A stretch of 64,000 nucleotides of DNA from a virus (lineage: Duplodnaviria; Caudoviricetes), in the IMG/VR virus record IMGVR_UViG_3300031912_000009, positions 1,418-65,417 of that record; one strand, given 5' to 3'. The notes under the pieces were generated by a model. It was not told the DNA's origin and made no database searches. It was given only the letters and a program-made list of their open reading frames with translations. Shown here one piece after another: positions 1 through 64,000 of the stretch. Position numbers and translations under genes: made by a program. Numbering within the stretch: position 1 is the first letter of the stretch; each line of letters begins with the position of its first letter.

Positions 1-2
1 AG

Positions 3-116
3 CGGCTGCGATCGGCATTAGAGCGGATAGCGGCGTCACCGGAAGGGGATTTGCCGGCGAACACGACGGAGGGTGCGATGTTAGCGGCGCTAGCGCGCGA
101 GGCATTGAGGAAGTGA
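3..116 (+). CDS. Hypothetical phage protein, 3' part only (truncated by window start)
   Basis: Open frame RLRSALERIAASPEG...ALAREALRK* ending at TGA 114-116, which overlaps the next ATG (TGATG). Confidence 0.4.
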   Translation, partial: RLRSALERIAASPEGDLPANTTEGAMLAALAREALRK

Positions 117-280
117 TGGCTGTTCCGAACAACGATCCGTTTTTCAACATGGCTCCGATGGTTCCGAATGCGCCTGATCCTGGGATCACGTCGGCGACCA
201 TGATGGCGGCTACCGTTGTGGTTCAGTCGACGGTAGCGGCGGTATCGGTTGGGGTAGTGGTGACGACGGGGGTGAAGTGA
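116..280 (+). CDS. Small hypothetical protein (54 aa)
   Basis: ATG at 116 after GAGGAAG; stop overlaps next start; hydrophobic C-terminus. Confidence 0.4.
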   Translation: MAVPNNDPFFNMAPMVPNAPDPGITSATMMAATVVVQSTVAAVSVGVVVTTGVK

Positions 281-450
281 TGGTGATTTTGTTGATGTGT
301 GTATTGGGCGGCTGGAACACGATCGCCTGTGTGACGACGGAGTATGCGACGATGGATGCGTGTTAGGCGGCGGTGAAGGAGTACACTGAGGTGGTTGGCA
401 AGAACTCGATTTTTGCGGCATGCACGCAGTCGGGCTGGACCGACCGATGA
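280..450 (+). pseudogene. Small secreted-type phage protein interrupted by an in-frame TAG (364-366)
   Basis: MVILLMCVLGGWNTIACVTTEYATMDAC*AAVKEYTEVVGKNSIFAACTQSGWTDR*; the distal TGA overlaps the next gene's ATG (ATGA). Confidence 0.45.
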
Positions 451-536
451 ATTATGTTGCCATTGGCATTATTGAGATCGTGCTTGGTGTTTGGTTTATT
501 GGTCTTGGCGTTATTGCGTTGACGGTGATGCGGTGA
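447..536 (+). CDS. Small single-pass membrane peptide (29 aa)
   Basis: MNYVAIGIIEIVLGVWFIGLGVIALTVMR; ATGA and GTGA overlaps with both neighbours. Confidence 0.45.
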   Translation: MNYVAIGIIEIVLGVWFIGLGVIALTVMR

Positions 537-2275
537 ACTTTCAGTCGCGCAAACTTTTAGCTGACATGTTTACGGCGAAGGCCGAGGCAGAGCGGCGCGA
601 GGCGCGTTATCTCCAGACCCAATATGGCTGGTACGACGACAACGGTGTGCGTCAGGGTGGGCTGATTGCATTTGTCAGATATTTTTGGTCGGTGCTCGAG
701 CCTGAGACACCGTTTGTGGATGGCTGGCCGTTATGGGCGATGTGCGAACATCTTGAGGCTGTGACTCGTGGCGAGATCAAAAGACTTTTAGTTAATGTTC
801 CCCCCGGTTTTATGAAGTCGATGTTGACGGACGTATTTTGGCCCGCGTTTGAGTGGGGTCCGATGGGGTTGGCGCATTATCGCTATGTGGCTTTTTCTTA
901 TTCGCAATTGCTGACCATGCGTGACAACGATCGCTTTCGGACTTTGATCACGTCGCCGAAGTATCAAGCGCTTTATGGATTGGAGACTTCTGCGCAGTTA
1001 GGCAAGCGTGAAGGCAAGTCGATCGGCATGAGGAATACGCAGATTGTGAAGGTCATGAACAACTCGACGGGTTGGAAGCTGGCGTCGTCGGTTGGTGGCG
1101 TGACGTTGGGAGAGAGAGGTGATCGTGTCATCATTGATGACCCTCATAACATGTTGGAAGCTGAGTCCGACATTGAAAGATCCAAAGCTGTGCGATGGTT
1201 TCGTGAGTCCGTATCCAGTCGTCTTAACGACTTGGATCGTGGAGCGATCGTCATCATCATGCAGCGCCTGCACGAAGACGACATCTCTGGGACGGCCCTT
1301 GGTGACGACTTCGACTACGTCCATTTGATGGTGCCTTGGGAGTTCGATCCGGCGCGTGCGTTTGATGATGATGGCAAAGTCATAACGAACGAGATCGGTT
1401 GGTACGATCCGCGGGCGGATGAAGACGACATTGACGCCAACAATGGCGAGCCGGCATGGCTCGATCGGTTTTCGGAAGCGGCGATAACGCGGACCCGCAA
1501 TGAGCTTGGGCCGTATGCATGGGCCTCGCAATACGAACAGTCGCCGGTTCCTCGCGGCAAGGGGATCTTTCAGCCGGAATGGTGGGGATTGTGGAACCCG
1601 GTCAACAAGACGTTTCCGGAATTTTCGTTCACGATTGCCAGCTTGGATGGCGCCTTTACGGACGATGAACAGAACGATCCGTCTGCTTTGACGGTTTGGG
1701 GAATTTTTGACACGACCACTGGCAAGCGGGGGATCATGCTGGTGGCGGCATGGGCCAAGCATTTGCAGTTCAGTTCGAAGCGGATCGAGCGGGCGCCGAC
1801 TGAAACTTATTCGATGTGGAAACAGCGCACGTCTGGCAAATGGGGATTGATCGAGTGGGTGTACGATAGCTGCACTTGGCTGTACGGCCGCGAGTTCAAA
1901 GTTGACCGATTATTGATTGAGGATAAGGGGCCGGGACATAGCGCGGCGCAGGAAATCCGCAACCGTTATGGGATACATGAATTTGGGGTTCAATTGGTCA
2001 AGACTAAGGGGGATAAAGTCTCGCGCGCGTTAGCGATTCAGCCGATTTTTTCCAATGGACTGGTGTGGTCGCCGAATTATGATTGGGCTGAACTGGTGAT
2101 TCGGCAAGCCGCCAAATTCCCGTTTGATAGACACGACGACTTAGTGGATTCGATGACGCAGGCGTTGCGGTTCGCCCGCGATGCCGGCTTGCTGCAATCT
2201 GACGAAGAACGGTCCTTTGCCGATCGGGAAACGATGACGCACCGACCCAAACAGAAGGCACTGTACCCGGTGTAA
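533..2275 (+). CDS. terL: Terminase large subunit
   Basis: ATPase motifs LLVNVPPGFMKS and IIDDPH; nuclease motifs DGAF..D.SA, IEDKGPG, HDDLVDSMTQAL. GTG start at 533 preferred over 491 because of GTGA coupling. Confidence 0.95.
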   Translation: MNFQSRKLLADMFTAKAEAERREARYLQTQYGWYDDNGVRQGGLIAFVRYFWSVLEPETPFVDGWPLWAMCEHLEAVTRGEIKRLLVNVPPGFMKSMLTDVFWPAFEWGPMGLAHYRYVAFSYSQLLTMRDNDRFRTLITSPKYQALYGLETSAQLGKREGKSIGMRNTQIVKVMNNSTGWKLASSVGGVTLGERGDRVIIDDPHNMLEAESDIERSKAVRWFRESVSSRLNDLDRGAIVIIMQRLHEDDISGTALGDDFDYVHLMVPWEFDPARAFDDDGKVITNEIGWYDPRADEDDIDANNGEPAWLDRFSEAAITRTRNELGPYAWASQYEQSPVPRGKGIFQPEWWGLWNPVNKTFPEFSFTIASLDGAFTDDEQNDPSALTVWGIFDTTTGKRGIMLVAAWAKHLQFSSKRIERAPTETYSMWKQRTSGKWGLIEWVYDSCTWLYGREFKVDRLLIEDKGPGHSAAQEIRNRYGIHEFGVQLVKTKGDKVSRALAIQPIFSNGLVWSPNYDWAELVIRQAAKFPFDRHDDLVDSMTQALRFARDAGLLQSDEERSFADRETMTHRPKQKALYPV

Positions 2276-2285
2276 GGGTGTCGCC

Positions 2286-3794
2286 ATGGGGTGGATCTCT
2301 GGCCTTTGGCAAGCCGTTAAGAGGTTTTTCAAGCGATCCCGGTCTGTTCGGGAAAAACAGGTAAACGAGGCTCCGAAATCAAGCTCGTTTACCCCTCCTG
2401 GGATGGCAAACCTGTCCTATGGGGGTGCGCTTGATGGGACCAGCCCCGAAACCATGGCCAAGCATTTGGCGCAAATGCCGATGAATCGGGCGCAGCGGCG
2501 CCGGGTCAGTGCTTTGGAACGGGCACGGCTGAAGCACGACAAGTTTGTCAAGCCGAAGGGACCGGAGCCGCTGCCTTATGAGTCGCGCGAGCCGGCGCCG
2601 GCACCAACGCTGAAGCTCCCCGCGGGGCCTGTGGCTGAAGTTCCGGCGGCTGAAAGTGGGGTGAAGGATGCTGACTTAGTCATCGCCGACCACTACTGGA
2701 ACGATCCGGAGGGTGAGAAAGTCCTGTACAAGGAACAGGAGTTTTTGGGCGAGTTCTATTTCCGCGACACCATCCTCGATCAGCTAGAGCGCTACTTTTT
2801 CTATCTAGCGCGGATGAAGCGGCGCGATCCTGGCAGTTATGGTTTCTACCGGGAATTAGGCGCGACGTTGATACCGTACTCGCTGAGTAAATGGCTCGAT
2901 GATGATGACGAAGATGATGGCTACAGCAAATTTGATATTCTTAAGCACGCCCAATTGAGTGAGTGGTTCAACAAGACCCGGCCGGCGTTCGGCTGCGTGG
3001 CCTATGGCACCGATCCTTATACCGAAGGTAAGGAAAAGCAGTTCACTACAAGTCTGAAGCGGGCTTACTACCGACCGAAGTTTCTGTACTTCCGCAAATA
3101 TCAGGTTCCACCTCCGACCGTGCAGCCGATGCATGGTGGCGATGTGTATGGCATGACGCTGTGGTGGGATCGACCCGGTATTACTAAGCGCGGCGGTTAT
3201 CCGCAGGAATACTGGGTTCACGTTTCCAAGGATGGCAAGCGTATAAGGCTTCTAAAGGAACTGGACTTTCATGGTGGCTATTGGCGCAGTTGGCAGATAC
3301 CGCCGACTTACCAGCGCTGTGCCAAGAAATATCATGTCTCGGCTGAGTTGTTTCTGGCCGCTTGTTTCTGCGATGCGGCGCGTTATTGCGAGTATCCAAA
3401 TTATGCCATGCTGCGGGTGTCAGTCGCCAATGACGAGGACATGCATGCAGTATTCAATCTAGAAGTGAAGCGCACGCCATATTTCTTTAAGGATCGTGAC
3501 ATTCAATTGAATGATCGTGGTCATCGGAAGCGTATCTTGCATATCGTCCGGCCCCACGTTCGTAAGGATGGCACTATCGTGCCAATGCATTTTGCCGGGA
3601 TTAAGAAATTTGATTGGGCTGGTTATCACGTCAACATCACAATTCCCGGCCGCGATCACTGCATGATCCAAGAATTCGACTACGGTGTGCTTGGTGACAA
3701 GACAAAGTATAAAGACACGATAACTGAACCGGAAGCCGGCAAGCTGTTCGCCAAATGGATCAAGACTGGCGAAGGCGCATGGCGCGGAGCTTAA
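2286..3794 (+). CDS. Hypothetical protein (502 aa)
   Basis: Long ORF with amphipathic N-terminus; no family recognised. Confidence 0.8.
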   Translation: MGWISGLWQAVKRFFKRSRSVREKQVNEAPKSSSFTPPGMANLSYGGALDGTSPETMAKHLAQMPMNRAQRRRVSALERARLKHDKFVKPKGPEPLPYESREPAPAPTLKLPAGPVAEVPAAESGVKDADLVIADHYWNDPEGEKVLYKEQEFLGEFYFRDTILDQLERYFFYLARMKRRDPGSYGFYRELGATLIPYSLSKWLDDDDEDDGYSKFDILKHAQLSEWFNKTRPAFGCVAYGTDPYTEGKEKQFTTSLKRAYYRPKFLYFRKYQVPPPTVQPMHGGDVYGMTLWWDRPGITKRGGYPQEYWVHVSKDGKRIRLLKELDFHGGYWRSWQIPPTYQRCAKKYHVSAELFLAACFCDAARYCEYPNYAMLRVSVANDEDMHAVFNLEVKRTPYFFKDRDIQLNDRGHRKRILHIVRPHVRKDGTIVPMHFAGIKKFDWAGYHVNITIPGRDHCMIQEFDYGVLGDKTKYKDTITEPEAGKLFAKWIKTGEGAWRGA

Positions 3795-3886
3795 GAGGAG
3801 GGTCAACTCATACGCAGCCGATGGTGACAACGGGCGTGCGGTGTACTTTCACCTTCACCGCAACAAGGTTCGGTTCCGTCCTCCTC
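3795..3886 (+). ncRNA. Candidate structured, tRNA-sized non-coding RNA
   Basis: GAGGAGG (3795-3801) pairs with CCTCCTC (3880-3886); internal stems GTCA/TGAC and TGCGGTG/CACCGCA; GG-TTCGGTT-CC T-loop-like element; no canonical anticodon arm or CCA. Confidence 0.3.
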
Positions 3887-3943
3887 GCCGGCTTTTTGGG
3901 ATAGCCGGTAGATCATAACGGTGAAACCGGACAAGTCACCGAA

Positions 3944-3972
3944 TTCACTCTGAAACGATTCAGTGATATATG
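3944..3972 (+). promoter_or_regulatory. Putative sigma70-type promoter with extended -10
   Basis: TTCACT-17 nt-TATATG with TG at the extended position, upstream of RBS AAGGAGAGG and ATG 4004. Confidence 0.35.
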
Positions 3973-4003
3973 GGATTTGGGTGGGGCCAGAAGGAGAGGC
4001 CTC

Positions 4004-4408
4004 ATGTGCGACTATTCACTTCAGAACGTTACCTCTCGGCCGGCCAAAGTCGGCGACAAGCTCTTCACCAAAAATTTCGGTACTGGCACAGCCGGCTTTG
4101 CGTCCGTCGATAACGCGAAGGTCTGTGTCTGCGTGCTTCCCGGTACGGAGCTTGCGTTCGAAGAACCAGTTGCGGTGCGAGCGCTGACGTGGACTGGCAA
4201 GGTAAGCTACTACAACAAAGTCGCTATCTTCCGTCAGATCAATACGTATAATCCGCACACGCATCACGATGCGCTGGAGTTTGCGGACGGCACGCAGATT
4301 CTGTTGACTCGCCTCGCTGAAGATCAATACGCGACAGTGCTGCAAATGCCTGTAGCCACGACACCGGAAGAAGCTAAGCAGATCGAGCGCATTCCGATTA
4401 AGGGGTAA
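4004..4408 (+). CDS. Conserved hypothetical protein resembling a rhizobial chromosomal family (MCDYSL...RPAKVG)
   Basis: MCDYSLQNVTSRPAKVG, VCVLPGTELAF, HHDALEFADG, ATVLQMP motifs recalled from Bradyrhizobium-type hypothetical proteins; strong RBS. Confidence 0.7.
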   Translation: MCDYSLQNVTSRPAKVGDKLFTKNFGTGTAGFASVDNAKVCVCVLPGTELAFEEPVAVRALTWTGKVSYYNKVAIFRQINTYNPHTHHDALEFADGTQILLTRLAEDQYATVLQMPVATTPEEAKQIERIPIKG

Positions 4409-4409
4409 G

Positions 4410-4661
4410 ATGGTGGCGCACACTCAGCCGATCTTCATCGGCCAGCTAAATGACAACCAACGCGACTGCGTGGACAAGCTGCGCGAATGCCTGGAGGAGG
4501 CTGAACGTGGCAACATTCATTCAGTCGCGATCGTCGCTTGTATGAAGAAGGGGTTCGGTGCGGTGATTGGCGGCACCAACGCGGCAGAGCTAAACCTTGG
4601 TTTAGATAGTCTGAAGAAGACGATCCTAGAGCGTATTACGCAGCCAGTTCTTAAGATGTGA
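4410..4661 (+). CDS. Hypothetical protein
   Basis: 83-aa ORF tightly packed in the operon. Confidence 0.7.
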   Translation: MVAHTQPIFIGQLNDNQRDCVDKLRECLEEAERGNIHSVAIVACMKKGFGAVIGGTNAAELNLGLDSLKKTILERITQPVLKM

Positions 4662-4662
4662 C

Positions 4663-4938
4663 ATGGACGACGATAGAAAAAAACAGGCGCAGTTGCTGAT
4701 ACGAAACTTGCAGCATTATGCCGACATCAGCGATGGCAGTGATAATTATCAGTTGAATTTGATCAGTGTCGGTTTGTTGTTGGAAGAGATCGCACGGTTG
4801 CGCGGTGGAGCTATTCCGGTCTATTCGTTTGCCTCGCTACGCGATGAGATCAGGGCTGATGCTGCGCGCAAGAAACGCATTGCCGAAGGTATTGGTGCCG
4901 AAGTGAAAGAATTCCCAAAGGATAAGGATTCAGCCTAA
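4663..4938 (+). CDS. Hypothetical protein
   Basis: 91-aa ORF; stop overlaps the portal start. Confidence 0.7.
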   Translation: MDDDRKKQAQLLIRNLQHYADISDGSDNYQLNLISVGLLLEEIARLRGGAIPVYSFASLRDEIRADAARKKRIAEGIGAEVKEFPKDKDSA

Positions 4939-7388
4939 TGGCTGATGGGCTAGGCACTGCGGTGACTGGCGTTCAGGTGGTGGTGGACGAGGACGATAAT
5001 TCGGTCCGCGTCGATCCCGCATCCGGCACCGTCGAGCGCGATCAGCCGGACGGCGGCGTGGTCGTACAGTTCAATGCCATCCGTCGTGCCGAGAATGAGC
5101 CGGATAAGTTTGACGCTAACCTTGCCGAAAGCCTCGACGGCATGCGGCTGGGCCAGATCGGCGAGGAAATGTTTGAAGCGATCGAGGCCGATGATCGATC
5201 GCGCAAAGGTTATTTGAACGTAGTCGATCGGGCCATGGATTTCCTTGGCCTGGACATGAAAGAACCGCGGGTGACCTCCGCGGATAGCTCGGCCGCGGTG
5301 GAAGGCCAAAGCCAAGTCACCAACCCGCTGTTGCTTGAATCGGTCCTGAAATCTTGGGCCAATTCACAGGGCGAGCTTCTGCCGGCCGAAGGTCCGGTGA
5401 AAGTCGATCAAGGCTTTGGCGAAGCTGCGGTGCAGGAGGACGACCTAGCTGAAGCCTTAGAGCGCGATTTCAATTACTGGCTGACCACGACTGCGACCGA
5501 ATACTATCCCGACACCTCGCATATGCTGCTGTGGGGTACGCATTTCAAAGGCAGCGGCTTCAAGAAAGTCTATTACTGCTTGCGGCGCCGCCGGCCAGTA
5601 TCGGAATCGGTCGATGCGCGCGATCTGATCGTGTCTGACACTGTCAAAGACCTGAAATCGTGCGAGCGCATCACGCATCAAATCCTGATGCGCAAATCCG
5701 ATTTGCATCGCATGCAAATGCTGGGTGCTTATCGTGAGGTGACGGGGCTGACACCACCCTATCATCAGATCGATGTGGTCGAAGGCAAGATCGGAGAAAT
5801 CCAAGGCACGCAGCCATCGACCCGGCCTGAAGATCAGCCTTATACGATTTGGGAAAGTCAGTGTGAGCTTGATCTGCCGGAATATGCGCCGAAGAAATTC
5901 AAAGGCACAGGCGTGCGGTTGCCATATCTGATGACGATGGAGAAAGAAACCAAACAGATCCTGGCGATCCGCAGGAACTGGGAAGAAGATGACGAACAAT
6001 GTGAACGCAAGCAGATGTACGTCAAGTACCCATACATTCCCGGTCCCGGTTTTTATGGCACGGGGATGATTGGCGTGGTGGGTAACTGTTCTATGGCGAT
6101 GACGGCAGCGTGGCGCGAGGCGCTCGATGCCGGGATGTTTGCCAATTTCCCGTCTGGCACGATTGCCAAGATCGGCGGCAGGCAAAACACTACCGACATG
6201 CGGCTTTCACCGGGCGTCTTCCAGCCTGTCGAAACGGGAGGCCAACCTATCAACCATGTCGTAGCACCCTTGCCGTACCGCGATGTCACGCCGGGACTTC
6301 TTAGCCTTATGGATAAGATCACCCAGCAAGCCAAAGAGGTCGGCGGCGTTGCGGATCTCCCGGCCGGCGAGGGAATCCAGAACGTTCCCGTGGGAACGAT
6401 GATGGCGAATATAGAACAAGCAACAAAAGTCATCAGCGCTTCGCACAAAGGCATGCATACGGCGCAAGCTGAAGAGATCGGATTGATTGCTGATCTATTC
6501 CGTCAGTATCCGGAGGACTTTTGGAAATCCAATAAGGTCTGTCCGGAAGGTTTTTGGGACGAACAAAAATTCATTCAGGCTTTGGAAAGCTGTCATCTAA
6601 CACCGCGGTCAGATCCAAACACGCCAAGCCATCTGCATCGTTTGGCGATTGCGCTCGGCCTCGTGCAGCTAGCCGGCCAGCCAGTGTTTACGCCATTTTT
6701 CAATATCAAAGAGCTTTTAACGCGGGTGATGCGGATCATTCGTGTTGATATCGCTGGCCTGCTTCAAGACCCACCTCCGATGCCGCCAGATGCGAACCAG
6801 AAGCCGGGTCCGGACCCGTTGATTGGTCAGGCCAGGATGTTGCAAGCGCAGACCGATGCGCAGGAAGCGACTACCAAGGCGCAACTCGGACAGCAGCAAG
6901 TGCAGTTGGGTCAGGCCAAATTGCAAACTCAGCGCGATATGGCGTCAGCCGAACTTGGCAAGGAAATGATCATCCATCAGCGCGATACGCAGCGTGAAGA
7001 CGTGAATAACGCACGGCAGGCGCAACTTGATGCCTCTCAGCAGGCCCATGATGCGCGGATGGATGTTGCCGGCCAGCGGCTCGATGTAGCTCAATTGGCG
7101 CACGATCGTCAGGTCGATGCTGCTAACATGCAGCACGAACAGCGTCAGCAGATGCTTGACGCGCATCAGCAAGCGCACGAACAGCACATGGAACGCGGCG
7201 GTTTGGCGCTCGATCATGCGCAGTTCCAGCACGATCGGCAGTTCGATATGAGCGAACATGCTTTGAATGCCGCGCAGCTAGGACAGGATCGAGAACAGTT
7301 GGCACATGATCGGGAAAATGATATGGCGGAACACGCGCTAAACGTTCACACTGCGCTGCATCCGCCCAAACCAGCGGGGAAGAAGTAA
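4938..7388 (+). CDS. Portal protein (P22-like) with long Gln/His-rich C-terminal coiled coil
   Basis: 816 aa downstream of terL; motifs GSGFKKVYY, YIPGPGFYGTG, DAGMFANFP, PVGTMMANIE typical of this portal class. Confidence 0.88.
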   Translation: MADGLGTAVTGVQVVVDEDDNSVRVDPASGTVERDQPDGGVVVQFNAIRRAENEPDKFDANLAESLDGMRLGQIGEEMFEAIEADDRSRKGYLNVVDRAMDFLGLDMKEPRVTSADSSAAVEGQSQVTNPLLLESVLKSWANSQGELLPAEGPVKVDQGFGEAAVQEDDLAEALERDFNYWLTTTATEYYPDTSHMLLWGTHFKGSGFKKVYYCLRRRRPVSESVDARDLIVSDTVKDLKSCERITHQILMRKSDLHRMQMLGAYREVTGLTPPYHQIDVVEGKIGEIQGTQPSTRPEDQPYTIWESQCELDLPEYAPKKFKGTGVRLPYLMTMEKETKQILAIRRNWEEDDEQCERKQMYVKYPYIPGPGFYGTGMIGVVGNCSMAMTAAWREALDAGMFANFPSGTIAKIGGRQNTTDMRLSPGVFQPVETGGQPINHVVAPLPYRDVTPGLLSLMDKITQQAKEVGGVADLPAGEGIQNVPVGTMMANIEQATKVISASHKGMHTAQAEEIGLIADLFRQYPEDFWKSNKVCPEGFWDEQKFIQALESCHLTPRSDPNTPSHLHRLAIALGLVQLAGQPVFTPFFNIKELLTRVMRIIRVDIAGLLQDPPPMPPDANQKPGPDPLIGQARMLQAQTDAQEATTKAQLGQQQVQLGQAKLQTQRDMASAELGKEMIIHQRDTQREDVNNARQAQLDASQQAHDARMDVAGQRLDVAQLAHDRQVDAANMQHEQRQQMLDAHQQAHEQHMERGGLALDHAQFQHDRQFDMSEHALNAAQLGQDREQLAHDRENDMAEHALNVHTALHPPKPAGKK

Positions 7389-8348
7389 ATGGCGCATCCT
7401 CATAACGAACATCGCGACCACAAGGTACAGCACCGTAGAGTGCACCACATCACTGGCGGCTTAGGTGATGGTGGTTATTCGCACAGCGCAGCCGGCACCG
7501 ATATGATTAAGGTGCGTAAGCACGCCTCCAAAGTTGTGCATCGAGCCAAAGGTGGTCGCGTTAAGGTTCGTGCCGATCGACCTCGCCGCAAGCATGGTGG
7601 TGAGGTCGAACACGACCGCAAAGAACAGTTAGGCAAGGATGATTTGAAGCCATTCGAAGGCGCATCCGACAACGATAAGTCGGTGCATCGCGCGAAAGGT
7701 GGTCGCGCTAAGCATAAAGGACACACTACTGTGAACGTAATGGTCAGTCCTCATGCGGGCGGGCCATTGCCGGGTGGAGCGGCGATTCCCACCCCACCCC
7801 CAGCCGCTCCACCCCCACCTATGCGTCCACCGATGGCGGTTCCGCCACCCGGCATGCCGCCACCCGGTGCAATGGCGCCGCCCGGTGGCTTACCTGTTCG
7901 GCCACCGGGTTTGCCGCCGCCAGGACTTCCTCCAGGCATGCCGATGCGTAAGAAGGGCGGCCGGGTTGGTCCGCAAGATGGTCCGGCCTATCAGGAAGGG
8001 GTGCGTGCGCGTCCCGTCGACCATGCGCCAGGAAAGATGGATCGCAAGGATATTGGCCGCGGCCCGGTGATTACGCGCAAGCGTGGCGGCGGCGTGAAAT
8101 CAGCCGGTCTTGGTACGCACCATACCTCGAAATACAAAGCGGCAAAGATGGCCGGCGGACTTGAGCCGCCATCCGGTCCTACGCACGAGCGTGGCAATCC
8201 GATGGAACATCCGCATCATGCCGGCGCCGGCAAGATCGGATCGGAGAAAGGGCCGATGGGGCCGGATTATAATGTCGGGTCCGGTGGCGGCCTCGCGCGG
8301 CTTGCAAAAGTCCCGCGCGCGAAGAAATTCCAAAACAGGCTGCCGTAA
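7389..8348 (+). CDS. Basic His/Lys/Pro-rich head-associated (internal) protein
   Basis: Repeated [RK]xKGGRV motifs and a poly-Pro tract; located between portal and scaffold. Confidence 0.7.
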   Translation: MAHPHNEHRDHKVQHRRVHHITGGLGDGGYSHSAAGTDMIKVRKHASKVVHRAKGGRVKVRADRPRRKHGGEVEHDRKEQLGKDDLKPFEGASDNDKSVHRAKGGRAKHKGHTTVNVMVSPHAGGPLPGGAAIPTPPPAAPPPPMRPPMAVPPPGMPPPGAMAPPGGLPVRPPGLPPPGLPPGMPMRKKGGRVGPQDGPAYQEGVRARPVDHAPGKMDRKDIGRGPVITRKRGGGVKSAGLGTHHTSKYKAAKMAGGLEPPSGPTHERGNPMEHPHHAGAGKIGSEKGPMGPDYNVGSGGGLARLAKVPRAKKFQNRLP

Positions 8349-8581
8349 TGACCGGGCCTGATCGGTTGAAGCCATCAGCGGTGAGCTTCTATCCGCTGGA
8401 TCACCCGGCGCTCAACATCACTGCTAAACAGCGGATAGCAAAGCTGCGGCAGCAACTGCGCGAGGAACTGGAACTTGCATCCGATTGGTCCGATCAGAGA
8501 TATCGGGTTGGTATGATCCGCGGCTTGGAGCTTGCGCTTAATGAAATTGAGGCTGTGTTTGAGGAGTTAACCCACGCTTAG
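8348..8581 (+). CDS. Hypothetical head-module protein
   Basis: 77 aa ending YRVGMIRGLELALNEIE, typical of the small gene after the portal. Confidence 0.7.
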   Translation: MTGPDRLKPSAVSFYPLDHPALNITAKQRIAKLRQQLREELELASDWSDQRYRVGMIRGLELALNEIEAVFEELTHA

Positions 8582-8625
8582 GGAAGTGCGCCGCATGGGG
8601 GTGGGAAAACCCATGAGGCGGGAAT

Positions 8626-9057
8626 TTGGTTTCGGCAGCGAGTACTCTTCGGCAGATCGCCGAAGAAAGCGGATCAGATCCGCGCGGCGCGGTCTTACGC
8701 GCCGTAGGTGATTTTTCTGGTATCGGAGTGGCGGCGCAACAGGTCTTGGTTGCGTCCTATATCCGTCCTGAGACAACGCGGGGCGGGATTATCCGCGTTG
8801 ATAAAGCGCTGATGGAAGATCGCTTTCAAGGCAAGGTCGGCCTTGTATTGAAGATCGGAACCCTCGCCTTTCAAGACGATAGCGTCAACAAATTCGGTGG
8901 CTTCTCGGTCCAGCCGGGAGAATGGGCGATCTATCGCCCGTCAGATGGTCTGGAACTGTTTCATGTTGCTGACAATGGGCGGGATGCGGCGCCGATCCGG
9001 CTGTTCGCGGATACCAGCATTGTCGGCAAGGTCGATGATCCGTGGAGAATTTACTGA
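8626..9057 (+). CDS. GroES/Cpn10-like co-chaperonin
   Basis: QVLV...ETTRGGIIR...GKVGLVLKIG...VQPGEWAIY matches the Cpn10 pattern; TTG start. Confidence 0.75.
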   Translation: MVSAASTLRQIAEESGSDPRGAVLRAVGDFSGIGVAAQQVLVASYIRPETTRGGIIRVDKALMEDRFQGKVGLVLKIGTLAFQDDSVNKFGGFSVQPGEWAIYRPSDGLELFHVADNGRDAAPIRLFADTSIVGKVDDPWRIY

Positions 9058-10019
9058 TGGCGGACGAAGAAGAAGGCGTAACCGTAGAGGTCGATGAACC
9101 GAAGCCGGAAGGCAATGCTGGTGCTGATCCAGTTGTCGAGTTGCAGAAGCAGTATGAGGAACTGCAAGCTCAACAGAAAACCGATGAAGCTAATCGCAAG
9201 GCCGCTGAAGAACGCGCCCGCGCGGCCGATTCGGCGCGGCAGCAAGCCGAAGCGGCGGCGCACACGGCGCGAGCTGAAGTGGCTGACACGCGCATCGGTG
9301 CGATCGAACAAGGCTTGCAGAATGCGCAGGCTGCATCTGATGCCGCTGAGAACGAATATACGGCTGCGATGGAAGCCGGTGATTGGAAGAAGGCTGCCGG
9401 CGCGCAGCGGCGCTTAGCTGACGCTCGCACTGATCTGAAGCAATACACCTATCAAAAACAGGCTTGGGAAGCACATCTTGCGCAGGCACAGCAGCAACCG
9501 GCCGCACCGCAGCAGCTATCGACTGGTGATGCAGTCGAAGATTACATCAATCGGGTCGGATCGGTGACACCGAATTCGGCGAATTGGCTGCGTAATCACC
9601 GCGATTGGATCACAGATAAGCAGAAGAACGCGAAGTTGACCTCTGCGCATTGGTCGGCGATCGGCGAAGGTTTGCAAGTCGATTCACCGCAGTATTTCGA
9701 TCATGTCGAAAGGACAATCGGGTTGAAAACAGCAGCAAAGACGAATGGCGGCTCAGTGACATCGGCGCGCAAACCGTCCTCCCCGGTTGCGCCGGTCGTC
9801 CCGTCGCCCGGTGGCACTTCGGGCGGCGGGAATGAGGTTCGATTGACCAAAGGTGAAGCGTCTGCGGCTACCGATGGCACTTTGGTGTGGAATTACGACG
9901 ACCCTAGCGGGGCCAAACGCTTCAAAAAGGGCGATCCTATCGGATTGCAAGAGATGGCGCGGCGTAAGCGCGAGCTGCAATCGCAGGGACAGTACGACAA
10001 AGCAAATTACGAGGCCTGA
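9057..10019 (+). CDS. Probable capsid scaffolding protein
   Basis: Acidic coiled-coil N-half, low-complexity linker, C-terminal helix EMARRKREL; ATG overlaps the upstream TGA. Confidence 0.7.
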   Translation: MADEEEGVTVEVDEPKPEGNAGADPVVELQKQYEELQAQQKTDEANRKAAEERARAADSARQQAEAAAHTARAEVADTRIGAIEQGLQNAQAASDAAENEYTAAMEAGDWKKAAGAQRRLADARTDLKQYTYQKQAWEAHLAQAQQQPAAPQQLSTGDAVEDYINRVGSVTPNSANWLRNHRDWITDKQKNAKLTSAHWSAIGEGLQVDSPQYFDHVERTIGLKTAAKTNGGSVTSARKPSSPVAPVVPSPGGTSGGGNEVRLTKGEASAATDGTLVWNYDDPSGAKRFKKGDPIGLQEMARRKRELQSQGQYDKANYEA

Positions 10020-10021
10020 TC

Positions 10022-10648
10022 ATGGCAGAAGAACAACAAGAACCAGTGGTGCGACGTGGGCGCGGACGACCGCGCAAGCAGATTGCGGAGCCAGTACGCG
10101 AAACAGTGCGTCAGGCGGCGCGCGATTCATCCGGCAACGTCGTGGTAATGGGCCGCGACGGTGAGATTCTGACCCGATCGCGCAAAGAAGGCATTGATCC
10201 GTTCGATGTGCCTGTGAAATTCATTCCGATCGGCTGGAGCTATCAGTGGAATGCAATTTCGACCTACGGCAACAGTGAAATCTTTCAGGCGCAGAACGTT
10301 GAATTTCATCAGAACGGTTGGCGGCCGGTTCCGGCCTCGCGACACGATGGGTTTTTCATGCCGAAAGGTCATAAGGGGTCGATCATTATCCGTGGTCAGC
10401 AACTTATGGAACGTCCGGAGGCGTTGACGCAGGAAGCGAAGGACGAACATGAGCGTCGAGCCAATCAGCAGATGCGCGATCGTGACGCGGCGCTGATGGG
10501 CGGGCGCGCCAACGTGCGTCAGGCGGCGCGCGGAGGGTTTGAAATGGGCGGACGCTACCGTGGCACGGGTGGCGATGTACGGATTACCGTCGATCCGGCC
10601 TTAGATGTGCAGCGGCCAAATTATGAACCAGCGGATGACAGCAAATGA
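10022..10648 (+). CDS. Conserved head-module hypothetical protein
   Basis: GWSYQW...GWRPV...IIRGQQLMERP motif of the gene usually next to scaffold and capsid. Confidence 0.7.
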   Translation: MAEEQQEPVVRRGRGRPRKQIAEPVRETVRQAARDSSGNVVVMGRDGEILTRSRKEGIDPFDVPVKFIPIGWSYQWNAISTYGNSEIFQAQNVEFHQNGWRPVPASRHDGFFMPKGHKGSIIIRGQQLMERPEALTQEAKDEHERRANQQMRDRDAALMGGRANVRQAARGGFEMGGRYRGTGGDVRITVDPALDVQRPNYEPADDSK

Positions 10649-10881
10649 CCAAAGCGCCGCACCATAAGGCCGAACATGAACGTGTCGGTAAGACAGAAGG
10701 TGCCAAGAAGCCGCCGCCACAAGACGAAGTGTGCGAGTTAGTGCGTGATTTTGATTTTCCTGGCTATCGCATTGTCATCCGTTGTGAGGGCCATCCGGAT
10801 GTCGTGCTGTTGGAGTTGGGAGATGTGCCAACTGTTCCAGTGATCCATTCACTTGGCAGCAGCAATGCACGGATAACTTAA
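10645..10881 (+). CDS. Hypothetical protein
   Basis: 78-aa ORF with ATGA overlap. Confidence 0.5.
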   Translation: MTKAPHHKAEHERVGKTEGAKKPPPQDEVCELVRDFDFPGYRIVIRCEGHPDVVLLELGDVPTVPVIHSLGSSNARIT

Positions 10882-10893
10882 AAGAGGAATGCC

Positions 10894-11808
10894 ATGCGTT
10901 TGGTGATCTCATTGCCGACCAGAGGTCGGCCAGGAAAGCTTGTCGAAACCATTGGCCGCGATCTGATGTGTCTATCACGACCGGACACCATGCTGATGGT
11001 TCAGGTCGATGAAGATGACACGAACACCGTCCAGGCGCTGCAACAAACACAGTTGCGCAAGGATCAGCGTTTGGTGGTCGACGTGCGGCCGCGCGAGGAC
11101 ACGATCGCAGCCAAGTGGAATCGCGCCCTCATAGTCGAGGCCGATGTCTACACATGCTTGGCTGATGACGATCCGCTGGTAACGCCGGGTTCAGATGAAA
11201 AAATTCTGCAAGCTGCCAGTATATTTCCTGACGGCATTGGTGCTGTCTATGGTCATCTATGCAACGCTTCTTTTAGTTGCTGCATTTCTTTTACTAAGCG
11301 GATGACTGATCTTCTCGGTTATATCCAGCCGGAATATTTCCCCTATTGGTTCTGTGACCATTGGACGGATGATCTGATGAGGATGGTCGGGCGCATTGCA
11401 TTTGCCGATGTGCGGACTTTCCAGACAATTGAATTGCGAATGATAGAACCAACTCAGGAGATGCGCGAGCCGGCATGGTGGGCGACGTGGTTCGACGCGA
11501 ATTATCTGGAAAGACGTGAACATGCGCAACGCATCATCACAGCGATCAACGATCCGGATTGGATGAAGCTGATGCATTACAACTGCGCGCCGATGATCGA
11601 TTACCGATCACGTTGGGTCAACGATAATGTGCGCAGAATGTTTTCCTTCGTTGATGTTAAGGACGAGAGATACCAGCGGGTCAAGCAGAAGGCGCTTGAT
11701 GCGGTGCCGGATATCTTATCGAAGTTGCCGCCGCCTGAAGCGGACAAGTTTCGTGAGATGCTGACGCCTCCTACGACGATCTTGAATTTGCGGAGGGCTT
11801 ACGGCTGA
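10894..11808 (+). CDS. GT-A fold (GT2-like) glycosyltransferase
   Basis: N-terminal ISLPTRGRP, DEDD, KWN..., acidic LADDD motif, YWFCDHW. Confidence 0.72.
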   Translation: MRLVISLPTRGRPGKLVETIGRDLMCLSRPDTMLMVQVDEDDTNTVQALQQTQLRKDQRLVVDVRPREDTIAAKWNRALIVEADVYTCLADDDPLVTPGSDEKILQAASIFPDGIGAVYGHLCNASFSCCISFTKRMTDLLGYIQPEYFPYWFCDHWTDDLMRMVGRIAFADVRTFQTIELRMIEPTQEMREPAWWATWFDANYLERREHAQRIITAINDPDWMKLMHYNCAPMIDYRSRWVNDNVRRMFSFVDVKDERYQRVKQKALDAVPDILSKLPPPEADKFREMLTPPTTILNLRRAYG

Positions 11809-13181
11809 TGCACGGCATGTCGGGGAAGAAGATCGTTCTTTGCCACGGCTGTTTTGATCTTTTGCATATTGGTCATATTCGGCACTTGCAGGAAGCTGCC
11901 GAACTTGGCGATGAATTGGTAGTGTCGGTCACACCTGATCATCATGTCCGCAAGGGGTTAAGTCGGCCGTATTTTACACTTACTGAGCGCATGCATTCGT
12001 TACAGGCACTGCGCTGCGTTGACCGGGTCGTTTGGTACGATTCGCGCGATGCAACTGCCGCTATCGCTGAGATCAAGCCGGATTATTACGTCAAGGGTAT
12101 CGATTATGCCGATGTGGGCGATCCTGAACTGCAACGTGAAATCGTCGCGGTTGAGGCTATTGGCGGCTTATTTCGCACGACCAAGGCGCTTAAGCAGGCT
12201 TCGTCATCGCATCTGATCAATACGACGCGGTTGCCGGATAGCGTTCAAATCTATCTGGCTGATGCGAAGAAACGCGGTTTCCGCGACAAGATTTTGGAAG
12301 CCTTCGATGCGGCTGACAAGCTTAAGATCACCTTTGTTGGCGAGGTGATTATCGATGAATATCGCTATGTGTCAGGTCTAGGGAAGCCGTCGAAAGAGTT
12401 TATTTTGGCGACGGCCGAACAAAGCGCGGAAGAGTTTCAGGGCGGTATTGTAGCCGCTTCCCGCCAAGGCGAATTCAAGGATTCGACTTGGTTGTCGGGT
12501 GGTCACGCTATCAGGAAGACACGGTTTGTGGATCAAGACTTCACCAGAAAGCTGTTTGAGGTTTACCAGCGGCTGGATATAGGACACGACGATCGGTTCC
12601 TGCGTGAACTGTCGGACAAGGTGCGTGTATCGGATGTAATTGTAGTGATCGATTTTGGTCATGGCTTAATGCTTCACGGGGCGATCGATGTGGTGAGCCA
12701 TGCCAAGTTTTTGGCGGCGAATGCGCAGACGAACGCTGGCAATGTTGGTTTTAATCCAATCACGCATTATCGCAAGGCCGACTTGATTGTCGTGGACGAA
12801 CCGGAAGCTCGATTGGCCACCCAGCGACGGACCGGGAATTTGGTCAATCTCGGCGATTGGCTATGCAATCTGGTTGATGCGCCACAGATCATTATTACTG
12901 CCGGTAAGAATGGCTCATGGGCCGGATATCGAGCGAAGTCTGGGGCGCGAGCTTTGTCTGGTGATATGATCCCGGCGTTCTCTAGTCGTGGGCTGGACAC
13001 GATGGGTGCCGGCGATGCGTTTCTTGCGGTTGCGGCTCCGCTTGTTGCTACTGGCCTGGAGGTGGAGGCTGCGGCGTTTGCGGGGAATGTTTCCGGTGCG
13101 ATCAAGACGACGATAGTCGGTCACCGTCGCAATGTGCGACGCAATGAATTGATCCAGACTGTCGAAGCGTTGCTGGCATGA
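11808..13181 (+). CDS. Bifunctional sugar-phosphate nucleotidyltransferase / PfkB kinase (HldE/RfaE-like, inverted domain order)
   Basis: N-terminal HGCFDLLHIGH and YVKGIDY; C-terminal PfkB signature DTMGAGDAF and ANAQTNAGN. Confidence 0.9.
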   Translation: MHGMSGKKIVLCHGCFDLLHIGHIRHLQEAAELGDELVVSVTPDHHVRKGLSRPYFTLTERMHSLQALRCVDRVVWYDSRDATAAIAEIKPDYYVKGIDYADVGDPELQREIVAVEAIGGLFRTTKALKQASSSHLINTTRLPDSVQIYLADAKKRGFRDKILEAFDAADKLKITFVGEVIIDEYRYVSGLGKPSKEFILATAEQSAEEFQGGIVAASRQGEFKDSTWLSGGHAIRKTRFVDQDFTRKLFEVYQRLDIGHDDRFLRELSDKVRVSDVIVVIDFGHGLMLHGAIDVVSHAKFLAANAQTNAGNVGFNPITHYRKADLIVVDEPEARLATQRRTGNLVNLGDWLCNLVDAPQIIITAGKNGSWAGYRAKSGARALSGDMIPAFSSRGLDTMGAGDAFLAVAAPLVATGLEVEAAAFAGNVSGAIKTTIVGHRRNVRRNELIQTVEALLA

Positions 13182-13696
13182 TGTATCTGGTCGAATGGCA
13201 CAAGGCACTGGGTCGTGTATGCAATAATATCTATCCAGACTTTGATGCTGTGGTCGAACGACTAAAGCACATGCGTAAGCAAGGGGAAGGCCAATTGATG
13301 TTTATTGGCAATGGCGGTTCGGCCGCTATTGCTTCTCATATGGCCACCGACTTTATGAATAAGGGCCGGTTCAATACGCGGTGTTTTAATGATCTGGCGG
13401 CGCTGACTTGTCTGTCGAATGACTATGGTTATGAGAATGTATTCAGCATGCAGATCGCGCGAGCTAACGGGCTTGGTGATGTTCTGATCGCGATATCGTC
13501 GTCCGGAGAAAGCAAGAATATCTGCCAAGCAGTCGAGATGGCTAAGGCCGGGATCATTACGTTTACGGGTTTCGAGGAAACCAACCGGCTGCGCAGTTTG
13601 GGTCATTATAATTTTTATGTGCCGTCGAAGAATTACGGCATCGTGGAAACTGCGCATCTTGGCTTGTTGCATGCGCTCCTTGAGGCTGTGACATGA
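13178..13696 (+). CDS. gmhA: SIS-domain phosphoheptose isomerase (GmhA-like)
   Basis: GNGGSAAIASH, ALTCLSNDYGYENVFS, AISSSGESKNI, YGIVETAH. Confidence 0.9.
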   Translation: MMYLVEWHKALGRVCNNIYPDFDAVVERLKHMRKQGEGQLMFIGNGGSAAIASHMATDFMNKGRFNTRCFNDLAALTCLSNDYGYENVFSMQIARANGLGDVLIAISSSGESKNICQAVEMAKAGIITFTGFEETNRLRSLGHYNFYVPSKNYGIVETAHLGLLHALLEAVT

Positions 13697-14565
13697 GTTG
13701 GAACGTCGTAGAGAAATTCAGTTTTGATCCAACCGGCGGCAGTGACAATGCCGATGAATTGGCAACGCTGGCAGAAGACTTGCGCGAGTATAAAGCGGCA
13801 AATCGACCGCTGCCGCGGGTGGTCTTCCCTGAAGGGGTTTATAACTTTTCGACATGGCCGAACTTAGCGATCAATGGATTGGAATGTGTGGGCGAAGGCA
13901 ATGTGCTTCTGCGCCATACCGGCTCCGGTCCGGCGATTACGTTTGATGGTGTGTCGACCGGCCCCGGTGGTGGTGGCCAATTCAATATGCTGATCGACAA
14001 TTTCTATATCATGCCGAATGGCAATACGACCGACACGTTTATTCTGAATTCAATCCATCATAGTCTGGTTCGGGTGCATGCGCTTGGTGTTGGTGTGCCA
14101 GGATCTAAGGCAATCAGCATGTATTGGTGCGTGCTGACCGAGTTGAACAACTGTTCGGTGACGCCACACGACGACAAGGTTTTCGGTCCTGGCGGCAGCT
14201 ACGATTGTATCGGTTTGTGGCTCGACAAGGTCACGCAGCCGTCGCATTGGCAGACGACGGCCTGCCGGTTCGTTAATCCGATACTGGAGAATCTGCGGAT
14301 CGGGGCGTGGCTGGAGGATGCTGGCGGTTGCCAATTCACTGGTGGTGCGATCGAGTATTGCACGGAACGGGGGATCGTGATCCGAACCGGCGGCAACAAC
14401 CAGACGCGCAATCTATGGCTAGAAGGTAATAACGAGCGCGATATTTGGTTCAAATACGACACGCACGACAATCGTTTTGAGGTGACCAACGGCAACGCCC
14501 ACGTTCAGAATGACGCAATCCTGGGCGGCAATAACCGGGTGGTTAGCCCATCGGATATCCTATGA
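13693..14565 (+). CDS. Right-handed parallel beta-helix (pectin-lyase-like) protein
   Basis: FDPTGGSDN...VVFPEGVY N-terminal pattern followed by beta-helix-type repeats (FTGGAIE, NLWLEGN). Confidence 0.6.
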   Translation: MSWNVVEKFSFDPTGGSDNADELATLAEDLREYKAANRPLPRVVFPEGVYNFSTWPNLAINGLECVGEGNVLLRHTGSGPAITFDGVSTGPGGGGQFNMLIDNFYIMPNGNTTDTFILNSIHHSLVRVHALGVGVPGSKAISMYWCVLTELNNCSVTPHDDKVFGPGGSYDCIGLWLDKVTQPSHWQTTACRFVNPILENLRIGAWLEDAGGCQFTGGAIEYCTERGIVIRTGGNNQTRNLWLEGNNERDIWFKYDTHDNRFEVTNGNAHVQNDAILGGNNRVVSPSDIL

Positions 14566-14759
14566 AGGCCGCGGAAAACCTCAAGCTGGGCTGGCTGATC
14601 GGTACTGATGATAGCGGCAAGGTCTATCAAATGCGGGATTGGACCGACATGATTGGCGTCTGCGGTATGGATTGTAAGAAGGGCGAAGAGGTTAAGGTGC
14701 TGAGTGATTACGATTCAGTCATGGAAGCTTTGATGCGTGATGCAGCGGACCGGCAATGA
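14562..14759 (+). CDS. Hypothetical protein
   Basis: 65 aa with ATGA overlaps on both sides. Confidence 0.55.
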   Translation: MKAAENLKLGWLIGTDDSGKVYQMRDWTDMIGVCGMDCKKGEEVKVLSDYDSVMEALMRDAADRQ

Positions 14760-15355
14760 GCCAATTTCTAAATGCCAAGGATTTGATGGATTTCGAACGG
14801 GATATCGAACAGCTATTTGCGGCTGGTGCGATCAAATCTCCGGTACATTTGGCCGGTGGCAACGAACACGAACTGATCCGTATCTTTTCCGGCATTAAAA
14901 GCTATGACTGGGTGCTGTGTACTTGGAGGGCGCATTATCATGCATTACTGCGAGGTGTACCGCCCACACAGGTCAAGAAGGCGATTCTTGACGGCCATAG
15001 CATCGCTTTGTGCTTCCCTGCCTATAAATTTCTTTCGTCAGCGCTTGTCGGTGGCATCTGTCCCATTGCCACTGGAATTGCTTGGGCCATCAAACGTCGT
15101 CACGGTCGGGAAGTGGTACACTGTTTCGTGGGTGACATGGCCGTCCGAACTGGCATCTACCATGAATGTCAGCAGTACTGTATGGGACACGACTTACCTG
15201 TCCACTGGATCATCGAGGATAACGGGAAGTCGGTGACCACGAATACGCGCGAGGTTTGGGGGAAGGGCGTGTTCAAGACGGCACCAGACAAGACGGTCTA
15301 TCAATATGAGCTTAACCGCCCCCACGTTGGCATCGGAACGTTTGTCGTATTTTAG
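14756..15355 (+). CDS. Minimal TPP-dependent dehydrogenase E1 alpha-like subunit
   Basis: PVHL..GNE, WRAHYHAL, SSALVGG, TPP motif VGD...EDN; only 199 aa. Confidence 0.85.
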   Translation: MSQFLNAKDLMDFERDIEQLFAAGAIKSPVHLAGGNEHELIRIFSGIKSYDWVLCTWRAHYHALLRGVPPTQVKKAILDGHSIALCFPAYKFLSSALVGGICPIATGIAWAIKRRHGREVVHCFVGDMAVRTGIYHECQQYCMGHDLPVHWIIEDNGKSVTTNTREVWGKGVFKTAPDKTVYQYELNRPHVGIGTFVVF

Positions 15356-15884
15356 TGCGTTGTGCGAGGCGATGAAGCTTTGCGCGCGCCGTGATGCGAT
15401 CTTTATCGGTCAGGGTGTAGGGCTGCATGGCGGTACGACCATGAGCCAAACGCTGATCCATGCGATCCCGTCACAGCGCTGGGAGTTTCCGGTCGCTGAA
15501 GATATGCAGATGGGTTTCTGCATTGGTATGGCACTGGAAGGCCTGTTGCCGGTCTGTATCTTCCCGCGGTGGAATTTCTTCTTATTGGCATGGAACCAAG
15601 CGATCAATCATCTCGATCGGCTGCCACTGTATTCTTACGAGGGATACAATCCGAAGGTGATTATTCGCACGGCTATTCCGTCCACGATACCTTTTAATCC
15701 TGGGCCGCAGCATGACGATGATTTCACTGAGGCCTTTAGTCTGATGACGCGCAGGATCAAGGTGGTGCGGCTAGGGAATGTAGAACAGATTATTCCGGCC
15801 TATAAGGCGGCCTTGGATGAGAACGGATCGACGTTACTTGTTGAGTATACTGATTGCTATAAAAACGAACGGGCGAAGGGATGA
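15306..15884 (+). CDS. Minimal TPP-dependent dehydrogenase E1 beta-like subunit (pyrimidine-binding domain only)
   Basis: IFIGQGV, EFPVAEDMQMGFCIGMALEG, NQAINHLD, GPQH; start may be TTG 15342. Confidence 0.85.
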   Translation: MSLTAPTLASERLSYFSALCEAMKLCARRDAIFIGQGVGLHGGTTMSQTLIHAIPSQRWEFPVAEDMQMGFCIGMALEGLLPVCIFPRWNFFLLAWNQAINHLDRLPLYSYEGYNPKVIIRTAIPSTIPFNPGPQHDDDFTEAFSLMTRRIKVVRLGNVEQIIPAYKAALDENGSTLLVEYTDCYKNERAKG

Positions 15885-16075
15885 GGCAGTGGTTGTTTGC
15901 GATAATGGGTGCGATTGCCTTGGGAGTTGGGCTTGCTAGATCGTATCAACGTGGAACTATCATTTTATCGCTAGCAATTCTGTTTGCGCTTTATACGGCT
16001 ATTGGTCTTATAACTCTGGACGCAAAGCGTTACCTCTGGTGGTACAGGGAAAAGCCAGGGCCGAAGCATGAATAA
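15881..16075 (+). CDS. Small membrane protein (two hydrophobic segments)
   Basis: WLFAIMGAIALGVGLA and IILSLAILFALYTAIGLITL. Confidence 0.6.
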   Translation: MRQWLFAIMGAIALGVGLARSYQRGTIILSLAILFALYTAIGLITLDAKRYLWWYREKPGPKHE

Positions 16076-16262
16076 GGACTTCTATCATGTCACCATCCGG
16101 TTCGGTGCTGGTATTCCGAACTCAACGCAAGGTGAGGTGATGTTGGATTTGGAAAAAGCGCTGCGGGCGCGCGGTTTGCCGGCTGAAGTCTTCAAGGATA
16201 GCATGGGCGATGACAGCAAGTTGCGTCGTGCGATGACGCCAGAACAGCGGGCGAAGCTATGA
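16068..16262 (+). CDS. Hypothetical protein
   Basis: 64 aa, coupled to the radical SAM start. Confidence 0.6.
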   Translation: MNKDFYHVTIRFGAGIPNSTQGEVMLDLEKALRARGLPAEVFKDSMGDDSKLRRAMTPEQRAKL

Positions 16263-17374
16263 GCGACATCCATGAATACCTTTTGGACGGCACGAAAGTT
16301 GGTTGGTGGCGCGATCGTGTTGAAGCGTGGCAGCGAGGAGAGAAAATTGCGCCCGTATCGATGGATGTCGCTTGGACACGGCGGTGTCAGGCAGCGTGTA
16401 CGTTTTGTTTCTCGCAAATGCAAGCCAGTGAAGGTGGCGAGATTACCAAAGAGATCGCCTTGGACTACTTGGACGATGCCGCAGAAATTGGCGTCAAGGG
16501 GATATCGCTTATCTCGGACGGCGAGAGCACTTTGGTTCCCTATTACGCTGAAAGTATTGAACACGCAGCCAAGCTTGGCATTAAGATCGGAGTTGGCTCG
16601 AACGGTATTGCGCTTACGCGCCCGGTCCTAGAGCGCATCCTTCCCCACATCTCGTATCTCCGCTTCAATTTTAGCGCGGGCGAACGCAAGCGTTACGCTG
16701 AAATTATGGGAGTGAAACAGGTATTCTTCGACCGCGTCGTGCAGAATATCAGGGACGCTATGGAGATCGTAAGGCGCGACAATTTGCAATGCACAGTCAA
16801 TATGCAGATGGTCACCATGCCGTCGATGGGCGACCAGATCCTGCCGCTGGCTAAACTTGGTCGCCAGCTTCGACCACACTATGTGATCTTTAAGCATTGT
16901 TCGGATAACGAAGATGGCTTCCTGGGGATGGATTACAGCAAGTATGACGCACTTTACGAAACATTCAAGCAAGCAGAAGCCATGGGGGATGAGGACTTAC
17001 GCATCATAGTCAAGTGGAATAGGCTGGCCGATGAAGGAAAGCGACAGTACTCGCGATGTCTTGGACCTCCATTTCAGTTACAGATTTCAGGCAATGGATT
17101 GGTGTCTACATGCGGTTTTCACTTTAATTCCAAGTACAGGAAATTTCACATGGGGTGGATCGCTGGTGAAGAGAAACAGCGATTCAAGGCAATCTGGGAA
17201 AGTGATCGATATTGGGAGATCGTTCGATACTTAGCATCGGATGAATTCGATCCGCGGTCTAGATGCGGCACGCAGTGCTTGCAGACGCATACTAATAAGT
17301 GGCTGTTCGACTACACTGAAGGTAAGCGAGACTTTCCGGCCTCGCCGGCTCCGCCGCATCTGGAGTTTCTCTAG
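16259..17374 (+). CDS. Radical SAM enzyme with SPASM/twitch-like C-terminal domain
   Basis: CQAACTFC (CX3CX2C), SDGES (GGE-like), C-terminal RCLG...STCG...RCGTQC. Confidence 0.92.
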   Translation: MSDIHEYLLDGTKVGWWRDRVEAWQRGEKIAPVSMDVAWTRRCQAACTFCFSQMQASEGGEITKEIALDYLDDAAEIGVKGISLISDGESTLVPYYAESIEHAAKLGIKIGVGSNGIALTRPVLERILPHISYLRFNFSAGERKRYAEIMGVKQVFFDRVVQNIRDAMEIVRRDNLQCTVNMQMVTMPSMGDQILPLAKLGRQLRPHYVIFKHCSDNEDGFLGMDYSKYDALYETFKQAEAMGDEDLRIIVKWNRLADEGKRQYSRCLGPPFQLQISGNGLVSTCGFHFNSKYRKFHMGWIAGEEKQRFKAIWESDRYWEIVRYLASDEFDPRSRCGTQCLQTHTNKWLFDYTEGKRDFPASPAPPHLEFL

Positions 17375-18114
17375 TGCTGGTTAAGGACGATGCGCATTAT
17401 TGGTATCCAATCCCTATCATTACTGATTGGCTGACTGACCATGTCATCGCCCCGCGGCAATTGGTGGTCGATGTTGGTTGTGGTCATAACCCGTTCCGGC
17501 GAGCCGATATCGGCCTAGACCGGGTCGATCGCACGGAATTGGAGAAGGCTTGGAAGGCTATGGATATCGAGCCACCACCGGAAAGCTTCCGGTTGGTGAG
17601 GCATGATTTCGCTCGTACAGCGCTGCCATTTGACGACAAGGAAGTAGATTTCATTTATTGCCGGCACACCTTAGAGGATATGCATGACCCGTTTTTATTG
17701 ATGGCTGAGATGCAGCGGGTCGCCAAGGCGGGCTATATCGAGACACCGTCGCCGGTCTGCGAGATTGCGCGCGGGGTGGATGGTGGCCCTAATGCGTACT
17801 GGCGTGGTTACCACCATCATCGTTTTATTGTCTGGGAGAATGAGGGAAGCCTGAACTTCATTACCAAATTTCCGATGATCGAACATATCCAGTTTGATGA
17901 AGACAGGATTGAAAGTGCGCTTCGCGGCAGTCCGTTGTTGTGGAACACCTATTATCTATGGAAAGATGAGATCCGCTGGAAGCATTGGGAAATGCCGTTG
18001 GACTTCGAATTCTGGACTGATTATCCAAAATTGCTGGTTCGATCGGCGACCGAAACCCTTAAGTCAGCGCAAGCTTTTAGCCGCATGGTCGACAAGCAAA
18101 GGCAAGCAGCATGA
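17374..18114 (+). CDS. Class I SAM-dependent methyltransferase
   Basis: VVDVGCGHNP motif I; LPFDDKEVDFIYCRHTLED. Confidence 0.85.
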   Translation: MLVKDDAHYWYPIPIITDWLTDHVIAPRQLVVDVGCGHNPFRRADIGLDRVDRTELEKAWKAMDIEPPPESFRLVRHDFARTALPFDDKEVDFIYCRHTLEDMHDPFLLMAEMQRVAKAGYIETPSPVCEIARGVDGGPNAYWRGYHHHRFIVWENEGSLNFITKFPMIEHIQFDEDRIESALRGSPLLWNTYYLWKDEIRWKHWEMPLDFEFWTDYPKLLVRSATETLKSAQAFSRMVDKQRQAA

Positions 18115-18929
18115 AAAGCGTCTTTATCTTTGTGCCGGCATTCGGCCAGCAAATCAGCGCTTCAACGTTTATGACGACGCATAATCTGGTTCAGGTGCTT
18201 GGATCGCGAGGCATTGGTGGTTCGGTATCGACTTTGAGCTTTCCGGATATTGCCGAGTTGCGATCGATGGCGGCCACGATCTGGTTCGATACCATGCCGA
18301 ACTTCGATTACTTGCTGTTTATCGACGCGGATATGGCGTTCCCGTCCGAGATGGTCTTGGACATGATGCTGTTGGATGAGCCGATCGTGGGGGCGATCTA
18401 TCCGCAGCGGAAGATCCCGCCGTCCTGGGCCGGGTCCGGCAATGGGGATTATTCGACGCAACGCCGCGGCAATTTCATGTTGGTCGAAGGGGTTGGCATG
18501 GGCTGCACGCTGATCCGGCGCGATGTGATGGTTAAGTTCGTCCAGGCTATGCCGGAATTGATTGATACGCGGCTTAGGCTGCATCCTGCCGTGCAGATGC
18601 TGCAAGCTGCCGGCTGTAACCGGCTAATCCGCGCTTTTGAGAAGCTTGAGATACCGGATCGCGGCATAGTCAGTGAGGATCTGTCGTTTTGCATTCGCTG
18701 GGGGAGGATGGGCGGACAGGTCTGGGCGGCAATTAACTATCGTATATCCCACGTTGGGCCATACGATTATGCCGGCTGTTATCTGGAATGGGCGAACGAA
18801 CAGCAGAAATTGCTGGCGCAACAGCAGCAAATGATGGCTCAGTCGCCGCCGATTGTGCCGTCCTCATCGCCATCGATTGTCGTGCCGCCCGGTGCAAACG
18901 GTCTGACTGTGCTTCAGGCCGTCGCTTGA
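18111..18929 (+). CDS. GT-A fold glycosyltransferase
   Basis: YLLFIDADM (DxD), GAIYPQR, GVGMGCTLIRR, SEDLSFC.RW..MGG..W, SHVG. Confidence 0.8.
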   Translation: MKSVFIFVPAFGQQISASTFMTTHNLVQVLGSRGIGGSVSTLSFPDIAELRSMAATIWFDTMPNFDYLLFIDADMAFPSEMVLDMMLLDEPIVGAIYPQRKIPPSWAGSGNGDYSTQRRGNFMLVEGVGMGCTLIRRDVMVKFVQAMPELIDTRLRLHPAVQMLQAAGCNRLIRAFEKLEIPDRGIVSEDLSFCIRWGRMGGQVWAAINYRISHVGPYDYAGCYLEWANEQQKLLAQQQQMMAQSPPIVPSSSPSIVVPPGANGLTVLQAVA

Positions 18930-18954
18930 CATTTTAGTGAAATTCTCATTGTAT
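18926..18954 (+). promoter_or_regulatory. Putative sigma70-type promoter for the capsid operon
   Basis: Perfect TTGACA (18926-18931, overlapping the GT stop), 17-nt spacer, weak -10 TTGTAT. Confidence 0.4.
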
Positions 18955-18967
18955 TGCTGTCGAAACC

Positions 18968-18985
18968 CGGTTCAGATCTGAACCG
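18968..18985. repeat. Perfect 18-bp palindrome CGGTTCAGATCTGAACCG
   Basis: Equals its own reverse complement; lies in the leader of the head genes. Confidence 0.9.
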
Positions 18986-19051
18986 TTCCTTTCACATTCG
19001 CCAAGGCAGTGCTTGTCGGGCGGGGTGCATAACCCGCTCGGAGTCGCTGTT

Positions 19052-19666
19052 ATGGCGAATATTCAATCTCAATTCGGCTTCAAGCACGTCGGGTATGTCA
19101 GCGGCGGCGCCCCTGACATGCAGTTGCAGAATTTTACGATCGCGTCGTCTTATGCAACGCAGATCGGGTTCGGCGATCCGGTCACTTTCACGACCTCTCC
19201 TGCCGGCACGATTATCCAAGCCACTAATTCGCTGGCGACTACTCAACCGATCGTCGGCATCTTCCAGGGTTGTTATTACATTCCAACGGCTGGCGTTCCG
19301 TTGCCGACATGGTCACCGTTCTGGCCTGGATCGGGAGTTGCGCAGAACGCAACGGCTTATGTTATCTCGGCGCCTAATGCGCTGTTCCTCGCTGCATCGC
19401 TTCTAACAGCGATCGGAACAAACAATATCGGCTACAACGTAAATTTTACTTCCGGTGCGCCGGTCACGACTGGCGGCGGATATTCAATCGCCACGCTCGA
19501 TCAATCAACACTGACGACAGGTCTTGGCACTACGTCGAGCTTCCTGCCGTTCAAAGTCTATTCGATGTTCCAGGGAATCGGGAACGGTTCGGACCCGACT
19601 ACGAACTATAACTGGGTTGTCGTGTCGTTCAATTTCCAACTGAATCGCACGATCACGCACGGTTAA
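19052..19666 (+). CDS. Head accessory/decoration protein preceding the major capsid gene
   Basis: MANIQSQFGF...IASSYATQIGFGDPV pattern; GGAG RBS before ATG 19052. Confidence 0.7.
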   Translation: MANIQSQFGFKHVGYVSGGAPDMQLQNFTIASSYATQIGFGDPVTFTTSPAGTIIQATNSLATTQPIVGIFQGCYYIPTAGVPLPTWSPFWPGSGVAQNATAYVISAPNALFLAASLLTAIGTNNIGYNVNFTSGAPVTTGGGYSIATLDQSTLTTGLGTTSSFLPFKVYSMFQGIGNGSDPTTNYNWVVVSFNFQLNRTITHG

Positions 19667-20196
19667 CGGAGTAAACCGCAGTGCTTTCGTCGCTTGCCAT
19701 TTATGATCCGCGAAACGGTGCTTTGAGTGACACCGAATTGGGCTGCAATAAGTCGTTGGCTTACACCACTTTGATGCCAACGCCTGATGCTTTCGATGCG
19801 AGTTTCGGTAATGACGCGCGGAAATGGGTGCTGTCCGTTTGTAGCGGCATGAAGGTAATTTTCGACGCGGGTCAACCATTCCAAATTGGTGACCACGTTA
19901 TTGGTCTTGTCGAAGTCGATATGGTTGACTTCCGGCAGGCTCGCCGGATTAGGAATGAATGCCAGCGCAACCAAACGATGAACCGCCGCGCACTTGGCCT
20001 TACCGTTGGCACGAAGAAAAACAGACATATAACCGCGAGTGCCTTCGTAAACAGAAAGCATGCGGGGTTTGACTGGCGAAATGGAGCCAGCTTTGTTGCG
20101 GCGCATTCTGGCGATGCCGCGCACACGTCCGAAATTGCTGACTTCGTAAGACGTGGAAAACTCTGCGATCGGCAGAGGTCGCCATTCTTCCTTCAT
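19663..20196 (-). CDS. Free-standing NUMOD4-HNH homing endonuclease with C-terminal HTH
   Basis: WRPL...YEVSNFGRVR (NUMOD4); VHRLVALAFIPN...VNHIDFDKTNN...NLEW (HNH); SQRLIAAQFGVTQSTVSRI (HTH). Confidence 0.92.
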   Translation of the reverse strand: MKEEWRPLPIAEFSTSYEVSNFGRVRGIARMRRNKAGSISPVKPRMLSVYEGTRGYMSVFLRANGKAKCAAVHRLVALAFIPNPASLPEVNHIDFDKTNNVVTNLEWLTRVENYLHAATNGQHPFPRVITETRIESIRRWHQSGVSQRLIAAQFGVTQSTVSRIINGKRRKHCGLLR

Positions 20197-20243
20197 GCCG
20201 CATATCTTAGCGGCACATCGCGTTATGCGCAAGGAGGCAATCC

Positions 20244-21158
20244 GTGCCGATAGCCCTCGCAAACATTAGGTCGGAGCTTCTCCCCGGTTTGTTTGATGTC
20301 AGAGGTTCGTATGACATGATCCCGCGTCAGTGGGACAAAGTCTTCACGACGCGCAAATCGAACCTCGCAGTTGAACGCTCAACGCAGATGGCGTTCACTG
20401 CATTGCCGTTCCTAAAAGATGAAGGTGCGGCAACTCAATTTGATAACAACGCTGGTGAACGTTTCACTTGGGCGTTTATACATATTGAGGTGAGTTTAGG
20501 TTACTCGATCACAAGAAAAGCTATAGATGATAATATTTATAAGGCGCAATTCAATCCAACGAACTTGAAGTTACAAGAAGCGTTTGCGCAATTTAAAGAA
20601 ATACAAGCAGCAAATATTCTCAATCTCGGCACGACGTATCAAGCTTCGATCATCGGTGACGGTCAAGCGTTGTTCTCGACTGCGCATCCGTTTGATGGCG
20701 GCACTTGGGCGAACACTTCGACAGTGCCGAAAAGCCTTAATGAATCGACACTTCTTGCTGATATGACGAACGTTCGTGTTCAGTTTGTGAATGAACGCGG
20801 ACTTCGTATTTTGTCGCGCGCTCGTCGTTTGATTGTTCCTCCGAATCTTGAACCTATCGCAATACGACTTACCAAGACAGAATTAAGACCGGGCGTGGCA
20901 GATAACGACGTTAATGCAATCTTAACTTTATCAGGAGGACTTCCAGAAGGATTTATTGTTCTGGACTTTCTCACGTCAAACTTTGCTTGGTTCCTCACAA
21001 CAAATATTGAGGGACTGATTCACATGCTGAGAATTCCCTACGAGTCTGATATGTGGGTGGACAACGTAACTGATAACTTACTCGTGAAAGCATATGAGAG
21101 GTATAGTTTCGGTTACAACGATCCGCGCGCAGCGTGGGGTGAATTTGCTACGAGCTAA
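20244..21158 (+). CDS. Major capsid protein (HK97 fold)
   Basis: ELLPGL...KDEGAA..FD...LGYSITRKAIDDN...GDGQALFSTAHP...RERYSFG-type pattern; AAGGAGG RBS, GTG start. Confidence 0.9.
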   Translation: MPIALANIRSELLPGLFDVRGSYDMIPRQWDKVFTTRKSNLAVERSTQMAFTALPFLKDEGAATQFDNNAGERFTWAFIHIEVSLGYSITRKAIDDNIYKAQFNPTNLKLQEAFAQFKEIQAANILNLGTTYQASIIGDGQALFSTAHPFDGGTWANTSTVPKSLNESTLLADMTNVRVQFVNERGLRILSRARRLIVPPNLEPIAIRLTKTELRPGVADNDVNAILTLSGGLPEGFIVLDFLTSNFAWFLTTNIEGLIHMLRIPYESDMWVDNVTDNLLVKAYERYSFGYNDPRAAWGEFATS

Positions 21159-21180
21159 CAAAAGTCTTCGGAGCTAACAA

Positions 21181-22455
21181 ATGGCTGAGACAGTATTCCG
21201 AGGACCGGGCGTTGTTCTTGGATCGATGTTGGATAGCAGGATCGAGGCCTTCGATGGTCCGTCGATTGGTTATCAAGGCGATCTGATTGGCAATCCAATT
21301 TTTTCTCCGCAGCCTAAAGATGGTCTGTCGCCGGGAAGAATGCATGGTTGGTACAATGCATTCTATTCGGTTAGCGTTGATGCTGTACCGTCAGCGTCAT
21401 CTTCGACATCGATCGGCGTCACCGTAGGTCTTAGTGCGACGGTCGGCGGCTTGGCTACAGGTCTTGTTACTGCTGTTTCCGGTACGGCTGCGAACGTGCC
21501 GGTGTTCTGTCCTGGCGTGCCGATTATTCCATTGAACTCGCAGCAAGTGGTAACGGTTGGCGCGATCGACTTCGGCTTTATGACCGGCACTACGACGGCC
21601 AACAATTCAACGATTGTTGTGACGGACAATCGCTATTTTACGCTTGGCCAGTGGTTGTGCTTGCCGGGTTGCGGTGGCACCACCAACGTGCCATTGTTCA
21701 CGCAAGTGATGGGTTTTGGCTCGACGGCCAACGTGACGACGTTGCAAGTCGCACCGTCACCAGCCACTGGGTCGAATAATAACCCGATCGGACAGGGGAA
21801 TCTCTACAGTCAACTTGTCCCGTATGCGACACCGTTTGGGCCGGCTGCGGCCACGCCGAATGCGGCTGAGCCATATCGTCTTGCGGGTTTAGGCGCGGCT
21901 ATGGACCCGTGGGCTTGTATAGCACGCAATCTGCAATTCGTATCCGGTGCGGTGCAGACTGGCGTGATTCTGGTCAGTGGCTACGATATTTACAATCAGC
22001 CCATGACCGAGAAGATCACTCTTAACGGCAACACTGTAGTGCGTGGCCTGAAAGCTTGGAAATACATTGCGAACATTCAGACGGTTGTAGTTGGCACGAC
22101 GGCTAATGCGACGTGCAGTGTCGGCACTGACAACAGCATTGGATTTAATATCCGATCCGATCGCTGGGAATTCTCTGACGTGTTCTACAACGGTGGATTT
22201 GCAATTAACTCCACTGGGTGGACGGCCGCGGTGACTACGCCTGCCAATAGTACGTCTGGTGATGTGCGCGGCATGATCAATGCGTCTACGATCTTGGTCG
22301 GCAGTGCGTCAGGTTCGGCATCGGCTGGTGCGCCGCTTGATGGCGTGAAGCGCATCACGATTTTCCAGAACGTCCAACTGCAAAATGCTATATTCGGCAC
22401 GCCACTGAACTACACCAGTCTGATCGGTGTGGCGCAGTTTAACGGCACGTCGTAA
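21181..22455 (+). CDS. Virion structural protein (post-capsid, Thr/Gly/Ala-rich)
   Basis: MAETVFRGP start typical of the gene after the capsid; beta-rich, low charge. Confidence 0.7.
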   Translation: MAETVFRGPGVVLGSMLDSRIEAFDGPSIGYQGDLIGNPIFSPQPKDGLSPGRMHGWYNAFYSVSVDAVPSASSSTSIGVTVGLSATVGGLATGLVTAVSGTAANVPVFCPGVPIIPLNSQQVVTVGAIDFGFMTGTTTANNSTIVVTDNRYFTLGQWLCLPGCGGTTNVPLFTQVMGFGSTANVTTLQVAPSPATGSNNNPIGQGNLYSQLVPYATPFGPAAATPNAAEPYRLAGLGAAMDPWACIARNLQFVSGAVQTGVILVSGYDIYNQPMTEKITLNGNTVVRGLKAWKYIANIQTVVVGTTANATCSVGTDNSIGFNIRSDRWEFSDVFYNGGFAINSTGWTAAVTTPANSTSGDVRGMINASTILVGSASGSASAGAPLDGVKRITIFQNVQLQNAIFGTPLNYTSLIGVAQFNGTS

Positions 22456-22466
22456 GGAGAGAATCG

Positions 22467-22793
22467 ATGGCGCGCAAACATCATGGCAAGCACAAGAAGG
22501 GCGGCGGCCGTACTTTGGAAGTGGCAGCCGGCAATCCAGATGTGATCGAGGAAGCCGAACACCCCTCAGAACACGGTCACGAGAAAGCAAAGAAGCATGG
22601 TGGTCGCGCCAAGCATCACAAGAAGGCTGGTGGTGCGGTTGCGCATCGTATGACGGGTGGTGCAGTACGTCCGCGGCTCGATCGGCCAGGACGTAAGCGC
22701 GGTGGCGGGGTTGGTGCAGATACCTCTCCGCTTTCGACAGCACATCACACCTCGTCTTCAGAATCACTGCCGAAGGAACAAGGCGGCGACTAA
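22467..22793 (+). CDS. Small basic His/Lys-rich protein (candidate internal DNA-binding protein)
   Basis: Repeated KxGG motifs; shares a motif with 7389..8348. Confidence 0.7.
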   Translation: MARKHHGKHKKGGGRTLEVAAGNPDVIEEAEHPSEHGHEKAKKHGGRAKHHKKAGGAVAHRMTGGAVRPRLDRPGRKRGGGVGADTSPLSTAHHTSSSESLPKEQGGD

Positions 22794-23044
22794 TGGCTAA
22801 GTTGACGACGGCAAAACGCAAGGCATTGCCTTCGTCAACATTTGCGGGACCGGATCGGTCCTATCCGATACCGGATGCGAGCCACGCCAGGAATGCTTTA
22901 GCGCGAGCGTCACAGCATGCCGGACCGGCGTTGAAAGCCAAAATTCGCGCCAGAGTGAAGAAGAAATTTCCCGGCATTGCGGTGTCGGCTAAAATGGATG
23001 GCGGCGCGGTCCGACACAGGCAGGATAGAGCGCCACGACATTAA
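22793..23044 (+). CDS. Small basic protein
   Basis: LTTAKRKALPSSTFAGPDRSYPIPDASHARNALAR, a common phage small-protein pattern. Confidence 0.75.
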   Translation: MAKLTTAKRKALPSSTFAGPDRSYPIPDASHARNALARASQHAGPALKAKIRARVKKKFPGIAVSAKMDGGAVRHRQDRAPRH

Positions 23045-23056
23045 GAGAGGCGTTCG

Positions 23057-23731
23057 ATGGCGCTGCCGAATGTAATTACCTTTCAAATTGGGACCGGCAA
23101 CGCAACGTATATTGTTAATGCGGCTGCGGCGACCAATGCGCCATTGGCCCTTGCCACGACCATCATGCCAAGCTTTGCGCAGTTTGGCCTTCAGCAAAGG
23201 GCGTTAGTCAGCTCGGTTGGTAACGATAGTGGCATTTTCTTTCGCATTGTCGGGCTGAACCAAGCTGGGTTCACGGTCACGGAATTCTTAGCAGGCACGA
23301 ATGCAACCTTCGCCGTATCGGCGCAGGATTATTCCAAGATCATTTCTATTCAAGGGTCATCGTCTGGTACGACGTTGATCCCGGCAGCTACTGCGAACAG
23401 TGTGTCGGTTGGTATCAGCACGACGGGCGGTACTGCCTCGACAATGTGGCAGATTATGAATTGGCATGTCTCGCCGACTAACATCGAATTGTCGGGAGTG
23501 TTACAGAGTGGCGCTGCGACATGGACTGCGCAGTACACTTACGATGATCCAAATAATCTGCCTGCGGGAGTTTTTACGCCGCAGCCATTCAACCACCCGA
23601 CCCTGCTAAATCAGACCGGATCTCTCGATGGTCCGATCAATGATCCGGTGACCGCAGTACGGTTTTTGATTGCGGCCGGAACCGGAACAATGCGCTTTAC
23701 CGTCATCCAGGCGGGAATCGGCAGCCCATGA
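23057..23731 (+). CDS. Virion structural protein (beta-rich)
   Basis: 224 aa, low charge, TWTAQYTYDDP motif. Confidence 0.7.
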   Translation: MALPNVITFQIGTGNATYIVNAAAATNAPLALATTIMPSFAQFGLQQRALVSSVGNDSGIFFRIVGLNQAGFTVTEFLAGTNATFAVSAQDYSKIISIQGSSSGTTLIPAATANSVSVGISTTGGTASTMWQIMNWHVSPTNIELSGVLQSGAATWTAQYTYDDPNNLPAGVFTPQPFNHPTLLNQTGSLDGPINDPVTAVRFLIAAGTGTMRFTVIQAGIGSP

Positions 23732-23994
23732 GATGTTTTGGTCTATTGCCGTTTGTGGGTTTTGCTACTGTCGGCTTGGCATATGCGCAGCCGACTGGCA
23801 CCAATACGCCAGCGGCATCGATTCTTGGTCCCGGCACGGTGTCTGCGTTGCCGGCTTGCAATACTGCTATCCGCGGCACGAGAGGATTTGTTACCGATAA
23901 TGCTACTGCGACGACTTGGCTTGGTGCGGTGACAGGTGGCGGCACATCTGCCGGACCTGTGATCTGCAATGGCGTAAGCTGGCTACAGGATTGA
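23728..23994 (+). CDS. Small protein with signal peptide and fibre-tip-like motif
   Basis: MRCFGLLPFVGFATVGLAYA-Q; TVSALPACN...RGFVTD...VICNGVSW. Confidence 0.6.
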   Translation: MRCFGLLPFVGFATVGLAYAQPTGTNTPAASILGPGTVSALPACNTAIRGTRGFVTDNATATTWLGAVTGGGTSAGPVICNGVSWLQD

Positions 23995-24588
23995 ATGATG
24001 GCTGACCCGACCGGCACCATAGGTGGAACGCACGAGAGTGATGTTTCGGTCGCTATGAAAGGCGGCTCGAAATTTACTGATCGGCTGAACCAACTGGCTG
24101 ATGTTGCCGAGAGGAATGAGAAGGCGCTTGCCGATCTCGGTCTTGGCAAAAGCCTTCAGAATGCGAAGCAGGAGGTTGATCGCAATCTGGCTAATGCGCG
24201 TCAGCAGCAAGAGAAAGCCGAATCCATTCGTAAGGAAGCGGAGGAGAAAGCCAAGGCAACAATAGATGCTGCCAACAAGCGTGCTGGCGAAGTGGCGGCA
24301 TCAGCCTTGGAAGTGAAGAAGAAGACTGAAGCAGAAGCTACCGCACTTATGAAGCAGGCTGAAGATTACGCCAAGAAAGTCCAAGGCGACATCGAGGGTA
24401 TCCGCAAGGATATGGAAGCGAGAAACGCTGCGTCTAGGATTGCGGAACAGCAGGCCAAGGATGAAGTCGGCCGCGCTAGAATAATGGCTCAGCGTGCTGG
24501 CGAATCCGCCGCAAAGGCCGATGATCTTGGCCGCAAGCTGCAAGCGAAGCTCGATCGCCTCAATGCGGTAATCCGCGAATTGACGTAG
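23995..24588 (+). CDS. Coiled-coil protein
   Basis: Ala/Glu/Lys-rich heptads over about 150 aa. Confidence 0.7.
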   Translation: MMADPTGTIGGTHESDVSVAMKGGSKFTDRLNQLADVAERNEKALADLGLGKSLQNAKQEVDRNLANARQQQEKAESIRKEAEEKAKATIDAANKRAGEVAASALEVKKKTEAEATALMKQAEDYAKKVQGDIEGIRKDMEARNAASRIAEQQAKDEVGRARIMAQRAGESAAKADDLGRKLQAKLDRLNAVIRELT

Positions 24589-24601
24589 TGGGGTTCAGGC
24601 C

Positions 24602-27600
24602 ATGGCCGACCCCAACGGCAGAAACTCACCTCCCGATCTAGGCGCTTATTCGAACGCGGCACCGGCTGCCGGCGTGGCAATGGGCGCGGTTGATGCCAGC
24701 GGCAATCTGCAACCGTTATCGATTTCGCCGACTGGCGGGCTGATCGTTGCCGGGTCGTTTGCGGCTGGGTTTTCGACTACTGCGCTAGCCGTCACGACCC
24801 AAACGAACGGCACGGGCGCCTTGGTATGGCTGGCTCCGACCCAGACTTTGAATGTCGCGATTGGGGCCTCGACGGCCATAGCGACCACGACCCAAGCGGC
24901 TGTGACGGGCGCTATCGTATGGCTCGCCCCTACCCAGACGGTTACCGCGCAAGTCAGCGGATCGGTTCAGGTCAGCGGCACCGTCAGTGTTTCGGGTGCT
25001 TCGTTCTCTTCGACCGCGGTTGCCACCACTACCCAGTCCGGACAATCAGGCGTGACGGGCGCGGTGGTGTGGCTCGGGCCGGCGCAAACGATCACTGCGC
25101 AAGTGTCGGGTCAGGTTCAGGTGTCCGGCACGGTATCGGTTGCGTCCGGCACCGTTTCTGTCTCGGGGCTGACGCCGACCACGACTGCATCCGGCATGAG
25201 TGGTGTGACAGGCTTGCCGGTGTGGGTTGGCAATCCCGGTGGCAATACGACCGTCGTATCCGGAACGGTCACCGTATCCAATCCGATTCAAGTTAGCGGC
25301 CTAACGCCCACGACCACTGCCAGCGGCATGTCGGGGGTCACGGGGCTTCCGGTATGGGTCGGTAATCCTGGCGGCAATACCACGGTGGTGTCCGGCACCG
25401 TCAGCCTTGTGACGGTTAGCTCGGTCGGAACGATCGTCACCCTGCTTGGCACCGTACTGGTGTCTGAAGCGGCGGCGATCTCGATTTCATCGATTGTGGC
25501 TACGACGACGGCCAGCGGCTTAAGCGGTGTCACAGGCTTGCCGGTCTGGGTAGCCAATCCTGGCGGCAACACAACCGTGGTTTCCTTAACCGGCAGTGCG
25601 CTGGTCAGCGGGACCGTTTCGCTTGTGACGGTGTCATCGGTCGGCACGGTGGTTACGCTTCTCGGCACCATCAATGTGTCCGGTCCTGTTCAGATCAGCG
25701 GTATCACGCCGACTACTACAGGTTCGGGTTTGAGTGGTGTTGCTGGTCTTCCGGTGTGGATCGCACCCGGCGGCGGCGCGACGACGGTTGTTTCGTTGAC
25801 GGGAAGTGCGTTGGTCAGTGGCACGGTGTCGATCTCGACTGCTGTGGTTGCCACCACAACGCAAACGGCTGCGACGGGTGAATTGGTATGGCTTGCTGCC
25901 ACGCAAACGCTTGCGGTCATCAGTACTGTCGGCACGGTACTCGGCACTGTTGCGGTTAACGTTGTCGCTGGTGGCGCTGCACCCGGCACAACATTTACTG
26001 GACAGACATCAAATACGGCGCAGCTTGTCTGGTTAGCGCAAACCCAGACGTTGAGTTTGATCAGCACTATCGTGACCGTTCTGGGAACACTTCAGGTTTC
26101 CGGTACGATCCAGATTTCGTCTGTTCAGGTTACGGCCAGCACGCCAACCGCAACTGCGACCGGCATGGTGGTTTGGATGGCCAATCCACCCGGTGCGGCA
26201 AACGCACCCGGCACGACTTTTACGGGTCAGACGTCGAACACGGCCCAACTAGTATGGTTGGCGCAAACGCAGACGTTGTCACTGATCTCCACAATCGTCA
26301 CGGTTCTCAGCACCGTTAATGTCAGCGGTACGGTTCAGTTGTCCGCGGTGACGCCAACAACAACTGCATCTGGATTGTCTGGCGTTACTGGCGTTCCGGT
26401 GTGGGTGGCTAATCCAACGCAATTAAGTGTCAGCGCGCTCGGCACGACGTTCACGGGTCAAACTAGCAACACAGCGCAATTGGTGTGGTTAGCGCAAACG
26501 CAAACTCTGTCGCTGATTTCGACTATCGTCACGATCCAGAACACCGTGATCGTTTCAGGTCCGGTGCAGATCAGCGGTATAACTCCAACCACGACCGCGT
26601 CTGGATTGTCTGGTGTTACTGGACTGCCGGTGTGGATGGTCGGCGGGGCTGGCGGCGGTACGACGCTGATCAGTGTTGTCTCGACCCTAATCACGATCTT
26701 AAGCACCGTTCAGGTCAGCGGCACGGTGATCCTGTCGCAAGCGGCATTCACTACAGCATCGAGTGGATTAACCGCGACGGCAACCGGACTAATCGTTGTC
26801 GCGACCGGGACTGTTTCGGCCGTCGTCACCGGCACGGTATCGGTTTCTGGAACGGTGCCGGTTACAGGAACGATCCAGAACGTTGCGTCGATCTCGACTG
26901 TGTTAGGAACGGTCGTAATCTCTGGTCCCGTTCAAATCAGCGGGATCACACCAACTACCACTGCATCTGGCTTAAGCGGCGTTACCGGACTTCCTGTCTG
27001 GATGGTGGGTGGCGGCGGCGGCGGCACGACATTGATCAGTGTCGTTTCCACACTGATTACGATCCTAAGTACCGTTCAAGTCAGTGGCACCGTTAACCTC
27101 TCGCAAGCTGCATTTACAACGGCTAGCTCGGGCTTAACCGCAACGGCTACTGGTTTGATTGTGGTGGCTACCGGCACGGTCAGTGCGGTGGTTACTGGCA
27201 CGGTTTCGGTTTCTAACACTGTTGCAGTTGCTGCGTCTGGCACAGTTTCGCTGGTCACTATCAGTTCGGTCGGAACGGTAGTCACGTTGCTTGGTACTGT
27301 GCTGGTTAGCATCACACCGTCAGCATTGGTTAGCGGTACGCTTTCATTCTCGGGTGCTGCGTTTACGACGGCCTCGAGCGGCCTGACTGCAACAGCGACT
27401 GGATTGATTGTCGTAGCGACCGGCACGGTGACTGCCGTAGTCACTGGCGTTGTTTCTGTTTCGAACATCGCGACTGGCACCGTGTCGGTTAGCAATGTGG
27501 TTTCGGTGACAGGCACCTCGTTGAATGTGGTCGCGAGTGGCACTGTATCTTTAGTCACTGTCAGTTCAGTCGGCACCATTGTTACGTTGCTTGGCGTAGT

Positions 27601-30169
27601 CGGCGTATCGATCTCGAGCTTGGCAAATACCACGACCCAATCGGCACTCAGTACCGGCATCGGAGTGTGGCTAGCTCCGACACAGACGGTCGGTCTGGTC
27701 AGCACGATCGGCACGGTCGTTACGATCTTGAGTACCGTTCAAGTTAACGTTGTCGCGGGAGGTGCCGCACCGGGTACGACATTCACTGGACAGACTAGCA
27801 ATACCGCGCAGCTTGTTTGGCTCGCTCAGACGCAAACTCTGTCTTTGGTCAGCACCATCGTGACTGTTCTGGGAACGGTTAACGTAGCTATTGTGCCATC
27901 TGCGTTGGTGTCTGGCACGGTTTCGTTGGTAACGATTTCATCTGTTGGCACCATTGTCACTCTGCTTGGTGCGGTGAATATCAGTGGTACGGTTGCAGTC
28001 TCTCAAGCTGCATTCACTACGGCCAGCTCGGGACTTACAGCAACCGCAACCGGATTGATCGTCGTAGCAACTGGCACCGTGACTGCGGTTGTGACTGGTG
28101 TGGTGTCGGTATCGAATATCGCGACCGGGACGATATCCGTTAGCAATGTCGTCAGCGTCACTGGCACCTCACTCAATGTGGTCGCCAGCGGGACTGTGTC
28201 GCTTGTTACGATATCGTCGGTCGGCACGATCGTTACAATTCTTGGTACGCAAGTCGTGAGTGTCGTGCCTGGAGTGTCGGTGTCCGCCGTAGTGTCTGGC
28301 ACCGTCGCGATCTCACAGGCTGCCTATACGACGGCCTCATCGGGACTAACGGCCACTGCAACAGGATTGATCGTAGTGGCCACCGGCACTGTGACGGCTG
28401 TAGTGACTGGCACAGTCTCGCTGGTGACAGTATCTAGCGTTGGCACCGTCGTTACATTGCTTGGCACGGTGCTGATGTCGCTTGTTCCAGGCGGCTCGAT
28501 CTCAGCTATTGGGACCGGCACTCTTTCATTAGTCACGGTCTCATCGGTCGGCACGGTGGTGACGTTATTGGGAACGGTTAACGTTGCACCTGTTCAGCAA
28601 GCCTACACGACTGCATCAAGCGGCCTGACTGCGACTGCAACCGGATTGATAGTTGTTGCTACCGGCACTGTCACGGCTATCGTCAATAGCATCGTCAGCA
28701 CCGTTTTGGTGAACGTAGTCGCGGGCGCGGCGGGCGGCGCGCCGGCTACAGCAACCTCTCAGAGTGCCATGTCCACGGCTATGGGAGTGTGGCTCGCCCC
28801 CACACAGACCATGACCGTGACTGTTGCTACCGGCACGGTCAACGTTACCAGCACGGTGGTTATCAGTGGCACTGTCAGTTTGGTGACCATTTCGAGTGTT
28901 GGAACGATTGTTACCTTATTAGGTGCAGTTAATATTAGCGGTACTATTGCGCAGTCTCAGGCTGCCTATACGACAGCTAGCTCTGGACTTACCGCAACTG
29001 CGACCGGCATCATTGCGGTGGTGACTGGTACTGTGACGGCTACCGTAGTCGGCACGGTCAACGTCGTATCGATCACTGCGCTCAGTACCATAATCACAAT
29101 TCTCGGTACTCAGGTCGTGACGGTTGTGCCGGGATTGTCGGTTAGCGCTGTGGTCAGCGGTACGGTCACTGTCGGCAACACAATCAATGTCACCGCGCCA
29201 GGATTGACGGTCACGACCACGCAATCCGCTTTGACCACGGGTCAACCGATCTGGCTGGCTCCGACCCAGACTATGGGTGTGATATCAACCATTGTCTCAG
29301 TCCTGACAGTCGTCACAATTCTCGGCACTCAGGTCGTCACCGTTGTGCCTGGATTGTCGGTCAGCGCTCAAGTTAGCGGTACAGTTTCGATCAGCGGCGG
29401 CGGCGGCGGTATCGGCACAACGTTTACTGGACAGACCAGCAACACTGCGCAGTTGGTGTGGTTAGCGCAAACGCAAACGTTGAGCGTTCTCAGCACTGTT
29501 GTCACGTTACTTGGAACTGTCAATGTCACCATTGTCAGCAATACGACGAATGTCACCGGCACCGTTTCGCTGGTTACAGTTTCATCGGTTGGCACGATCG
29601 TCACTTTATTAGGAACGATAAATGTTAGCGGCTCGCAGGTGATTACTGGCACTGTCAGTATTAGCGGTGGCGTGACGATGGCACAGTCTGGTCAGACGCA
29701 GGTATTGCTATACTTTACGGGTACAAGCGTACAGAATAACAACCTACTCGCTAGTATCACTCTATATACTGGCAATACACGGGTTGCTGTCACGACGTTA
29801 TATGCGGTCCCGTCAGGTAAGACTCTTAGGATAATGTATATAGCCGGGCTTGCGCTGCTATCTACGGCTGGGGCTGGCGGCACGAACAATGGTTATGGGA
29901 TCGTCCAAGTTCTTTGTGCTACAGCGGCCGCAAGCATCACAAATACCGCCACTGTTGGTGTCGTCGCGCAGGCTTTTTACATCATTAACCCAATGGCTGG
30001 CGCAAGCGGGTCCACATTTTCGCCGCTCCCTCCTCAAACGTCATTTTATGTAGGGGATATCTATGCCGACGTTCCTGGCACCACTACGATTGGTATTTTC
30101 GTTAACCCGCAAGGTACTGGTGCTAACCAACCAACTATAGCAGTAGCGGTCGGTGGATATTTGTTCTGA
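24602..30169 (+). CDS. Giant Thr/Val/Ser/Gly-rich repetitive fibre-like protein (1855 aa)
   Basis: Uninterrupted ORF built from at least four shuffled repeat units, with a distinct C-terminal globular domain. Confidence 0.9.
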   Translation: MADPNGRNSPPDLGAYSNAAPAAGVAMGAVDASGNLQPLSISPTGGLIVAGSFAAGFSTTALAVTTQTNGTGALVWLAPTQTLNVAIGASTAIATTTQAAVTGAIVWLAPTQTVTAQVSGSVQVSGTVSVSGASFSSTAVATTTQSGQSGVTGAVVWLGPAQTITAQVSGQVQVSGTVSVASGTVSVSGLTPTTTASGMSGVTGLPVWVGNPGGNTTVVSGTVTVSNPIQVSGLTPTTTASGMSGVTGLPVWVGNPGGNTTVVSGTVSLVTVSSVGTIVTLLGTVLVSEAAAISISSIVATTTASGLSGVTGLPVWVANPGGNTTVVSLTGSALVSGTVSLVTVSSVGTVVTLLGTINVSGPVQISGITPTTTGSGLSGVAGLPVWIAPGGGATTVVSLTGSALVSGTVSISTAVVATTTQTAATGELVWLAATQTLAVISTVGTVLGTVAVNVVAGGAAPGTTFTGQTSNTAQLVWLAQTQTLSLISTIVTVLGTLQVSGTIQISSVQVTASTPTATATGMVVWMANPPGAANAPGTTFTGQTSNTAQLVWLAQTQTLSLISTIVTVLSTVNVSGTVQLSAVTPTTTASGLSGVTGVPVWVANPTQLSVSALGTTFTGQTSNTAQLVWLAQTQTLSLISTIVTIQNTVIVSGPVQISGITPTTTASGLSGVTGLPVWMVGGAGGGTTLISVVSTLITILSTVQVSGTVILSQAAFTTASSGLTATATGLIVVATGTVSAVVTGTVSVSGTVPVTGTIQNVASISTVLGTVVISGPVQISGITPTTTASGLSGVTGLPVWMVGGGGGGTTLISVVSTLITILSTVQVSGTVNLSQAAFTTASSGLTATATGLIVVATGTVSAVVTGTVSVSNTVAVAASGTVSLVTISSVGTVVTLLGTVLVSITPSALVSGTLSFSGAAFTTASSGLTATATGLIVVATGTVTAVVTGVVSVSNIATGTVSVSNVVSVTGTSLNVVASGTVSLVTVSSVGTIVTLLGVVGVSISSLANTTTQSALSTGIGVWLAPTQTVGLVSTIGTVVTILSTVQVNVVAGGAAPGTTFTGQTSNTAQLVWLAQTQTLSLVSTIVTVLGTVNVAIVPSALVSGTVSLVTISSVGTIVTLLGAVNISGTVAVSQAAFTTASSGLTATATGLIVVATGTVTAVVTGVVSVSNIATGTISVSNVVSVTGTSLNVVASGTVSLVTISSVGTIVTILGTQVVSVVPGVSVSAVVSGTVAISQAAYTTASSGLTATATGLIVVATGTVTAVVTGTVSLVTVSSVGTVVTLLGTVLMSLVPGGSISAIGTGTLSLVTVSSVGTVVTLLGTVNVAPVQQAYTTASSGLTATATGLIVVATGTVTAIVNSIVSTVLVNVVAGAAGGAPATATSQSAMSTAMGVWLAPTQTMTVTVATGTVNVTSTVVISGTVSLVTISSVGTIVTLLGAVNISGTIAQSQAAYTTASSGLTATATGIIAVVTGTVTATVVGTVNVVSITALSTIITILGTQVVTVVPGLSVSAVVSGTVTVGNTINVTAPGLTVTTTQSALTTGQPIWLAPTQTMGVISTIVSVLTVVTILGTQVVTVVPGLSVSAQVSGTVSISGGGGGIGTTFTGQTSNTAQLVWLAQTQTLSVLSTVVTLLGTVNVTIVSNTTNVTGTVSLVTVSSVGTIVTLLGTINVSGSQVITGTVSISGGVTMAQSGQTQVLLYFTGTSVQNNNLLASITLYTGNTRVAVTTLYAVPSGKTLRIMYIAGLALLSTAGAGGTNNGYGIVQVLCATAAASITNTATVGVVAQAFYIINPMAGASGSTFSPLPPQTSFYVGDIYADVPGTTTIGIFVNPQGTGANQPTIAVAVGGYLF

Positions 30170-30186
30170 TAACTGGAGACAGTAGA

Positions 30187-32001
30187 ATGCAGAATTATAT
30201 GTTGGTGCCGCAACAGGGTGTCGAGCCTGCGGATGAATGGATCAGGCTTGGTGTTGAGGCGCAAGTTGCAAATCGATTTGATGATGCCGATCGGCATTAT
30301 CGTCAGGCGCTGCGGGCTGATCCGCGCAATGCCATCGCGACATTGAACTTTGCGATTTTGTATGTACAGCGAGGCAATCTGAATGAAGCATTGCTGACGA
30401 TTGAACGAGCGTTGATGTTCGATAAGGGACATGCGGTCATTGAGATGAACCACGCGCTGATGTTGTTGGATGCTGACCGTATTGATGAAGCGTTGACCGC
30501 AGGAAAACGTGCGGTAGCCATGACGAAAGATCCTAATGAGATCAATCCGAAGCTTGCGCTTGCGATGATCCTTGCGACTGCTGGTCACGCGGCAGATGCG
30601 GTTCCGCTTTATAATGAAATCCTCGATAAGCAACCAGAACATCCGTTGGCCGGACCGAATAGCTGTTTCATTCAAACCTTATGCGATTGCACGCCAGAGG
30701 ATTTATTGGCGCAGCGTAAGCGTTGGTACAGCGCTCATCGGTATAAAGGAACGGTCAAAGGCCATAACGTTCACGATCGATCATGGCCGCGGCCATTGCG
30801 AGTTGGCTATGTATCGCCTGACTTCAAGACACATTCGGCTTCGATGATTTACCGTAATGTAATTATGCATCACGATCTGAATGTTGTGGTGCCGTATTTT
30901 TATTCTACGCTTCCGGTCGATCCGAATACCGATATGTTCACCAAGCAATTTATGGATTCGGCTGGCGATCGCTGGCGAGATCTTGTCGGGAAAACCGATG
31001 ATGAAGCTGAGCGCATGATCCGCAATGATGAGATCGATATTCTGGTCGATCTTGCTGGCCACACCAATGGTAATCGTCTGACGATCTTCACACGGAAGCC
31101 GGCGCCAATCCAAATCTGCGCATGGGGCTTCGCCCATGGAACGGGGTTGCCTGAGATAGATTATTTCTTTGCCGATGAGGTATCGGTGCCGCAGAACGAG
31201 CGGCAATACTTTGCCGAGAAGATCTATGATTTGCCATGCATTCTGACTTACGAGGATGTGGGTCAAGGCGGCATTGGCAATGGTTCCGATCACATTCCGT
31301 TCCGGCAGAATGGCTACATCACCTTTGGCAGTTCCGCTCGTTATGAAAAGCTGTCCGCTGAGTGCTTGAAGGTCTTCTCCGAGATTATGAAACGGGTGCC
31401 TGACGCGGTCCTGCGGCTGAAGGATTCGGCTTATCGCCGCCCTTATGCGATCAAGCGGGTGACGGAAGCAATGCCGGACATCGACCCGAAGCGCCTGCAT
31501 TTTCTGATTGCCACTAGCCATCCGGAACACATGCAGGCTTATCGTGCGGCCGATCTCCAGCTTGATCCGTTTCCCCATGGTGGTGGCGTAGTAGCGCTAG
31601 AACAGATTTTCATGGGATTGCCGATTATCACTCTGCGAGGCCGGCAACCATCTGGTCGTAATACGGCCAGTGTTCTCCACGCCATGGGGCGCGACGAGTG
31701 GATTGCCGACACCAAGGAACAGTATGTGGAGATTGCCGTCCGGTTGGCTGACGATATTAAGACGCTGCGCGCCTGTCGTAATAGTCTGCGCGGTGAACTT
31801 TTGAACTCGCCTGTGGTAAAAGGTTATCGGGAAGCTGTGGAGGCAGCTTACCGGGATATCTGGGAGAAGTTTATCGGCAAGCGGGCGGCACCACAGGCAG
31901 AGGTGTTGCCGCCAGCGAAGAAGAAAGGACGACCGAAGAAGGAAGTGCCAGTTCCCCCACTGACTGGAAACGGCAAGGATGGCCTCGAGCGGCACCTATA
32001 A
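30187..32001 (+). CDS. TPR + SPINDLY/OGT-type glycosyltransferase (CAZy GT41-like)
   Basis: About four N-terminal TPRs; LRVGYVSPDFKTHS, IDILVDLAGHT, KPAPIQ, TGLPEIDY, ITFGS, DLQLDPFPHGGG..MGLPIITL. Confidence 0.93.
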   Translation: MQNYMLVPQQGVEPADEWIRLGVEAQVANRFDDADRHYRQALRADPRNAIATLNFAILYVQRGNLNEALLTIERALMFDKGHAVIEMNHALMLLDADRIDEALTAGKRAVAMTKDPNEINPKLALAMILATAGHAADAVPLYNEILDKQPEHPLAGPNSCFIQTLCDCTPEDLLAQRKRWYSAHRYKGTVKGHNVHDRSWPRPLRVGYVSPDFKTHSASMIYRNVIMHHDLNVVVPYFYSTLPVDPNTDMFTKQFMDSAGDRWRDLVGKTDDEAERMIRNDEIDILVDLAGHTNGNRLTIFTRKPAPIQICAWGFAHGTGLPEIDYFFADEVSVPQNERQYFAEKIYDLPCILTYEDVGQGGIGNGSDHIPFRQNGYITFGSSARYEKLSAECLKVFSEIMKRVPDAVLRLKDSAYRRPYAIKRVTEAMPDIDPKRLHFLIATSHPEHMQAYRAADLQLDPFPHGGGVVALEQIFMGLPIITLRGRQPSGRNTASVLHAMGRDEWIADTKEQYVEIAVRLADDIKTLRACRNSLRGELLNSPVVKGYREAVEAAYRDIWEKFIGKRAAPQAEVLPPAKKKGRPKKEVPVPPLTGNGKDGLERHL

Positions 32002-32674
32002 CTTTGCGCCTAGTAACGGTGAGTTGGTTCTATCCGCTTACGAGCGGATACAGATCCGTGCGCCTGAGATTCGCCAGGAACATATGTTCACTGCGCGCCG
32101 CGAATTGAACTACATGTTCAGTTCGTGGTCGAACATGACGCCGAACCTCTGGGAGGTGATCCGGACCCAGACGACGCTGGTCAAAGGCACTGCTACCTAC
32201 AGCATTCCGCCGCAGTTCATTATGATCTTGGACGCCTCGATCGTCCTGAATTTCGGGCTGGCAAATGAATCGCGCCGTTACATAACGCCGATCAGCCGTA
32301 CCGAATATCTGAGCTTCTCCAATCAACAGGTTCTCGGTCCGCCGACCGTGTTCTGGTTTGACCGGCTGATCTCGCCGACCGTTACGTTCTGGCCAGTGCC
32401 GGATCAGAATTCGACCTACACCTTCGATTGGTACGGCTGCACACAGCAGTTCGACGCCAACCTTGCCGGTGGCGAAACGCCGGATATCCCGTATCGCTGG
32501 ATCGATGCTTTAGTTGCCGGCTTGGCGCATCGATTAAGTCGCGTCTACGCACCACAACTTGAACAGCAACGCAGCGCTGATGCTGATAAGGCATGGGAAG
32601 CCGCGGCGGCTCAGGACACTGAGAACGTTGGGTTCATGCTGGCACCGGGCCTCGCGCAGTATTACCGGAGGTAA
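31979..32674 (+). CDS. Head-tail adaptor (P22 gp4-like position)
   Basis: MASSGTYNF...ARRELNYMFSSWSN..PNLW...ISRTEY...WPVPD...DIPYRWIDALVAGLA. Confidence 0.75.
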   Translation: MASSGTYNFAPSNGELVLSAYERIQIRAPEIRQEHMFTARRELNYMFSSWSNMTPNLWEVIRTQTTLVKGTATYSIPPQFIMILDASIVLNFGLANESRRYITPISRTEYLSFSNQQVLGPPTVFWFDRLISPTVTFWPVPDQNSTYTFDWYGCTQQFDANLAGGETPDIPYRWIDALVAGLAHRLSRVYAPQLEQQRSADADKAWEAAAAQDTENVGFMLAPGLAQYYRR

Positions 32675-32677
32675 ATC

Positions 32678-33049
32678 ATGCGACCTCACCCTAGACGTAC
32701 TGTTACTAACCCGCGCAATCCTCGAGCGTGGGGAACGTGCGATCGATCAGGATTTATCACGAACCATGAGAAGCTGTGCTGGCAGTTCGACTGGCGCGGT
32801 ACGCACATCGAGAACCTTCACATCTTGGTTTGTGCGGACATGCTGGATGAGCCGCAGCGTCAGCTCGGGGTGCTGATCCTGCCGCCAGATCCGGAACCGA
32901 TCATGAATGCGCGCCCTGAACCATATGCGATGGAGGAAATGACCACGCGCGTGGAGATGGATAAGGTCACCGATCGCACGCAGATGGATACGACGCAGCG
33001 CGAGGAAAGCAATCTGCAAGGTACGCGCACTGTCGTACCTCCGGTGTAA
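32678..33049 (+). CDS. Conserved neck-region protein
   Basis: AWGTCDRSGF...WRG...LVCAD..DEPQ...PPDPEPI..ARP. Confidence 0.7.
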   Translation: MRPHPRRTVTNPRNPRAWGTCDRSGFITNHEKLCWQFDWRGTHIENLHILVCADMLDEPQRQLGVLILPPDPEPIMNARPEPYAMEEMTTRVEMDKVTDRTQMDTTQREESNLQGTRTVVPPV

Positions 33050-33052
33050 GCT

Positions 33053-33541
33053 ATGGTTGCAACTCCCGGCACTATCCCGGCAATGACGCCGTATCAACCC
33101 GGCGCATTGCCGTGGTCCGGTCAAGAAGTCATAGAGATCGCATCCAGTAATAATGCGACCGTGGCCGTCACTGGCTATGTGCCGCTGACTGATGTTCTCG
33201 GCAAAGGCATCAGCCAATTGCCGTTGGTTGTGCCGACAACTGCCGATCGGGTGGCGATCTTCCAAGCATCTACTGGTCTGCCAAAGTCCGCTACCTTTGG
33301 CAGTATCTCAGTGCCGGCTGGCAATGTGAACACAGGTGGTGGCACTGGTACGCTCTATGTCAAGAATTCAGCGACGAACTTTGACGCAAGCTTTACGACG
33401 ACGCTGCCGTGTAACGGAACACCGACCGGAATTCCGAATCTGCCGAACGGCACTACTGGTCACGCACCAATGGTGTTCGATACTGCGAATAACAAGCTCT
33501 GGTTTTACAACGGGGCGTGGAAGGGCGCGACGTTTAGCTAA
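33053..33541 (+). CDS. Virion structural protein (short fibre-like)
   Basis: C-terminal APMVFDTANNKLWFYNGAW motif. Confidence 0.65.
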   Translation: MVATPGTIPAMTPYQPGALPWSGQEVIEIASSNNATVAVTGYVPLTDVLGKGISQLPLVVPTTADRVAIFQASTGLPKSATFGSISVPAGNVNTGGGTGTLYVKNSATNFDASFTTTLPCNGTPTGIPNLPNGTTGHAPMVFDTANNKLWFYNGAWKGATFS

Positions 33542-34257
33542 TGCCGTACAACTATACCGCTTATGTGAATTCGATCGGGGCGCTCGCGGTGGTGACGACG
33601 ACTGATGTGAATTTCCAAAACATGCTTCCGAATGCCATTGACTATGGCGAACAGCGTATCTTTCGTGATCTGAACCTAATCGCAAACCGAGTGAGGGATC
33701 AGACTGGAGCCTTTACGGCTAATAGCCGGACGTTAGCGCTGCCTAGCTCGGCAGGAACGTTTGTTCAGATCCAGGCTGTCAACGTGGTCACGCCGTTTAC
33801 AGCGACAGTGCTGACAGGCACGCGCAATTCGCTGATCCCGGCAGCGCTGCGAACTATCGATTTCCTTTATCCGCTTGAGACCACGTCAGGCACATCGGTC
33901 CCGTATCTCTACGCGCATTTCAATCAGACCACGCTCATTGTTGGTCCTTCGCCGGATCAGAATTATCCCGTCGAGGTGATCGGCACTATCCGGCCGCTAC
34001 CGTTGTCCGCCAGCAATGGGACAACGTTTCTCTCGCAGTATCTGCCTGATCTGTTCATAGCGGCCTCGATGATCTTCGTATCTGGTTATCTCCAGAATTT
34101 CGGCCAGCAATCCGACAATCCGCAGATGGCGCAAAGCTGGGAGAAGCAATACGAAAGCTTGCTGGAGAGTGCCGGGAAGGAAGAGGTCAGGAAGAAATTC
34201 GATATGGCCTATTCCGGAATTAGGACGGCCACGCCGGCCGCTGGTGGCCCAGTATGA
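33541..34257 (+). CDS. Tail adaptor-like protein, paralogue A
   Basis: NAIDYGEQRIFRDLNL...GPSPDQNY.VE..G...YLPDLFIAASM. Confidence 0.72.
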   Translation: MPYNYTAYVNSIGALAVVTTTDVNFQNMLPNAIDYGEQRIFRDLNLIANRVRDQTGAFTANSRTLALPSSAGTFVQIQAVNVVTPFTATVLTGTRNSLIPAALRTIDFLYPLETTSGTSVPYLYAHFNQTTLIVGPSPDQNYPVEVIGTIRPLPLSASNGTTFLSQYLPDLFIAASMIFVSGYLQNFGQQSDNPQMAQSWEKQYESLLESAGKEEVRKKFDMAYSGIRTATPAAGGPV

Positions 34258-34928
34258 TGACGTACAGCGATTTGGTTCTGCGCTTTGTCGAGCTAGGCGG
34301 GACGATCCAAGCCGATATTAATTTGCCGATTGCTATTCCGGCAGCGATCGATGCTGCCGAGAACCGTTGCTATCGCGATCTCGATCTGCTTGCCACCGTT
34401 GTTGCCGATATTAGTGGGACCTTTACTGCCGGTAATAGTTTGCAGGCTTTACCTTCAGGTTCCGGCACGATGGTCGTACTTGATCAGCTTATTGCTTACA
34501 CCACTGGAACCACTGTTAATCTTTTACCTGTTTCTCTTGCGTATTTGTATGCCACGGGAAGCCAGCCCAACGCGATCCCGCAATACTTTGCGATGAGAGA
34601 TCAGTTCAGCGTGACTGTCTCGCCCACTCCGGATCAGGACTACGGCATGCTTGCTTACGGCACGGTTCGACCGGCGCCACTCGGATCGTCCAATATCACT
34701 ACGCTATTGACCACATATTTTTCCGACATGTTTACAGCCGCGGCGATGTCATTTGCTTTGCAAAGTCAAACGGCCAGCCCGCTCGTCAGTCAGCAAGCGC
34801 AGCAATGGGAAACGAATTATCAGACCTTGCTGAAATCTGCATTAGTCGAGGAGAACCGCAAGAAATTCTATGCCGAGGGGTGGTCAAGCAAGCAACCTTC
34901 ACCGATTGTAACGCCACCGAGGACATAA
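34254..34928 (+). CDS. Tail adaptor-like protein, paralogue B
   Basis: AAIDAAENRCYRDLDL...SPTPDQDY...YFSDMFTAAAM; alignable end to end with 33541..34257. Confidence 0.72.
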   Translation: MMTYSDLVLRFVELGGTIQADINLPIAIPAAIDAAENRCYRDLDLLATVVADISGTFTAGNSLQALPSGSGTMVVLDQLIAYTTGTTVNLLPVSLAYLYATGSQPNAIPQYFAMRDQFSVTVSPTPDQDYGMLAYGTVRPAPLGSSNITTLLTTYFSDMFTAAAMSFALQSQTASPLVSQQAQQWETNYQTLLKSALVEENRKKFYAEGWSSKQPSPIVTPPRT

Positions 34929-37007
34929 ATGCCGTGGGGTTCGGTTAGACTGATCCCTGGAGTTAACGTCGAGCGCACGCCAACGCTGAACGAAGCAGGC
35001 GTGTCGTCGTCGCAGCTCATCCGTTACCGCGACGGATTGATCCAGAAGTTCGGTGGCTGGTCGTCGTATCTTAGCACGACGACACTCGGTGTTCCGCGAG
35101 CGTTGCATGCTTGGGAAGACCTGAACGGTAGCACTTGGTTAGCAGTCGGCACGCCATCACAGTTAGCAATCATTCCGAATGGTACGACGATCATTGATAT
35201 CACGCCGCAAGTTTTCACATCGTCGTCAATTGCAACGTCTACGTTTATCATTAATTGGGAGATTGGTGGCCAAACAGTTCAATTTTTAGATTCAGCTATT
35301 AAGCCCAGCTATACGGCGGCTGGTCCCAGTATTGTCAGTTCGATTACTCCGAATATCGATGCGATCTATTTTAACACGCCAGTCGGTCTTCAGACTGCGG
35401 TGTTGAATGAGTACTTCAGTGGATTTTTTACGTCCGGCGTTCAAGTGCCTGGAGCCGGGACGACAGCATTTTCGGTGGGTTTAAGCATACCGCAAGGTCT
35501 TGGCAATGGGAGTGCAGCTACTTTTCTACCCCAGTTTACTACGCTTGCGGGGAGTGCCTATGTTCAGGTCAGTCGTGTTCTGGTTGGTGCGGCTCATTTA
35601 CAACAAGGGAGTGTTATCAATTTTGATATTCCGACTACTGCTAACGGTGTGACAATTTCTGGAGCTTATGTAGTCCAAACACCCACTACAGGAAGCAGCT
35701 TTTATATTTTAGCCAGCCAAATTGCCACTGGTTCAGGCACTTTTTCAATGAACAGCGGCAACGTTTCTTTAACATACTATCTTGCGGTTGGTGTTTCTCC
35801 AGGCAATGAAATGACTGGGACCAAACTGTCAGCGGCTGATTGGTCACTGGCGAATTGGGGAGAGATATTACTTGCGTGTCCAAGCAACGGCCCGATATTC
35901 CAATGGTTTGCCGGCAATGAAACCTTGACGGCTAATCCGGTTGGCACGGCACCAGCAAAAAACGGTGGCATTTTCGTTTCAAATGCGCAGCAAGTTTTGA
36001 TCTGCTGGGCTTCGTCTGGATCGCCGAACCAAACTGGAAGTGCCTTTGGGGTGATACAAAATCCGTTGCAAGTGGCGTGGTCGAATGTTGGTGACTACAC
36101 CACATTCGGCGCGTCTTCGACCAATCAAGCCGGATCATTTGTGATCCCATCTGGCAGCACTTGCCGTGGCGGCATGTCGGTGGCGTCACAGAATATCATT
36201 TGGACTGACATCGATTGTTGGGCCATGAATTATCTTGGCTTCCCGTTGGTTTACGGTTTCTCCAAGATCGGTGCAGGAGCTGGCTTGATCGCACAGCATG
36301 CTACAATGCTGTTACGAGGTGTGGTCTATTGGATGGGGCCAAGCAATTTCTTTCGTCTTACCGGCAATGGTGTCGAAGTCATTCCGTGTCCGGTCTGGGA
36401 CTTTGTATTTCAAAATATGAATACGGCGCACGTTGCTAATATTCGCGCCATGCCAAACACGCCTTTTAATGAGGTGGGTTGGTTATTTCCGTCTGCCGCG
36501 TCGTCTGGTGAATGCGACAGCTATGTCAAATTCAATGTGACTGAACAAGGCGAGCCTTGGGATTATGGCACGATTAGCCGGTCCGCCTGGATCGATCAAA
36601 GCGTGCTAGGCAATCCGATATCTGCCGATCTTAACGGTAATCTATGGGTGCAAGAAACCGGCAACAATGCTGGTGGTTCGGCGATGACGTCGTCATTCAC
36701 GACTTCATACTTTATGATCCAAGATGGTGAAGACTTTGCTTTCGTAGATTTTGTTGTGCCGGATATGATTTGGGGAACATATTCCGGACCGAAGACCGCC
36801 AACGTTCAGTTGACTTTTAACATTGTGGATTATCCAGGCGATGCGCCACGAACCTTTGGTCCGTTCACCGTAACTCAGGGACAGGAATTTATCACACCGC
36901 GGATGCGCGGTCGGCAAATGTCAATCACCGTTACGTCTAACGATAGCGGTTCGTTCTGGAGGCTCGGCCGCATCCGCTATCGGTTCGCGCAGTCGGGACG
37001 ACGCTAA
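34929..37007 (+). CDS. Tail nozzle / DNA stabilisation protein (P22 gp10-like)
   Basis: 692 aa; IPGVNVE.T...IRYRDGLIQKFGGW start and PRMRGRQ...FWRLGRIR end; position after adaptors. Confidence 0.75.
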   Translation: MPWGSVRLIPGVNVERTPTLNEAGVSSSQLIRYRDGLIQKFGGWSSYLSTTTLGVPRALHAWEDLNGSTWLAVGTPSQLAIIPNGTTIIDITPQVFTSSSIATSTFIINWEIGGQTVQFLDSAIKPSYTAAGPSIVSSITPNIDAIYFNTPVGLQTAVLNEYFSGFFTSGVQVPGAGTTAFSVGLSIPQGLGNGSAATFLPQFTTLAGSAYVQVSRVLVGAAHLQQGSVINFDIPTTANGVTISGAYVVQTPTTGSSFYILASQIATGSGTFSMNSGNVSLTYYLAVGVSPGNEMTGTKLSAADWSLANWGEILLACPSNGPIFQWFAGNETLTANPVGTAPAKNGGIFVSNAQQVLICWASSGSPNQTGSAFGVIQNPLQVAWSNVGDYTTFGASSTNQAGSFVIPSGSTCRGGMSVASQNIIWTDIDCWAMNYLGFPLVYGFSKIGAGAGLIAQHATMLLRGVVYWMGPSNFFRLTGNGVEVIPCPVWDFVFQNMNTAHVANIRAMPNTPFNEVGWLFPSAASSGECDSYVKFNVTEQGEPWDYGTISRSAWIDQSVLGNPISADLNGNLWVQETGNNAGGSAMTSSFTTSYFMIQDGEDFAFVDFVVPDMIWGTYSGPKTANVQLTFNIVDYPGDAPRTFGPFTVTQGQEFITPRMRGRQMSITVTSNDSGSFWRLGRIRYRFAQSGRR

Positions 37008-37423
37008 TGCCAGCCTCATTAGATGACATCCTGACTGCCATCAAAGGCGCGACACAGAACTTGTCGAACCTGACGATCGCATTCGGCTCACCCGGTCGTA
37101 CCTCGCAATCGTTTACGACCTCGCCAGTCGCGAGCTACTTTAATTCAATCGCTAGCGCGGCTTTTGGAACTCAACCGTTTCAGGTCGTGGCGTTTAACGC
37201 CAATCGACGCGCCATATCGTTTCATAGTTGTGATCCGATGGGGAACACGACGATGTGGCTGACGACCAATACAACTTTTGCCGGTGCTGGAGTTCCGCAA
37301 GGCATCGCCTTGGTGCCAGGAATGAACTGGGTTATTGATGCGAACAGCGGATCGAACGCAGCTTGGTTTGCGATAGCGGGGAGTGGAACAACCAACAAGC
37401 TATTAGTGCTGGAGTACGTCTGA
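37007..37423 (+). CDS. Virion structural protein
   Basis: 138 aa, low charge, follows the nozzle. Confidence 0.65.
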   Translation: MPASLDDILTAIKGATQNLSNLTIAFGSPGRTSQSFTTSPVASYFNSIASAAFGTQPFQVVAFNANRRAISFHSCDPMGNTTMWLTTNTTFAGAGVPQGIALVPGMNWVIDANSGSNAAWFAIAGSGTTNKLLVLEYV

Positions 37424-39051
37424 TGTGGAAAGTGGTGGTAGCGGCGTTGTTCCTATTCCTGACGTTGGGCCATCCGGCGAAGGCGCAAAACCTGTTCGTC
37501 CCTAATCCGCCGTGTCCGAATAACACACAGCAGATCGCCAATACGAATTGGGTAAATACTTGCGCGATCCAGACCATCTTGGCTTCGGGCGGCTATATTA
37601 ACCCGAAGAACCCCCCGTATAATGCTGCCTGCGATGGTGTGACTGATGACACAGTTGCAATCCAGAACGCTGGTAACGCCGCTATCGCGGCTGGTCTGGC
37701 ATTATTTATTCCGCCATCTACCGGCGGCTGCATCATCTCGCAGAATGCTAGCAATAACTGGTCTCTGAAATTCACATCGCCAATCGTCATTGTCGGGTTT
37801 CCCGGTTATTCAATTCTGTTTCCAAAGTCTGGGACCAGTACCAGCGTAAACATGATTTATTTTGTTGGTACTAGCGGTGGTGCGCAACGCACGATCGTAG
37901 ATGGCATCATGATCGCTAATCCTTCAACAGGGACTTACGACGGTGGCAACGCACTGTTCTTTGATACAACAACCGTTGGCAATCTGTTTCTTCGTCCGCA
38001 GATAAGCCGAAACTATTTTGGTACACCTAATAGCGGCGGCGGCTGGTCAATCCAAGCTAACAACAATACTGGCAATACTAACGGTGGCTTTGCTTATGGT
38101 AATATTTTTGAAAATCTTATTGGTGCTGGCGCCGATTTCGAATCGTCCGGCGACAGCATCCGGATGGAACACAATGTCATCACCCATATCGGATCGAACA
38201 CCAGCGTCAATCCCGGCGCACAGGTCAACCTAATTACTAATGCTGGCAATTTTCAGTATGTCGGTAACAACTGCGGTATTGATCAACGCTGCATTTATGT
38301 CGAGTGTTCGGCAACATTCGATATCAGCGGCAATGAGCTTGAGAACAATAACAACTCCATCAGTGTCTCCAATGTAAGCCTTGATGCCAATGTCTGTGCT
38401 TTGGCTGGAGGCACCGTAACCAATAACGAGATCACGGTATTAGGCGGCAGCACTAACCATCCAGTGCCGATCTATCTAGGCGGCAGTCCTACCAGCGGTA
38501 TTGTTGTCGATGGCAATCGTATCGCAACGTTTGTCGGCTACACTGCAATTCTGATTGGAGGTAACGCAAGTAATACTCATATTGGTTGCAATAATTATTT
38601 TGTGTCTGTTAGCGGTCTGTCCACCATAACTGACAATTCAACTACAACCATCTATTGCAGAGCGCATTATTATGTTGGTCATAGTGTCCACTCGGCAACT
38701 TGCGCGACCAATACAACGTGCTGGTTCTTGAACGATATTCAAACGTCAGGCGATGTTTTTGTTTACAACCGCACACCACTTGCCGGATTGTTTAAAGGGA
38801 TGCGGGTGTTTACTGGCAACGGTGCCCCCGGCGCCGCTCAGACCTACACAGTGACATTCCGCAAGAATTCAGCCAATACCGGAATAACCTGTACGATTTC
38901 TGGCAACGCTTCTAATAGTTGCAATGACACGTCGCATACAGTGACATCGTCGCAAGATGATCAATGGAACTTTTCTATCGTGACTTCTAACGGCGCAGCG
39001 GTGGCTCAAGATATTCAGTGGGTCATCGAGTTTGACCCGTACACACAGTGA
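37423..39051 (+). CDS. Tailspike-like pectin-lyase-fold protein with N-terminal signal peptide
   Basis: ATG 37423 after GGAG; MWKVVVAALFLFLTLGHPAKA-Q; IANTNWV; NPKNPPYNAACDGVTDDTVAIQNA (Pectate_lyase_3-type start); beta-helix repeats. Confidence 0.75.
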   Translation: MWKVVVAALFLFLTLGHPAKAQNLFVPNPPCPNNTQQIANTNWVNTCAIQTILASGGYINPKNPPYNAACDGVTDDTVAIQNAGNAAIAAGLALFIPPSTGGCIISQNASNNWSLKFTSPIVIVGFPGYSILFPKSGTSTSVNMIYFVGTSGGAQRTIVDGIMIANPSTGTYDGGNALFFDTTTVGNLFLRPQISRNYFGTPNSGGGWSIQANNNTGNTNGGFAYGNIFENLIGAGADFESSGDSIRMEHNVITHIGSNTSVNPGAQVNLITNAGNFQYVGNNCGIDQRCIYVECSATFDISGNELENNNNSISVSNVSLDANVCALAGGTVTNNEITVLGGSTNHPVPIYLGGSPTSGIVVDGNRIATFVGYTAILIGGNASNTHIGCNNYFVSVSGLSTITDNSTTTIYCRAHYYVGHSVHSATCATNTTCWFLNDIQTSGDVFVYNRTPLAGLFKGMRVFTGNGAPGAAQTYTVTFRKNSANTGITCTISGNASNSCNDTSHTVTSSQDDQWNFSIVTSNGAAVAQDIQWVIEFDPYTQ

Positions 39052-39058
39052 TCAGTGA

Positions 39059-40567
39059 GTGAATGTCATGCCAGCCTCTCAAGTGATGCACGAATTCAAG
39101 CACGGCAAGCTGCATAGCGGCAGCAAGAAGGGTCCGATCGTCAAAAATCGTAAGCAGGCGATTGCGATTATGCTGTCGGAGAAGCGCAAAGGTTATCAGT
39201 TCGGTGGCGCGCCTAACATGTTCGGTCAGAATAATGCGTTCGCCCCGAATATGTTTAGCTCCTCGCCCGTCACGCCTGCGATGCAGCCCGCTTCGCCCGC
39301 TACAACGATGGGGCCGCCAATGGGCGGCGGTTTTGGTTCGATGGGGGCGGGCCAAGGTCTTGGCATGGGTCAGTCACCGCAATTGCCGAACACTGCTGGT
39401 TTGCATCCCGATGCGACAGGCGGCTCGAGTTACGGTAATCGTGAGGCTCAGCCGGGACAGCAGCAATCGAATCAACTGCCGACTTGGATGCAAGGTGCTA
39501 CTGGATTGCCTGCCAATTTTCAGCAGCAACTAAGCTCGGCAATATCTGGCGGGGTCGGTTCGCCTGCGTGGCAAAGCCTGATGAACTTAGTCCCGCATCC
39601 TCAGCAAGATGACCAAGACAGGGGTAGGGAAGGCAGGGGTCGAGATGACGATGACGATCGACAACAGCAACAGCCGCGCACACCTCCGCCGACTTACTGG
39701 CCCGGTAACTGGGGTGCGGTCGGTGGTGTTCCAGCCGGCGGTCCTGGCACCGTAGCGGCCAAGCAGGCCGGCGGCGGGCTGCCATCGGCTGGCGCGTATC
39801 TAGAGCGTCAGGACTTCCGCCAGGACATGCGGAACATGACGCATACCGGGCCGATCATGTCCACGGTTGCCGGCCGCACAGATCACCATGCCATCAATGT
39901 GCCGTCTGGCAGCTACGTTCTGCCGGCCGCGCACGTCAGTGCCATAGGTCAAGGCAATACGCTTAGCGGCATGAAAGTCTTGGGCCGCATGTTCGGCAGT
40001 GCGCCATATGGCATGGGTGGTGGCAGCCGGGTCGCACACGGTCCTGGCGCCCCGAAAATCGGATTCGCGCGGCCACCGAAGCCTGTTGGTGGTTTCCAGG
40101 CTGGGGGAATGCCGGGTGATGTCAGTGTCGATGATGGCGGCAATATCCAACTAGCCGGTGATGTGGTCTACGGACCGGGTCGATGGGGATTAGAACCGCG
40201 GCCGACACCAAGCGATCGATCTCTCGGCGAGATGTTCATGGAGATGTCGCCGGCTCGACGCAAGGAATACGGATTGCCTGAACATCCGCCGCAGCCGATT
40301 CAGATGACGCCGAGAACCAGTGGGTTGGATGTTTCGGATTATGATTCTGATCTGTCGTCCACTGGCGGATCGCGCCACAGTATGACCGGCAGGCCTGTGC
40401 CGATCATGGCGGCCGGCGGCGAATATGTTCTGTCACCGCAGCAAGTCATGCGTGTTGGCAATGGAGATCTCAATCGCGGTCACCGCATTCTCGATGAGTG
40501 GGTGAAGATGACCCACAAGAAATACGCCAAGACAATCGCTAACCTCCCGCCACCGGCAAAGACATGA
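39059..40567 (+). CDS. Probable ejection/internal virion protein with N-terminal DUF6496-like module
   Basis: VMHEFKHGKLHSGS...NRKQAIAIMLSE; two copies of a (G/S)xYV..A/P..V..G.G motif. Confidence 0.65.
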   Translation: MNVMPASQVMHEFKHGKLHSGSKKGPIVKNRKQAIAIMLSEKRKGYQFGGAPNMFGQNNAFAPNMFSSSPVTPAMQPASPATTMGPPMGGGFGSMGAGQGLGMGQSPQLPNTAGLHPDATGGSSYGNREAQPGQQQSNQLPTWMQGATGLPANFQQQLSSAISGGVGSPAWQSLMNLVPHPQQDDQDRGREGRGRDDDDDRQQQQPRTPPPTYWPGNWGAVGGVPAGGPGTVAAKQAGGGLPSAGAYLERQDFRQDMRNMTHTGPIMSTVAGRTDHHAINVPSGSYVLPAAHVSAIGQGNTLSGMKVLGRMFGSAPYGMGGGSRVAHGPGAPKIGFARPPKPVGGFQAGGMPGDVSVDDGGNIQLAGDVVYGPGRWGLEPRPTPSDRSLGEMFMEMSPARRKEYGLPEHPPQPIQMTPRTSGLDVSDYDSDLSSTGGSRHSMTGRPVPIMAAGGEYVLSPQQVMRVGNGDLNRGHRILDEWVKMTHKKYAKTIANLPPPAKT

Positions 40568-41154
40568 CAGTTCGATACGCCACACGCCACGATGAACAAC
40601 AGCTAATGGACTTGTGCCATGCGCTGCATCAAGACAATGGTTTGTTCTCGATGGATGAAAGTTTGGTACGCGAGATGCTGTACCGTGCTTTCGATCGTAA
40701 AGGAAGTGTTATTGGGGTGATCGATGGTGACAGTGAAATCGCTGGTGCGATTTACATGTTGCTTAGTCACTACTGGTATACGACGCAGACACACCTCGAA
40801 GAGCTGTTCAACTTTGTGCGGCCCGGTTATCGCAAGTCCGGATACGCTGACGAGCTACTCGAGTTTTCCAAAGAGTGTCAGCGCAAGATTGGTGTGCCGC
40901 TGATCGTTGGCATCGTCAGCAATCATCGCACTGAAGCGAAGGTGCGATTGTACAGCCGGCAGTTCGGAACGCCGGCCGGCGCATTCTTTGTTGTTGGCGG
41001 ACAGTGGATACGCGACACTGAGCCGGTCGATTATCACAATTGGATGCACGACCATGATCGCGGCGACAACCGTCGCAGGCGCGGCAATACCATCATGGCT
41101 TTGCGATCGGCCACGATGACCACTGCACCCTCAATCCCGATGGGTGGAGGATGA
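40564..41154 (+). CDS. GNAT-family acetyltransferase
   Basis: VRYATRHDE, LEELFNFVRPGYRKSGYADELL (motif A). Confidence 0.8.
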   Translation: MTVRYATRHDEQQLMDLCHALHQDNGLFSMDESLVREMLYRAFDRKGSVIGVIDGDSEIAGAIYMLLSHYWYTTQTHLEELFNFVRPGYRKSGYADELLEFSKECQRKIGVPLIVGIVSNHRTEAKVRLYSRQFGTPAGAFFVVGGQWIRDTEPVDYHNWMHDHDRGDNRRRRGNTIMALRSATMTTAPSIPMGGG

Positions 41155-41155
41155 T

Positions 41156-44100
41156 ATGTGCGGCAGTAAAGGCACCCAGACCGTAACACAACAGCAACAG
41201 ACACAACCGAACCCGGCTGCCTATAGCGCTTATCTCTCGATGTTAGGTCGAGCGGGAAATGTTGCTGGTCTGCCGTTTGTGCCGTTCCCCGGTCAAGGCG
41301 TAGCTCCGATCAATCCTACGCAGTTGGCTGGGATCGGACAGATCGCGACCTCCGCGAGTCTCGCCCAGCCGGGATATGAGTTTGCCAGCATGCTAGATGC
41401 GGCAGCTTCCAATCCGCTGACGGCCGGCAACATAATGAATTACTACAATCCGTTTCAGCAACAGGTTGTATCAAACACCGAGAATTGGCTTAACACGCTC
41501 AATGCGCAACAGCAGCAACAAGTCATCGGCAATGCCGCTGCGCAAGGTGCGCTTGGTGGTGATCGGTCAGCAATAGCCCAAGCCATCACAGCACAAGGTC
41601 AAGCGGCAGCGGAAGCGCCTGTGATTTCCGGTCTTGAAGCGCAGGGCTACAATCAAGCACTACAAACAGCCGCACAACAATATCAACAAAATCCAGAACA
41701 AGCGGCTGCGATTATGGCGAGCTTGGCTGCCGGACAGCAGGGTGCTGCGCTTGCTGGTGGTCAGGCTTTGACGCAAGCCGGTACACTGCAACAGCAGACA
41801 CAACAGGCGCAGGATCAGTTTGCTTATCAGCAGTACTTGCAGCAGCAAGGTTTCCCTTATCAGGTCGCGCAGTGGCTCGCTGGCATCTACACTGGTGTCG
41901 GCTCGCAGATGGGCGGCACGGGTACAGCACAAACACAGCAACCGGCACCTAGCTGGCTGGCATCAGCGCTCGGGCTTGGAATTACCGGCGCCGGCATGTA
42001 TGCCAACTCTCAGAACCCTAATAACACCAATGTATTTTCTGACGAGCGATTGAAGGAGGATGCGGTAAAGGTCGGTGAGACAAAGGACGGTCAGCCGATC
42101 TATCGATTCAAGTTTAAGGGCGATCCTCGCACACATATCGGCCTGATGGCGCAGGATGTCGAAAAGAAACATCCGGAAGCGGTCGGCCTCGATGCGAGCG
42201 GATACAAGACAGTTGATTACGAGAAGGCTACCGACCACGCTGTTAAGCGCAAGGGTTATCAGGGCGGCGGGGTGCCGACCGGCCCCGGCTATACATTGTC
42301 AGGTGGATTCGCCGCGCCCTACGGCGGTCCGTATGGTGGTGGTGGTGGTCTATACGGTGGCGGCGGTTCCGGTATTACGCACGGTGCTGGGCCACCTCGT
42401 ATAAGCTTCCTGCCGCCACAACAGCAGCAACAGCAACAGGGCGGCCAGGACATCCTCAACAATGCATTAAAGATGGCCGGCAAAGGGGTTGGCCCTAAAG
42501 GATCGGTGGCGCCCGGTGGCATGGATGATCCTGCATTGCAGAGTGCGACCCCCGGCATTGGTGACATAGGCCTAGCCGGTGATCAGACGGCCAGTGTGGC
42601 AGGCTTGCCGGGTGCGGATGTGCTTGGTGGCGCCGATGTTGGTGCGCTTGGCGACGTGACCGCAGGAATGGGTGGTGATCTGCTTGGTGGTTCGTTTGAT
42701 CTTGCCAGCACGTTGCCGGCAATTGGTGACATCGGACTTGGCACTGACGCGCTAGCCGGCTTGGGTGGCGCAATGGCTGGTGGCGATCTGCTTGCCGGCG
42801 GCGATGCCTTGATGGCGCTTGCGCTTCTGCAATCCGGTGGTCGCGCCAATTATCCCGGTGGTATCGCATTGCCGGCTCGCAATCGTATCAATCTACCGAT
42901 GCGCGGCGGTTTAGGCATGCCGTCCTTTGTGCGAGGTACACCGCAGAAGGGCTATCAGGAGGGTGGCAGTCCGCAATTTGCCGATCCATCCGATACGGTA
43001 GCCGAAGCCATAATGAAGAATCAGGAGATCGCACAGGAGCTAACACCGCAGTCTACTGATGCCGGCCTTGCCGCTTTTAACGATACGAGTAAGCCGAATT
43101 GGCAACGTGTTGGATTGTCTGGTCCGCCATCGGCTGCGCAGTTATCGGATGCTGACAGTCCGCAGGCAGCCGCAATGGCAAATACGATCCGGCGCAATCT
43201 GTCTGGATCGTCACCGATGATGTCTGCGTCATACGCGCCAGGAAGCGATGCTGCTTCTGCCATTGCGAATGTGGTCGGTCGGCCGCGGACCGGCATGGCA
43301 TTAGGCTTTGCAGGCGCACCGGGCGAGGACGGTGGTGTGGGTGGTGGATATACGCCGACTGAAATGCCGACACCTCCACCAGCATCACGACGAACGCCAC
43401 CGACCGCACTGCCGGATTACTATTCGGGTAGTCCAGGCAGCGCGATGATCGCTGCCGGTCTTGGTATTCTGAGCCGTGTCGGTCAGCCCGGTGTGACTAC
43501 AGCCGGCGCCATCTTTGGTGGCGGCGCGCAGGGTTTGGCTGGTTATCTCGGTGGTCAGGCAAGCGCCGAGATGGAAGCACGCAAGCTCGATCAAGCAGCA
43601 AAGGCAGAACAGGATCGTATTAATATAGAAGGTCAGCGGTTGGATGTTGAACGTTATCGTGCAGGGCTAGAACAATTGCAGCCGCTTACTGGATACGAAA
43701 CCCCTGAAGGTCATCCGATCGGCATTGATAAGCGCCGTCCTGGCGTTGCTTATGATCTGGTCACTGGCAAGCAAGTCGATCCAGATACTGGCGTTCGAAA
43801 CACTAGACTTCAGTGGAAGCCGTATCCCAATAAGATTACCGAAGGTGGTGACCCGGTCATGCAGAATGGTCAGGGTCAATTTATGAATGCGACTACGCAT
43901 GAAATAATGGGACCGGGAACCAAGATTATTGATGCGAAGATCAATCCAATTCCAGAACAGGACGTTCAGTCGCGCGCCTATCAGTTAGGTCTGGGCGATA
44001 TGAAGAGTGCTTATTCTGGGTTCGGCTATGGTGACAGTTTAAACAAGCAAAGAGTTCGAACCGCAGCACTGAAGCAACTAACTGATAATGGAATGACGGT

Positions 44101-44812
44101 TCAGGAAGCTAGCGAATATCTTTCGAACCAAGAACAAGAATGGCATGCGCGCGGTATGGGATTGGGTGCTGAAGCCAGGACTGCGGCGACACGCGAAGCT
44201 AACCTGAAGATGATCTTGCGTGCGGCTGATGCTGCGGTGCCGGCTGCGTTAGATGCATCAAAGGATGTGTGGCGCACCGGCTTCGTGCCGCTGAACCATT
44301 TCATCCAGTCGGCTATGACCAATACTGGTAGCCCGCAAGAGATCAAATTCGGTATGGCTAACTTGCAGCTAGCCGAACACTGGGCCAGAGCTATGAACCC
44401 GACCGGCCAGATGCGCGAAAGCGATCGTGATCTTGCTTTGAAATATTTGAACACTGCGCAAAACCCAGAAGCATACCAAGCCGCAGTGAAGCAACTGCAA
44501 GTGCAGATACAGCGTGAACAGAATGCAGTGGCCGGCTTCAGGAAGGATAACGGCCGCGACGCGACGATGGGTAAATCTGATGGCTTAACTGCCGCTGACA
44601 ATCGGGCCGAATTGAATAAGGGAGTGGGTGGTGGTGCGACGACTACCACTACGACGACGACGCCAGCCCCGACTGCGACAACACCTCCAGCAACAGTTGA
44701 CGCCCGTGATATTCAAGCATTGAAAGACAATGCTGATAATCCGGCGGCTAAGGCAGCAATTGATAAGAAGTACGGAGCCGGCACTGCCGATCGTATATTA
44801 GGCAAACCGTAA
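41156..44812 (+). CDS. DNA ejection protein with internal peptidase S74-like (intramolecular chaperone) domain
   Basis: MCGSKGTQT start and Gln-rich N-terminus typical of ejection proteins; SDERLKED...IYRFKFKG...GLMAQDVE..HPEAV...VDY. Confidence 0.78.
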   Translation: MCGSKGTQTVTQQQQTQPNPAAYSAYLSMLGRAGNVAGLPFVPFPGQGVAPINPTQLAGIGQIATSASLAQPGYEFASMLDAAASNPLTAGNIMNYYNPFQQQVVSNTENWLNTLNAQQQQQVIGNAAAQGALGGDRSAIAQAITAQGQAAAEAPVISGLEAQGYNQALQTAAQQYQQNPEQAAAIMASLAAGQQGAALAGGQALTQAGTLQQQTQQAQDQFAYQQYLQQQGFPYQVAQWLAGIYTGVGSQMGGTGTAQTQQPAPSWLASALGLGITGAGMYANSQNPNNTNVFSDERLKEDAVKVGETKDGQPIYRFKFKGDPRTHIGLMAQDVEKKHPEAVGLDASGYKTVDYEKATDHAVKRKGYQGGGVPTGPGYTLSGGFAAPYGGPYGGGGGLYGGGGSGITHGAGPPRISFLPPQQQQQQQGGQDILNNALKMAGKGVGPKGSVAPGGMDDPALQSATPGIGDIGLAGDQTASVAGLPGADVLGGADVGALGDVTAGMGGDLLGGSFDLASTLPAIGDIGLGTDALAGLGGAMAGGDLLAGGDALMALALLQSGGRANYPGGIALPARNRINLPMRGGLGMPSFVRGTPQKGYQEGGSPQFADPSDTVAEAIMKNQEIAQELTPQSTDAGLAAFNDTSKPNWQRVGLSGPPSAAQLSDADSPQAAAMANTIRRNLSGSSPMMSASYAPGSDAASAIANVVGRPRTGMALGFAGAPGEDGGVGGGYTPTEMPTPPPASRRTPPTALPDYYSGSPGSAMIAAGLGILSRVGQPGVTTAGAIFGGGAQGLAGYLGGQASAEMEARKLDQAAKAEQDRINIEGQRLDVERYRAGLEQLQPLTGYETPEGHPIGIDKRRPGVAYDLVTGKQVDPDTGVRNTRLQWKPYPNKITEGGDPVMQNGQGQFMNATTHEIMGPGTKIIDAKINPIPEQDVQSRAYQLGLGDMKSAYSGFGYGDSLNKQRVRTAALKQLTDNGMTVQEASEYLSNQEQEWHARGMGLGAEARTAATREANLKMILRAADAAVPAALDASKDVWRTGFVPLNHFIQSAMTNTGSPQEIKFGMANLQLAEHWARAMNPTGQMRESDRDLALKYLNTAQNPEAYQAAVKQLQVQIQREQNAVAGFRKDNGRDATMGKSDGLTAADNRAELNKGVGGGATTTTTTTTPAPTATTPPATVDARDIQALKDNADNPAAKAAIDKKYGAGTADRILGKP

Positions 44813-47800
44813 TGGCTGATTTCACGTTGCCGAGTGATGCAGACTTTGTTCTGCCAAGCGATCGGCAACCAGCCGCAGCGCCGCCACCGGCTGGGCCTGA
44901 ACCATTACGACCTCCGGAGGTGCCGGAACCTACGCTTTCTGCGCACGAGCGCTACCGCGCGGCGCAACGGGCGGCGACCCTCGCTGGTACACCAGAACAA
45001 CCGGCCGGCACTGATCAAGCGCAGCCAGAAGTAGGCTACGGTCCGCAGTATACACCGTCTGGCAGCCAGCTAGCGCGGCAGTACGGTCAGGTTGGCAAGG
45101 GCTTGGCCAAAGGCGTGCCGGCGACCGTCCCTGGATTGGGATTTGTCGGCGACATCGAGGCGCAAGCTCGACTGTTCGGCAAAGACTTGGGGCTATCTCA
45201 GCAGACATTCTTCCCGCAGACGACTGAGGGTGGCTTACTAGGCCAACGGCATGGGCTTGGCATTCTGTATCCCGCGCAGACACCGGAGGAGGCTGCCGGC
45301 ATGCAGATAGCCCCGATGTTGATACCGGGGCTTAAAAAGATACCGGGTGCAATACGCGATATTCGTGAGCCGCCGCCGCCCCCTCCTGGCCCCTTCAGCA
45401 TGGCACCGGGTGTGCCAGTTGGCGAAGTGAGGCCTGGAACGGGCGCACGATTACTACCGCCTGACGCCCCTACGGTCCCTGCCGGCACGGAAACGACTGT
45501 ACCGATTCGTGCTGGGGTTGGTGCGCAAGCGGCCGCTGGTCCGTTGGATGGTATTAGCACTGTTACGTTAGATTATTTCCGCGATCTCTTGCAGAAAGAA
45601 TTCACGCCGTATTCTTTAGAACAACGCTCTGAGAAATTGGGACCGCATGGGTTCTTCGGTGAATTGTCGCCAAGCACTGAACTGGGAATGCGAGGTGCCT
45701 CGTCTTATCCAGATGCGGCTAGAAGTGAAACAATCAATTCTGTCGAAACCCGTAAAGCTGAGACACCAGAACGTGTCAAAGCGATGTGGGATGAAGCGTT
45801 TGGTCCTGCCGAAAATCTAGCGGAGAACCGTCAGCTATTAACCATCCAACAAAACCAAGTTGCTGGTCCGATCTATCGCGCATTTGAACAGCTACCAGTC
45901 CCGCCAACCCCAGCCATGCTGGACACGTCGGAGGCCGGTTTGATGACACGGTTGCGTGCAGCACACACATTCGGTGAGGCACGAGATCTAGCTGGGATAG
46001 AAGGCATTCCGTGGGATGAAGCATTTGATACCGGCTTGGAACGTGCGCAGCGATTCCCAACTGCGCGCAGTTGGGATTTGATTAAGCAAGCGTTGGATAG
46101 TCAGATTGAAGAATCGTTCAATAAGTTTGGTGAAGCTACTCGTCGCACTCGCTCATTGACGCAACTGAAGAATGATCTAGTTGCTGACATTGATAATCAT
46201 CCGAATACAGACATCGGCACGATGTGGCGCATGGGCCGCGACGCATACGCTGGCCCCGCGCAGATCAAAGCCGCGGAGGCGTTAGGCGCGCGGTTGTTAA
46301 ACGAAAGCGTTAAAGCTAACGAGCTACCGTTCTTCACGTCATCTTATTCGCCAGCACAAATGCGAGGTGTGTTGCGTGGTTTGCGTGCTGATCTTGAAGA
46401 CAGATATGGCAGGGCTGGGCCGCAGGATCGAGCCGTCATTAATCAAATGCGCGGGGCTAATAATCAGAAAAAGATAAGATGGTTTTTGAATGACGATGCG
46501 CGTGCGGATCAGTTATTCAACAAGATGGATCAGGAACACGGGTTGCTTGGGGCGCCGACTAAGCTTTATGGCGGCTCGCCAACTTCCGCTGGCCAAGTTG
46601 CTAGAGACATATTCGGTCCTCAATCTAGTATGTTGGACCCCAAGAAACTTTTGAAGTATGGCGTTGCACTTGGTCATTTTGCTACAGATCCGGTTTCGGC
46701 TGGAGTTAAGTTGGCCGGCGAACACCTGTTAGGTGCAGTAGAAAAGCACGGTATCGCCGCGAAAGAAGCTGCCGCTGAAAGATTGCGCGGAGAGGCGACT
46801 AAAATATTCAATCTGCAAGGTCCGGAACGCGATGCAGTCGCGCGATACTTTCTTGAATCGCAGCCTGGAACGCGATGGCGTGGTGGTGCGGTAACCACGC
46901 GCGCGGCCGGCGGGCGAGCTTTCGATCCGCGCTCGATCGGCGGCCGGCGGAATCCTCGTGACGGCCAATTCTATCTTCCAGGCAAGAAATCGGGATCGTG
47001 GTTCCGGATACAGCACAGGCAAGATGCTGGTCGAGTTGTTCCGCTGGTCGGCACCTCAAGCGAAGAACAAGTCGGTTCACCGGGAATACCGATGGGGCCG
47101 CAGCCTGGACCGCATATCGGTCATGTGTTGCAGATGGCGCCGTTAAGCCCTGACAACCCCACTGAGGTGAGTGTCCCGCCATTAGCCGGGGCGATGATGC
47201 GACCAATGAGCTATGGCTTGCTGCCGACCTTGTCAGCCAAGACGCCATGGCAACAAGCCAAGCCGGTAGTCGATGCCAATGCCAACAAAGGACTGCAATA
47301 TCCGATCGATGAATCTAGCGATCGATTGAGAATGAATCTGAAGCGTGATGATAAGGCGCAAACGACTGGCAATCCATTACCGGGCGGACCGAAGAACGAT
47401 CGCACTGTGATACGCGCGCCGCAACTGACGCAGGAACAGATCGAGGCGGGCGAGAAACAACTGCCAGACTTCGTCACTGGCAAAATCACACCGCAAGACT
47501 GGGTCGATCGCCAGGAAGCATTGATGACGCCTGCCGAGATACAGGCTTTCTCGCAGTGGTACAAAGCGCTGCAAGGCCGGTTCCGGCAGAACACACCGAA
47601 TGATCCAGCGCAAGCTGACAAGTACATGCGGGCGTGGCTGGTAGCGCAACAGAACATCGGTCCGGCGCCAGCTATGTCGAACGTCTTGTTGCAATCCGAA
47701 CAGCTACTGCGTGGTGTTCCACCGGGTGAGATGGTTGCCGGCGGCATGCCAAACCCGACCGAGGCAGCGCGCGCAGTGTTGCAAGGTCAGCCGGTTCAGC

Positions 47801-49647
47801 GTGGCGCCGCGGAAAAGATTTCGGACTTTGTCGATAGCGCAGAAGGCAAGTCGGTTCGATCGTGGATGGCTAACCATCCGGATGGCGGCCGACCGTTCGT
47901 GGTCGATGTTCACACTGGGCGTGACACTGGGCTGGTCGATCAGACACTGATCAATCTGCTTCGCGCCAAAGGCTATAACAATGATGACCTCAACAAGCTT
48001 GAGATTGATTGGGGTGGCGGCGGTATCAAAGGCGCGCAGTACGAAAACCGTTCCAAGTTTGGCAACGATCTCACTGACTATTTGAACAGCATCAAATGGC
48101 AGGGGCGATCGAACTGGACACCGGCTGAGATACAAGCGGTCGGTTGGATGGGGATGACCCGACTGACGCACGAGCGCGCCGAAGATGTCGAGACTGCGAT
48201 CGGCCGCAACACCCGCAACGTGGCAATGGAATTAGCGCCCGGTAAAGGCTCGCCATGGGATAAGAAATACGGCAAGGATTTTGCCGCGTTGCCGGAAGCC
48301 GATCGGCAGGCCATCACCTCCGACATTACCCGGCAGGCCGTCACCCATGCAGCACAGATCACCGGCATTGATCCTGGGCGAATCGTCAGCGGGCTGGGTG
48401 CGTGGTTAAAGCAGCAGATGCCATCCACAGTGGCGCAGACCTTCGCTACGAGGGGCGGCGCCGACAATGCCGCGGCTGCACTCGGTCATCTCCTGCATCA
48501 GACAGAGGTGTGGTCTGCCGGCGTTAAGGCGCCCACTGAGGCGCCTGGAGGCTTTGCTATTGATTTCATAGCCAATGGTCCGCACACCTTTAATAACCCA
48601 GCGGAATTGCAGTCTTTCTGGTCGAAGGTAATGGAAGCGGACCCGCTAAAGGGTAGCAAGAAAGCTCTATTCCAGGGCTTTCAGCCGATCCAGGCGCCGA
48701 ACGGCAATCCAGGCATTCGGGTGCTGGTCGATCGCGGTGGCGTTAAGACTTTGCAGACAATAGAAAATGCCTTGGCGAAAGGTGGCCCGATTGATAGTAT
48801 GATTAGCCAAATGCCTAGCCGACCCGGCCAAGGCATTGACACGCATTTGAGTGAAGCCGAGATCAGCAAGCATATTAACGATTGGACAAAGGACAGCAAC
48901 GGTGAAGCACACATACAAAGGCTTGCGGAAGGCATCGGACGTGATCCCACAGCCGATCTCCGTACTGCTGGGCGGCAACTTGAGGCCAGCCTCAAAGCCT
49001 CAATCGAAGCCGCCCAAGCCAGACAACAAGCCGGTCAAGAAAGACAAATAGGCGGGCGCGTCTATTCGCTGGTGCCGGTGAACGGCAATCCATTCGCCAC
49101 GGGGGGCGCGGTGGATAAGGGTAAGAAAGCTAAGACCGATCCAACAATCCGTTATCAGTATCGACCGCACGGCAACCAGTGGTGCGCGAGGTGCGTTATG
49201 TTCCGCGCGCCGGATAGCTGCACGGATGTGGCTGGCAAGATTGCGCGTCAGGGCTGGTGCAAAATTTTCTACCCTAAGAACCCTAAAGGGACGAATGTAC
49301 TAAAGCGGCAAGGTGGTGGTGGCGTAGAGGATGAGCCGCCAAGTGGTGATCCAATCGGACCGCCGATTACACAGCACCCGGTCCTACAGATTGGAGTTGC
49401 ACCGGGGTTAAGTGGGCGGCAACCAGGAGTGGGACCAATGTCAAGTGTTAAGACGGCTGATGTTGTGTGGAACGGCAATCCATATCGCGTCACTTATGAT
49501 TCGGCTAAAAAGGATATGCCGTTGTGGCAGTCAACTAAAGCAACCAGAATCCGCAAAGACGGATCGCTTGGCAGAACATTGACTGGCATTCCAGAAACAT
49601 TTGGTGCGCTTAAAGAAGCTCAAAAGATTTGGGGAGAAGATCAGTGA
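44812..49647 (+). CDS. Large multidomain ejection/internal protein with HiPIP-like motif near the C-terminus
   Basis: 1611 aa, last gene of the tail module; YQYRPHGNQWCARCVMFRAPDSCTDVAGKIARQGWC. Confidence 0.75.
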   Translation: MADFTLPSDADFVLPSDRQPAAAPPPAGPEPLRPPEVPEPTLSAHERYRAAQRAATLAGTPEQPAGTDQAQPEVGYGPQYTPSGSQLARQYGQVGKGLAKGVPATVPGLGFVGDIEAQARLFGKDLGLSQQTFFPQTTEGGLLGQRHGLGILYPAQTPEEAAGMQIAPMLIPGLKKIPGAIRDIREPPPPPPGPFSMAPGVPVGEVRPGTGARLLPPDAPTVPAGTETTVPIRAGVGAQAAAGPLDGISTVTLDYFRDLLQKEFTPYSLEQRSEKLGPHGFFGELSPSTELGMRGASSYPDAARSETINSVETRKAETPERVKAMWDEAFGPAENLAENRQLLTIQQNQVAGPIYRAFEQLPVPPTPAMLDTSEAGLMTRLRAAHTFGEARDLAGIEGIPWDEAFDTGLERAQRFPTARSWDLIKQALDSQIEESFNKFGEATRRTRSLTQLKNDLVADIDNHPNTDIGTMWRMGRDAYAGPAQIKAAEALGARLLNESVKANELPFFTSSYSPAQMRGVLRGLRADLEDRYGRAGPQDRAVINQMRGANNQKKIRWFLNDDARADQLFNKMDQEHGLLGAPTKLYGGSPTSAGQVARDIFGPQSSMLDPKKLLKYGVALGHFATDPVSAGVKLAGEHLLGAVEKHGIAAKEAAAERLRGEATKIFNLQGPERDAVARYFLESQPGTRWRGGAVTTRAAGGRAFDPRSIGGRRNPRDGQFYLPGKKSGSWFRIQHRQDAGRVVPLVGTSSEEQVGSPGIPMGPQPGPHIGHVLQMAPLSPDNPTEVSVPPLAGAMMRPMSYGLLPTLSAKTPWQQAKPVVDANANKGLQYPIDESSDRLRMNLKRDDKAQTTGNPLPGGPKNDRTVIRAPQLTQEQIEAGEKQLPDFVTGKITPQDWVDRQEALMTPAEIQAFSQWYKALQGRFRQNTPNDPAQADKYMRAWLVAQQNIGPAPAMSNVLLQSEQLLRGVPPGEMVAGGMPNPTEAARAVLQGQPVQRGAAEKISDFVDSAEGKSVRSWMANHPDGGRPFVVDVHTGRDTGLVDQTLINLLRAKGYNNDDLNKLEIDWGGGGIKGAQYENRSKFGNDLTDYLNSIKWQGRSNWTPAEIQAVGWMGMTRLTHERAEDVETAIGRNTRNVAMELAPGKGSPWDKKYGKDFAALPEADRQAITSDITRQAVTHAAQITGIDPGRIVSGLGAWLKQQMPSTVAQTFATRGGADNAAAALGHLLHQTEVWSAGVKAPTEAPGGFAIDFIANGPHTFNNPAELQSFWSKVMEADPLKGSKKALFQGFQPIQAPNGNPGIRVLVDRGGVKTLQTIENALAKGGPIDSMISQMPSRPGQGIDTHLSEAEISKHINDWTKDSNGEAHIQRLAEGIGRDPTADLRTAGRQLEASLKASIEAAQARQQAGQERQIGGRVYSLVPVNGNPFATGGAVDKGKKAKTDPTIRYQYRPHGNQWCARCVMFRAPDSCTDVAGKIARQGWCKIFYPKNPKGTNVLKRQGGGGVEDEPPSGDPIGPPITQHPVLQIGVAPGLSGRQPGVGPMSSVKTADVVWNGNPYRVTYDSAKKDMPLWQSTKATRIRKDGSLGRTLTGIPETFGALKEAQKIWGEDQ

Positions 49648-49952
49648 CCACTAATCAAGGCGACCTCTCCCGCTGCATCGTGCATGAACCGGCCGAAGAT
49701 TGGCCGACTATGATCGAGGTGGTTGCGTATTGGTCTAAGGGACACGGCCGTCGCGGTCGGCGCCGCTCGATCCAGATCGATGCGGACCAGTTCTTTGGTC
49801 GCGGCCGTTATGGCGCACCAATGCCGGCAGAGGTGTTGTTTGGGATGGTCGAAAGGTTAAGGCGACAAGGGCCGGATGTTGGGTTACCGTCCCAGATGCG
49901 TGGGGATAGCGTGAAGCAAAGGAAGCAAAGCGTAGATCACGATCAGGACTAG
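49644..49952 (+). CDS. Hypothetical protein
   Basis: GTGA overlap with the upstream stop. Confidence 0.55.
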   Translation: MTTNQGDLSRCIVHEPAEDWPTMIEVVAYWSKGHGRRGRRRSIQIDADQFFGRGRYGAPMPAEVLFGMVERLRRQGPDVGLPSQMRGDSVKQRKQSVDHDQD

Positions 49953-50090
49953 GATCACGATCAGGACGACATTGATGACGGTCCGGATCGGCTCGGGGAG
50001 TGGGACGACGGAGAGAATAGCTGTCACGGCCCAGTAGATGAGGCCGACCACGACCAATGCGATCAGGAGTCCGATCAACATGTCGATCAT
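49884..50090 (-). CDS. Two-TM membrane protein (Thivi_2564-like; holin candidate)
   Basis: MIDMLIGLLIALVVVGLIYWAV...PLPEPIRTVINVVLIVILVLIVIYALLPLL. Confidence 0.7.
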   Translation of the reverse strand: MIDMLIGLLIALVVVGLIYWAVTAILSVVPLPEPIRTVINVVLIVILVLIVIYALLPLLHAIPTHLGR

Positions 50091-50742
50091 GTCGCTTAAA
50101 CGCGCGCTAGCTTTGTTAGTTCCATTGCTGTGCGTCACCCCTACCCAAGCCGCCACTGATGTGATCTTGATGTACGGCTGGGGTCCGAACGGCTGGTCAT
50201 CCGGTATCGATACGATCGCGCGGCGCGCTCGCACGCTAAGTGGCGTGAACCGCGTCAGCACCATGGACTATCGTTTCACGCAGCGTGCTTACGATCAGAT
50301 AGTTGCAGCGCATCATAATGATCCGCATCGGTCATTCGTGATCGGCGGCTATAGCTGCGGCGGAAACGGAGCCATTGCTGTGGCAGCGGCGTTGAGAAAC
50401 AATTCGATCCGCACGCATGTCATCACACTGCAACCATCAGTGTGGTGTGGTCGCTATGCTTTAACGGACAACGTGGCCCTATATCAGTCAACATGGAGTC
50501 CGGGGACACTGGGGCTAGGCAGCTATCAGCCCGAAGGACCGCCGGCACACTACAGCGTTTTTGTTCAGCGGGATTATCCGCATGGCGCAGCCGATACTGA
50601 TCCCATGTATCAGCGAGATGCGCTCTATGCTATTGCAGCGGTCGCTGATCCGGCGAGGCGCCCTGCTTGGGAACGTCATTTGATCCGCACTGCGCCGCAT
50701 GTGGATCGACAAGACGCACAAGTGATATGGCGGCGTGAGTAA
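50080..50742 (+). CDS. Secreted alpha/beta-hydrolase (lipase/cutinase-like)
   Basis: AGGAG RBS; signal peptide ...LLVPLLCVTPTQA-A; nucleophile elbow IGGYSCGG. Confidence 0.7.
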   Translation: MSIMSLKRALALLVPLLCVTPTQAATDVILMYGWGPNGWSSGIDTIARRARTLSGVNRVSTMDYRFTQRAYDQIVAAHHNDPHRSFVIGGYSCGGNGAIAVAAALRNNSIRTHVITLQPSVWCGRYALTDNVALYQSTWSPGTLGLGSYQPEGPPAHYSVFVQRDYPHGAADTDPMYQRDALYAIAAVADPARRPAWERHLIRTAPHVDRQDAQVIWRRE

Positions 50743-50760
50743 TGCCAATAGGAGGACGTA

Positions 50761-51156
50761 ATGGCAGCAGTACCGATTACAATTCAGGGCGTCATCTACC
50801 CTAATGCTAAAGGAAGGGCGGCAGGAGATCAGCCGTTCAAGGCTACGATTGTTGGCTATGCTTGGAACCCCTCACTGTCTATTGGTGGTGGGCCTATTGA
50901 AGGCCAGCCGCCGGCTGGCGGTCCTCCCGGCGAACCGACACATCCGATTGTGCCGCCCGGTGGCTATCCCCATCCGGAACATCCGATAGCCAATCCGCCG
51001 CCGGTTGATCCGCCAGTACCGCCAGAGATACCGCCCGGTGATGGCGACCCAGCTACTGGATTTATCAAGGCCCCACCGGCAAGCGGTGGATGGGGTTTCC
51101 ACGAGGATTTGGGCTGGGTCTACTACCCCGGTTCTGGTGGTGGCCCAAAAAGATAA
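50761..51156 (+). CDS. Pro/Gly-rich hypothetical protein
   Basis: AGGAGG RBS; HPIVPP / HPEHPI repeats. Confidence 0.7.
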   Translation: MAAVPITIQGVIYPNAKGRAAGDQPFKATIVGYAWNPSLSIGGGPIEGQPPAGGPPGEPTHPIVPPGGYPHPEHPIANPPPVDPPVPPEIPPGDGDPATGFIKAPPASGGWGFHEDLGWVYYPGSGGGPKR

Positions 51157-51405
51157 TTGATGCGCAGTAAGATCGCCGGGTGGTTACTCTGCTTGGCGAT
51201 CTTCCACTCGCCCGAAGGTAGAGAATTGCGGATTGAAACGCAGCACCTTGCAGCCGTTCGACCGGCTGATGCGGTGCAGCAGAATGTAGCTCCAGGCACC
51301 AAGTCTATTCTTTATGTCGGCAGTCAGAAGTTTGGAGTGATCGAAAGTCTTGCCGAGATCGATACTATTATTAAAGACTGCATTACAAACGGAGAACCGC
51401 AATGA
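51157..51405 (+). CDS. Hypothetical protein
   Basis: 82 aa coupled to the endolysin. Confidence 0.6.
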   Translation: MMRSKIAGWLLCLAIFHSPEGRELRIETQHLAAVRPADAVQQNVAPGTKSILYVGSQKFGVIESLAEIDTIIKDCITNGEPQ

Positions 51406-51935
51406 CCGCATTTGTAATCAGTTCCGGACACGCGAAGCATGTAGCTGGTGCCATAGGAATTATCTCAGAGGTAGAGAATGCTAGGCTTGTCACCGAGAAG
51501 GTTGCCAGTGAACTGCGCGAGATGGGAAACACGGTCTATACCTACCACGACAATACTTCTGATACTCAGAGCGAAAATTTAGATGCGATCGTGGCGGCAC
51601 ACGAGTCATATCAGCGCGATTACGATATCTCTGTTCATTTCAACAGTTACGATGATCCTGACGCGCATGGCACTGAGGTGCTGTATCTGACACAGCAAGA
51701 GCTAGCTGAAGACCTCTCCGCGGCGATCGCTGCGGCCAGTGGATTGTATGACAGGGGTGGGAAGTACCGTGATAATTTGGCCTTCCTGAACAACACGTCC
51801 CGCCCAGCCGTGCTACTTGAAATCGCATTTGTCACGAATCAAAATGACGTTTCCATATATCAGGACATGTTCGAAGCTATTTGCTTCTCGATAGCTGAAA
51901 CACTCGATGATTACGGAAAATTGGAGATAGCATGA
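51402..51935 (+). CDS. Endolysin, N-acetylmuramoyl-L-alanine amidase (Amidase_3), catalytic domain only
   Basis: ISSGHA...E; ISVHFNS; AHGTEVLY; AVLLEIAFVTN. Confidence 0.9.
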   Translation: MTAFVISSGHAKHVAGAIGIISEVENARLVTEKVASELREMGNTVYTYHDNTSDTQSENLDAIVAAHESYQRDYDISVHFNSYDDPDAHGTEVLYLTQQELAEDLSAAIAAASGLYDRGGKYRDNLAFLNNTSRPAVLLEIAFVTNQNDVSIYQDMFEAICFSIAETLDDYGKLEIA

Positions 51936-52447
51936 CAGTAACATTCGCCGGTCCGTGTTCGTGGTTTGGGGGAAGTTCTGACACTGGCGTCAGCGAGACA
52001 GAAGGCTTGGCCTTTATCTTTTCCTACGACCAAGCACCGTGGTTGTTCTATCCTGAAGCCGATCGCGATCCTAGCACTGGGCTGGCTCGCAATCTCGCAT
52101 CTGAGACAGTCAGCTATGTGGCCTGTCGGTGGGACTACGAAGTGACACCGAAGGAGGTATTAGCACAGCCAATCCCGGCGCTCGTGCGGGCGCCGAAGAC
52201 CGGACGTGAACGGCTCGCCCTCCCCGCAGATTGGGGTCCACATGAGGAGAAGACAGGTGGCCGCGCAGCAGACCTGTCCAAGTACCTACTTTCGCAACTT
52301 GGAATAACGACTGACGATGACGTAGAAGTTTTTTATCCGGCACCGCACGCGCCGATCAAGGATAAGGTTAAACAGCGTATCAAAAAGCGGCGCGAGGTGA
52401 TAAAACCAAAACGCAAAGCTCGGCGCCAAGCCAGGAAGAAAAAATAA
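51932..52447 (+). CDS. Putative double-psi beta-barrel (RlpA-like) cell-wall protein with basic tail
   Basis: CSWFGG..D, YVACRWDY, ADWGPH..TGGRAADLS; Lys/Arg-rich C-terminus. Confidence 0.5.
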   Translation: MTVTFAGPCSWFGGSSDTGVSETEGLAFIFSYDQAPWLFYPEADRDPSTGLARNLASETVSYVACRWDYEVTPKEVLAQPIPALVRAPKTGRERLALPADWGPHEEKTGGRAADLSKYLLSQLGITTDDDVEVFYPAPHAPIKDKVKQRIKKRREVIKPKRKARRQARKKK

Positions 52448-52485
52448 AAGGGCGGCCCTCGCGGACCGCCCTCCCAAAATTTTTA
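52441..52485. terminator. Bidirectional intrinsic terminator between convergent late and early modules
   Basis: GGGCGG-C-CC-TCGC-GG-A-CCGCCC hairpin (52450-52471) flanked by AAAATAAAA and AAAATTTTT. Confidence 0.7.
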
Positions 52486-52525
52486 GTTCTTCACTCTGAT
52501 GTCGTAGTACGTTTGTACTCCTTCA

Positions 52526-52780
52526 TCACACCCTTCTGAGAAAGTCTGGGATCTCGTCGCTGAATTCTTGTTCTCGGATCTTGTGCCAGTCCTCGCCTGT
52601 GATCTTGAGAGGTTTATCTATCGAAGGCGATCGTGGCGGCTTCAGCAATCGCTTGCGTTCTTGTCTCAGTGCGGTGATACGGTTTACTAAGCGAGATAGT
52701 CTTTTGAGATCGCGTTCTAGGCTGTCTTCGATCTCACTTAGTCGCGCACTGTGTTTTGTTGCCAGTGTAATTCTGGTCAT
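52526..52780 (-). CDS. Hypothetical protein
   Basis: 84 aa ending DEIPDFLRR, a common phage C-terminal motif. Confidence 0.65.
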   Translation of the reverse strand: MTRITLATKHSARLSEIEDSLERDLKRLSRLVNRITALRQERKRLLKPPRSPSIDKPLKITGEDWHKIREQEFSDEIPDFLRRV

Positions 52781-53069
52781 GGTTTCACCTATTCAATTGT
52801 CAAACATCCGGCGTTGCCGCCGATCACCCGCTCATCGGATGATGCAATGACTATAGCAGGATATCCGTACTACTGCTGGCTGTATCTCGGAATGATGTTA
52901 GATAGCCACATTTGTCCGCACCATTACTTCGCAAGTGCGCTGTTGATAGTTGTGTCAGTTACGGTTTTAGGGATACTTCTCGCTTACAACCTAGGAAAAC
53001 ATCAATGACTTAGCGGCAATTCCATCGCGCATTCCTAACAAACAAAGATGAAAATTATTTTTGATCGCG

Positions 53070-53201
53070 TCAGGTTGTACCGCCGACAAACAGCCCTGCG
53101 ATCCATAAAAACCCAACAATGATGATGATCCACATCACGATCTCAAGCGGATCGAAATCCTCCGGTGGCGGGCCATAAATAAATCTCTTACGAGCTAACA
53201 T
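53070..53201 (-). CDS. Small membrane peptide (43 aa)
   Basis: MLARKRFIYGPPPEDFDPLEIVMWIIIIVGFLWIAGLFVGGTT. Confidence 0.45.
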   Translation of the reverse strand: MLARKRFIYGPPPEDFDPLEIVMWIIIIVGFLWIAGLFVGGTT

Positions 53202-53397
53202 TGCGTTTCTTCTTCATCTCGCCGATCCACTCCATTAGCCCATCATAAAGTATGAGCTTGCATCGGGTAGCGTCTTCTTCTGACATATCATCGATTTCGG
53301 CCAATTGTTCGTCTAGCTCGTAATCGATAAGCCGATTGATCCTTGGCAGAACCCTGTCGACAAAGACAAGCTTGCGGATGGTGTTGAGTGTTTTCAT
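53188..53397 (-). CDS. Hypothetical protein
   Basis: 69 aa, overlapping starts and stops. Confidence 0.6.
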   Translation of the reverse strand: MKTLNTIRKLVFVDRVLPRINRLIDYELDEQLAEIDDMSEEDATRCKLILYDGLMEWIGEMKKKRNVSS

Positions 53398-53633
53398 TTG
53401 TAATGTCGTTGTTCGAATTCGATCATGTCCAACGTCGACTTGAGTTGACGCAAAGAGTAGCGAGCCTCATCCAATTTGACTCCGAAGCGCGCTTTATCGC
53501 CTAGGATCATATGCAGTCGCATGGCGTTGATCGATGCGCTAACTTCTGCCAAATGCTGTCCAGCGTCAAACATTTTTGCGCCTAACATCGCTCTGATCAT
53601 CGGCTCTTCGTTCGAAAGTTTCTCTTCGGCCAT
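53394..53633 (-). CDS. Hypothetical protein
   Basis: 79 aa, operon-coupled. Confidence 0.6.
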   Translation of the reverse strand: MAEEKLSNEEPMIRAMLGAKMFDAGQHLAEVSASINAMRLHMILGDKARFGVKLDEARYSLRQLKSTLDMIEFEQRHYK

Positions 53634-54022
53634 TTGCGTTTCAACCTGTTGTTCTTAGCTTCGATGCGCTTGTTCTTGCGGCGCAAAGCCAGATCGCTGT
53701 ACTGGCCGTGCTGGCCGCGCACCCGCGTTTCGATGTCGTGATCGTCAGCGAGGACGTAGGCTAGATATTCGGGATCATTAGCAGGCGGATTGTAATCGCC
53801 ATTGGCATCACGCGGGCGATTCACCAACGCTGGACGATGGTGGAGTTCGATCGGCATATCACAGCCGAAAAATTCCTCTAGCTTCCAGCGGATGCGCTTA
53901 TTGGTGCTACGGTGGCTTTGGGCGGCGAAGGATGGCGTAACCTTGGCTTCGCGCATCTGCCGGTCAATGACGGCCTCGCGCACATCTTGGGGAATGTACG
54001 GCCTAGGCAGCTTTCCCGGCAT
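53597..54022 (-). CDS. Degenerate HNH-like protein
   Basis: IELHHRPAL...NDP...DHDIET...SD pattern. Confidence 0.5.
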   Translation of the reverse strand: MPGKLPRPYIPQDVREAVIDRQMREAKVTPSFAAQSHRSTNKRIRWKLEEFFGCDMPIELHHRPALVNRPRDANGDYNPPANDPEYLAYVLADDHDIETRVRGQHGQYSDLALRRKNKRIEAKNNRLKRKWPKRNFRTKSR

Positions 54023-54530
54023 TTCTCTTCAACTCCCGTGGGTGAACGCCGATCATGTCGGCGAGTAGCTCCAGCACAGCTTCCTTCGATTTTTCGAATT
54101 CTTCGTAATCCATTTCGGGATCGTATTTGTAGCGTTGCGAAGTCGGGGTCCAGATCATGGCTACGTTGCCTTCGACTTGGCAGTAACTGGTAGTCGAGCT
54201 TTCGATCACATAGTCTTCAAATACTTTGGCGTCGTGGCGCGTTTGGAAGATGCGCGTTTTCTCAGCGCAGTACCCGCATTTAGCCAAGCACCAATAACGC
54301 AGCCGACTGACAGTCGGGAATCGCGATGCGAGGTGTTCAGGGAGATTGTCAAAAGCTTCCTTGACCAGTGCCATAAATTCATTGTGCGACTTGACGCTGC
54401 GCTCGCGCATTGCGCGCATCTGGTAAAGCTCGCCCTTATCGAATTGACGCATACATAGCGGCAACGATTCGGGTGTAGGCACCATAGCCTCGCCAGTCCA
54501 AGTAAAGACGGCTGGCCGTAGGTCTTTCAT
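54003..54530 (-). CDS. Conserved recombination-module hypothetical protein
   Basis: RSVKSHN..MA...EAFDNLPE...LRYWCL.KCGY; adjacent to the exonuclease. Confidence 0.65.
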   Translation of the reverse strand: MKDLRPAVFTWTGEAMVPTPESLPLCMRQFDKGELYQMRAMRERSVKSHNEFMALVKEAFDNLPEHLASRFPTVSRLRYWCLAKCGYCAEKTRIFQTRHDAKVFEDYVIESSTTSYCQVEGNVAMIWTPTSQRYKYDPEMDYEEFEKSKEAVLELLADMIGVHPRELKRNAGKAA

Positions 54531-55153
54531 GCTGCCTGCGCTCGCCGCTCATCAAGGCGCTCGATTGCCTTGTCTACTTCCTTCAGAAATACCGTGACTT
54601 CGCGTTCCAGAAAGCCAATCACTTCGTTGTCGCGGTTAATGCGATGGATTACCAATTGATCGGATTCCGGCCAGCGCGGATCGAATGAAACCCAATGGCA
54701 CCATTTGCGTCCAGTGCAGGCTAATTGCCATTGAACCTGATAACGATAGGCGAGATCTATTTTATCGGTGTCGGTGATCAAGTTGGTGTAATGCGTGTGC
54801 ATTTCCGGACACTTGATTTCCAATAGCCCATCTGCATCAACTAGCCCGTCAGGCGAGGCGCCGGCCATCTTGATGGTAGGATGGATCACGAACCCGGCGA
54901 ATTCGACCGTTTTTCCCATGGCAAGATTATAAGCCGATCGCGCCATAGGTTCGGTTTCCTTCCCCCATTTCATCGCGGCGTTTTCATAGCTGGGAACCAT
55001 CATGCCGGTGCGACGCTCGACAATAAGTTGCGCACGATATCGATCGCGGCTGGTAGCGTAGCCGCCGCGGACGGTAGCTGTGATTTTGTGAATAGCTGAT
55101 GCAGTGGCACGACCGATTCGTTCCGGCGACAGCTCGCCCCAATCCTCGCTCAT
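54527..55153 (-). CDS. YqaJ/lambda-exonuclease-family recombination nuclease
   Basis: RIGRATAS, MKWGKETEP.AR, GASPDGL, LEIKCP, YQVQWQL. Confidence 0.93.
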   Translation of the reverse strand: MSEDWGELSPERIGRATASAIHKITATVRGGYATSRDRYRAQLIVERRTGMMVPSYENAAMKWGKETEPMARSAYNLAMGKTVEFAGFVIHPTIKMAGASPDGLVDADGLLEIKCPEMHTHYTNLITDTDKIDLAYRYQVQWQLACTGRKWCHWVSFDPRWPESDQLVIHRINRDNEVIGFLEREVTVFLKEVDKAIERLDERRAQAA

Positions 55154-55989
55154 TTCTTGTTCTTTCTTTTGGATACGCTCGACAGGGATCGTTTGGCTAA
55201 TTCCTCCGGAATGTCCTCAAGCTTTTCTATCTTCCTATTGGCGAGAATGCTGATGTTCTCCAGCACCCACGCTTCGGTCTTTTCGTCTTTGGCGTCGATG
55301 ATGATTTTGAGTTGTTCAAGATCTTCTGGCGTTATTTTCTTAGCTTCGCCATTGACCTTGCCAACCGACTGGGCGTCATCATCCTTCGCCGCGGCAATGC
55401 CTAAGATCGCTTTCTTGGTGTACTTCTGCTGATAGGTCAGCGCTGATCCCTGCGACTGGTTGTAATTCTTTGACCCGGTCTTATCGAGCGGGCTGCGCAG
55501 CGTCGTGCGTTGCATATGGCCAAGCCCATGCATCAGGACGCATGTCGTGATGATGTCGGTTTCAGTCTGGTCGATCTCATAATTGGTGGCCAGATTGTGC
55601 CGGCTTAAAGCCATGTCGACGGCTTCGTTAATCGCATCCATGGTTTCATATTCGTAGCGGGTGCGGCCTTTCTCGGTGGCGAAGTCCGCTTTCTCGCCTT
55701 TCAGGATCGGCATGAATTCCCGCTTGGCAGCGATCAGGTCTTGGATGAAGGCAACGCGCGCCTCTTCCTTACGCCACCTTTCTTCGCGCTCGTCTTGGGT
55801 TTGCTGCCAGCGTTCGGCCAGGACAGACAAACGCTCAATCACCTCGACTGATGCGCCGGCCGTAATCGCTCGAGCCATCAATTCTAGGGGGGACATCGGC
55901 GCCGACTGGGTCTGGATCACTGTCGGGTCCGATATCGGAGCCATACCACCCGGCGGCGGTAGCTTTACTTCTGGATTAGTCTTGGTCAT
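55150..55989 (-). CDS. erf: ERF-family single-strand annealing protein
   Basis: YEYETMD.I..AV...LSRH.L, LMHGLGH, QSQGSALTYQQKY...GIAA..DDDAQ. Confidence 0.85.
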   Translation of the reverse strand: MTKTNPEVKLPPPGGMAPISDPTVIQTQSAPMSPLELMARAITAGASVEVIERLSVLAERWQQTQDEREERWRKEEARVAFIQDLIAAKREFMPILKGEKADFATEKGRTRYEYETMDAINEAVDMALSRHNLATNYEIDQTETDIITTCVLMHGLGHMQRTTLRSPLDKTGSKNYNQSQGSALTYQQKYTKKAILGIAAAKDDDAQSVGKVNGEAKKITPEDLEQLKIIIDAKDEKTEAWVLENISILANRKIEKLEDIPEELAKRSLSSVSKRKNKK

Positions 55990-56222
55990 GGGATCACCTT
56001 TCTGGGGCGGCCGACCGGCCGCTTTTGCTTGTATCCACCTTCGCTCAAGCCTACGGCCTTAGCGACTGCATTAATGGCCTCGTTTACTCTGCCATGATTC
56101 GATATGTTCAAAACCGTGGCGACTTGCATTTGGGTGAGGCCGACAACAAAATGGAAATAAGCCGCCTGGATACGCTCGATCGGCGTCAAATCTGATTTCA
56201 TTGTCCCACCCGTTTTGTCCAC
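55986..56222 (-). CDS. Small HTH-like protein
   Basis: LTQMQVATVLNISNHGRVNEAI. Confidence 0.6.
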   Translation of the reverse strand: MDKTGGTMKSDLTPIERIQAAYFHFVVGLTQMQVATVLNISNHGRVNEAINAVAKAVGLSEGGYKQKRPVGRPRKVIP

Positions 56223-56776
56223 GTCGTGAAGGGTACTTGGTCGACATCCAAAATAAGTGGCCAGTAAACGATCGATTCACCACTCAACCACGGCTGCCTG
56301 AAGATGAGGGGGTACGCTTCACCCATTTCCCCCCTCACCAATTCGGGAAAGAACAGTTCCGCCGCCGGACCATCAGGAGCGGCCCTCTCTAGGTCCGGCG
56401 GCGGCGCAGGCGACTTCCCACCCTGTGTCGCCCACGGAACGTCCGCGATGTTCGAAGGCAGCTTGTGCGGAACAATCGACGGACGTTTCTCATAGTCACT
56501 ACTCGGACGGGGGCTGTTGTCCCAGCACCTCTCCCCGTCCTGGCTGGCGTGCCAGTACAGATGCAAACTCGGCCAGCGGGTCCGTGCTTCCCGGTGCGTC
56601 AGGCACTGGGTCGCTGCGCTTACTGCCATTACGCTTGTTGCGCTTAACACGCTGAAACTCAAAGCGGCCAAGCCTCGCCGCCAAGTCCTCAAGGTTGCCT
56701 TGGGTGCCGGCCAGGATTGCCTCGAGGTCGGCGCAGTCGTGTACTTTGTCATTATAGGCACCCTGGAGAACGTCAT
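56198..56776 (-). CDS. Hypothetical, probably exported protein (true start uncertain, likely downstream)
   Basis: Hydrophobic stretch followed by CLTHREARTRWPSLHLYWH...CWD. Confidence 0.55.
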   Translation of the reverse strand: MTFSRVPIMTKYTTAPTSRQSWPAPKATLRTWRRGLAALSFSVLSATSVMAVSAATQCLTHREARTRWPSLHLYWHASQDGERCWDNSPRPSSDYEKRPSIVPHKLPSNIADVPWATQGGKSPAPPPDLERAAPDGPAAELFFPELVRGEMGEAYPLIFRQPWLSGESIVYWPLILDVDQVPFTTWTKRVGQ

Positions 56777-56987
56777 AGCGATTGGCCCCTGCCGATACCT
56801 CGAGCTTTAACGCTTCAATGTGGTTGTCCTTCACACAGACCGTCATCTCGAGTTCCTGTATTCGCCGTATCATGGCCTCGCGCTCGAGCTTGGCGCGGTC
56901 ATAAAACGCTGCGGCAGCCATAGCTGCGTCCCGATCGGGGTCCGGCAATGGCGCCGGCAATCTGGCTTCGACTGGCAGTTCAGACAT
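56499..56987 (-). CDS. Coiled-coil hypothetical protein
   Basis: ATG 56987 after GAGAGGTGG RBS; heptad pattern. Confidence 0.6.
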   Translation of the reverse strand: MSELPVEARLPAPLPDPDRDAAMAAAAFYDRAKLEREAMIRRIQELEMTVCVKDNHIEALKLEVSAGANRYDVLQGAYNDKVHDCADLEAILAGTQGNLEDLAARLGRFEFQRVKRNKRNGSKRSDPVPDAPGSTDPLAEFASVLARQPGRGEVLGQQPPSE

Positions 56988-57010
56988 CTTCCACCTCTCT
57001 TGAGCGTGGC

Positions 57011-57103
57011 TCACCAGACTAGTACCGCGCCGAGGGCCACGATCCCGGCGGCGATTCCGTAGATCAGCAAGCAGGCGACCAAGTCGCGATCGTGGGGTTT
57101 CAT
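57011..57103 (-). CDS. Small membrane peptide (30 aa)
   Basis: MKPHDRDLVACLLIYGIAAGIVALGAVLVW; overlaps the upstream stop. Confidence 0.4.
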   Translation of the reverse strand: MKPHDRDLVACLLIYGIAAGIVALGAVLVW

Positions 57104-57324
57104 TCATAATCCGGTAAATGCCTTGGGATTGGTATCCAGCCGCTAGTGTCGATCTTTAGGACTGAAATAGCGGTGTCGAGCGCATCAATCTCCCGCAGCA
57201 TGCGGGCTTCGATGATCTCATCGCTTGGGTACATAGAGCGCCGGCCGCTGCGCCACTTAGCGTGCTTGCGTTCTTTTTCCATACGCAGGCCGATTAGGAT
57301 TTCCATGGCGCTAAGATTGGTCAC
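57100..57324 (-). CDS. Hypothetical protein
   Basis: GTG start after GGAGG. Confidence 0.55.
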   Translation of the reverse strand: MTNLSAMEILIGLRMEKERKHAKWRSGRRSMYPSDEIIEARMLREIDALDTAISVLKIDTSGWIPIPRHLPDYE

Positions 57325-57637
57325 GGTGCCACCTCCGGTAATTGACGCCGCCGGCTTCCTCGATCCCCTTGCGCCAGCCCCTTTCGCCATTGGCATGCAT
57401 CTCGGCGCGGCGCTTACCTTCCTCGACGGTCGGTACATAAAACGATCGCGACCAGCCTGCCGGGGCGGCGGGCTGGCCCAAAGTGCCGACCTTAGTCATT
57501 ATGTGGACGAATAGGATTACGGTAGTCGATCCGTGTTCGGGGGTGCCGCGCCAATGGCTGTGGATCGAATAGGCATTGCCGTTCGGGGCCGTAGCCTCGT
57601 GGCGCTTATGCAGTTCAACCCAAATGAGCTTAGCCAT
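57311..57637 (-). CDS. Hypothetical protein, first gene of the leftward early operon
   Basis: ATG 57637 after GGTGGAAA. Confidence 0.6.
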   Translation of the reverse strand: MAKLIWVELHKRHEATAPNGNAYSIHSHWRGTPEHGSTTVILFVHIMTKVGTLGQPAAPAGWSRSFYVPTVEEGKRRAEMHANGERGWRKGIEEAGGVNYRRWHRDQS

Positions 57638-57723
57638 TGTTTCCACCCAATCGTCCACATAGTATAAATGTACAGCCTAGGCAATAGTAGATTTAGCCTG
57701 TGGAAAATGATAAGGGGATCAGC

Positions 57724-58044
57724 ATGATCGCTGATGTATGCCGCCGTAATCTTCGCAAGCTTGTGGAAACGTATGTCAAATACACCGGGCGCGGAGAGGC
57801 GATTCTTAGTATGGAAACCTACGGAAATGGCACGTTTATCAGGGAATTCGGCGCTCGGCGGCGATCGATCTCGGTTGATTCGTATGACAACATGCTGGCC
57901 CGATACGATGATTTATTCGCTCGATCGGGGGTGCCGTGGCCAGAATTGGAGACAATTCATTTCAATAGGGAACAATTGAGACAAAAAGGTAATATATCGA
58001 AGCGTAAACCGAGTCGGGAAAAGGCAGCCGGTAAAATCCGGTAA
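57724..58044 (+). CDS. Cro-like DNA-binding protein (alphaproteobacterial phage type)
   Basis: LVETYVKYTG...SMETYGNGTFIREF...SISVDSYD; first gene of the divergent rightward unit. Confidence 0.55.
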   Translation: MIADVCRRNLRKLVETYVKYTGRGEAILSMETYGNGTFIREFGARRRSISVDSYDNMLARYDDLFARSGVPWPELETIHFNREQLRQKGNISKRKPSREKAAGKIR

Positions 58045-58050
58045 TATCGG

Positions 58051-58254
58051 GTGAGCTATGGCATGCGCAAAAGAGATGAAAGCGTCATTCCTGTAAGCCA
58101 GCGCTGTTTAAGTTGGTTGGGGCGAGTATCCGCATTAACGCAAAAGACTGCCAACCCGCTGACGCCAGCGGAGGTTGCGGCATCGTTTTTAGAGGCGATA
58201 ATGCGGGACGATGAACGCGCCCATAACGAACAGTCCTGCCAGACTTGTCATTGA
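58051..58254 (+). CDS. Hypothetical protein
   Basis: 67 aa. Confidence 0.5.
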   Translation: MSYGMRKRDESVIPVSQRCLSWLGRVSALTQKTANPLTPAEVAASFLEAIMRDDERAHNEQSCQTCH

Positions 58255-58588
58255 GCTTCCTGGCGAGCCGCAAGGCAAGGGACGGCCACGGTTCGCGCGC
58301 GGCCGGGTCTACACCCCCAAGGAAACGCGCGAGTACCAGAAAGACTTGGGCTGGGTGGCGCGTGCCGTCATGGGCGGCCGCAAGCCGCTGACCGGCAATG
58401 TCAAGGTTCGGATCACTGCGGTGACTAGCCCGACGAATCGATTCGATAACGACAACTTCACTAAGATCGCGCTCGATGCCTTGCAAGGCATCATCTTTGT
58501 CAATGACCGGCAAGCCAAGGATGTCCACACGCGCGTTGTGGTGGACATCGCGCCGATGATGCGAATTGATGTCGAAGAATTGATCTAG
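58211..58588 (+). CDS. rusA: RusA-family Holliday junction resolvase
   Basis: PGEPQGKGRPR...DNDNFTKIALDALQGIIFVNDRQ. Confidence 0.88.
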   Translation: MNAPITNSPARLVIELPGEPQGKGRPRFARGRVYTPKETREYQKDLGWVARAVMGGRKPLTGNVKVRITAVTSPTNRFDNDNFTKIALDALQGIIFVNDRQAKDVHTRVVVDIAPMMRIDVEELI

Positions 58589-58619
58589 GATGCGAATTGA
58601 TGTCGAAGAATTGATCTAG
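58558..58619 (+). repeat. Exact 31-bp tandem duplication of the rusA 3' end
   Basis: GATGCGAATTGATGTCGAAGAATTGATCTAG at 58558-58588 and again at 58589-58619. Confidence 0.95.
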
Positions 58620-58628
58620 TTATCCACA
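58620..58628 (+). promoter_or_regulatory. Perfect DnaA-box sequence TTATCCACA
   Basis: Exact consensus in a non-coding region; single copy, function unproven. Confidence 0.35.
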
Positions 58629-58760
58629 ATTGGCCATCAAAAAACCAAACGAATCTGATACGCGCGTTCCTTTATCTTAATTTCTTACCACGAGGCTGGC
58701 TCCACCCCACCTAGCCGCGCTACCCTCTGGGAAGAAGAGTCGCCGAACAGGAGGGTGGTG

Positions 58761-58874
58761 ATGAACCAAGCAAGACGTTACGGCACTGAGCCAGCCGAAC
58801 CTTCGGGTTCGACCAGCGCGGAGACTGGAAAGTGGCTTGAGGGCCATAAAACGGCAGGACTTACATGGGGCTGA
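58761..58874 (+). CDS. Possible small ORF (37 aa)
   Basis: AGGAGG RBS; GGAGGGTGGTGATG is identical to the start region of the gene at 63341 (minus strand). Confidence 0.3.
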   Translation: MNQARRYGTEPAEPSGSTSAETGKWLEGHKTAGLTWG

Positions 58875-58938
58875 GGCTCAAGCGTAAGGAAGCGAGGCTT
58901 CGGGCTGTTGGTGATAACACCGATCCAGAGGTGCCGTT

Positions 58939-60042
58939 CTAGGCGAGATCATTCAGGATCTGTTGCGCCCGGTGTTTCCACAGGTGTTTGTCGGCAATGA
59001 CTTTGCGGGCTTCCACCGAGGCCCGTTGCCGTTCATAGGGGTGCTTGAGCCACCACCCGGCTTCCTCGACAAAGTTGTCGGCGTTGTATTCCCCGTAATG
59101 AACCCCCGGTATGAATGTCTCGGTCATCTGGCCGGCAGCTCCGACATGGGGCGATCCATGGGCCATGACGAAGCCGCCGACTGCCATGGCCTCGAGGACG
59201 CGGCTGTGCATGGCGAAGCCGAAGATGTTGTCGTGGGCGTTGATCCGGCTGCGCTGATACAGATCGAGGAGGGCTTTGCGATCGTTGGTGAACGGTTTGG
59301 CGTATGCGGCAAATTCCGGCCATAGATCCCAATGCAGCCCCCAGAACTCGACGTTTTTGGATACTGACAGGATCAGTCTGGCCAAGGCAAAGCGGTTCTG
59401 AAGGCGCGCGGTTTCATGGATATTCATGGCTGAAACGGCATCGATGCTGGCCCGTGATCTCGGATCGAAATAGCCGTCCAATATGGTCTTGAACCGGGCC
59501 ACCTCGCCGGCTTGATCGAACGATCCACTTAATGGCGTTATTCGGGTCTCGGCGACGATGAGATCCATGAGTTTAGCTGTGATCGGGTTGGTCACCGGGT
59601 CTTTGAAAAACTTTGGCGAGGCAATGAACCCAGCAATGGAGAAATCGAGGTTAGGTTTGACCGGCGGCTGGTTTAAGAGTTCCGGATCGACGCCCATGCA
59701 CAGCGATCCAATCCAATGCTTGAATTGGGGTGCGCCTAAGATCCTGGGATCGCCAAATGTATAGATCCGGTCTTGCGGCAATGCGCGTCCATTGTAATCC
59801 GGATCACGGCCATTACCGTAGTATTCCTGCACCCATGCAATGTGGATGCAGTTCTTGGGGATCTCGTCGCTGCGCGCGTGGCCGACTTCGATGACAGCAT
59901 CGGCATAGGATAAGAGTTCGGGTTTGTCTTTGCGGCCAAAGCCGATGACGATGCAAGGGTGACCAAGGCTGTCGAGGGCGTATGCCAAAGCGGTGTTGGC
60001 GCGTTCGTCAAACAACTTGTGACAGATGAAAGCGATCCGCAT
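58939..60042 (-). CDS. GT-B glycosyltransferase (CgeB/YkvP-like, Glyco_trans_1_2)
   Basis: FWGLHW, LYQRSRINAHD, RVLEAMAVGGFVM, HLWKHRAQQIL. Confidence 0.85.
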   Translation of the reverse strand: MRIAFICHKLFDERANTALAYALDSLGHPCIVIGFGRKDKPELLSYADAVIEVGHARSDEIPKNCIHIAWVQEYYGNGRDPDYNGRALPQDRIYTFGDPRILGAPQFKHWIGSLCMGVDPELLNQPPVKPNLDFSIAGFIASPKFFKDPVTNPITAKLMDLIVAETRITPLSGSFDQAGEVARFKTILDGYFDPRSRASIDAVSAMNIHETARLQNRFALARLILSVSKNVEFWGLHWDLWPEFAAYAKPFTNDRKALLDLYQRSRINAHDNIFGFAMHSRVLEAMAVGGFVMAHGSPHVGAAGQMTETFIPGVHYGEYNADNFVEEAGWWLKHPYERQRASVEARKVIADKHLWKHRAQQILNDLA

Positions 60043-60132
60043 GGCGCGATACTAAAGTTTGTTTGCCGGCCTTTCGAATCGGGTTACGCTGATCATCTCG
60101 CGATGATTTTCACATCCTTCGGAGCGGCGGCC

Positions 60133-61104
60133 ATGACGACAGTTGGCGGTCATTTGCTGGCTGAAGACTGGATACGGAAACTTAACGATCAATGGGACAG
60201 GCTTGTGGATACGACTGTGGCTGGGTTTGTTCAGCTTGGTCGCGATCTCAATGAATGCAAGGCAAGTTCAGCCCATGGTCAATGGCAAAAGACTTTAGCC
60301 GGGTTAAAGTTTGATGCCTCAGTCGCTCGCATCTTTATGCGTATTAGTAGGTGGGTTCAAAAGAGTTCAACCTTAAGGATAGAAGCTGAAAGCAATGCTT
60401 GCATTATGGCAATTTTGCCGCCTGATTATACGACAATCGATCAGATTGCGAGACTTAAAGAACCACAGTTAAAGCGACTAATCGAAAACGGCACGATATG
60501 TCCGTCAGTAAGGCGCAACAAGGTTGCCGAGATCATTCGCCTGGACAAGGTGAAGCAGGATCAGGAACGGATTCTCAAACTACAGCCACGACCGGGGAAA
60601 TACCGTACCATTGTCTGCGATCCAGCATGGGACTTCGATGCTTTTTCCCGTGGTGCGGTTTCGAGGATGCCATATGCCAAGCAGTCGGTGGAGGAAATAG
60701 CCAAGCTCGATCTTAAGCGCTGGGCTGAAGACGAATGCCACCTCTATTGCTGGTGTCCCAACGCTTATGTGCTTCAGGCCGGCGCGCTTATCTCAGGTTG
60801 GGGCTTCGAATATAAAAACATCCTGACATGGGTGAAGCCGCCACCGTTCGGCTTAGGCAAGAATTTCCGCAACGCCACTGAGAAGTGCTTGTTCGCGACG
60901 ATCGGCGAGCGCACTACGCGGGCCGATAATATTCCCGATTACTTCTGCGCGCCTCGAGGCGAACACAGCGAGAAGCCAGAAGAGTTTTACGAGATCGTCA
61001 GGGCGGCGAGCTATCCGCCATATGGCGAGTTGCATCAGCGCAAATTGAGGGAGGATTTTACCGATCTGTTTATGGCCGGCGATATTATCGAAGCGGCCGA
61101 ATAA
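60133..61104 (+). CDS. MT-A70-family DNA methyltransferase fused to an N-terminal DUF3102-like domain
   Basis: LGRDLNECK...HGQW...ARIFMRIS; KYRTIVCDPAW, LYCWCPN, WGFEYK..LTWVK, HSEKPEEFY. Confidence 0.85.
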   Translation: MTTVGGHLLAEDWIRKLNDQWDRLVDTTVAGFVQLGRDLNECKASSAHGQWQKTLAGLKFDASVARIFMRISRWVQKSSTLRIEAESNACIMAILPPDYTTIDQIARLKEPQLKRLIENGTICPSVRRNKVAEIIRLDKVKQDQERILKLQPRPGKYRTIVCDPAWDFDAFSRGAVSRMPYAKQSVEEIAKLDLKRWAEDECHLYCWCPNAYVLQAGALISGWGFEYKNILTWVKPPPFGLGKNFRNATEKCLFATIGERTTRADNIPDYFCAPRGEHSEKPEEFYEIVRAASYPPYGELHQRKLREDFTDLFMAGDIIEAAE

Positions 61105-61637
61105 TGGAATTATATCCGATCGTCCGCGTGACCGAAGAGGTACGGCGCAAGGCCGATAGGCAGGCTATGCGCTGTTACCATAACGGTACTACTAAATACG
61201 GCGGCAATGCGTGGGGGCTTAAGGCTGGGCCAAAAGAATCGTTAGCCATTGATATTCATGGTCTGCGCTGTGAGGGCGCGTTTCAAATCCTGCTGCCGCA
61301 CGCGATTTGGTTTTTGACCGATCGGAAAGACTTGCCGGATTTTACCGGATTCATCGATGTCAAAGCGACCCGTGGTCGAGGGCGAAGATTAATCAATCCG
61401 CCGGATAAAATAATACCGCATTGGGCCTATCCGTTGTTCTGGTCGCTCGATCAATGGGACGACGACCCGATGGAATATCAATTTAGAGGTTGGGCGTGGG
61501 GTGTTGAATTAGCCAAGGCACCGCAAGAAGAATTTGTCGAGGGGCGCGGCAAGAGTTGCTGGTTAAGAGGGACTATTCCGCCGCTGCACTCGCTGCAAGA
61601 ATTACGTTTGATCGAATCATGGAAACGTAATCGATGA
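61104..61637 (+). CDS. Putative PD-(D/E)xK nuclease-fold protein
   Basis: G.RCE.A...DLPDF..FIDVKAT...FRGW. Confidence 0.5.
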   Translation: MELYPIVRVTEEVRRKADRQAMRCYHNGTTKYGGNAWGLKAGPKESLAIDIHGLRCEGAFQILLPHAIWFLTDRKDLPDFTGFIDVKATRGRGRRLINPPDKIIPHWAYPLFWSLDQWDDDPMEYQFRGWAWGVELAKAPQEEFVEGRGKSCWLRGTIPPLHSLQELRLIESWKRNR

Positions 61638-61948
61638 TGTATGCGATCGTCGTGAAGCCGGTCGGCGATCGAGGTCTGTTCCGATACTACGGCGGGGGAG
61701 GATTCCATGCGCCCGTGGATGGCCGATCGCGTCAGCCCCTATTCGACGCCTGTCGAAAGCTGAAACGCATGGGCGCCGATCCGAATCTCAAATGCGCCAT
61801 GTATCACCATGGATCGAAGGATTGGGCGGTCCGGATCACGATCGGCAAGGGGGCTGGGTTAATGGTGGTCGACAGCACCTATGGTAAGCCGCGGTTTGTC
61901 AAATACTACCACCCAGATCGCACTGAGGGAGGCCAGTGGTGGCATTAA
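61634..61948 (+). CDS. Hypothetical protein
   Basis: SRQPLFDACRKLKRMGADP pattern. Confidence 0.6.
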   Translation: MMYAIVVKPVGDRGLFRYYGGGGFHAPVDGRSRQPLFDACRKLKRMGADPNLKCAMYHHGSKDWAVRITIGKGAGLMVVDSTYGKPRFVKYYHPDRTEGGQWWH

Positions 61949-62409
61949 TCGTATGCTGCGGTTGCGCCCGTCAACGTGAGATCAGCGAGGGGGTTCGCAA
62001 AAATCTGGTGTGTTCGAATTGCGGGGCGCAAAAGCCGCGGATTATTTATTTGCGCAAGAGTTGGCATAATTGGGAGAATATCGACGGCAAAAATAAAATA
62101 GAAGCGATGCGAGAGATTTATGCCGGTTTGATCTGGCTGCGTGATGCGCGGAAATATTCCGAGAAATATCCATTGGCAAAATTCAGAGCTATTTTTGGAT
62201 GTTGGCCACCATATGACTTTGACAATATTCCGGCATTGCCGCCGACATCGGGATTATTGAATTGGTTGCATCGATCGAATGAGGTTTGGAAAAGACAAAA
62301 GCGCTCAGAAGAAAAAGCCGCAGAACCGGAAGTTGTGCTAAAGCTGCCAGAACCGGAACCGCCGATCCCATCTTGGATGACGGACGAAGATTGGCTGGTC
62401 AAGCTTTGA
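61936..62409 (+). CDS. Zinc-ribbon protein resembling a phage helicase C-terminal module
   Basis: CCGC...CSNC; YAGL...RKY...FRAIFGCWP. Confidence 0.5.
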   Translation: MVALIVCCGCARQREISEGVRKNLVCSNCGAQKPRIIYLRKSWHNWENIDGKNKIEAMREIYAGLIWLRDARKYSEKYPLAKFRAIFGCWPPYDFDNIPALPPTSGLLNWLHRSNEVWKRQKRSEEKAAEPEVVLKLPEPEPPIPSWMTDEDWLVKL

Positions 62410-62419
62410 GGAGGGATTC

Positions 62420-62656
62420 ATGAAATTGGTATTAGTAACGCCGTATGATGTGAAGTCTGGGAGTTTACGGCCGCAAGAGGCACGATCGGATATTGGGGTT
62501 GCGTTTGCTAGTGAGTTTACGACCGAACGTGCACCGATGCGTCCGCCGCAGAAAATTCATGCTACTCAATGTATTGTCAGCATGCACACAGATGCTGTTG
62601 CCGATGGCAGTATCTTTGTGAAGGAATCGGTGGCCGAACTGATCGCTGCCAGCTAG
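62420..62656 (+). CDS. Hypothetical protein
   Basis: GAGGAGG RBS; 78 aa. Confidence 0.65.
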   Translation: MKLVLVTPYDVKSGSLRPQEARSDIGVAFASEFTTERAPMRPPQKIHATQCIVSMHTDAVADGSIFVKESVAELIAAS

Positions 62657-62657
62657 G

Positions 62658-62686
62658 AAAAAGGCCCCGGTATTGCCGGGGCCTTT
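62658..62686. terminator. Bidirectional intrinsic terminator
   Basis: Perfect 11-bp stem AAAGGCCCCGG-TATTG-CCGGGGCCTTT between convergent genes. Confidence 0.85.
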
Positions 62687-62690
62687 GAGT

Positions 62691-63341
62691 TTAAAGCCGC
62701 ATCTCGGATTGATTTGGCTCAGCATCGTCGTCGTAGACGCTGCCTTGATGATCCCGATCATTGTCCGGAACGATCACAGGCGTGATCCCTGCTTTGGCGA
62801 GCTTCTCCATCTCGTCGTCGTCCTGGGCCATGGTTTCGGTGATCAATTTCTCCAGCCGGGTTGGCTTGAAGATACGAAACACACCACCTTTCCATTCCTC
62901 CTCGAGGAGGTGAGTTTCTTCATTCACAACCGCATGCTTTTGAATTTTGGGATGGGCGAACCATACCCAGTGTTTCCCCAATTCAAAGCCCCGCGGGATG
63001 GTCTTGATGCGCCTGGAGATCCCCAACCGCGCGGCCTCATCGGTGAACTCGGCCGGCGTTTTATAGAATTGGGTGCCGATCCAGATCAAGCCGACTTGGT
63101 CACCCATGCCATCAGCGCGATAGCAGGGACACGTCCAGTTATCCTGCTTGCAAGCGCCTTTGATCCATGGCCGCGGATCAATCCACTGCCAGGATCTGGA
63201 TTGCTTGATCCCGCCATTGCAGCACGGACACACGCTTAAGATGATCGGCATTTTGCAGCACGGCTGGCCACTGCCTTCGCCGCACAGATACAGGCCGTTT
63301 ATTTTTCTATATCCGCAGGCCCTACGAGCTTCTACTGCCAT
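62691..63341 (-). CDS. Cys-rich conserved phage hypothetical protein
   Basis: ATG 63341 after GGAGGG; RRACGYRK...CPCC...LIWIG..FY...GISRRI. Confidence 0.7.
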   Translation of the reverse strand: MAVEARRACGYRKINGLYLCGEGSGQPCCKMPIILSVCPCCNGGIKQSRSWQWIDPRPWIKGACKQDNWTCPCYRADGMGDQVGLIWIGTQFYKTPAEFTDEAARLGISRRIKTIPRGFELGKHWVWFAHPKIQKHAVVNEETHLLEEEWKGGVFRIFKPTRLEKLITETMAQDDDEMEKLAKAGITPVIVPDNDRDHQGSVYDDDAEPNQSEMRL

Positions 63342-63783
63342 CACCACCCTCCATTTGTCCGCGACCGACACGATGGTTCAATCGCTTCATAAGCTGCCAG
63401 GATGCCAATTGAGCTTCACGCAATGCCGGTGTGGCGTCCCAGCGTGATCGACACTGAGGCATTGTAAGTGCTGTTTTAGCTTGATCAGTCTTCAATCGGA
63501 GATACGGCAAAACTGATTGAAGTAGATTACGGGCTTGATTACCGGCAATGATCCATTCTGCCAGATGACGTTGGCCTGGACGTTTACGAATCCATAAATT
63601 GCCAATGCGATGGTCTTGGCGCAAGGCTGTGAGATGTTTGGTTTCACCGCCGATTTTGACAAATGTCTGAAAGCTAAGGCCGCGTTTACGATCGCCTTTG
63701 GTTATGCCTTTCTGGCGACGGATAATCATAATCGATCCGTCGCCATCGATAAGACCAGCAAGATAAGCGTGGGCTTCTGACAT
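63322..63783 (-). CDS. Single-motif LAGLIDADG homing endonuclease, free-standing
   Basis: AYLAGLIDGDGSI; C-terminal LQSVLPYLRLKTDQA. Confidence 0.88.
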   Translation of the reverse strand: MSEAHAYLAGLIDGDGSIMIIRRQKGITKGDRKRGLSFQTFVKIGGETKHLTALRQDHRIGNLWIRKRPGQRHLAEWIIAGNQARNLLQSVLPYLRLKTDQAKTALTMPQCRSRWDATPALREAQLASWQLMKRLNHRVGRGQMEGGDGSRSS

Positions 63784-63784
63784 T

Positions 63785-64000
63785 TCAGAAGCCCCACTTG
63801 CCGGCGCAGATTGGGCCGATGCCGGCCTCGATCGAATTCGGATCGGTCAGCGTGGCGCCGCAGCAGCAGCAAAGGCCGAATTCTTTCTTTTGACCGGTGA
63901 GGCGAGCATTGCCGGCCGGGTCCGCAGCGAAAGCCTTGATCTCGTCGATGATCTCTGGCGTGGCGAGCCGGAACGTGTGCAGCTTGCCGTCCACGATCTT
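63785..64000 (-). CDS. DUF6011-like zinc-finger protein, C-terminal part (5' end outside the window)
   Basis: CCCCGATLTDPNSIEAGIGPICA; frame open to the window edge. Confidence 0.75.
   Translation of the reverse strand, partial: KIVDGKLHTFRLATPEIIDEIKAFAADPAGNARLTGQKKEFGLCCCCGATLTDPNSIEAGIGPICAGKWGF

Follow-up and report, generated by a model that had tools for sequence, protein, structure and literature searches.

The phage sequence analysed here encodes a TPR-containing glycosyltransferase of family GT41, which probably O-glycosylates a giant putative virion protein in the cytoplasm, with a sugar derived from a phage-encoded cassette as the probable donor. The phage is known as a metagenomic contig, described as soil-type, of which we analysed a stretch of 64,000 nt (the window). 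No flagellin gene was found in this 64,000-nt window, where the GT41 gene lies between the giant ORF and the adaptor genes:

24602..30169, plus strand: giant protein of 1855 aa, the proposed acceptor (translation, composition and homologues upstream of GT41 in related loci)
30175..30179, plus strand: Shine-Dalgarno sequence GGAGA, 7 nt before the GT41 ATG and inside the 17-nt gap (sequence reading)
30187..32001, plus strand: TPR-GT41 protein glycosyltransferase of 604 aa with an ATG start (Pfam PF13844, SPINDLY (SPY) matches and AF2 model)
31979..32674, plus strand: SU10-type head-tail adaptor, the first of three paralogues, marking the end of the module (Pfam SU10_adaptor, E 4e-11)

The giant ORF ends at 30169, leaving a 17-nt gap before the GT41 start, and the adaptor ORF starts at 31979, giving a 23-nt overlap with the end of the GT41 gene. 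The ORF coordinates thus agree with the gene boundaries, gap and overlap read in the initial annotation. The adaptor start is backed by a full-length alignment to homologues (residues 1-231), and the adaptor relatives were 83% and 73% identical. A search for related phages by the adaptor protein recovered only two records, both carrying GT41, and thus offered no contrast. A promoter and terminator scan of the region found nothing above chance, and no terminator was found between the giant ORF and GT41.

Four TPRs (aa 14-148) open the 604-aa protein; a connector leads from them to a GT-B catalytic domain (aa ~200-562), and the last residues (aa 565-604) form a disordered tail rich in Lys and Pro. 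Glyco_transf_41 (PF13844) matched with an E-value of 7.7e-41 and 140 bits against a cut-off of 25, and several Pfam TPR families matched over residues 15-155; the E-values for both are far beyond chance. The protein belongs to GT41: it passes the Pfam threshold, joins TPRs to a GT-B domain and carries K388 and the D..H-S motif. Its best match among solved proteins by sequence was Arabidopsis SPINDLY (7y4i/8dtf, E 4e-81 over aa 15-564). The AF2 model (pLDDT 89, pTM 0.85) showed helix pairs over aa 14-148 and, after them, a beta/alpha pattern of the Rossmann type, and Foldseek placed SPY on top (TM 0.77-0.79, 29% identity), with all top matches being GT41 structures. The closeness to SPINDLY proposed from sequence motifs therefore holds among solved proteins by both sequence and fold, and the motifs themselves were located at residues 207-217 (GYVSPDFKTHS), 288-296 (DLAGHTNGN) and 377-382 (YITFGS). 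The comparison with human OGT by Foldseek gave an rmsd of ~11 Å and a TM of ~0.6, and the phage GT41 has no insertion between its catalytic lobes, unlike OGT/SEC with their intervening domain. Likeness to the HMW1C/NGT enzymes, whose fold has no TPRs, was limited to a weak C-lobe match (PDB E 1e-4; NCBIfam 25 bits against a cut-off of 1000), and no TibC-type chain was among the PDB matches at E ≤ 0.01.

Active-site residues were compared across 131 GT41 relatives with 44-80% identity. D212, H216, S217, K388 (SPY K665), K412 (SPY K689), H464 and E472 were invariant, and N54 and N88 of the TPRs were conserved in at least 98%. Equivalents of SPY D491, H495, S496, K665, K689, H728, A731 and E752 are all retained, K665 being the phosphate-binding Lys described as essential in the SPY papers. 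That the residues common to GT41 enzymes and known from SPY mutagenesis are invariant in 131 sequences indicates purifying selection on catalysis. The initial annotation had described TPRs with an intact-looking catalytic region and named degenerate catalytic residues as an observation that would count against its proposal; the Pfam matches, the fold model and these invariant residues bear out the former, and no such degeneration was seen. Since TPR proteins are often chaperones and tail-fibre chaperone genes commonly lie behind fibre genes, one could imagine a catalytically dead GT41 whose sole function is that of a TPR chaperone or an assembly factor of the giant protein. The invariance of both catalytic and nucleotide-binding residues at this level of divergence makes such a role very improbable.

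The residues that would contact the donor show a divided pattern. The guanine-recognition pair of SPY, K689/A731 (L866/R904 in OGT), corresponds to K412/A451 in the phage GT41, and K412, A451 and H448 agree with the SPY guanine-recognition set (PMC10027727). K412 is invariant in the clade, and position 451 is variable, with A in 88, T in 19 and S in 14 of the 131 sequences. The OGT signature L866/R904/C917 is absent, with K412, A451 and H464 at those sites. The SPY residues that contact fucose are replaced (Y744 by H464, V497 by A218, I592 by W313, T747/T748 by G467/V468 and N662 by R385), and H464, A218 and W313 are invariant across the clade. In SPY, Y744A/C, V497R and I592R abolish activity (PMC9715652, PMC10027727). 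As judged from aligned residues, the nucleotide side of the site is SPY-like and the sugar pocket is not. Because the fucose-binding residues are not conserved, the phage GT41 is not expected to be a SPY-type fucosyltransferase. We also considered His464 as a phage-specific signature and ruled it out, as His occurs at this position in 105 of 387 GT41 modules from the top 150 representatives.

The proposed acceptor has an unusual composition, with 31% Ser+Thr, 18% Val and only 0.6% charged residues. It carries dispersed recurring peptide motifs, with PTTTASGLSGVTGLPVW and AAFTTASSGLTATATG as motifs carried by segments of the protein, and its C-terminal ~170 aa are non-repetitive. The ORF had no Pfam or PHROG match and contained no DNA tandem repeats. 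Its C-terminal 296 aa found no real homologues among 5.8 billion proteins, and a protein atlas search with the giant ORF returned only unnamed viral clusters. Other Ser/Thr-rich, charge-poor structural proteins are encoded in the window at 19013-19666, 23057-23731, 33053-33541 and 37007-37423. The upstream gene had been called a giant fibre. It is a real ORF with conserved relatives, and from its gene position and composition we propose that it encodes a putative fibre or another virion component.

The giant ORF and GT41 are strictly coupled. Among 30 viral records, a giant ORF was present in all 10 with GT41 and in none of the 20 without it. The giant ORFs of the 10 GT41-positive records encode 514-1746 aa with 24-32% Ser+Thr and at most 2.5% charged residues, and they lie 0-6 kb upstream of GT41. 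GT41 and the giant ORF had their nearest neighbour in one and the same locus for 11 of the 14 loci compared, and in the complete genome of a GT41-less relative (G006) g23057 is directly followed by the adaptor gene. The two genes co-occur without exception in at least five phage architectures, and the pair has moved between architectures. Agreement of nearest neighbours is strong, whereas the Mantel test showed only weak, non-significant global co-divergence of the two genes (rho 0.16, p 0.11). A dedicated fibre-modifying role, as put forward in the initial annotation, fits this strict co-occurrence and co-inheritance.

Two other choices of acceptor were weighed against this coupling. The enzyme might be a broad virion glycosyltransferase acting on several Ser/Thr-rich, low-charge structural proteins, with the giant ORF product as one of them; four further proteins of this kind are encoded in the window, and OGT and SPY are multi-substrate enzymes (PMC9715652). 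However, those proteins also exist in GT41-less relatives such as G006, and only the giant ORF tracks GT41, so we consider this improbable. Alternatively, GT41 could modify host proteins (flagellin, regulatory or defence proteins) during infection, with its linkage to the giant ORF being incidental. The nearest cellular relatives lie in flagellar clusters, eukaryotic GT41 enzymes regulate many intracellular proteins, and the GT41 of the window ends in an AT-hook-like basic tail. This tail is missing from almost all relatives, however, and the gene sits in a late structural operon, translationally close-coupled to the giant ORF with which it always co-occurs. Host proteins as targets are therefore decidedly improbable, and for host defence proteins, the second target suggested at the outset, nothing was found in support.

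The giant protein thus remains the preferred acceptor, and a candidate source of its sugar lies upstream in the same window:

10894..11808, plus strand: GT-A fold glycosyltransferase, directly upstream of the HldE-like gene (PHROG glycosyltransferase, E 2.7e-5)
11808..13181, plus strand: HldE-like bifunctional enzyme in reversed order, with an N-terminal nucleotidyltransferase and a C-terminal PfkB kinase (Pfam CTP_transf_like and PfkB)
13178..13696, plus strand: GmhA-like SIS isomerase (Pfam SIS_2; NCBIfam gmhA E 2e-25, below cut-off)
14756-15355 and 15306-15884, plus strand: ThDP-enzyme pair, E1-alpha-like and E1-beta/transketolase-Pyr-like (Pfam E1_dh and Transket_pyr)
16259-17374, plus strand: radical SAM/SPASM enzyme, presumed to act in sugar tailoring (Pfam)
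17374-18114, plus strand: SAM methyltransferase, presumed to act in sugar tailoring (Pfam)

In NCBIfam the HldE-like enzyme matched HldE and rfaE domains I and II best, with no score reaching the equivalog cut-off. In the nucleotidyltransferase an STTR5-type Arg seems, by eye, to precede a degenerate STT motif, a reading on which we do not rely. The ThDP pair matched the NCBIfam models of PDH E1 alpha and beta over their N-terminal halves only, and PDH E1 alpha in the PDB with an E-value of 8e-6. The cassette contains no recognisable phosphatase gene. The radical SAM enzyme and the methyltransferase are conserved alongside the cassette in related phages. The GT-A transferase has an invariant DDD (91-93), and its AF2 model (pLDDT 92) matched TarP, TarS and RmlT in Foldseek at E 1e-7. 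It is conserved in GT41-less relatives and is another enzyme that may use the phage sugar.

Cassette genes were found in all 14 GT41 loci or contigs long enough to judge, often directly adjacent to GT41, and several phage types have GT41 set inside the cassette. In one complete genome (G022) the giant ORF, GT41 and the cassette are contiguous, and no other cassette glycosyltransferase homologue is present; in another phage (G042) the cassette ends with a divergent GT41 paralogue. The cassette is more widely distributed than GT41, which was found in only 6 of 48 HldE-carrying records (3 of 15 near-complete ones). Since phages without GT41 carry the cassette too, and since it has a GT-A transferase of its own, the donor link is the weakest step of the argument, and in phages of the window type the cassette sugar clearly has another use. 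GT41 could accordingly draw on a nucleotide sugar of the host, such as a GDP-sugar, to glycosylate the giant protein, while the cassette sugar serves only the GT-A transferase (10894-11808) and another acceptor. The SPY-type guanine set (K412/A451/H448) would agree with such a donor, and the cassette is ~12 kb from GT41 in the window. We nevertheless hold a host sugar to be unlikely, because no sufficiently long GT41 record was without cassette genes, GT41 lies inside or closes the cassette in the phages just described, the SPY fucose contacts are replaced, and flagellar relatives adjoin homologous sugar genes. The suggestion that the donor may be the phage-made sugar fits the restriction of GT41 to cassette-bearing phages, its frequent embedding in the cassette and the gene neighbourhoods of these flagellar relatives.

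Two cellular GT41s (P0159 and P0186) share the same residue signature as the phage enzyme (R385, K388, K412, H448, A451, H464, G467, V/I468 and E472). Signature-sharing cellular GT41s were found after flagellin-fliW-csrA, or beside a sugar island with SIS_2, E1_dh/Transket_pyr and methyltransferase genes, whose SIS_2 protein is 44% identical to the phage GmhA-like enzyme. The GT41s of cellular flagellar clusters have 34-41% identity to the phage enzyme and are multi-module, with two GT41 units. The flagellar link comes from identical-signature representatives only; the two nearest species-genome matches, in an Asaia MAG and an alphaproteobacterial MAG (34% identity), had no flagellar genes nearby, and the gene context of P0136 was uninformative. 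GT41s within flagellin glycosylation islands have been described (PMC4875605), and the TPR domain of FlmG binds flagellin (PMC7591256). Signature and gene context suggest that the flagellar GT41s are the nearest functional relatives of the phage GT41.

We propose that the phage GT41 would be an active, soluble, late-expressed TPR-GT41 protein O-glycosyltransferase, working like the TPR-GT41 enzymes of flagellin islands. Its short TPR superhelix, with the conserved Asn54 and Asn88, would grip the freshly synthesised 1855-aa protein, encoded just upstream, along an extended segment, and the GT-B domain would then transfer sugar onto many of the protein's ~580 Ser/Thr hydroxyls, in the cytoplasm and ahead of virion assembly. 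A beta-branched polypeptide with hardly any charge would in this way become a hydrophilic glycoprotein fibre. The donor would most probably be a heptose-type sugar activated by a purine nucleotide, with the phage cassette providing its synthesis and tailoring.

The phage GT41 resembles SPY in having C-terminal TPRs followed by GT-B without an intervening domain, and in keeping the TPR Asn-ladder positions (N54 and N88). It differs in having only four TPRs, aligned to the last ones of SPY (SPY residues 295-430), whereas SPY has 11 with a dimer interface on TPR6-9, and its likely donor is not GDP-fucose, whereas SPY is a protein O-fucosyltransferase. Mycobacteriophage glycosyltransferases, in the work of Freeman et al. 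2023, reportedly modify the phage's own structural proteins; those enzymes are said not to be GT41, to modify capsid and tail-tube proteins on short tails at their C-termini, and to come with no comparable phage sugar-nucleotide pathway. Virion glycosylation in mycobacteriophages is also touched on in PMC11256854. Flagellin-island GT41s and FlmG share with the phage system a soluble TPR and GT enzyme encoded beside a filament-protein gene and a dedicated sugar pathway (PMC4875605, PMC7591256). FlmG, a flagellin O-glycosyltransferase that uses CMP-pseudaminic acid, is likened here as a TPR-GT enzyme and not by GT41 membership. In contrast to the flagellin-island enzymes, the phage GT41 is a single unit, and its acceptor would be a giant repetitive phage protein rather than flagellin. 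TibC and AAH, which act on TibA and AIDA-I, provide a functional parallel: cytoplasmic hyper-O-glycosylation on Ser of a long, repetitive, beta-rich surface protein, ADP-heptose as donor (the type proposed for the phage) and an enzyme gene beside its substrate gene (PMC4358343). They are bacterial and belong to an unrelated enzyme family, so the parallel is one of function, and heptose is a putative donor for the phage GT41.

The viral NDP-heptose enzymes of Tang et al. 2024, as summarised in PMC11461863, likewise comprise an HldE-type kinase/nucleotidyltransferase and a GmhA-type isomerase, with no phosphatase recognised. HldE-type nucleotidyltransferases are reported to yield ADP-, CDP- or UDP-heptose, not GDP-heptose, and that work left the use of viral NDP-heptose open (PMC11461863). 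Gene linkage in the present phages points to candidate consumers (GT41 and GT-A) and a candidate acceptor.

GT41 was absent from 50,697 GenBank phage records (no match by megablast or tblastn), and BFVD contained no GT41-like viral structure. In metagenomes the phage GT41 module occurs in at least 120 sequence clusters. One relative lies on an 8.7-kb contig assigned to a Pyrinomonadaceae MAG, a weak pointer to the host. We regard it as possible, if tentative, that this is the first viral GT41 and the first with an NDP-heptose-type donor, that it hyper-O-glycosylates an essentially uncharged Ser/Thr/Val/Gly protein of ~1900 aa with a tailored (C-branched or methylated) heptose from the phage's own pathway, giving a mucin-like glycan fibre on the virion, and that the system was captured from a bacterial flagellin glycosylation island. 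If true, this would give a first function to the NDP-heptose enzymes reported in viruses.

Virion glycosylation matters for adsorption, environmental stability and immune recognition. To our knowledge, self-glycosylation of phage particles has been shown experimentally in only a few cases. The module described here is a well-defined and widespread system for testing it. The mechanism of GT41 enzymes has been studied thoroughly in plants and animals, and the phages pair such an enzyme with an obvious candidate for the acceptor and with a pathway that may supply the donor. At the position that selects the donor, an invariant His stands where SPY has Tyr and OGT has Cys, so the way in which GT41 enzymes choose their donor can be tested directly. 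For the question left open by the 2024 work, what viruses use NDP-heptose enzymes for, the module suggests a concrete answer. The whole system looks like flagellin-style glycosylation re-used to sugar-coat a phage fibre, which would tie phage fibre biology to flagellin glycosylation islands.

The source IMG/VR record was 65.4 kb long, with an estimated completeness of 96%. The features considered in the window were as follows.

491-2275, terminase
4938-7388, portal
10894-11808, plus strand, GT-A fold glycosyltransferase directly upstream of the HldE-like gene (model pLDDT 92)
11808-13181, plus strand, HldE-like nucleotidyltransferase and PfkB kinase (top matches HldE domains, order reversed)
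13178-13696, plus strand, GmhA-like isomerase
14756-15884, plus strand, ThDP pair of short E1-alpha- and E1-beta-like proteins (~200 aa each)
16259-17374, plus strand, radical SAM/SPASM enzyme
17374-18114, plus strand, methyltransferase
20244-21158, Mu gpT-like major head protein
24602-30169, giant ORF of 1855 aa, immediately upstream of GT41
30187-32001, plus strand, GT41, 604 aa (Pfam Glyco_transf_41, E 7.7e-41; TPR families over aa 15-155)

The initial annotation placed the GT41 gene between the giant ORF and a head-tail adaptor gene, and this was confirmed by the ORF coordinates and a SU10_adaptor match. The giant-ORF stop and the GT41 start were separated by 17 nt, a Shine-Dalgarno sequence (GGAGA) lay 7 nt before the start, and the 3' end overlapped the adaptor gene (31979-32674) by 23 nt. 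Two more window genes belonged to the SU10_adaptor family. With adaptors, head protein, portal, and terminase around it, GT41 therefore belongs to the late structural genes of a tailed phage. The 23-nt overlap was due to the GT41 C-terminal tail (aa 565-604, window 31879-31998), which is disordered and carries an AT-hook-like KKKGRPKK; such a tail was otherwise found only in the closest relative, protein P0004.

The relatives of the window GT41 are viral. A search of 5.8 billion proteins yielded over 120 clusters that were 54-79% identical, and the gene contexts of five of these relatives (P0004, P0011, P0014, P0122, and P0048) were all phage-like. Homologues at 44-61% identity were present in twelve IMG/VR loci, and prokaryote genomes (one per species, 185,579 species) gave only two matches, both at 34%. 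No counterpart was found in GenBank phages (50,697 records) or in BFVD. Protein P0003 (591 aa, from a 7.9-kb contig) was 100% identical to the window GT41 over 91% of its length and had a different, Arg/Cys-rich C-terminus, which suggests a frameshifted copy or a misassembly. Viral records G042 (L066:15376-17253) and G048 (L011:10001-11698) each carried two GT41 paralogues; in G042, the last gene of the sugar cassette was a divergent copy, 33% identical and with the LDPFPHGGGV motif retained, and the other copy followed a giant-like ORF.

The top solved matches of GT41 were two entries of the Arabidopsis protein O-fucosyltransferase SPINDLY (SPY), aligned in a single stretch (aa 15-564 versus SPY 295-846, E 4e-81), followed by Thermobaculum 'OGT', human OGT, and Xanthomonas OGT; the HMW1C match was weak. 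With 47 relatives as input, AlphaFold gave a confident model (pLDDT 89, pTM 0.85) in which four TPR helix pairs are joined by a connector to a GT-B domain and residues 569-604 are disordered. SPY structures also ranked first in Foldseek (TM 0.77-0.79, 29% identity), so that among solved proteins SPINDLY was closest by both sequence and structure, in line with the earlier reading. Functional residues of SPY from two structure papers (PMC9715652, PMC10027727) were transferred via a HMMER alignment. Residues retained in GT41 were D491 (D212), H495 (H216), S496 (S217), K665 (K388), K689 (K412), H728 (H448), A731 (A451), and E752 (E472), and those replaced were Y744 (H464), V497 (A218), I592 (W313), N662 (R385), and T747/T748 (G467/V468). 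In 131 relatives (44-80% identity), D212, H216, S217, A218, W313, R385, K388, K412, H464, G467, and E472 were invariant, and the TPR Asn-ladder equivalents N54 and N88 were at least 98% conserved. The TPRs and intact-looking catalytic region noted initially were thus borne out by the Pfam matches and by this conservation. Since the catalytic residues are kept from SPY and are invariant in these relatives, GT41 is very probably active. The nucleotide side is SPY-like and would fit a purine nucleotide, whereas the sugar pocket is unlike those of both SPY and OGT, with His464 in place of Tyr744 in SPY and Cys in OGT. His464 was rejected as a phage-specific signature because 105 of 387 GT41 modules (top 150 representatives) have His at this position.

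The giant protein consists of 19% Thr, 18% Val, 12% Gly, and 12% Ser, and is the compositional extreme of the window because only ~13 of its 1855 residues are charged. Recurring peptide motifs were dispersed through it, and no DNA tandem repeats were found in the ORF. Its non-repetitive C-terminal domain (aa ~1680-1855, window ~29640-30166), which could be a distal or receptor-binding domain, had no detectable homologue among the 5.8 billion proteins. Other Ser/Thr-rich (19-21%), charge-poor (3-7%) structural proteins of the window (19013-19666, 23057-23731, 23728-23994, 33053-33541, and 37007-37423) also occur in GT41-less relatives.

In related loci, a giant ORF that was homologous or similar in composition (514-1746 aa, 24-32% Ser+Thr, at most 2.5% charged) lay 0-6 kb upstream of GT41, with a second GT41 paralogue as the sole exception. 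Among 30 whole viral records, the giant ORF was present in all ten with GT41 (nine by whole-record search, the tenth by blastp and composition) and in none of the 20 without it, 12 of which were at least 90% complete (Fisher's exact test, about 3e-8, uncorrected for relatedness). Within the same phage type (major head protein 88-96% identical to that of the window), relatives carried both genes or neither; in the complete genome G006, the homologue of window gene 23057-23731 was followed directly by the adaptor, with no giant ORF or GT41 between. The nearest neighbours of GT41 and of the giant ORF coincided in 11 of 14 loci (chance expectation about 1), and the window GT41 clustered with those of other phage architectures and not with those of its own phage type. 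Therefore, the pair moves as a unit; the global Mantel correlation between the two was weak (rho 0.16, p 0.11). In several phage types, a conserved ~440-aa protein was encoded between the giant ORF and GT41 (L006:7734-9020, L013:7670-8992, L014:3427-4749, and L020:2395-3717), with an N-terminal motif resembling WRVRPxGSxxNGGGYD in L006, L013, and L014 and a different N-terminus in L020. This protein is possibly a spike or beta-helix component of the module.

Cassette genes were found in every GT41 locus of judgeable length. In several phage types GT41 lay within the cassette, in the order giant ORF, GT41, kinase, SIS, ThDP pair, and radical SAM, and in the complete genome G022 the whole module was contiguous. 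In the window, the genes of the cassette (11808-18114, plus strand) are embedded among those of the head module; many relatives encode the HldE-like enzyme as two separate genes. All cassette enzymes fell below equivalog thresholds, and the product is therefore defined no more closely than as a heptose-type sugar; no GmhB phosphatase was recognisable in the window cassette. The gene content suggests a tailored heptose, possibly C-branched or methylated. Viral NDP-heptose enzymes have been reported, their use not being known (PMC11461863). Such a cassette-derived sugar would be the probable donor for GT41. The main rival, which we regard as unlikely, keeps the giant protein as acceptor and takes a host nucleotide sugar as donor. 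Presence of the cassette did not in turn predict GT41, which was found in only 6 of 48 HldE-carrying records (3 of 15 near-complete ones). The GT-A transferase (Foldseek neighbours TarP, TarS, and RmlT; invariant DDD at residues 91-93) was conserved before the cassette across the phage group of the window, including phages without GT41, and the cassette sugar therefore has at least one consumer besides the candidate GT41. No GT-A homologue was present in G022.

The GT41 family is very large (17,044 representatives at E <= 1e-30 in an exhaustive representative search), and proteins including P0186 and P0159 shared the complete active-site signature (R, K, K, H, A, H, G, V/I, E). The P0186 gene lies directly after flgK-flagellin-fliW-csrA, and that of P0159 is flanked by fliE and a sugar island (SIS_2, E1_dh, Transket_pyr, epimerases, and methyltransferases), of which SIS_2 and E1 were 44% and 28% identical to the phage isomerase and E1, respectively. 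SPINDLY-family GT41s are a known part of flagellin glycosylation islands (PMC4875605), and in FlmG the TPR domain binds flagellin and the GT domain glycosylates it (PMC7591256). Among proteins P0125-P0135, some of 2,400-3,900 aa had 4 to 11 matched GT41 stretches, and many of these modules had Arg in place of the catalytic Lys and Asn or Asp in place of K412.

On balance, we favour a flagellin-style TPR-GT41 O-glycosylation system that acts on the giant phage structural protein, with the cassette-derived sugar as probable donor. The giant protein would be modified at many sites, and the benefit to the phage may be solubility of this protein or a glycan coat.
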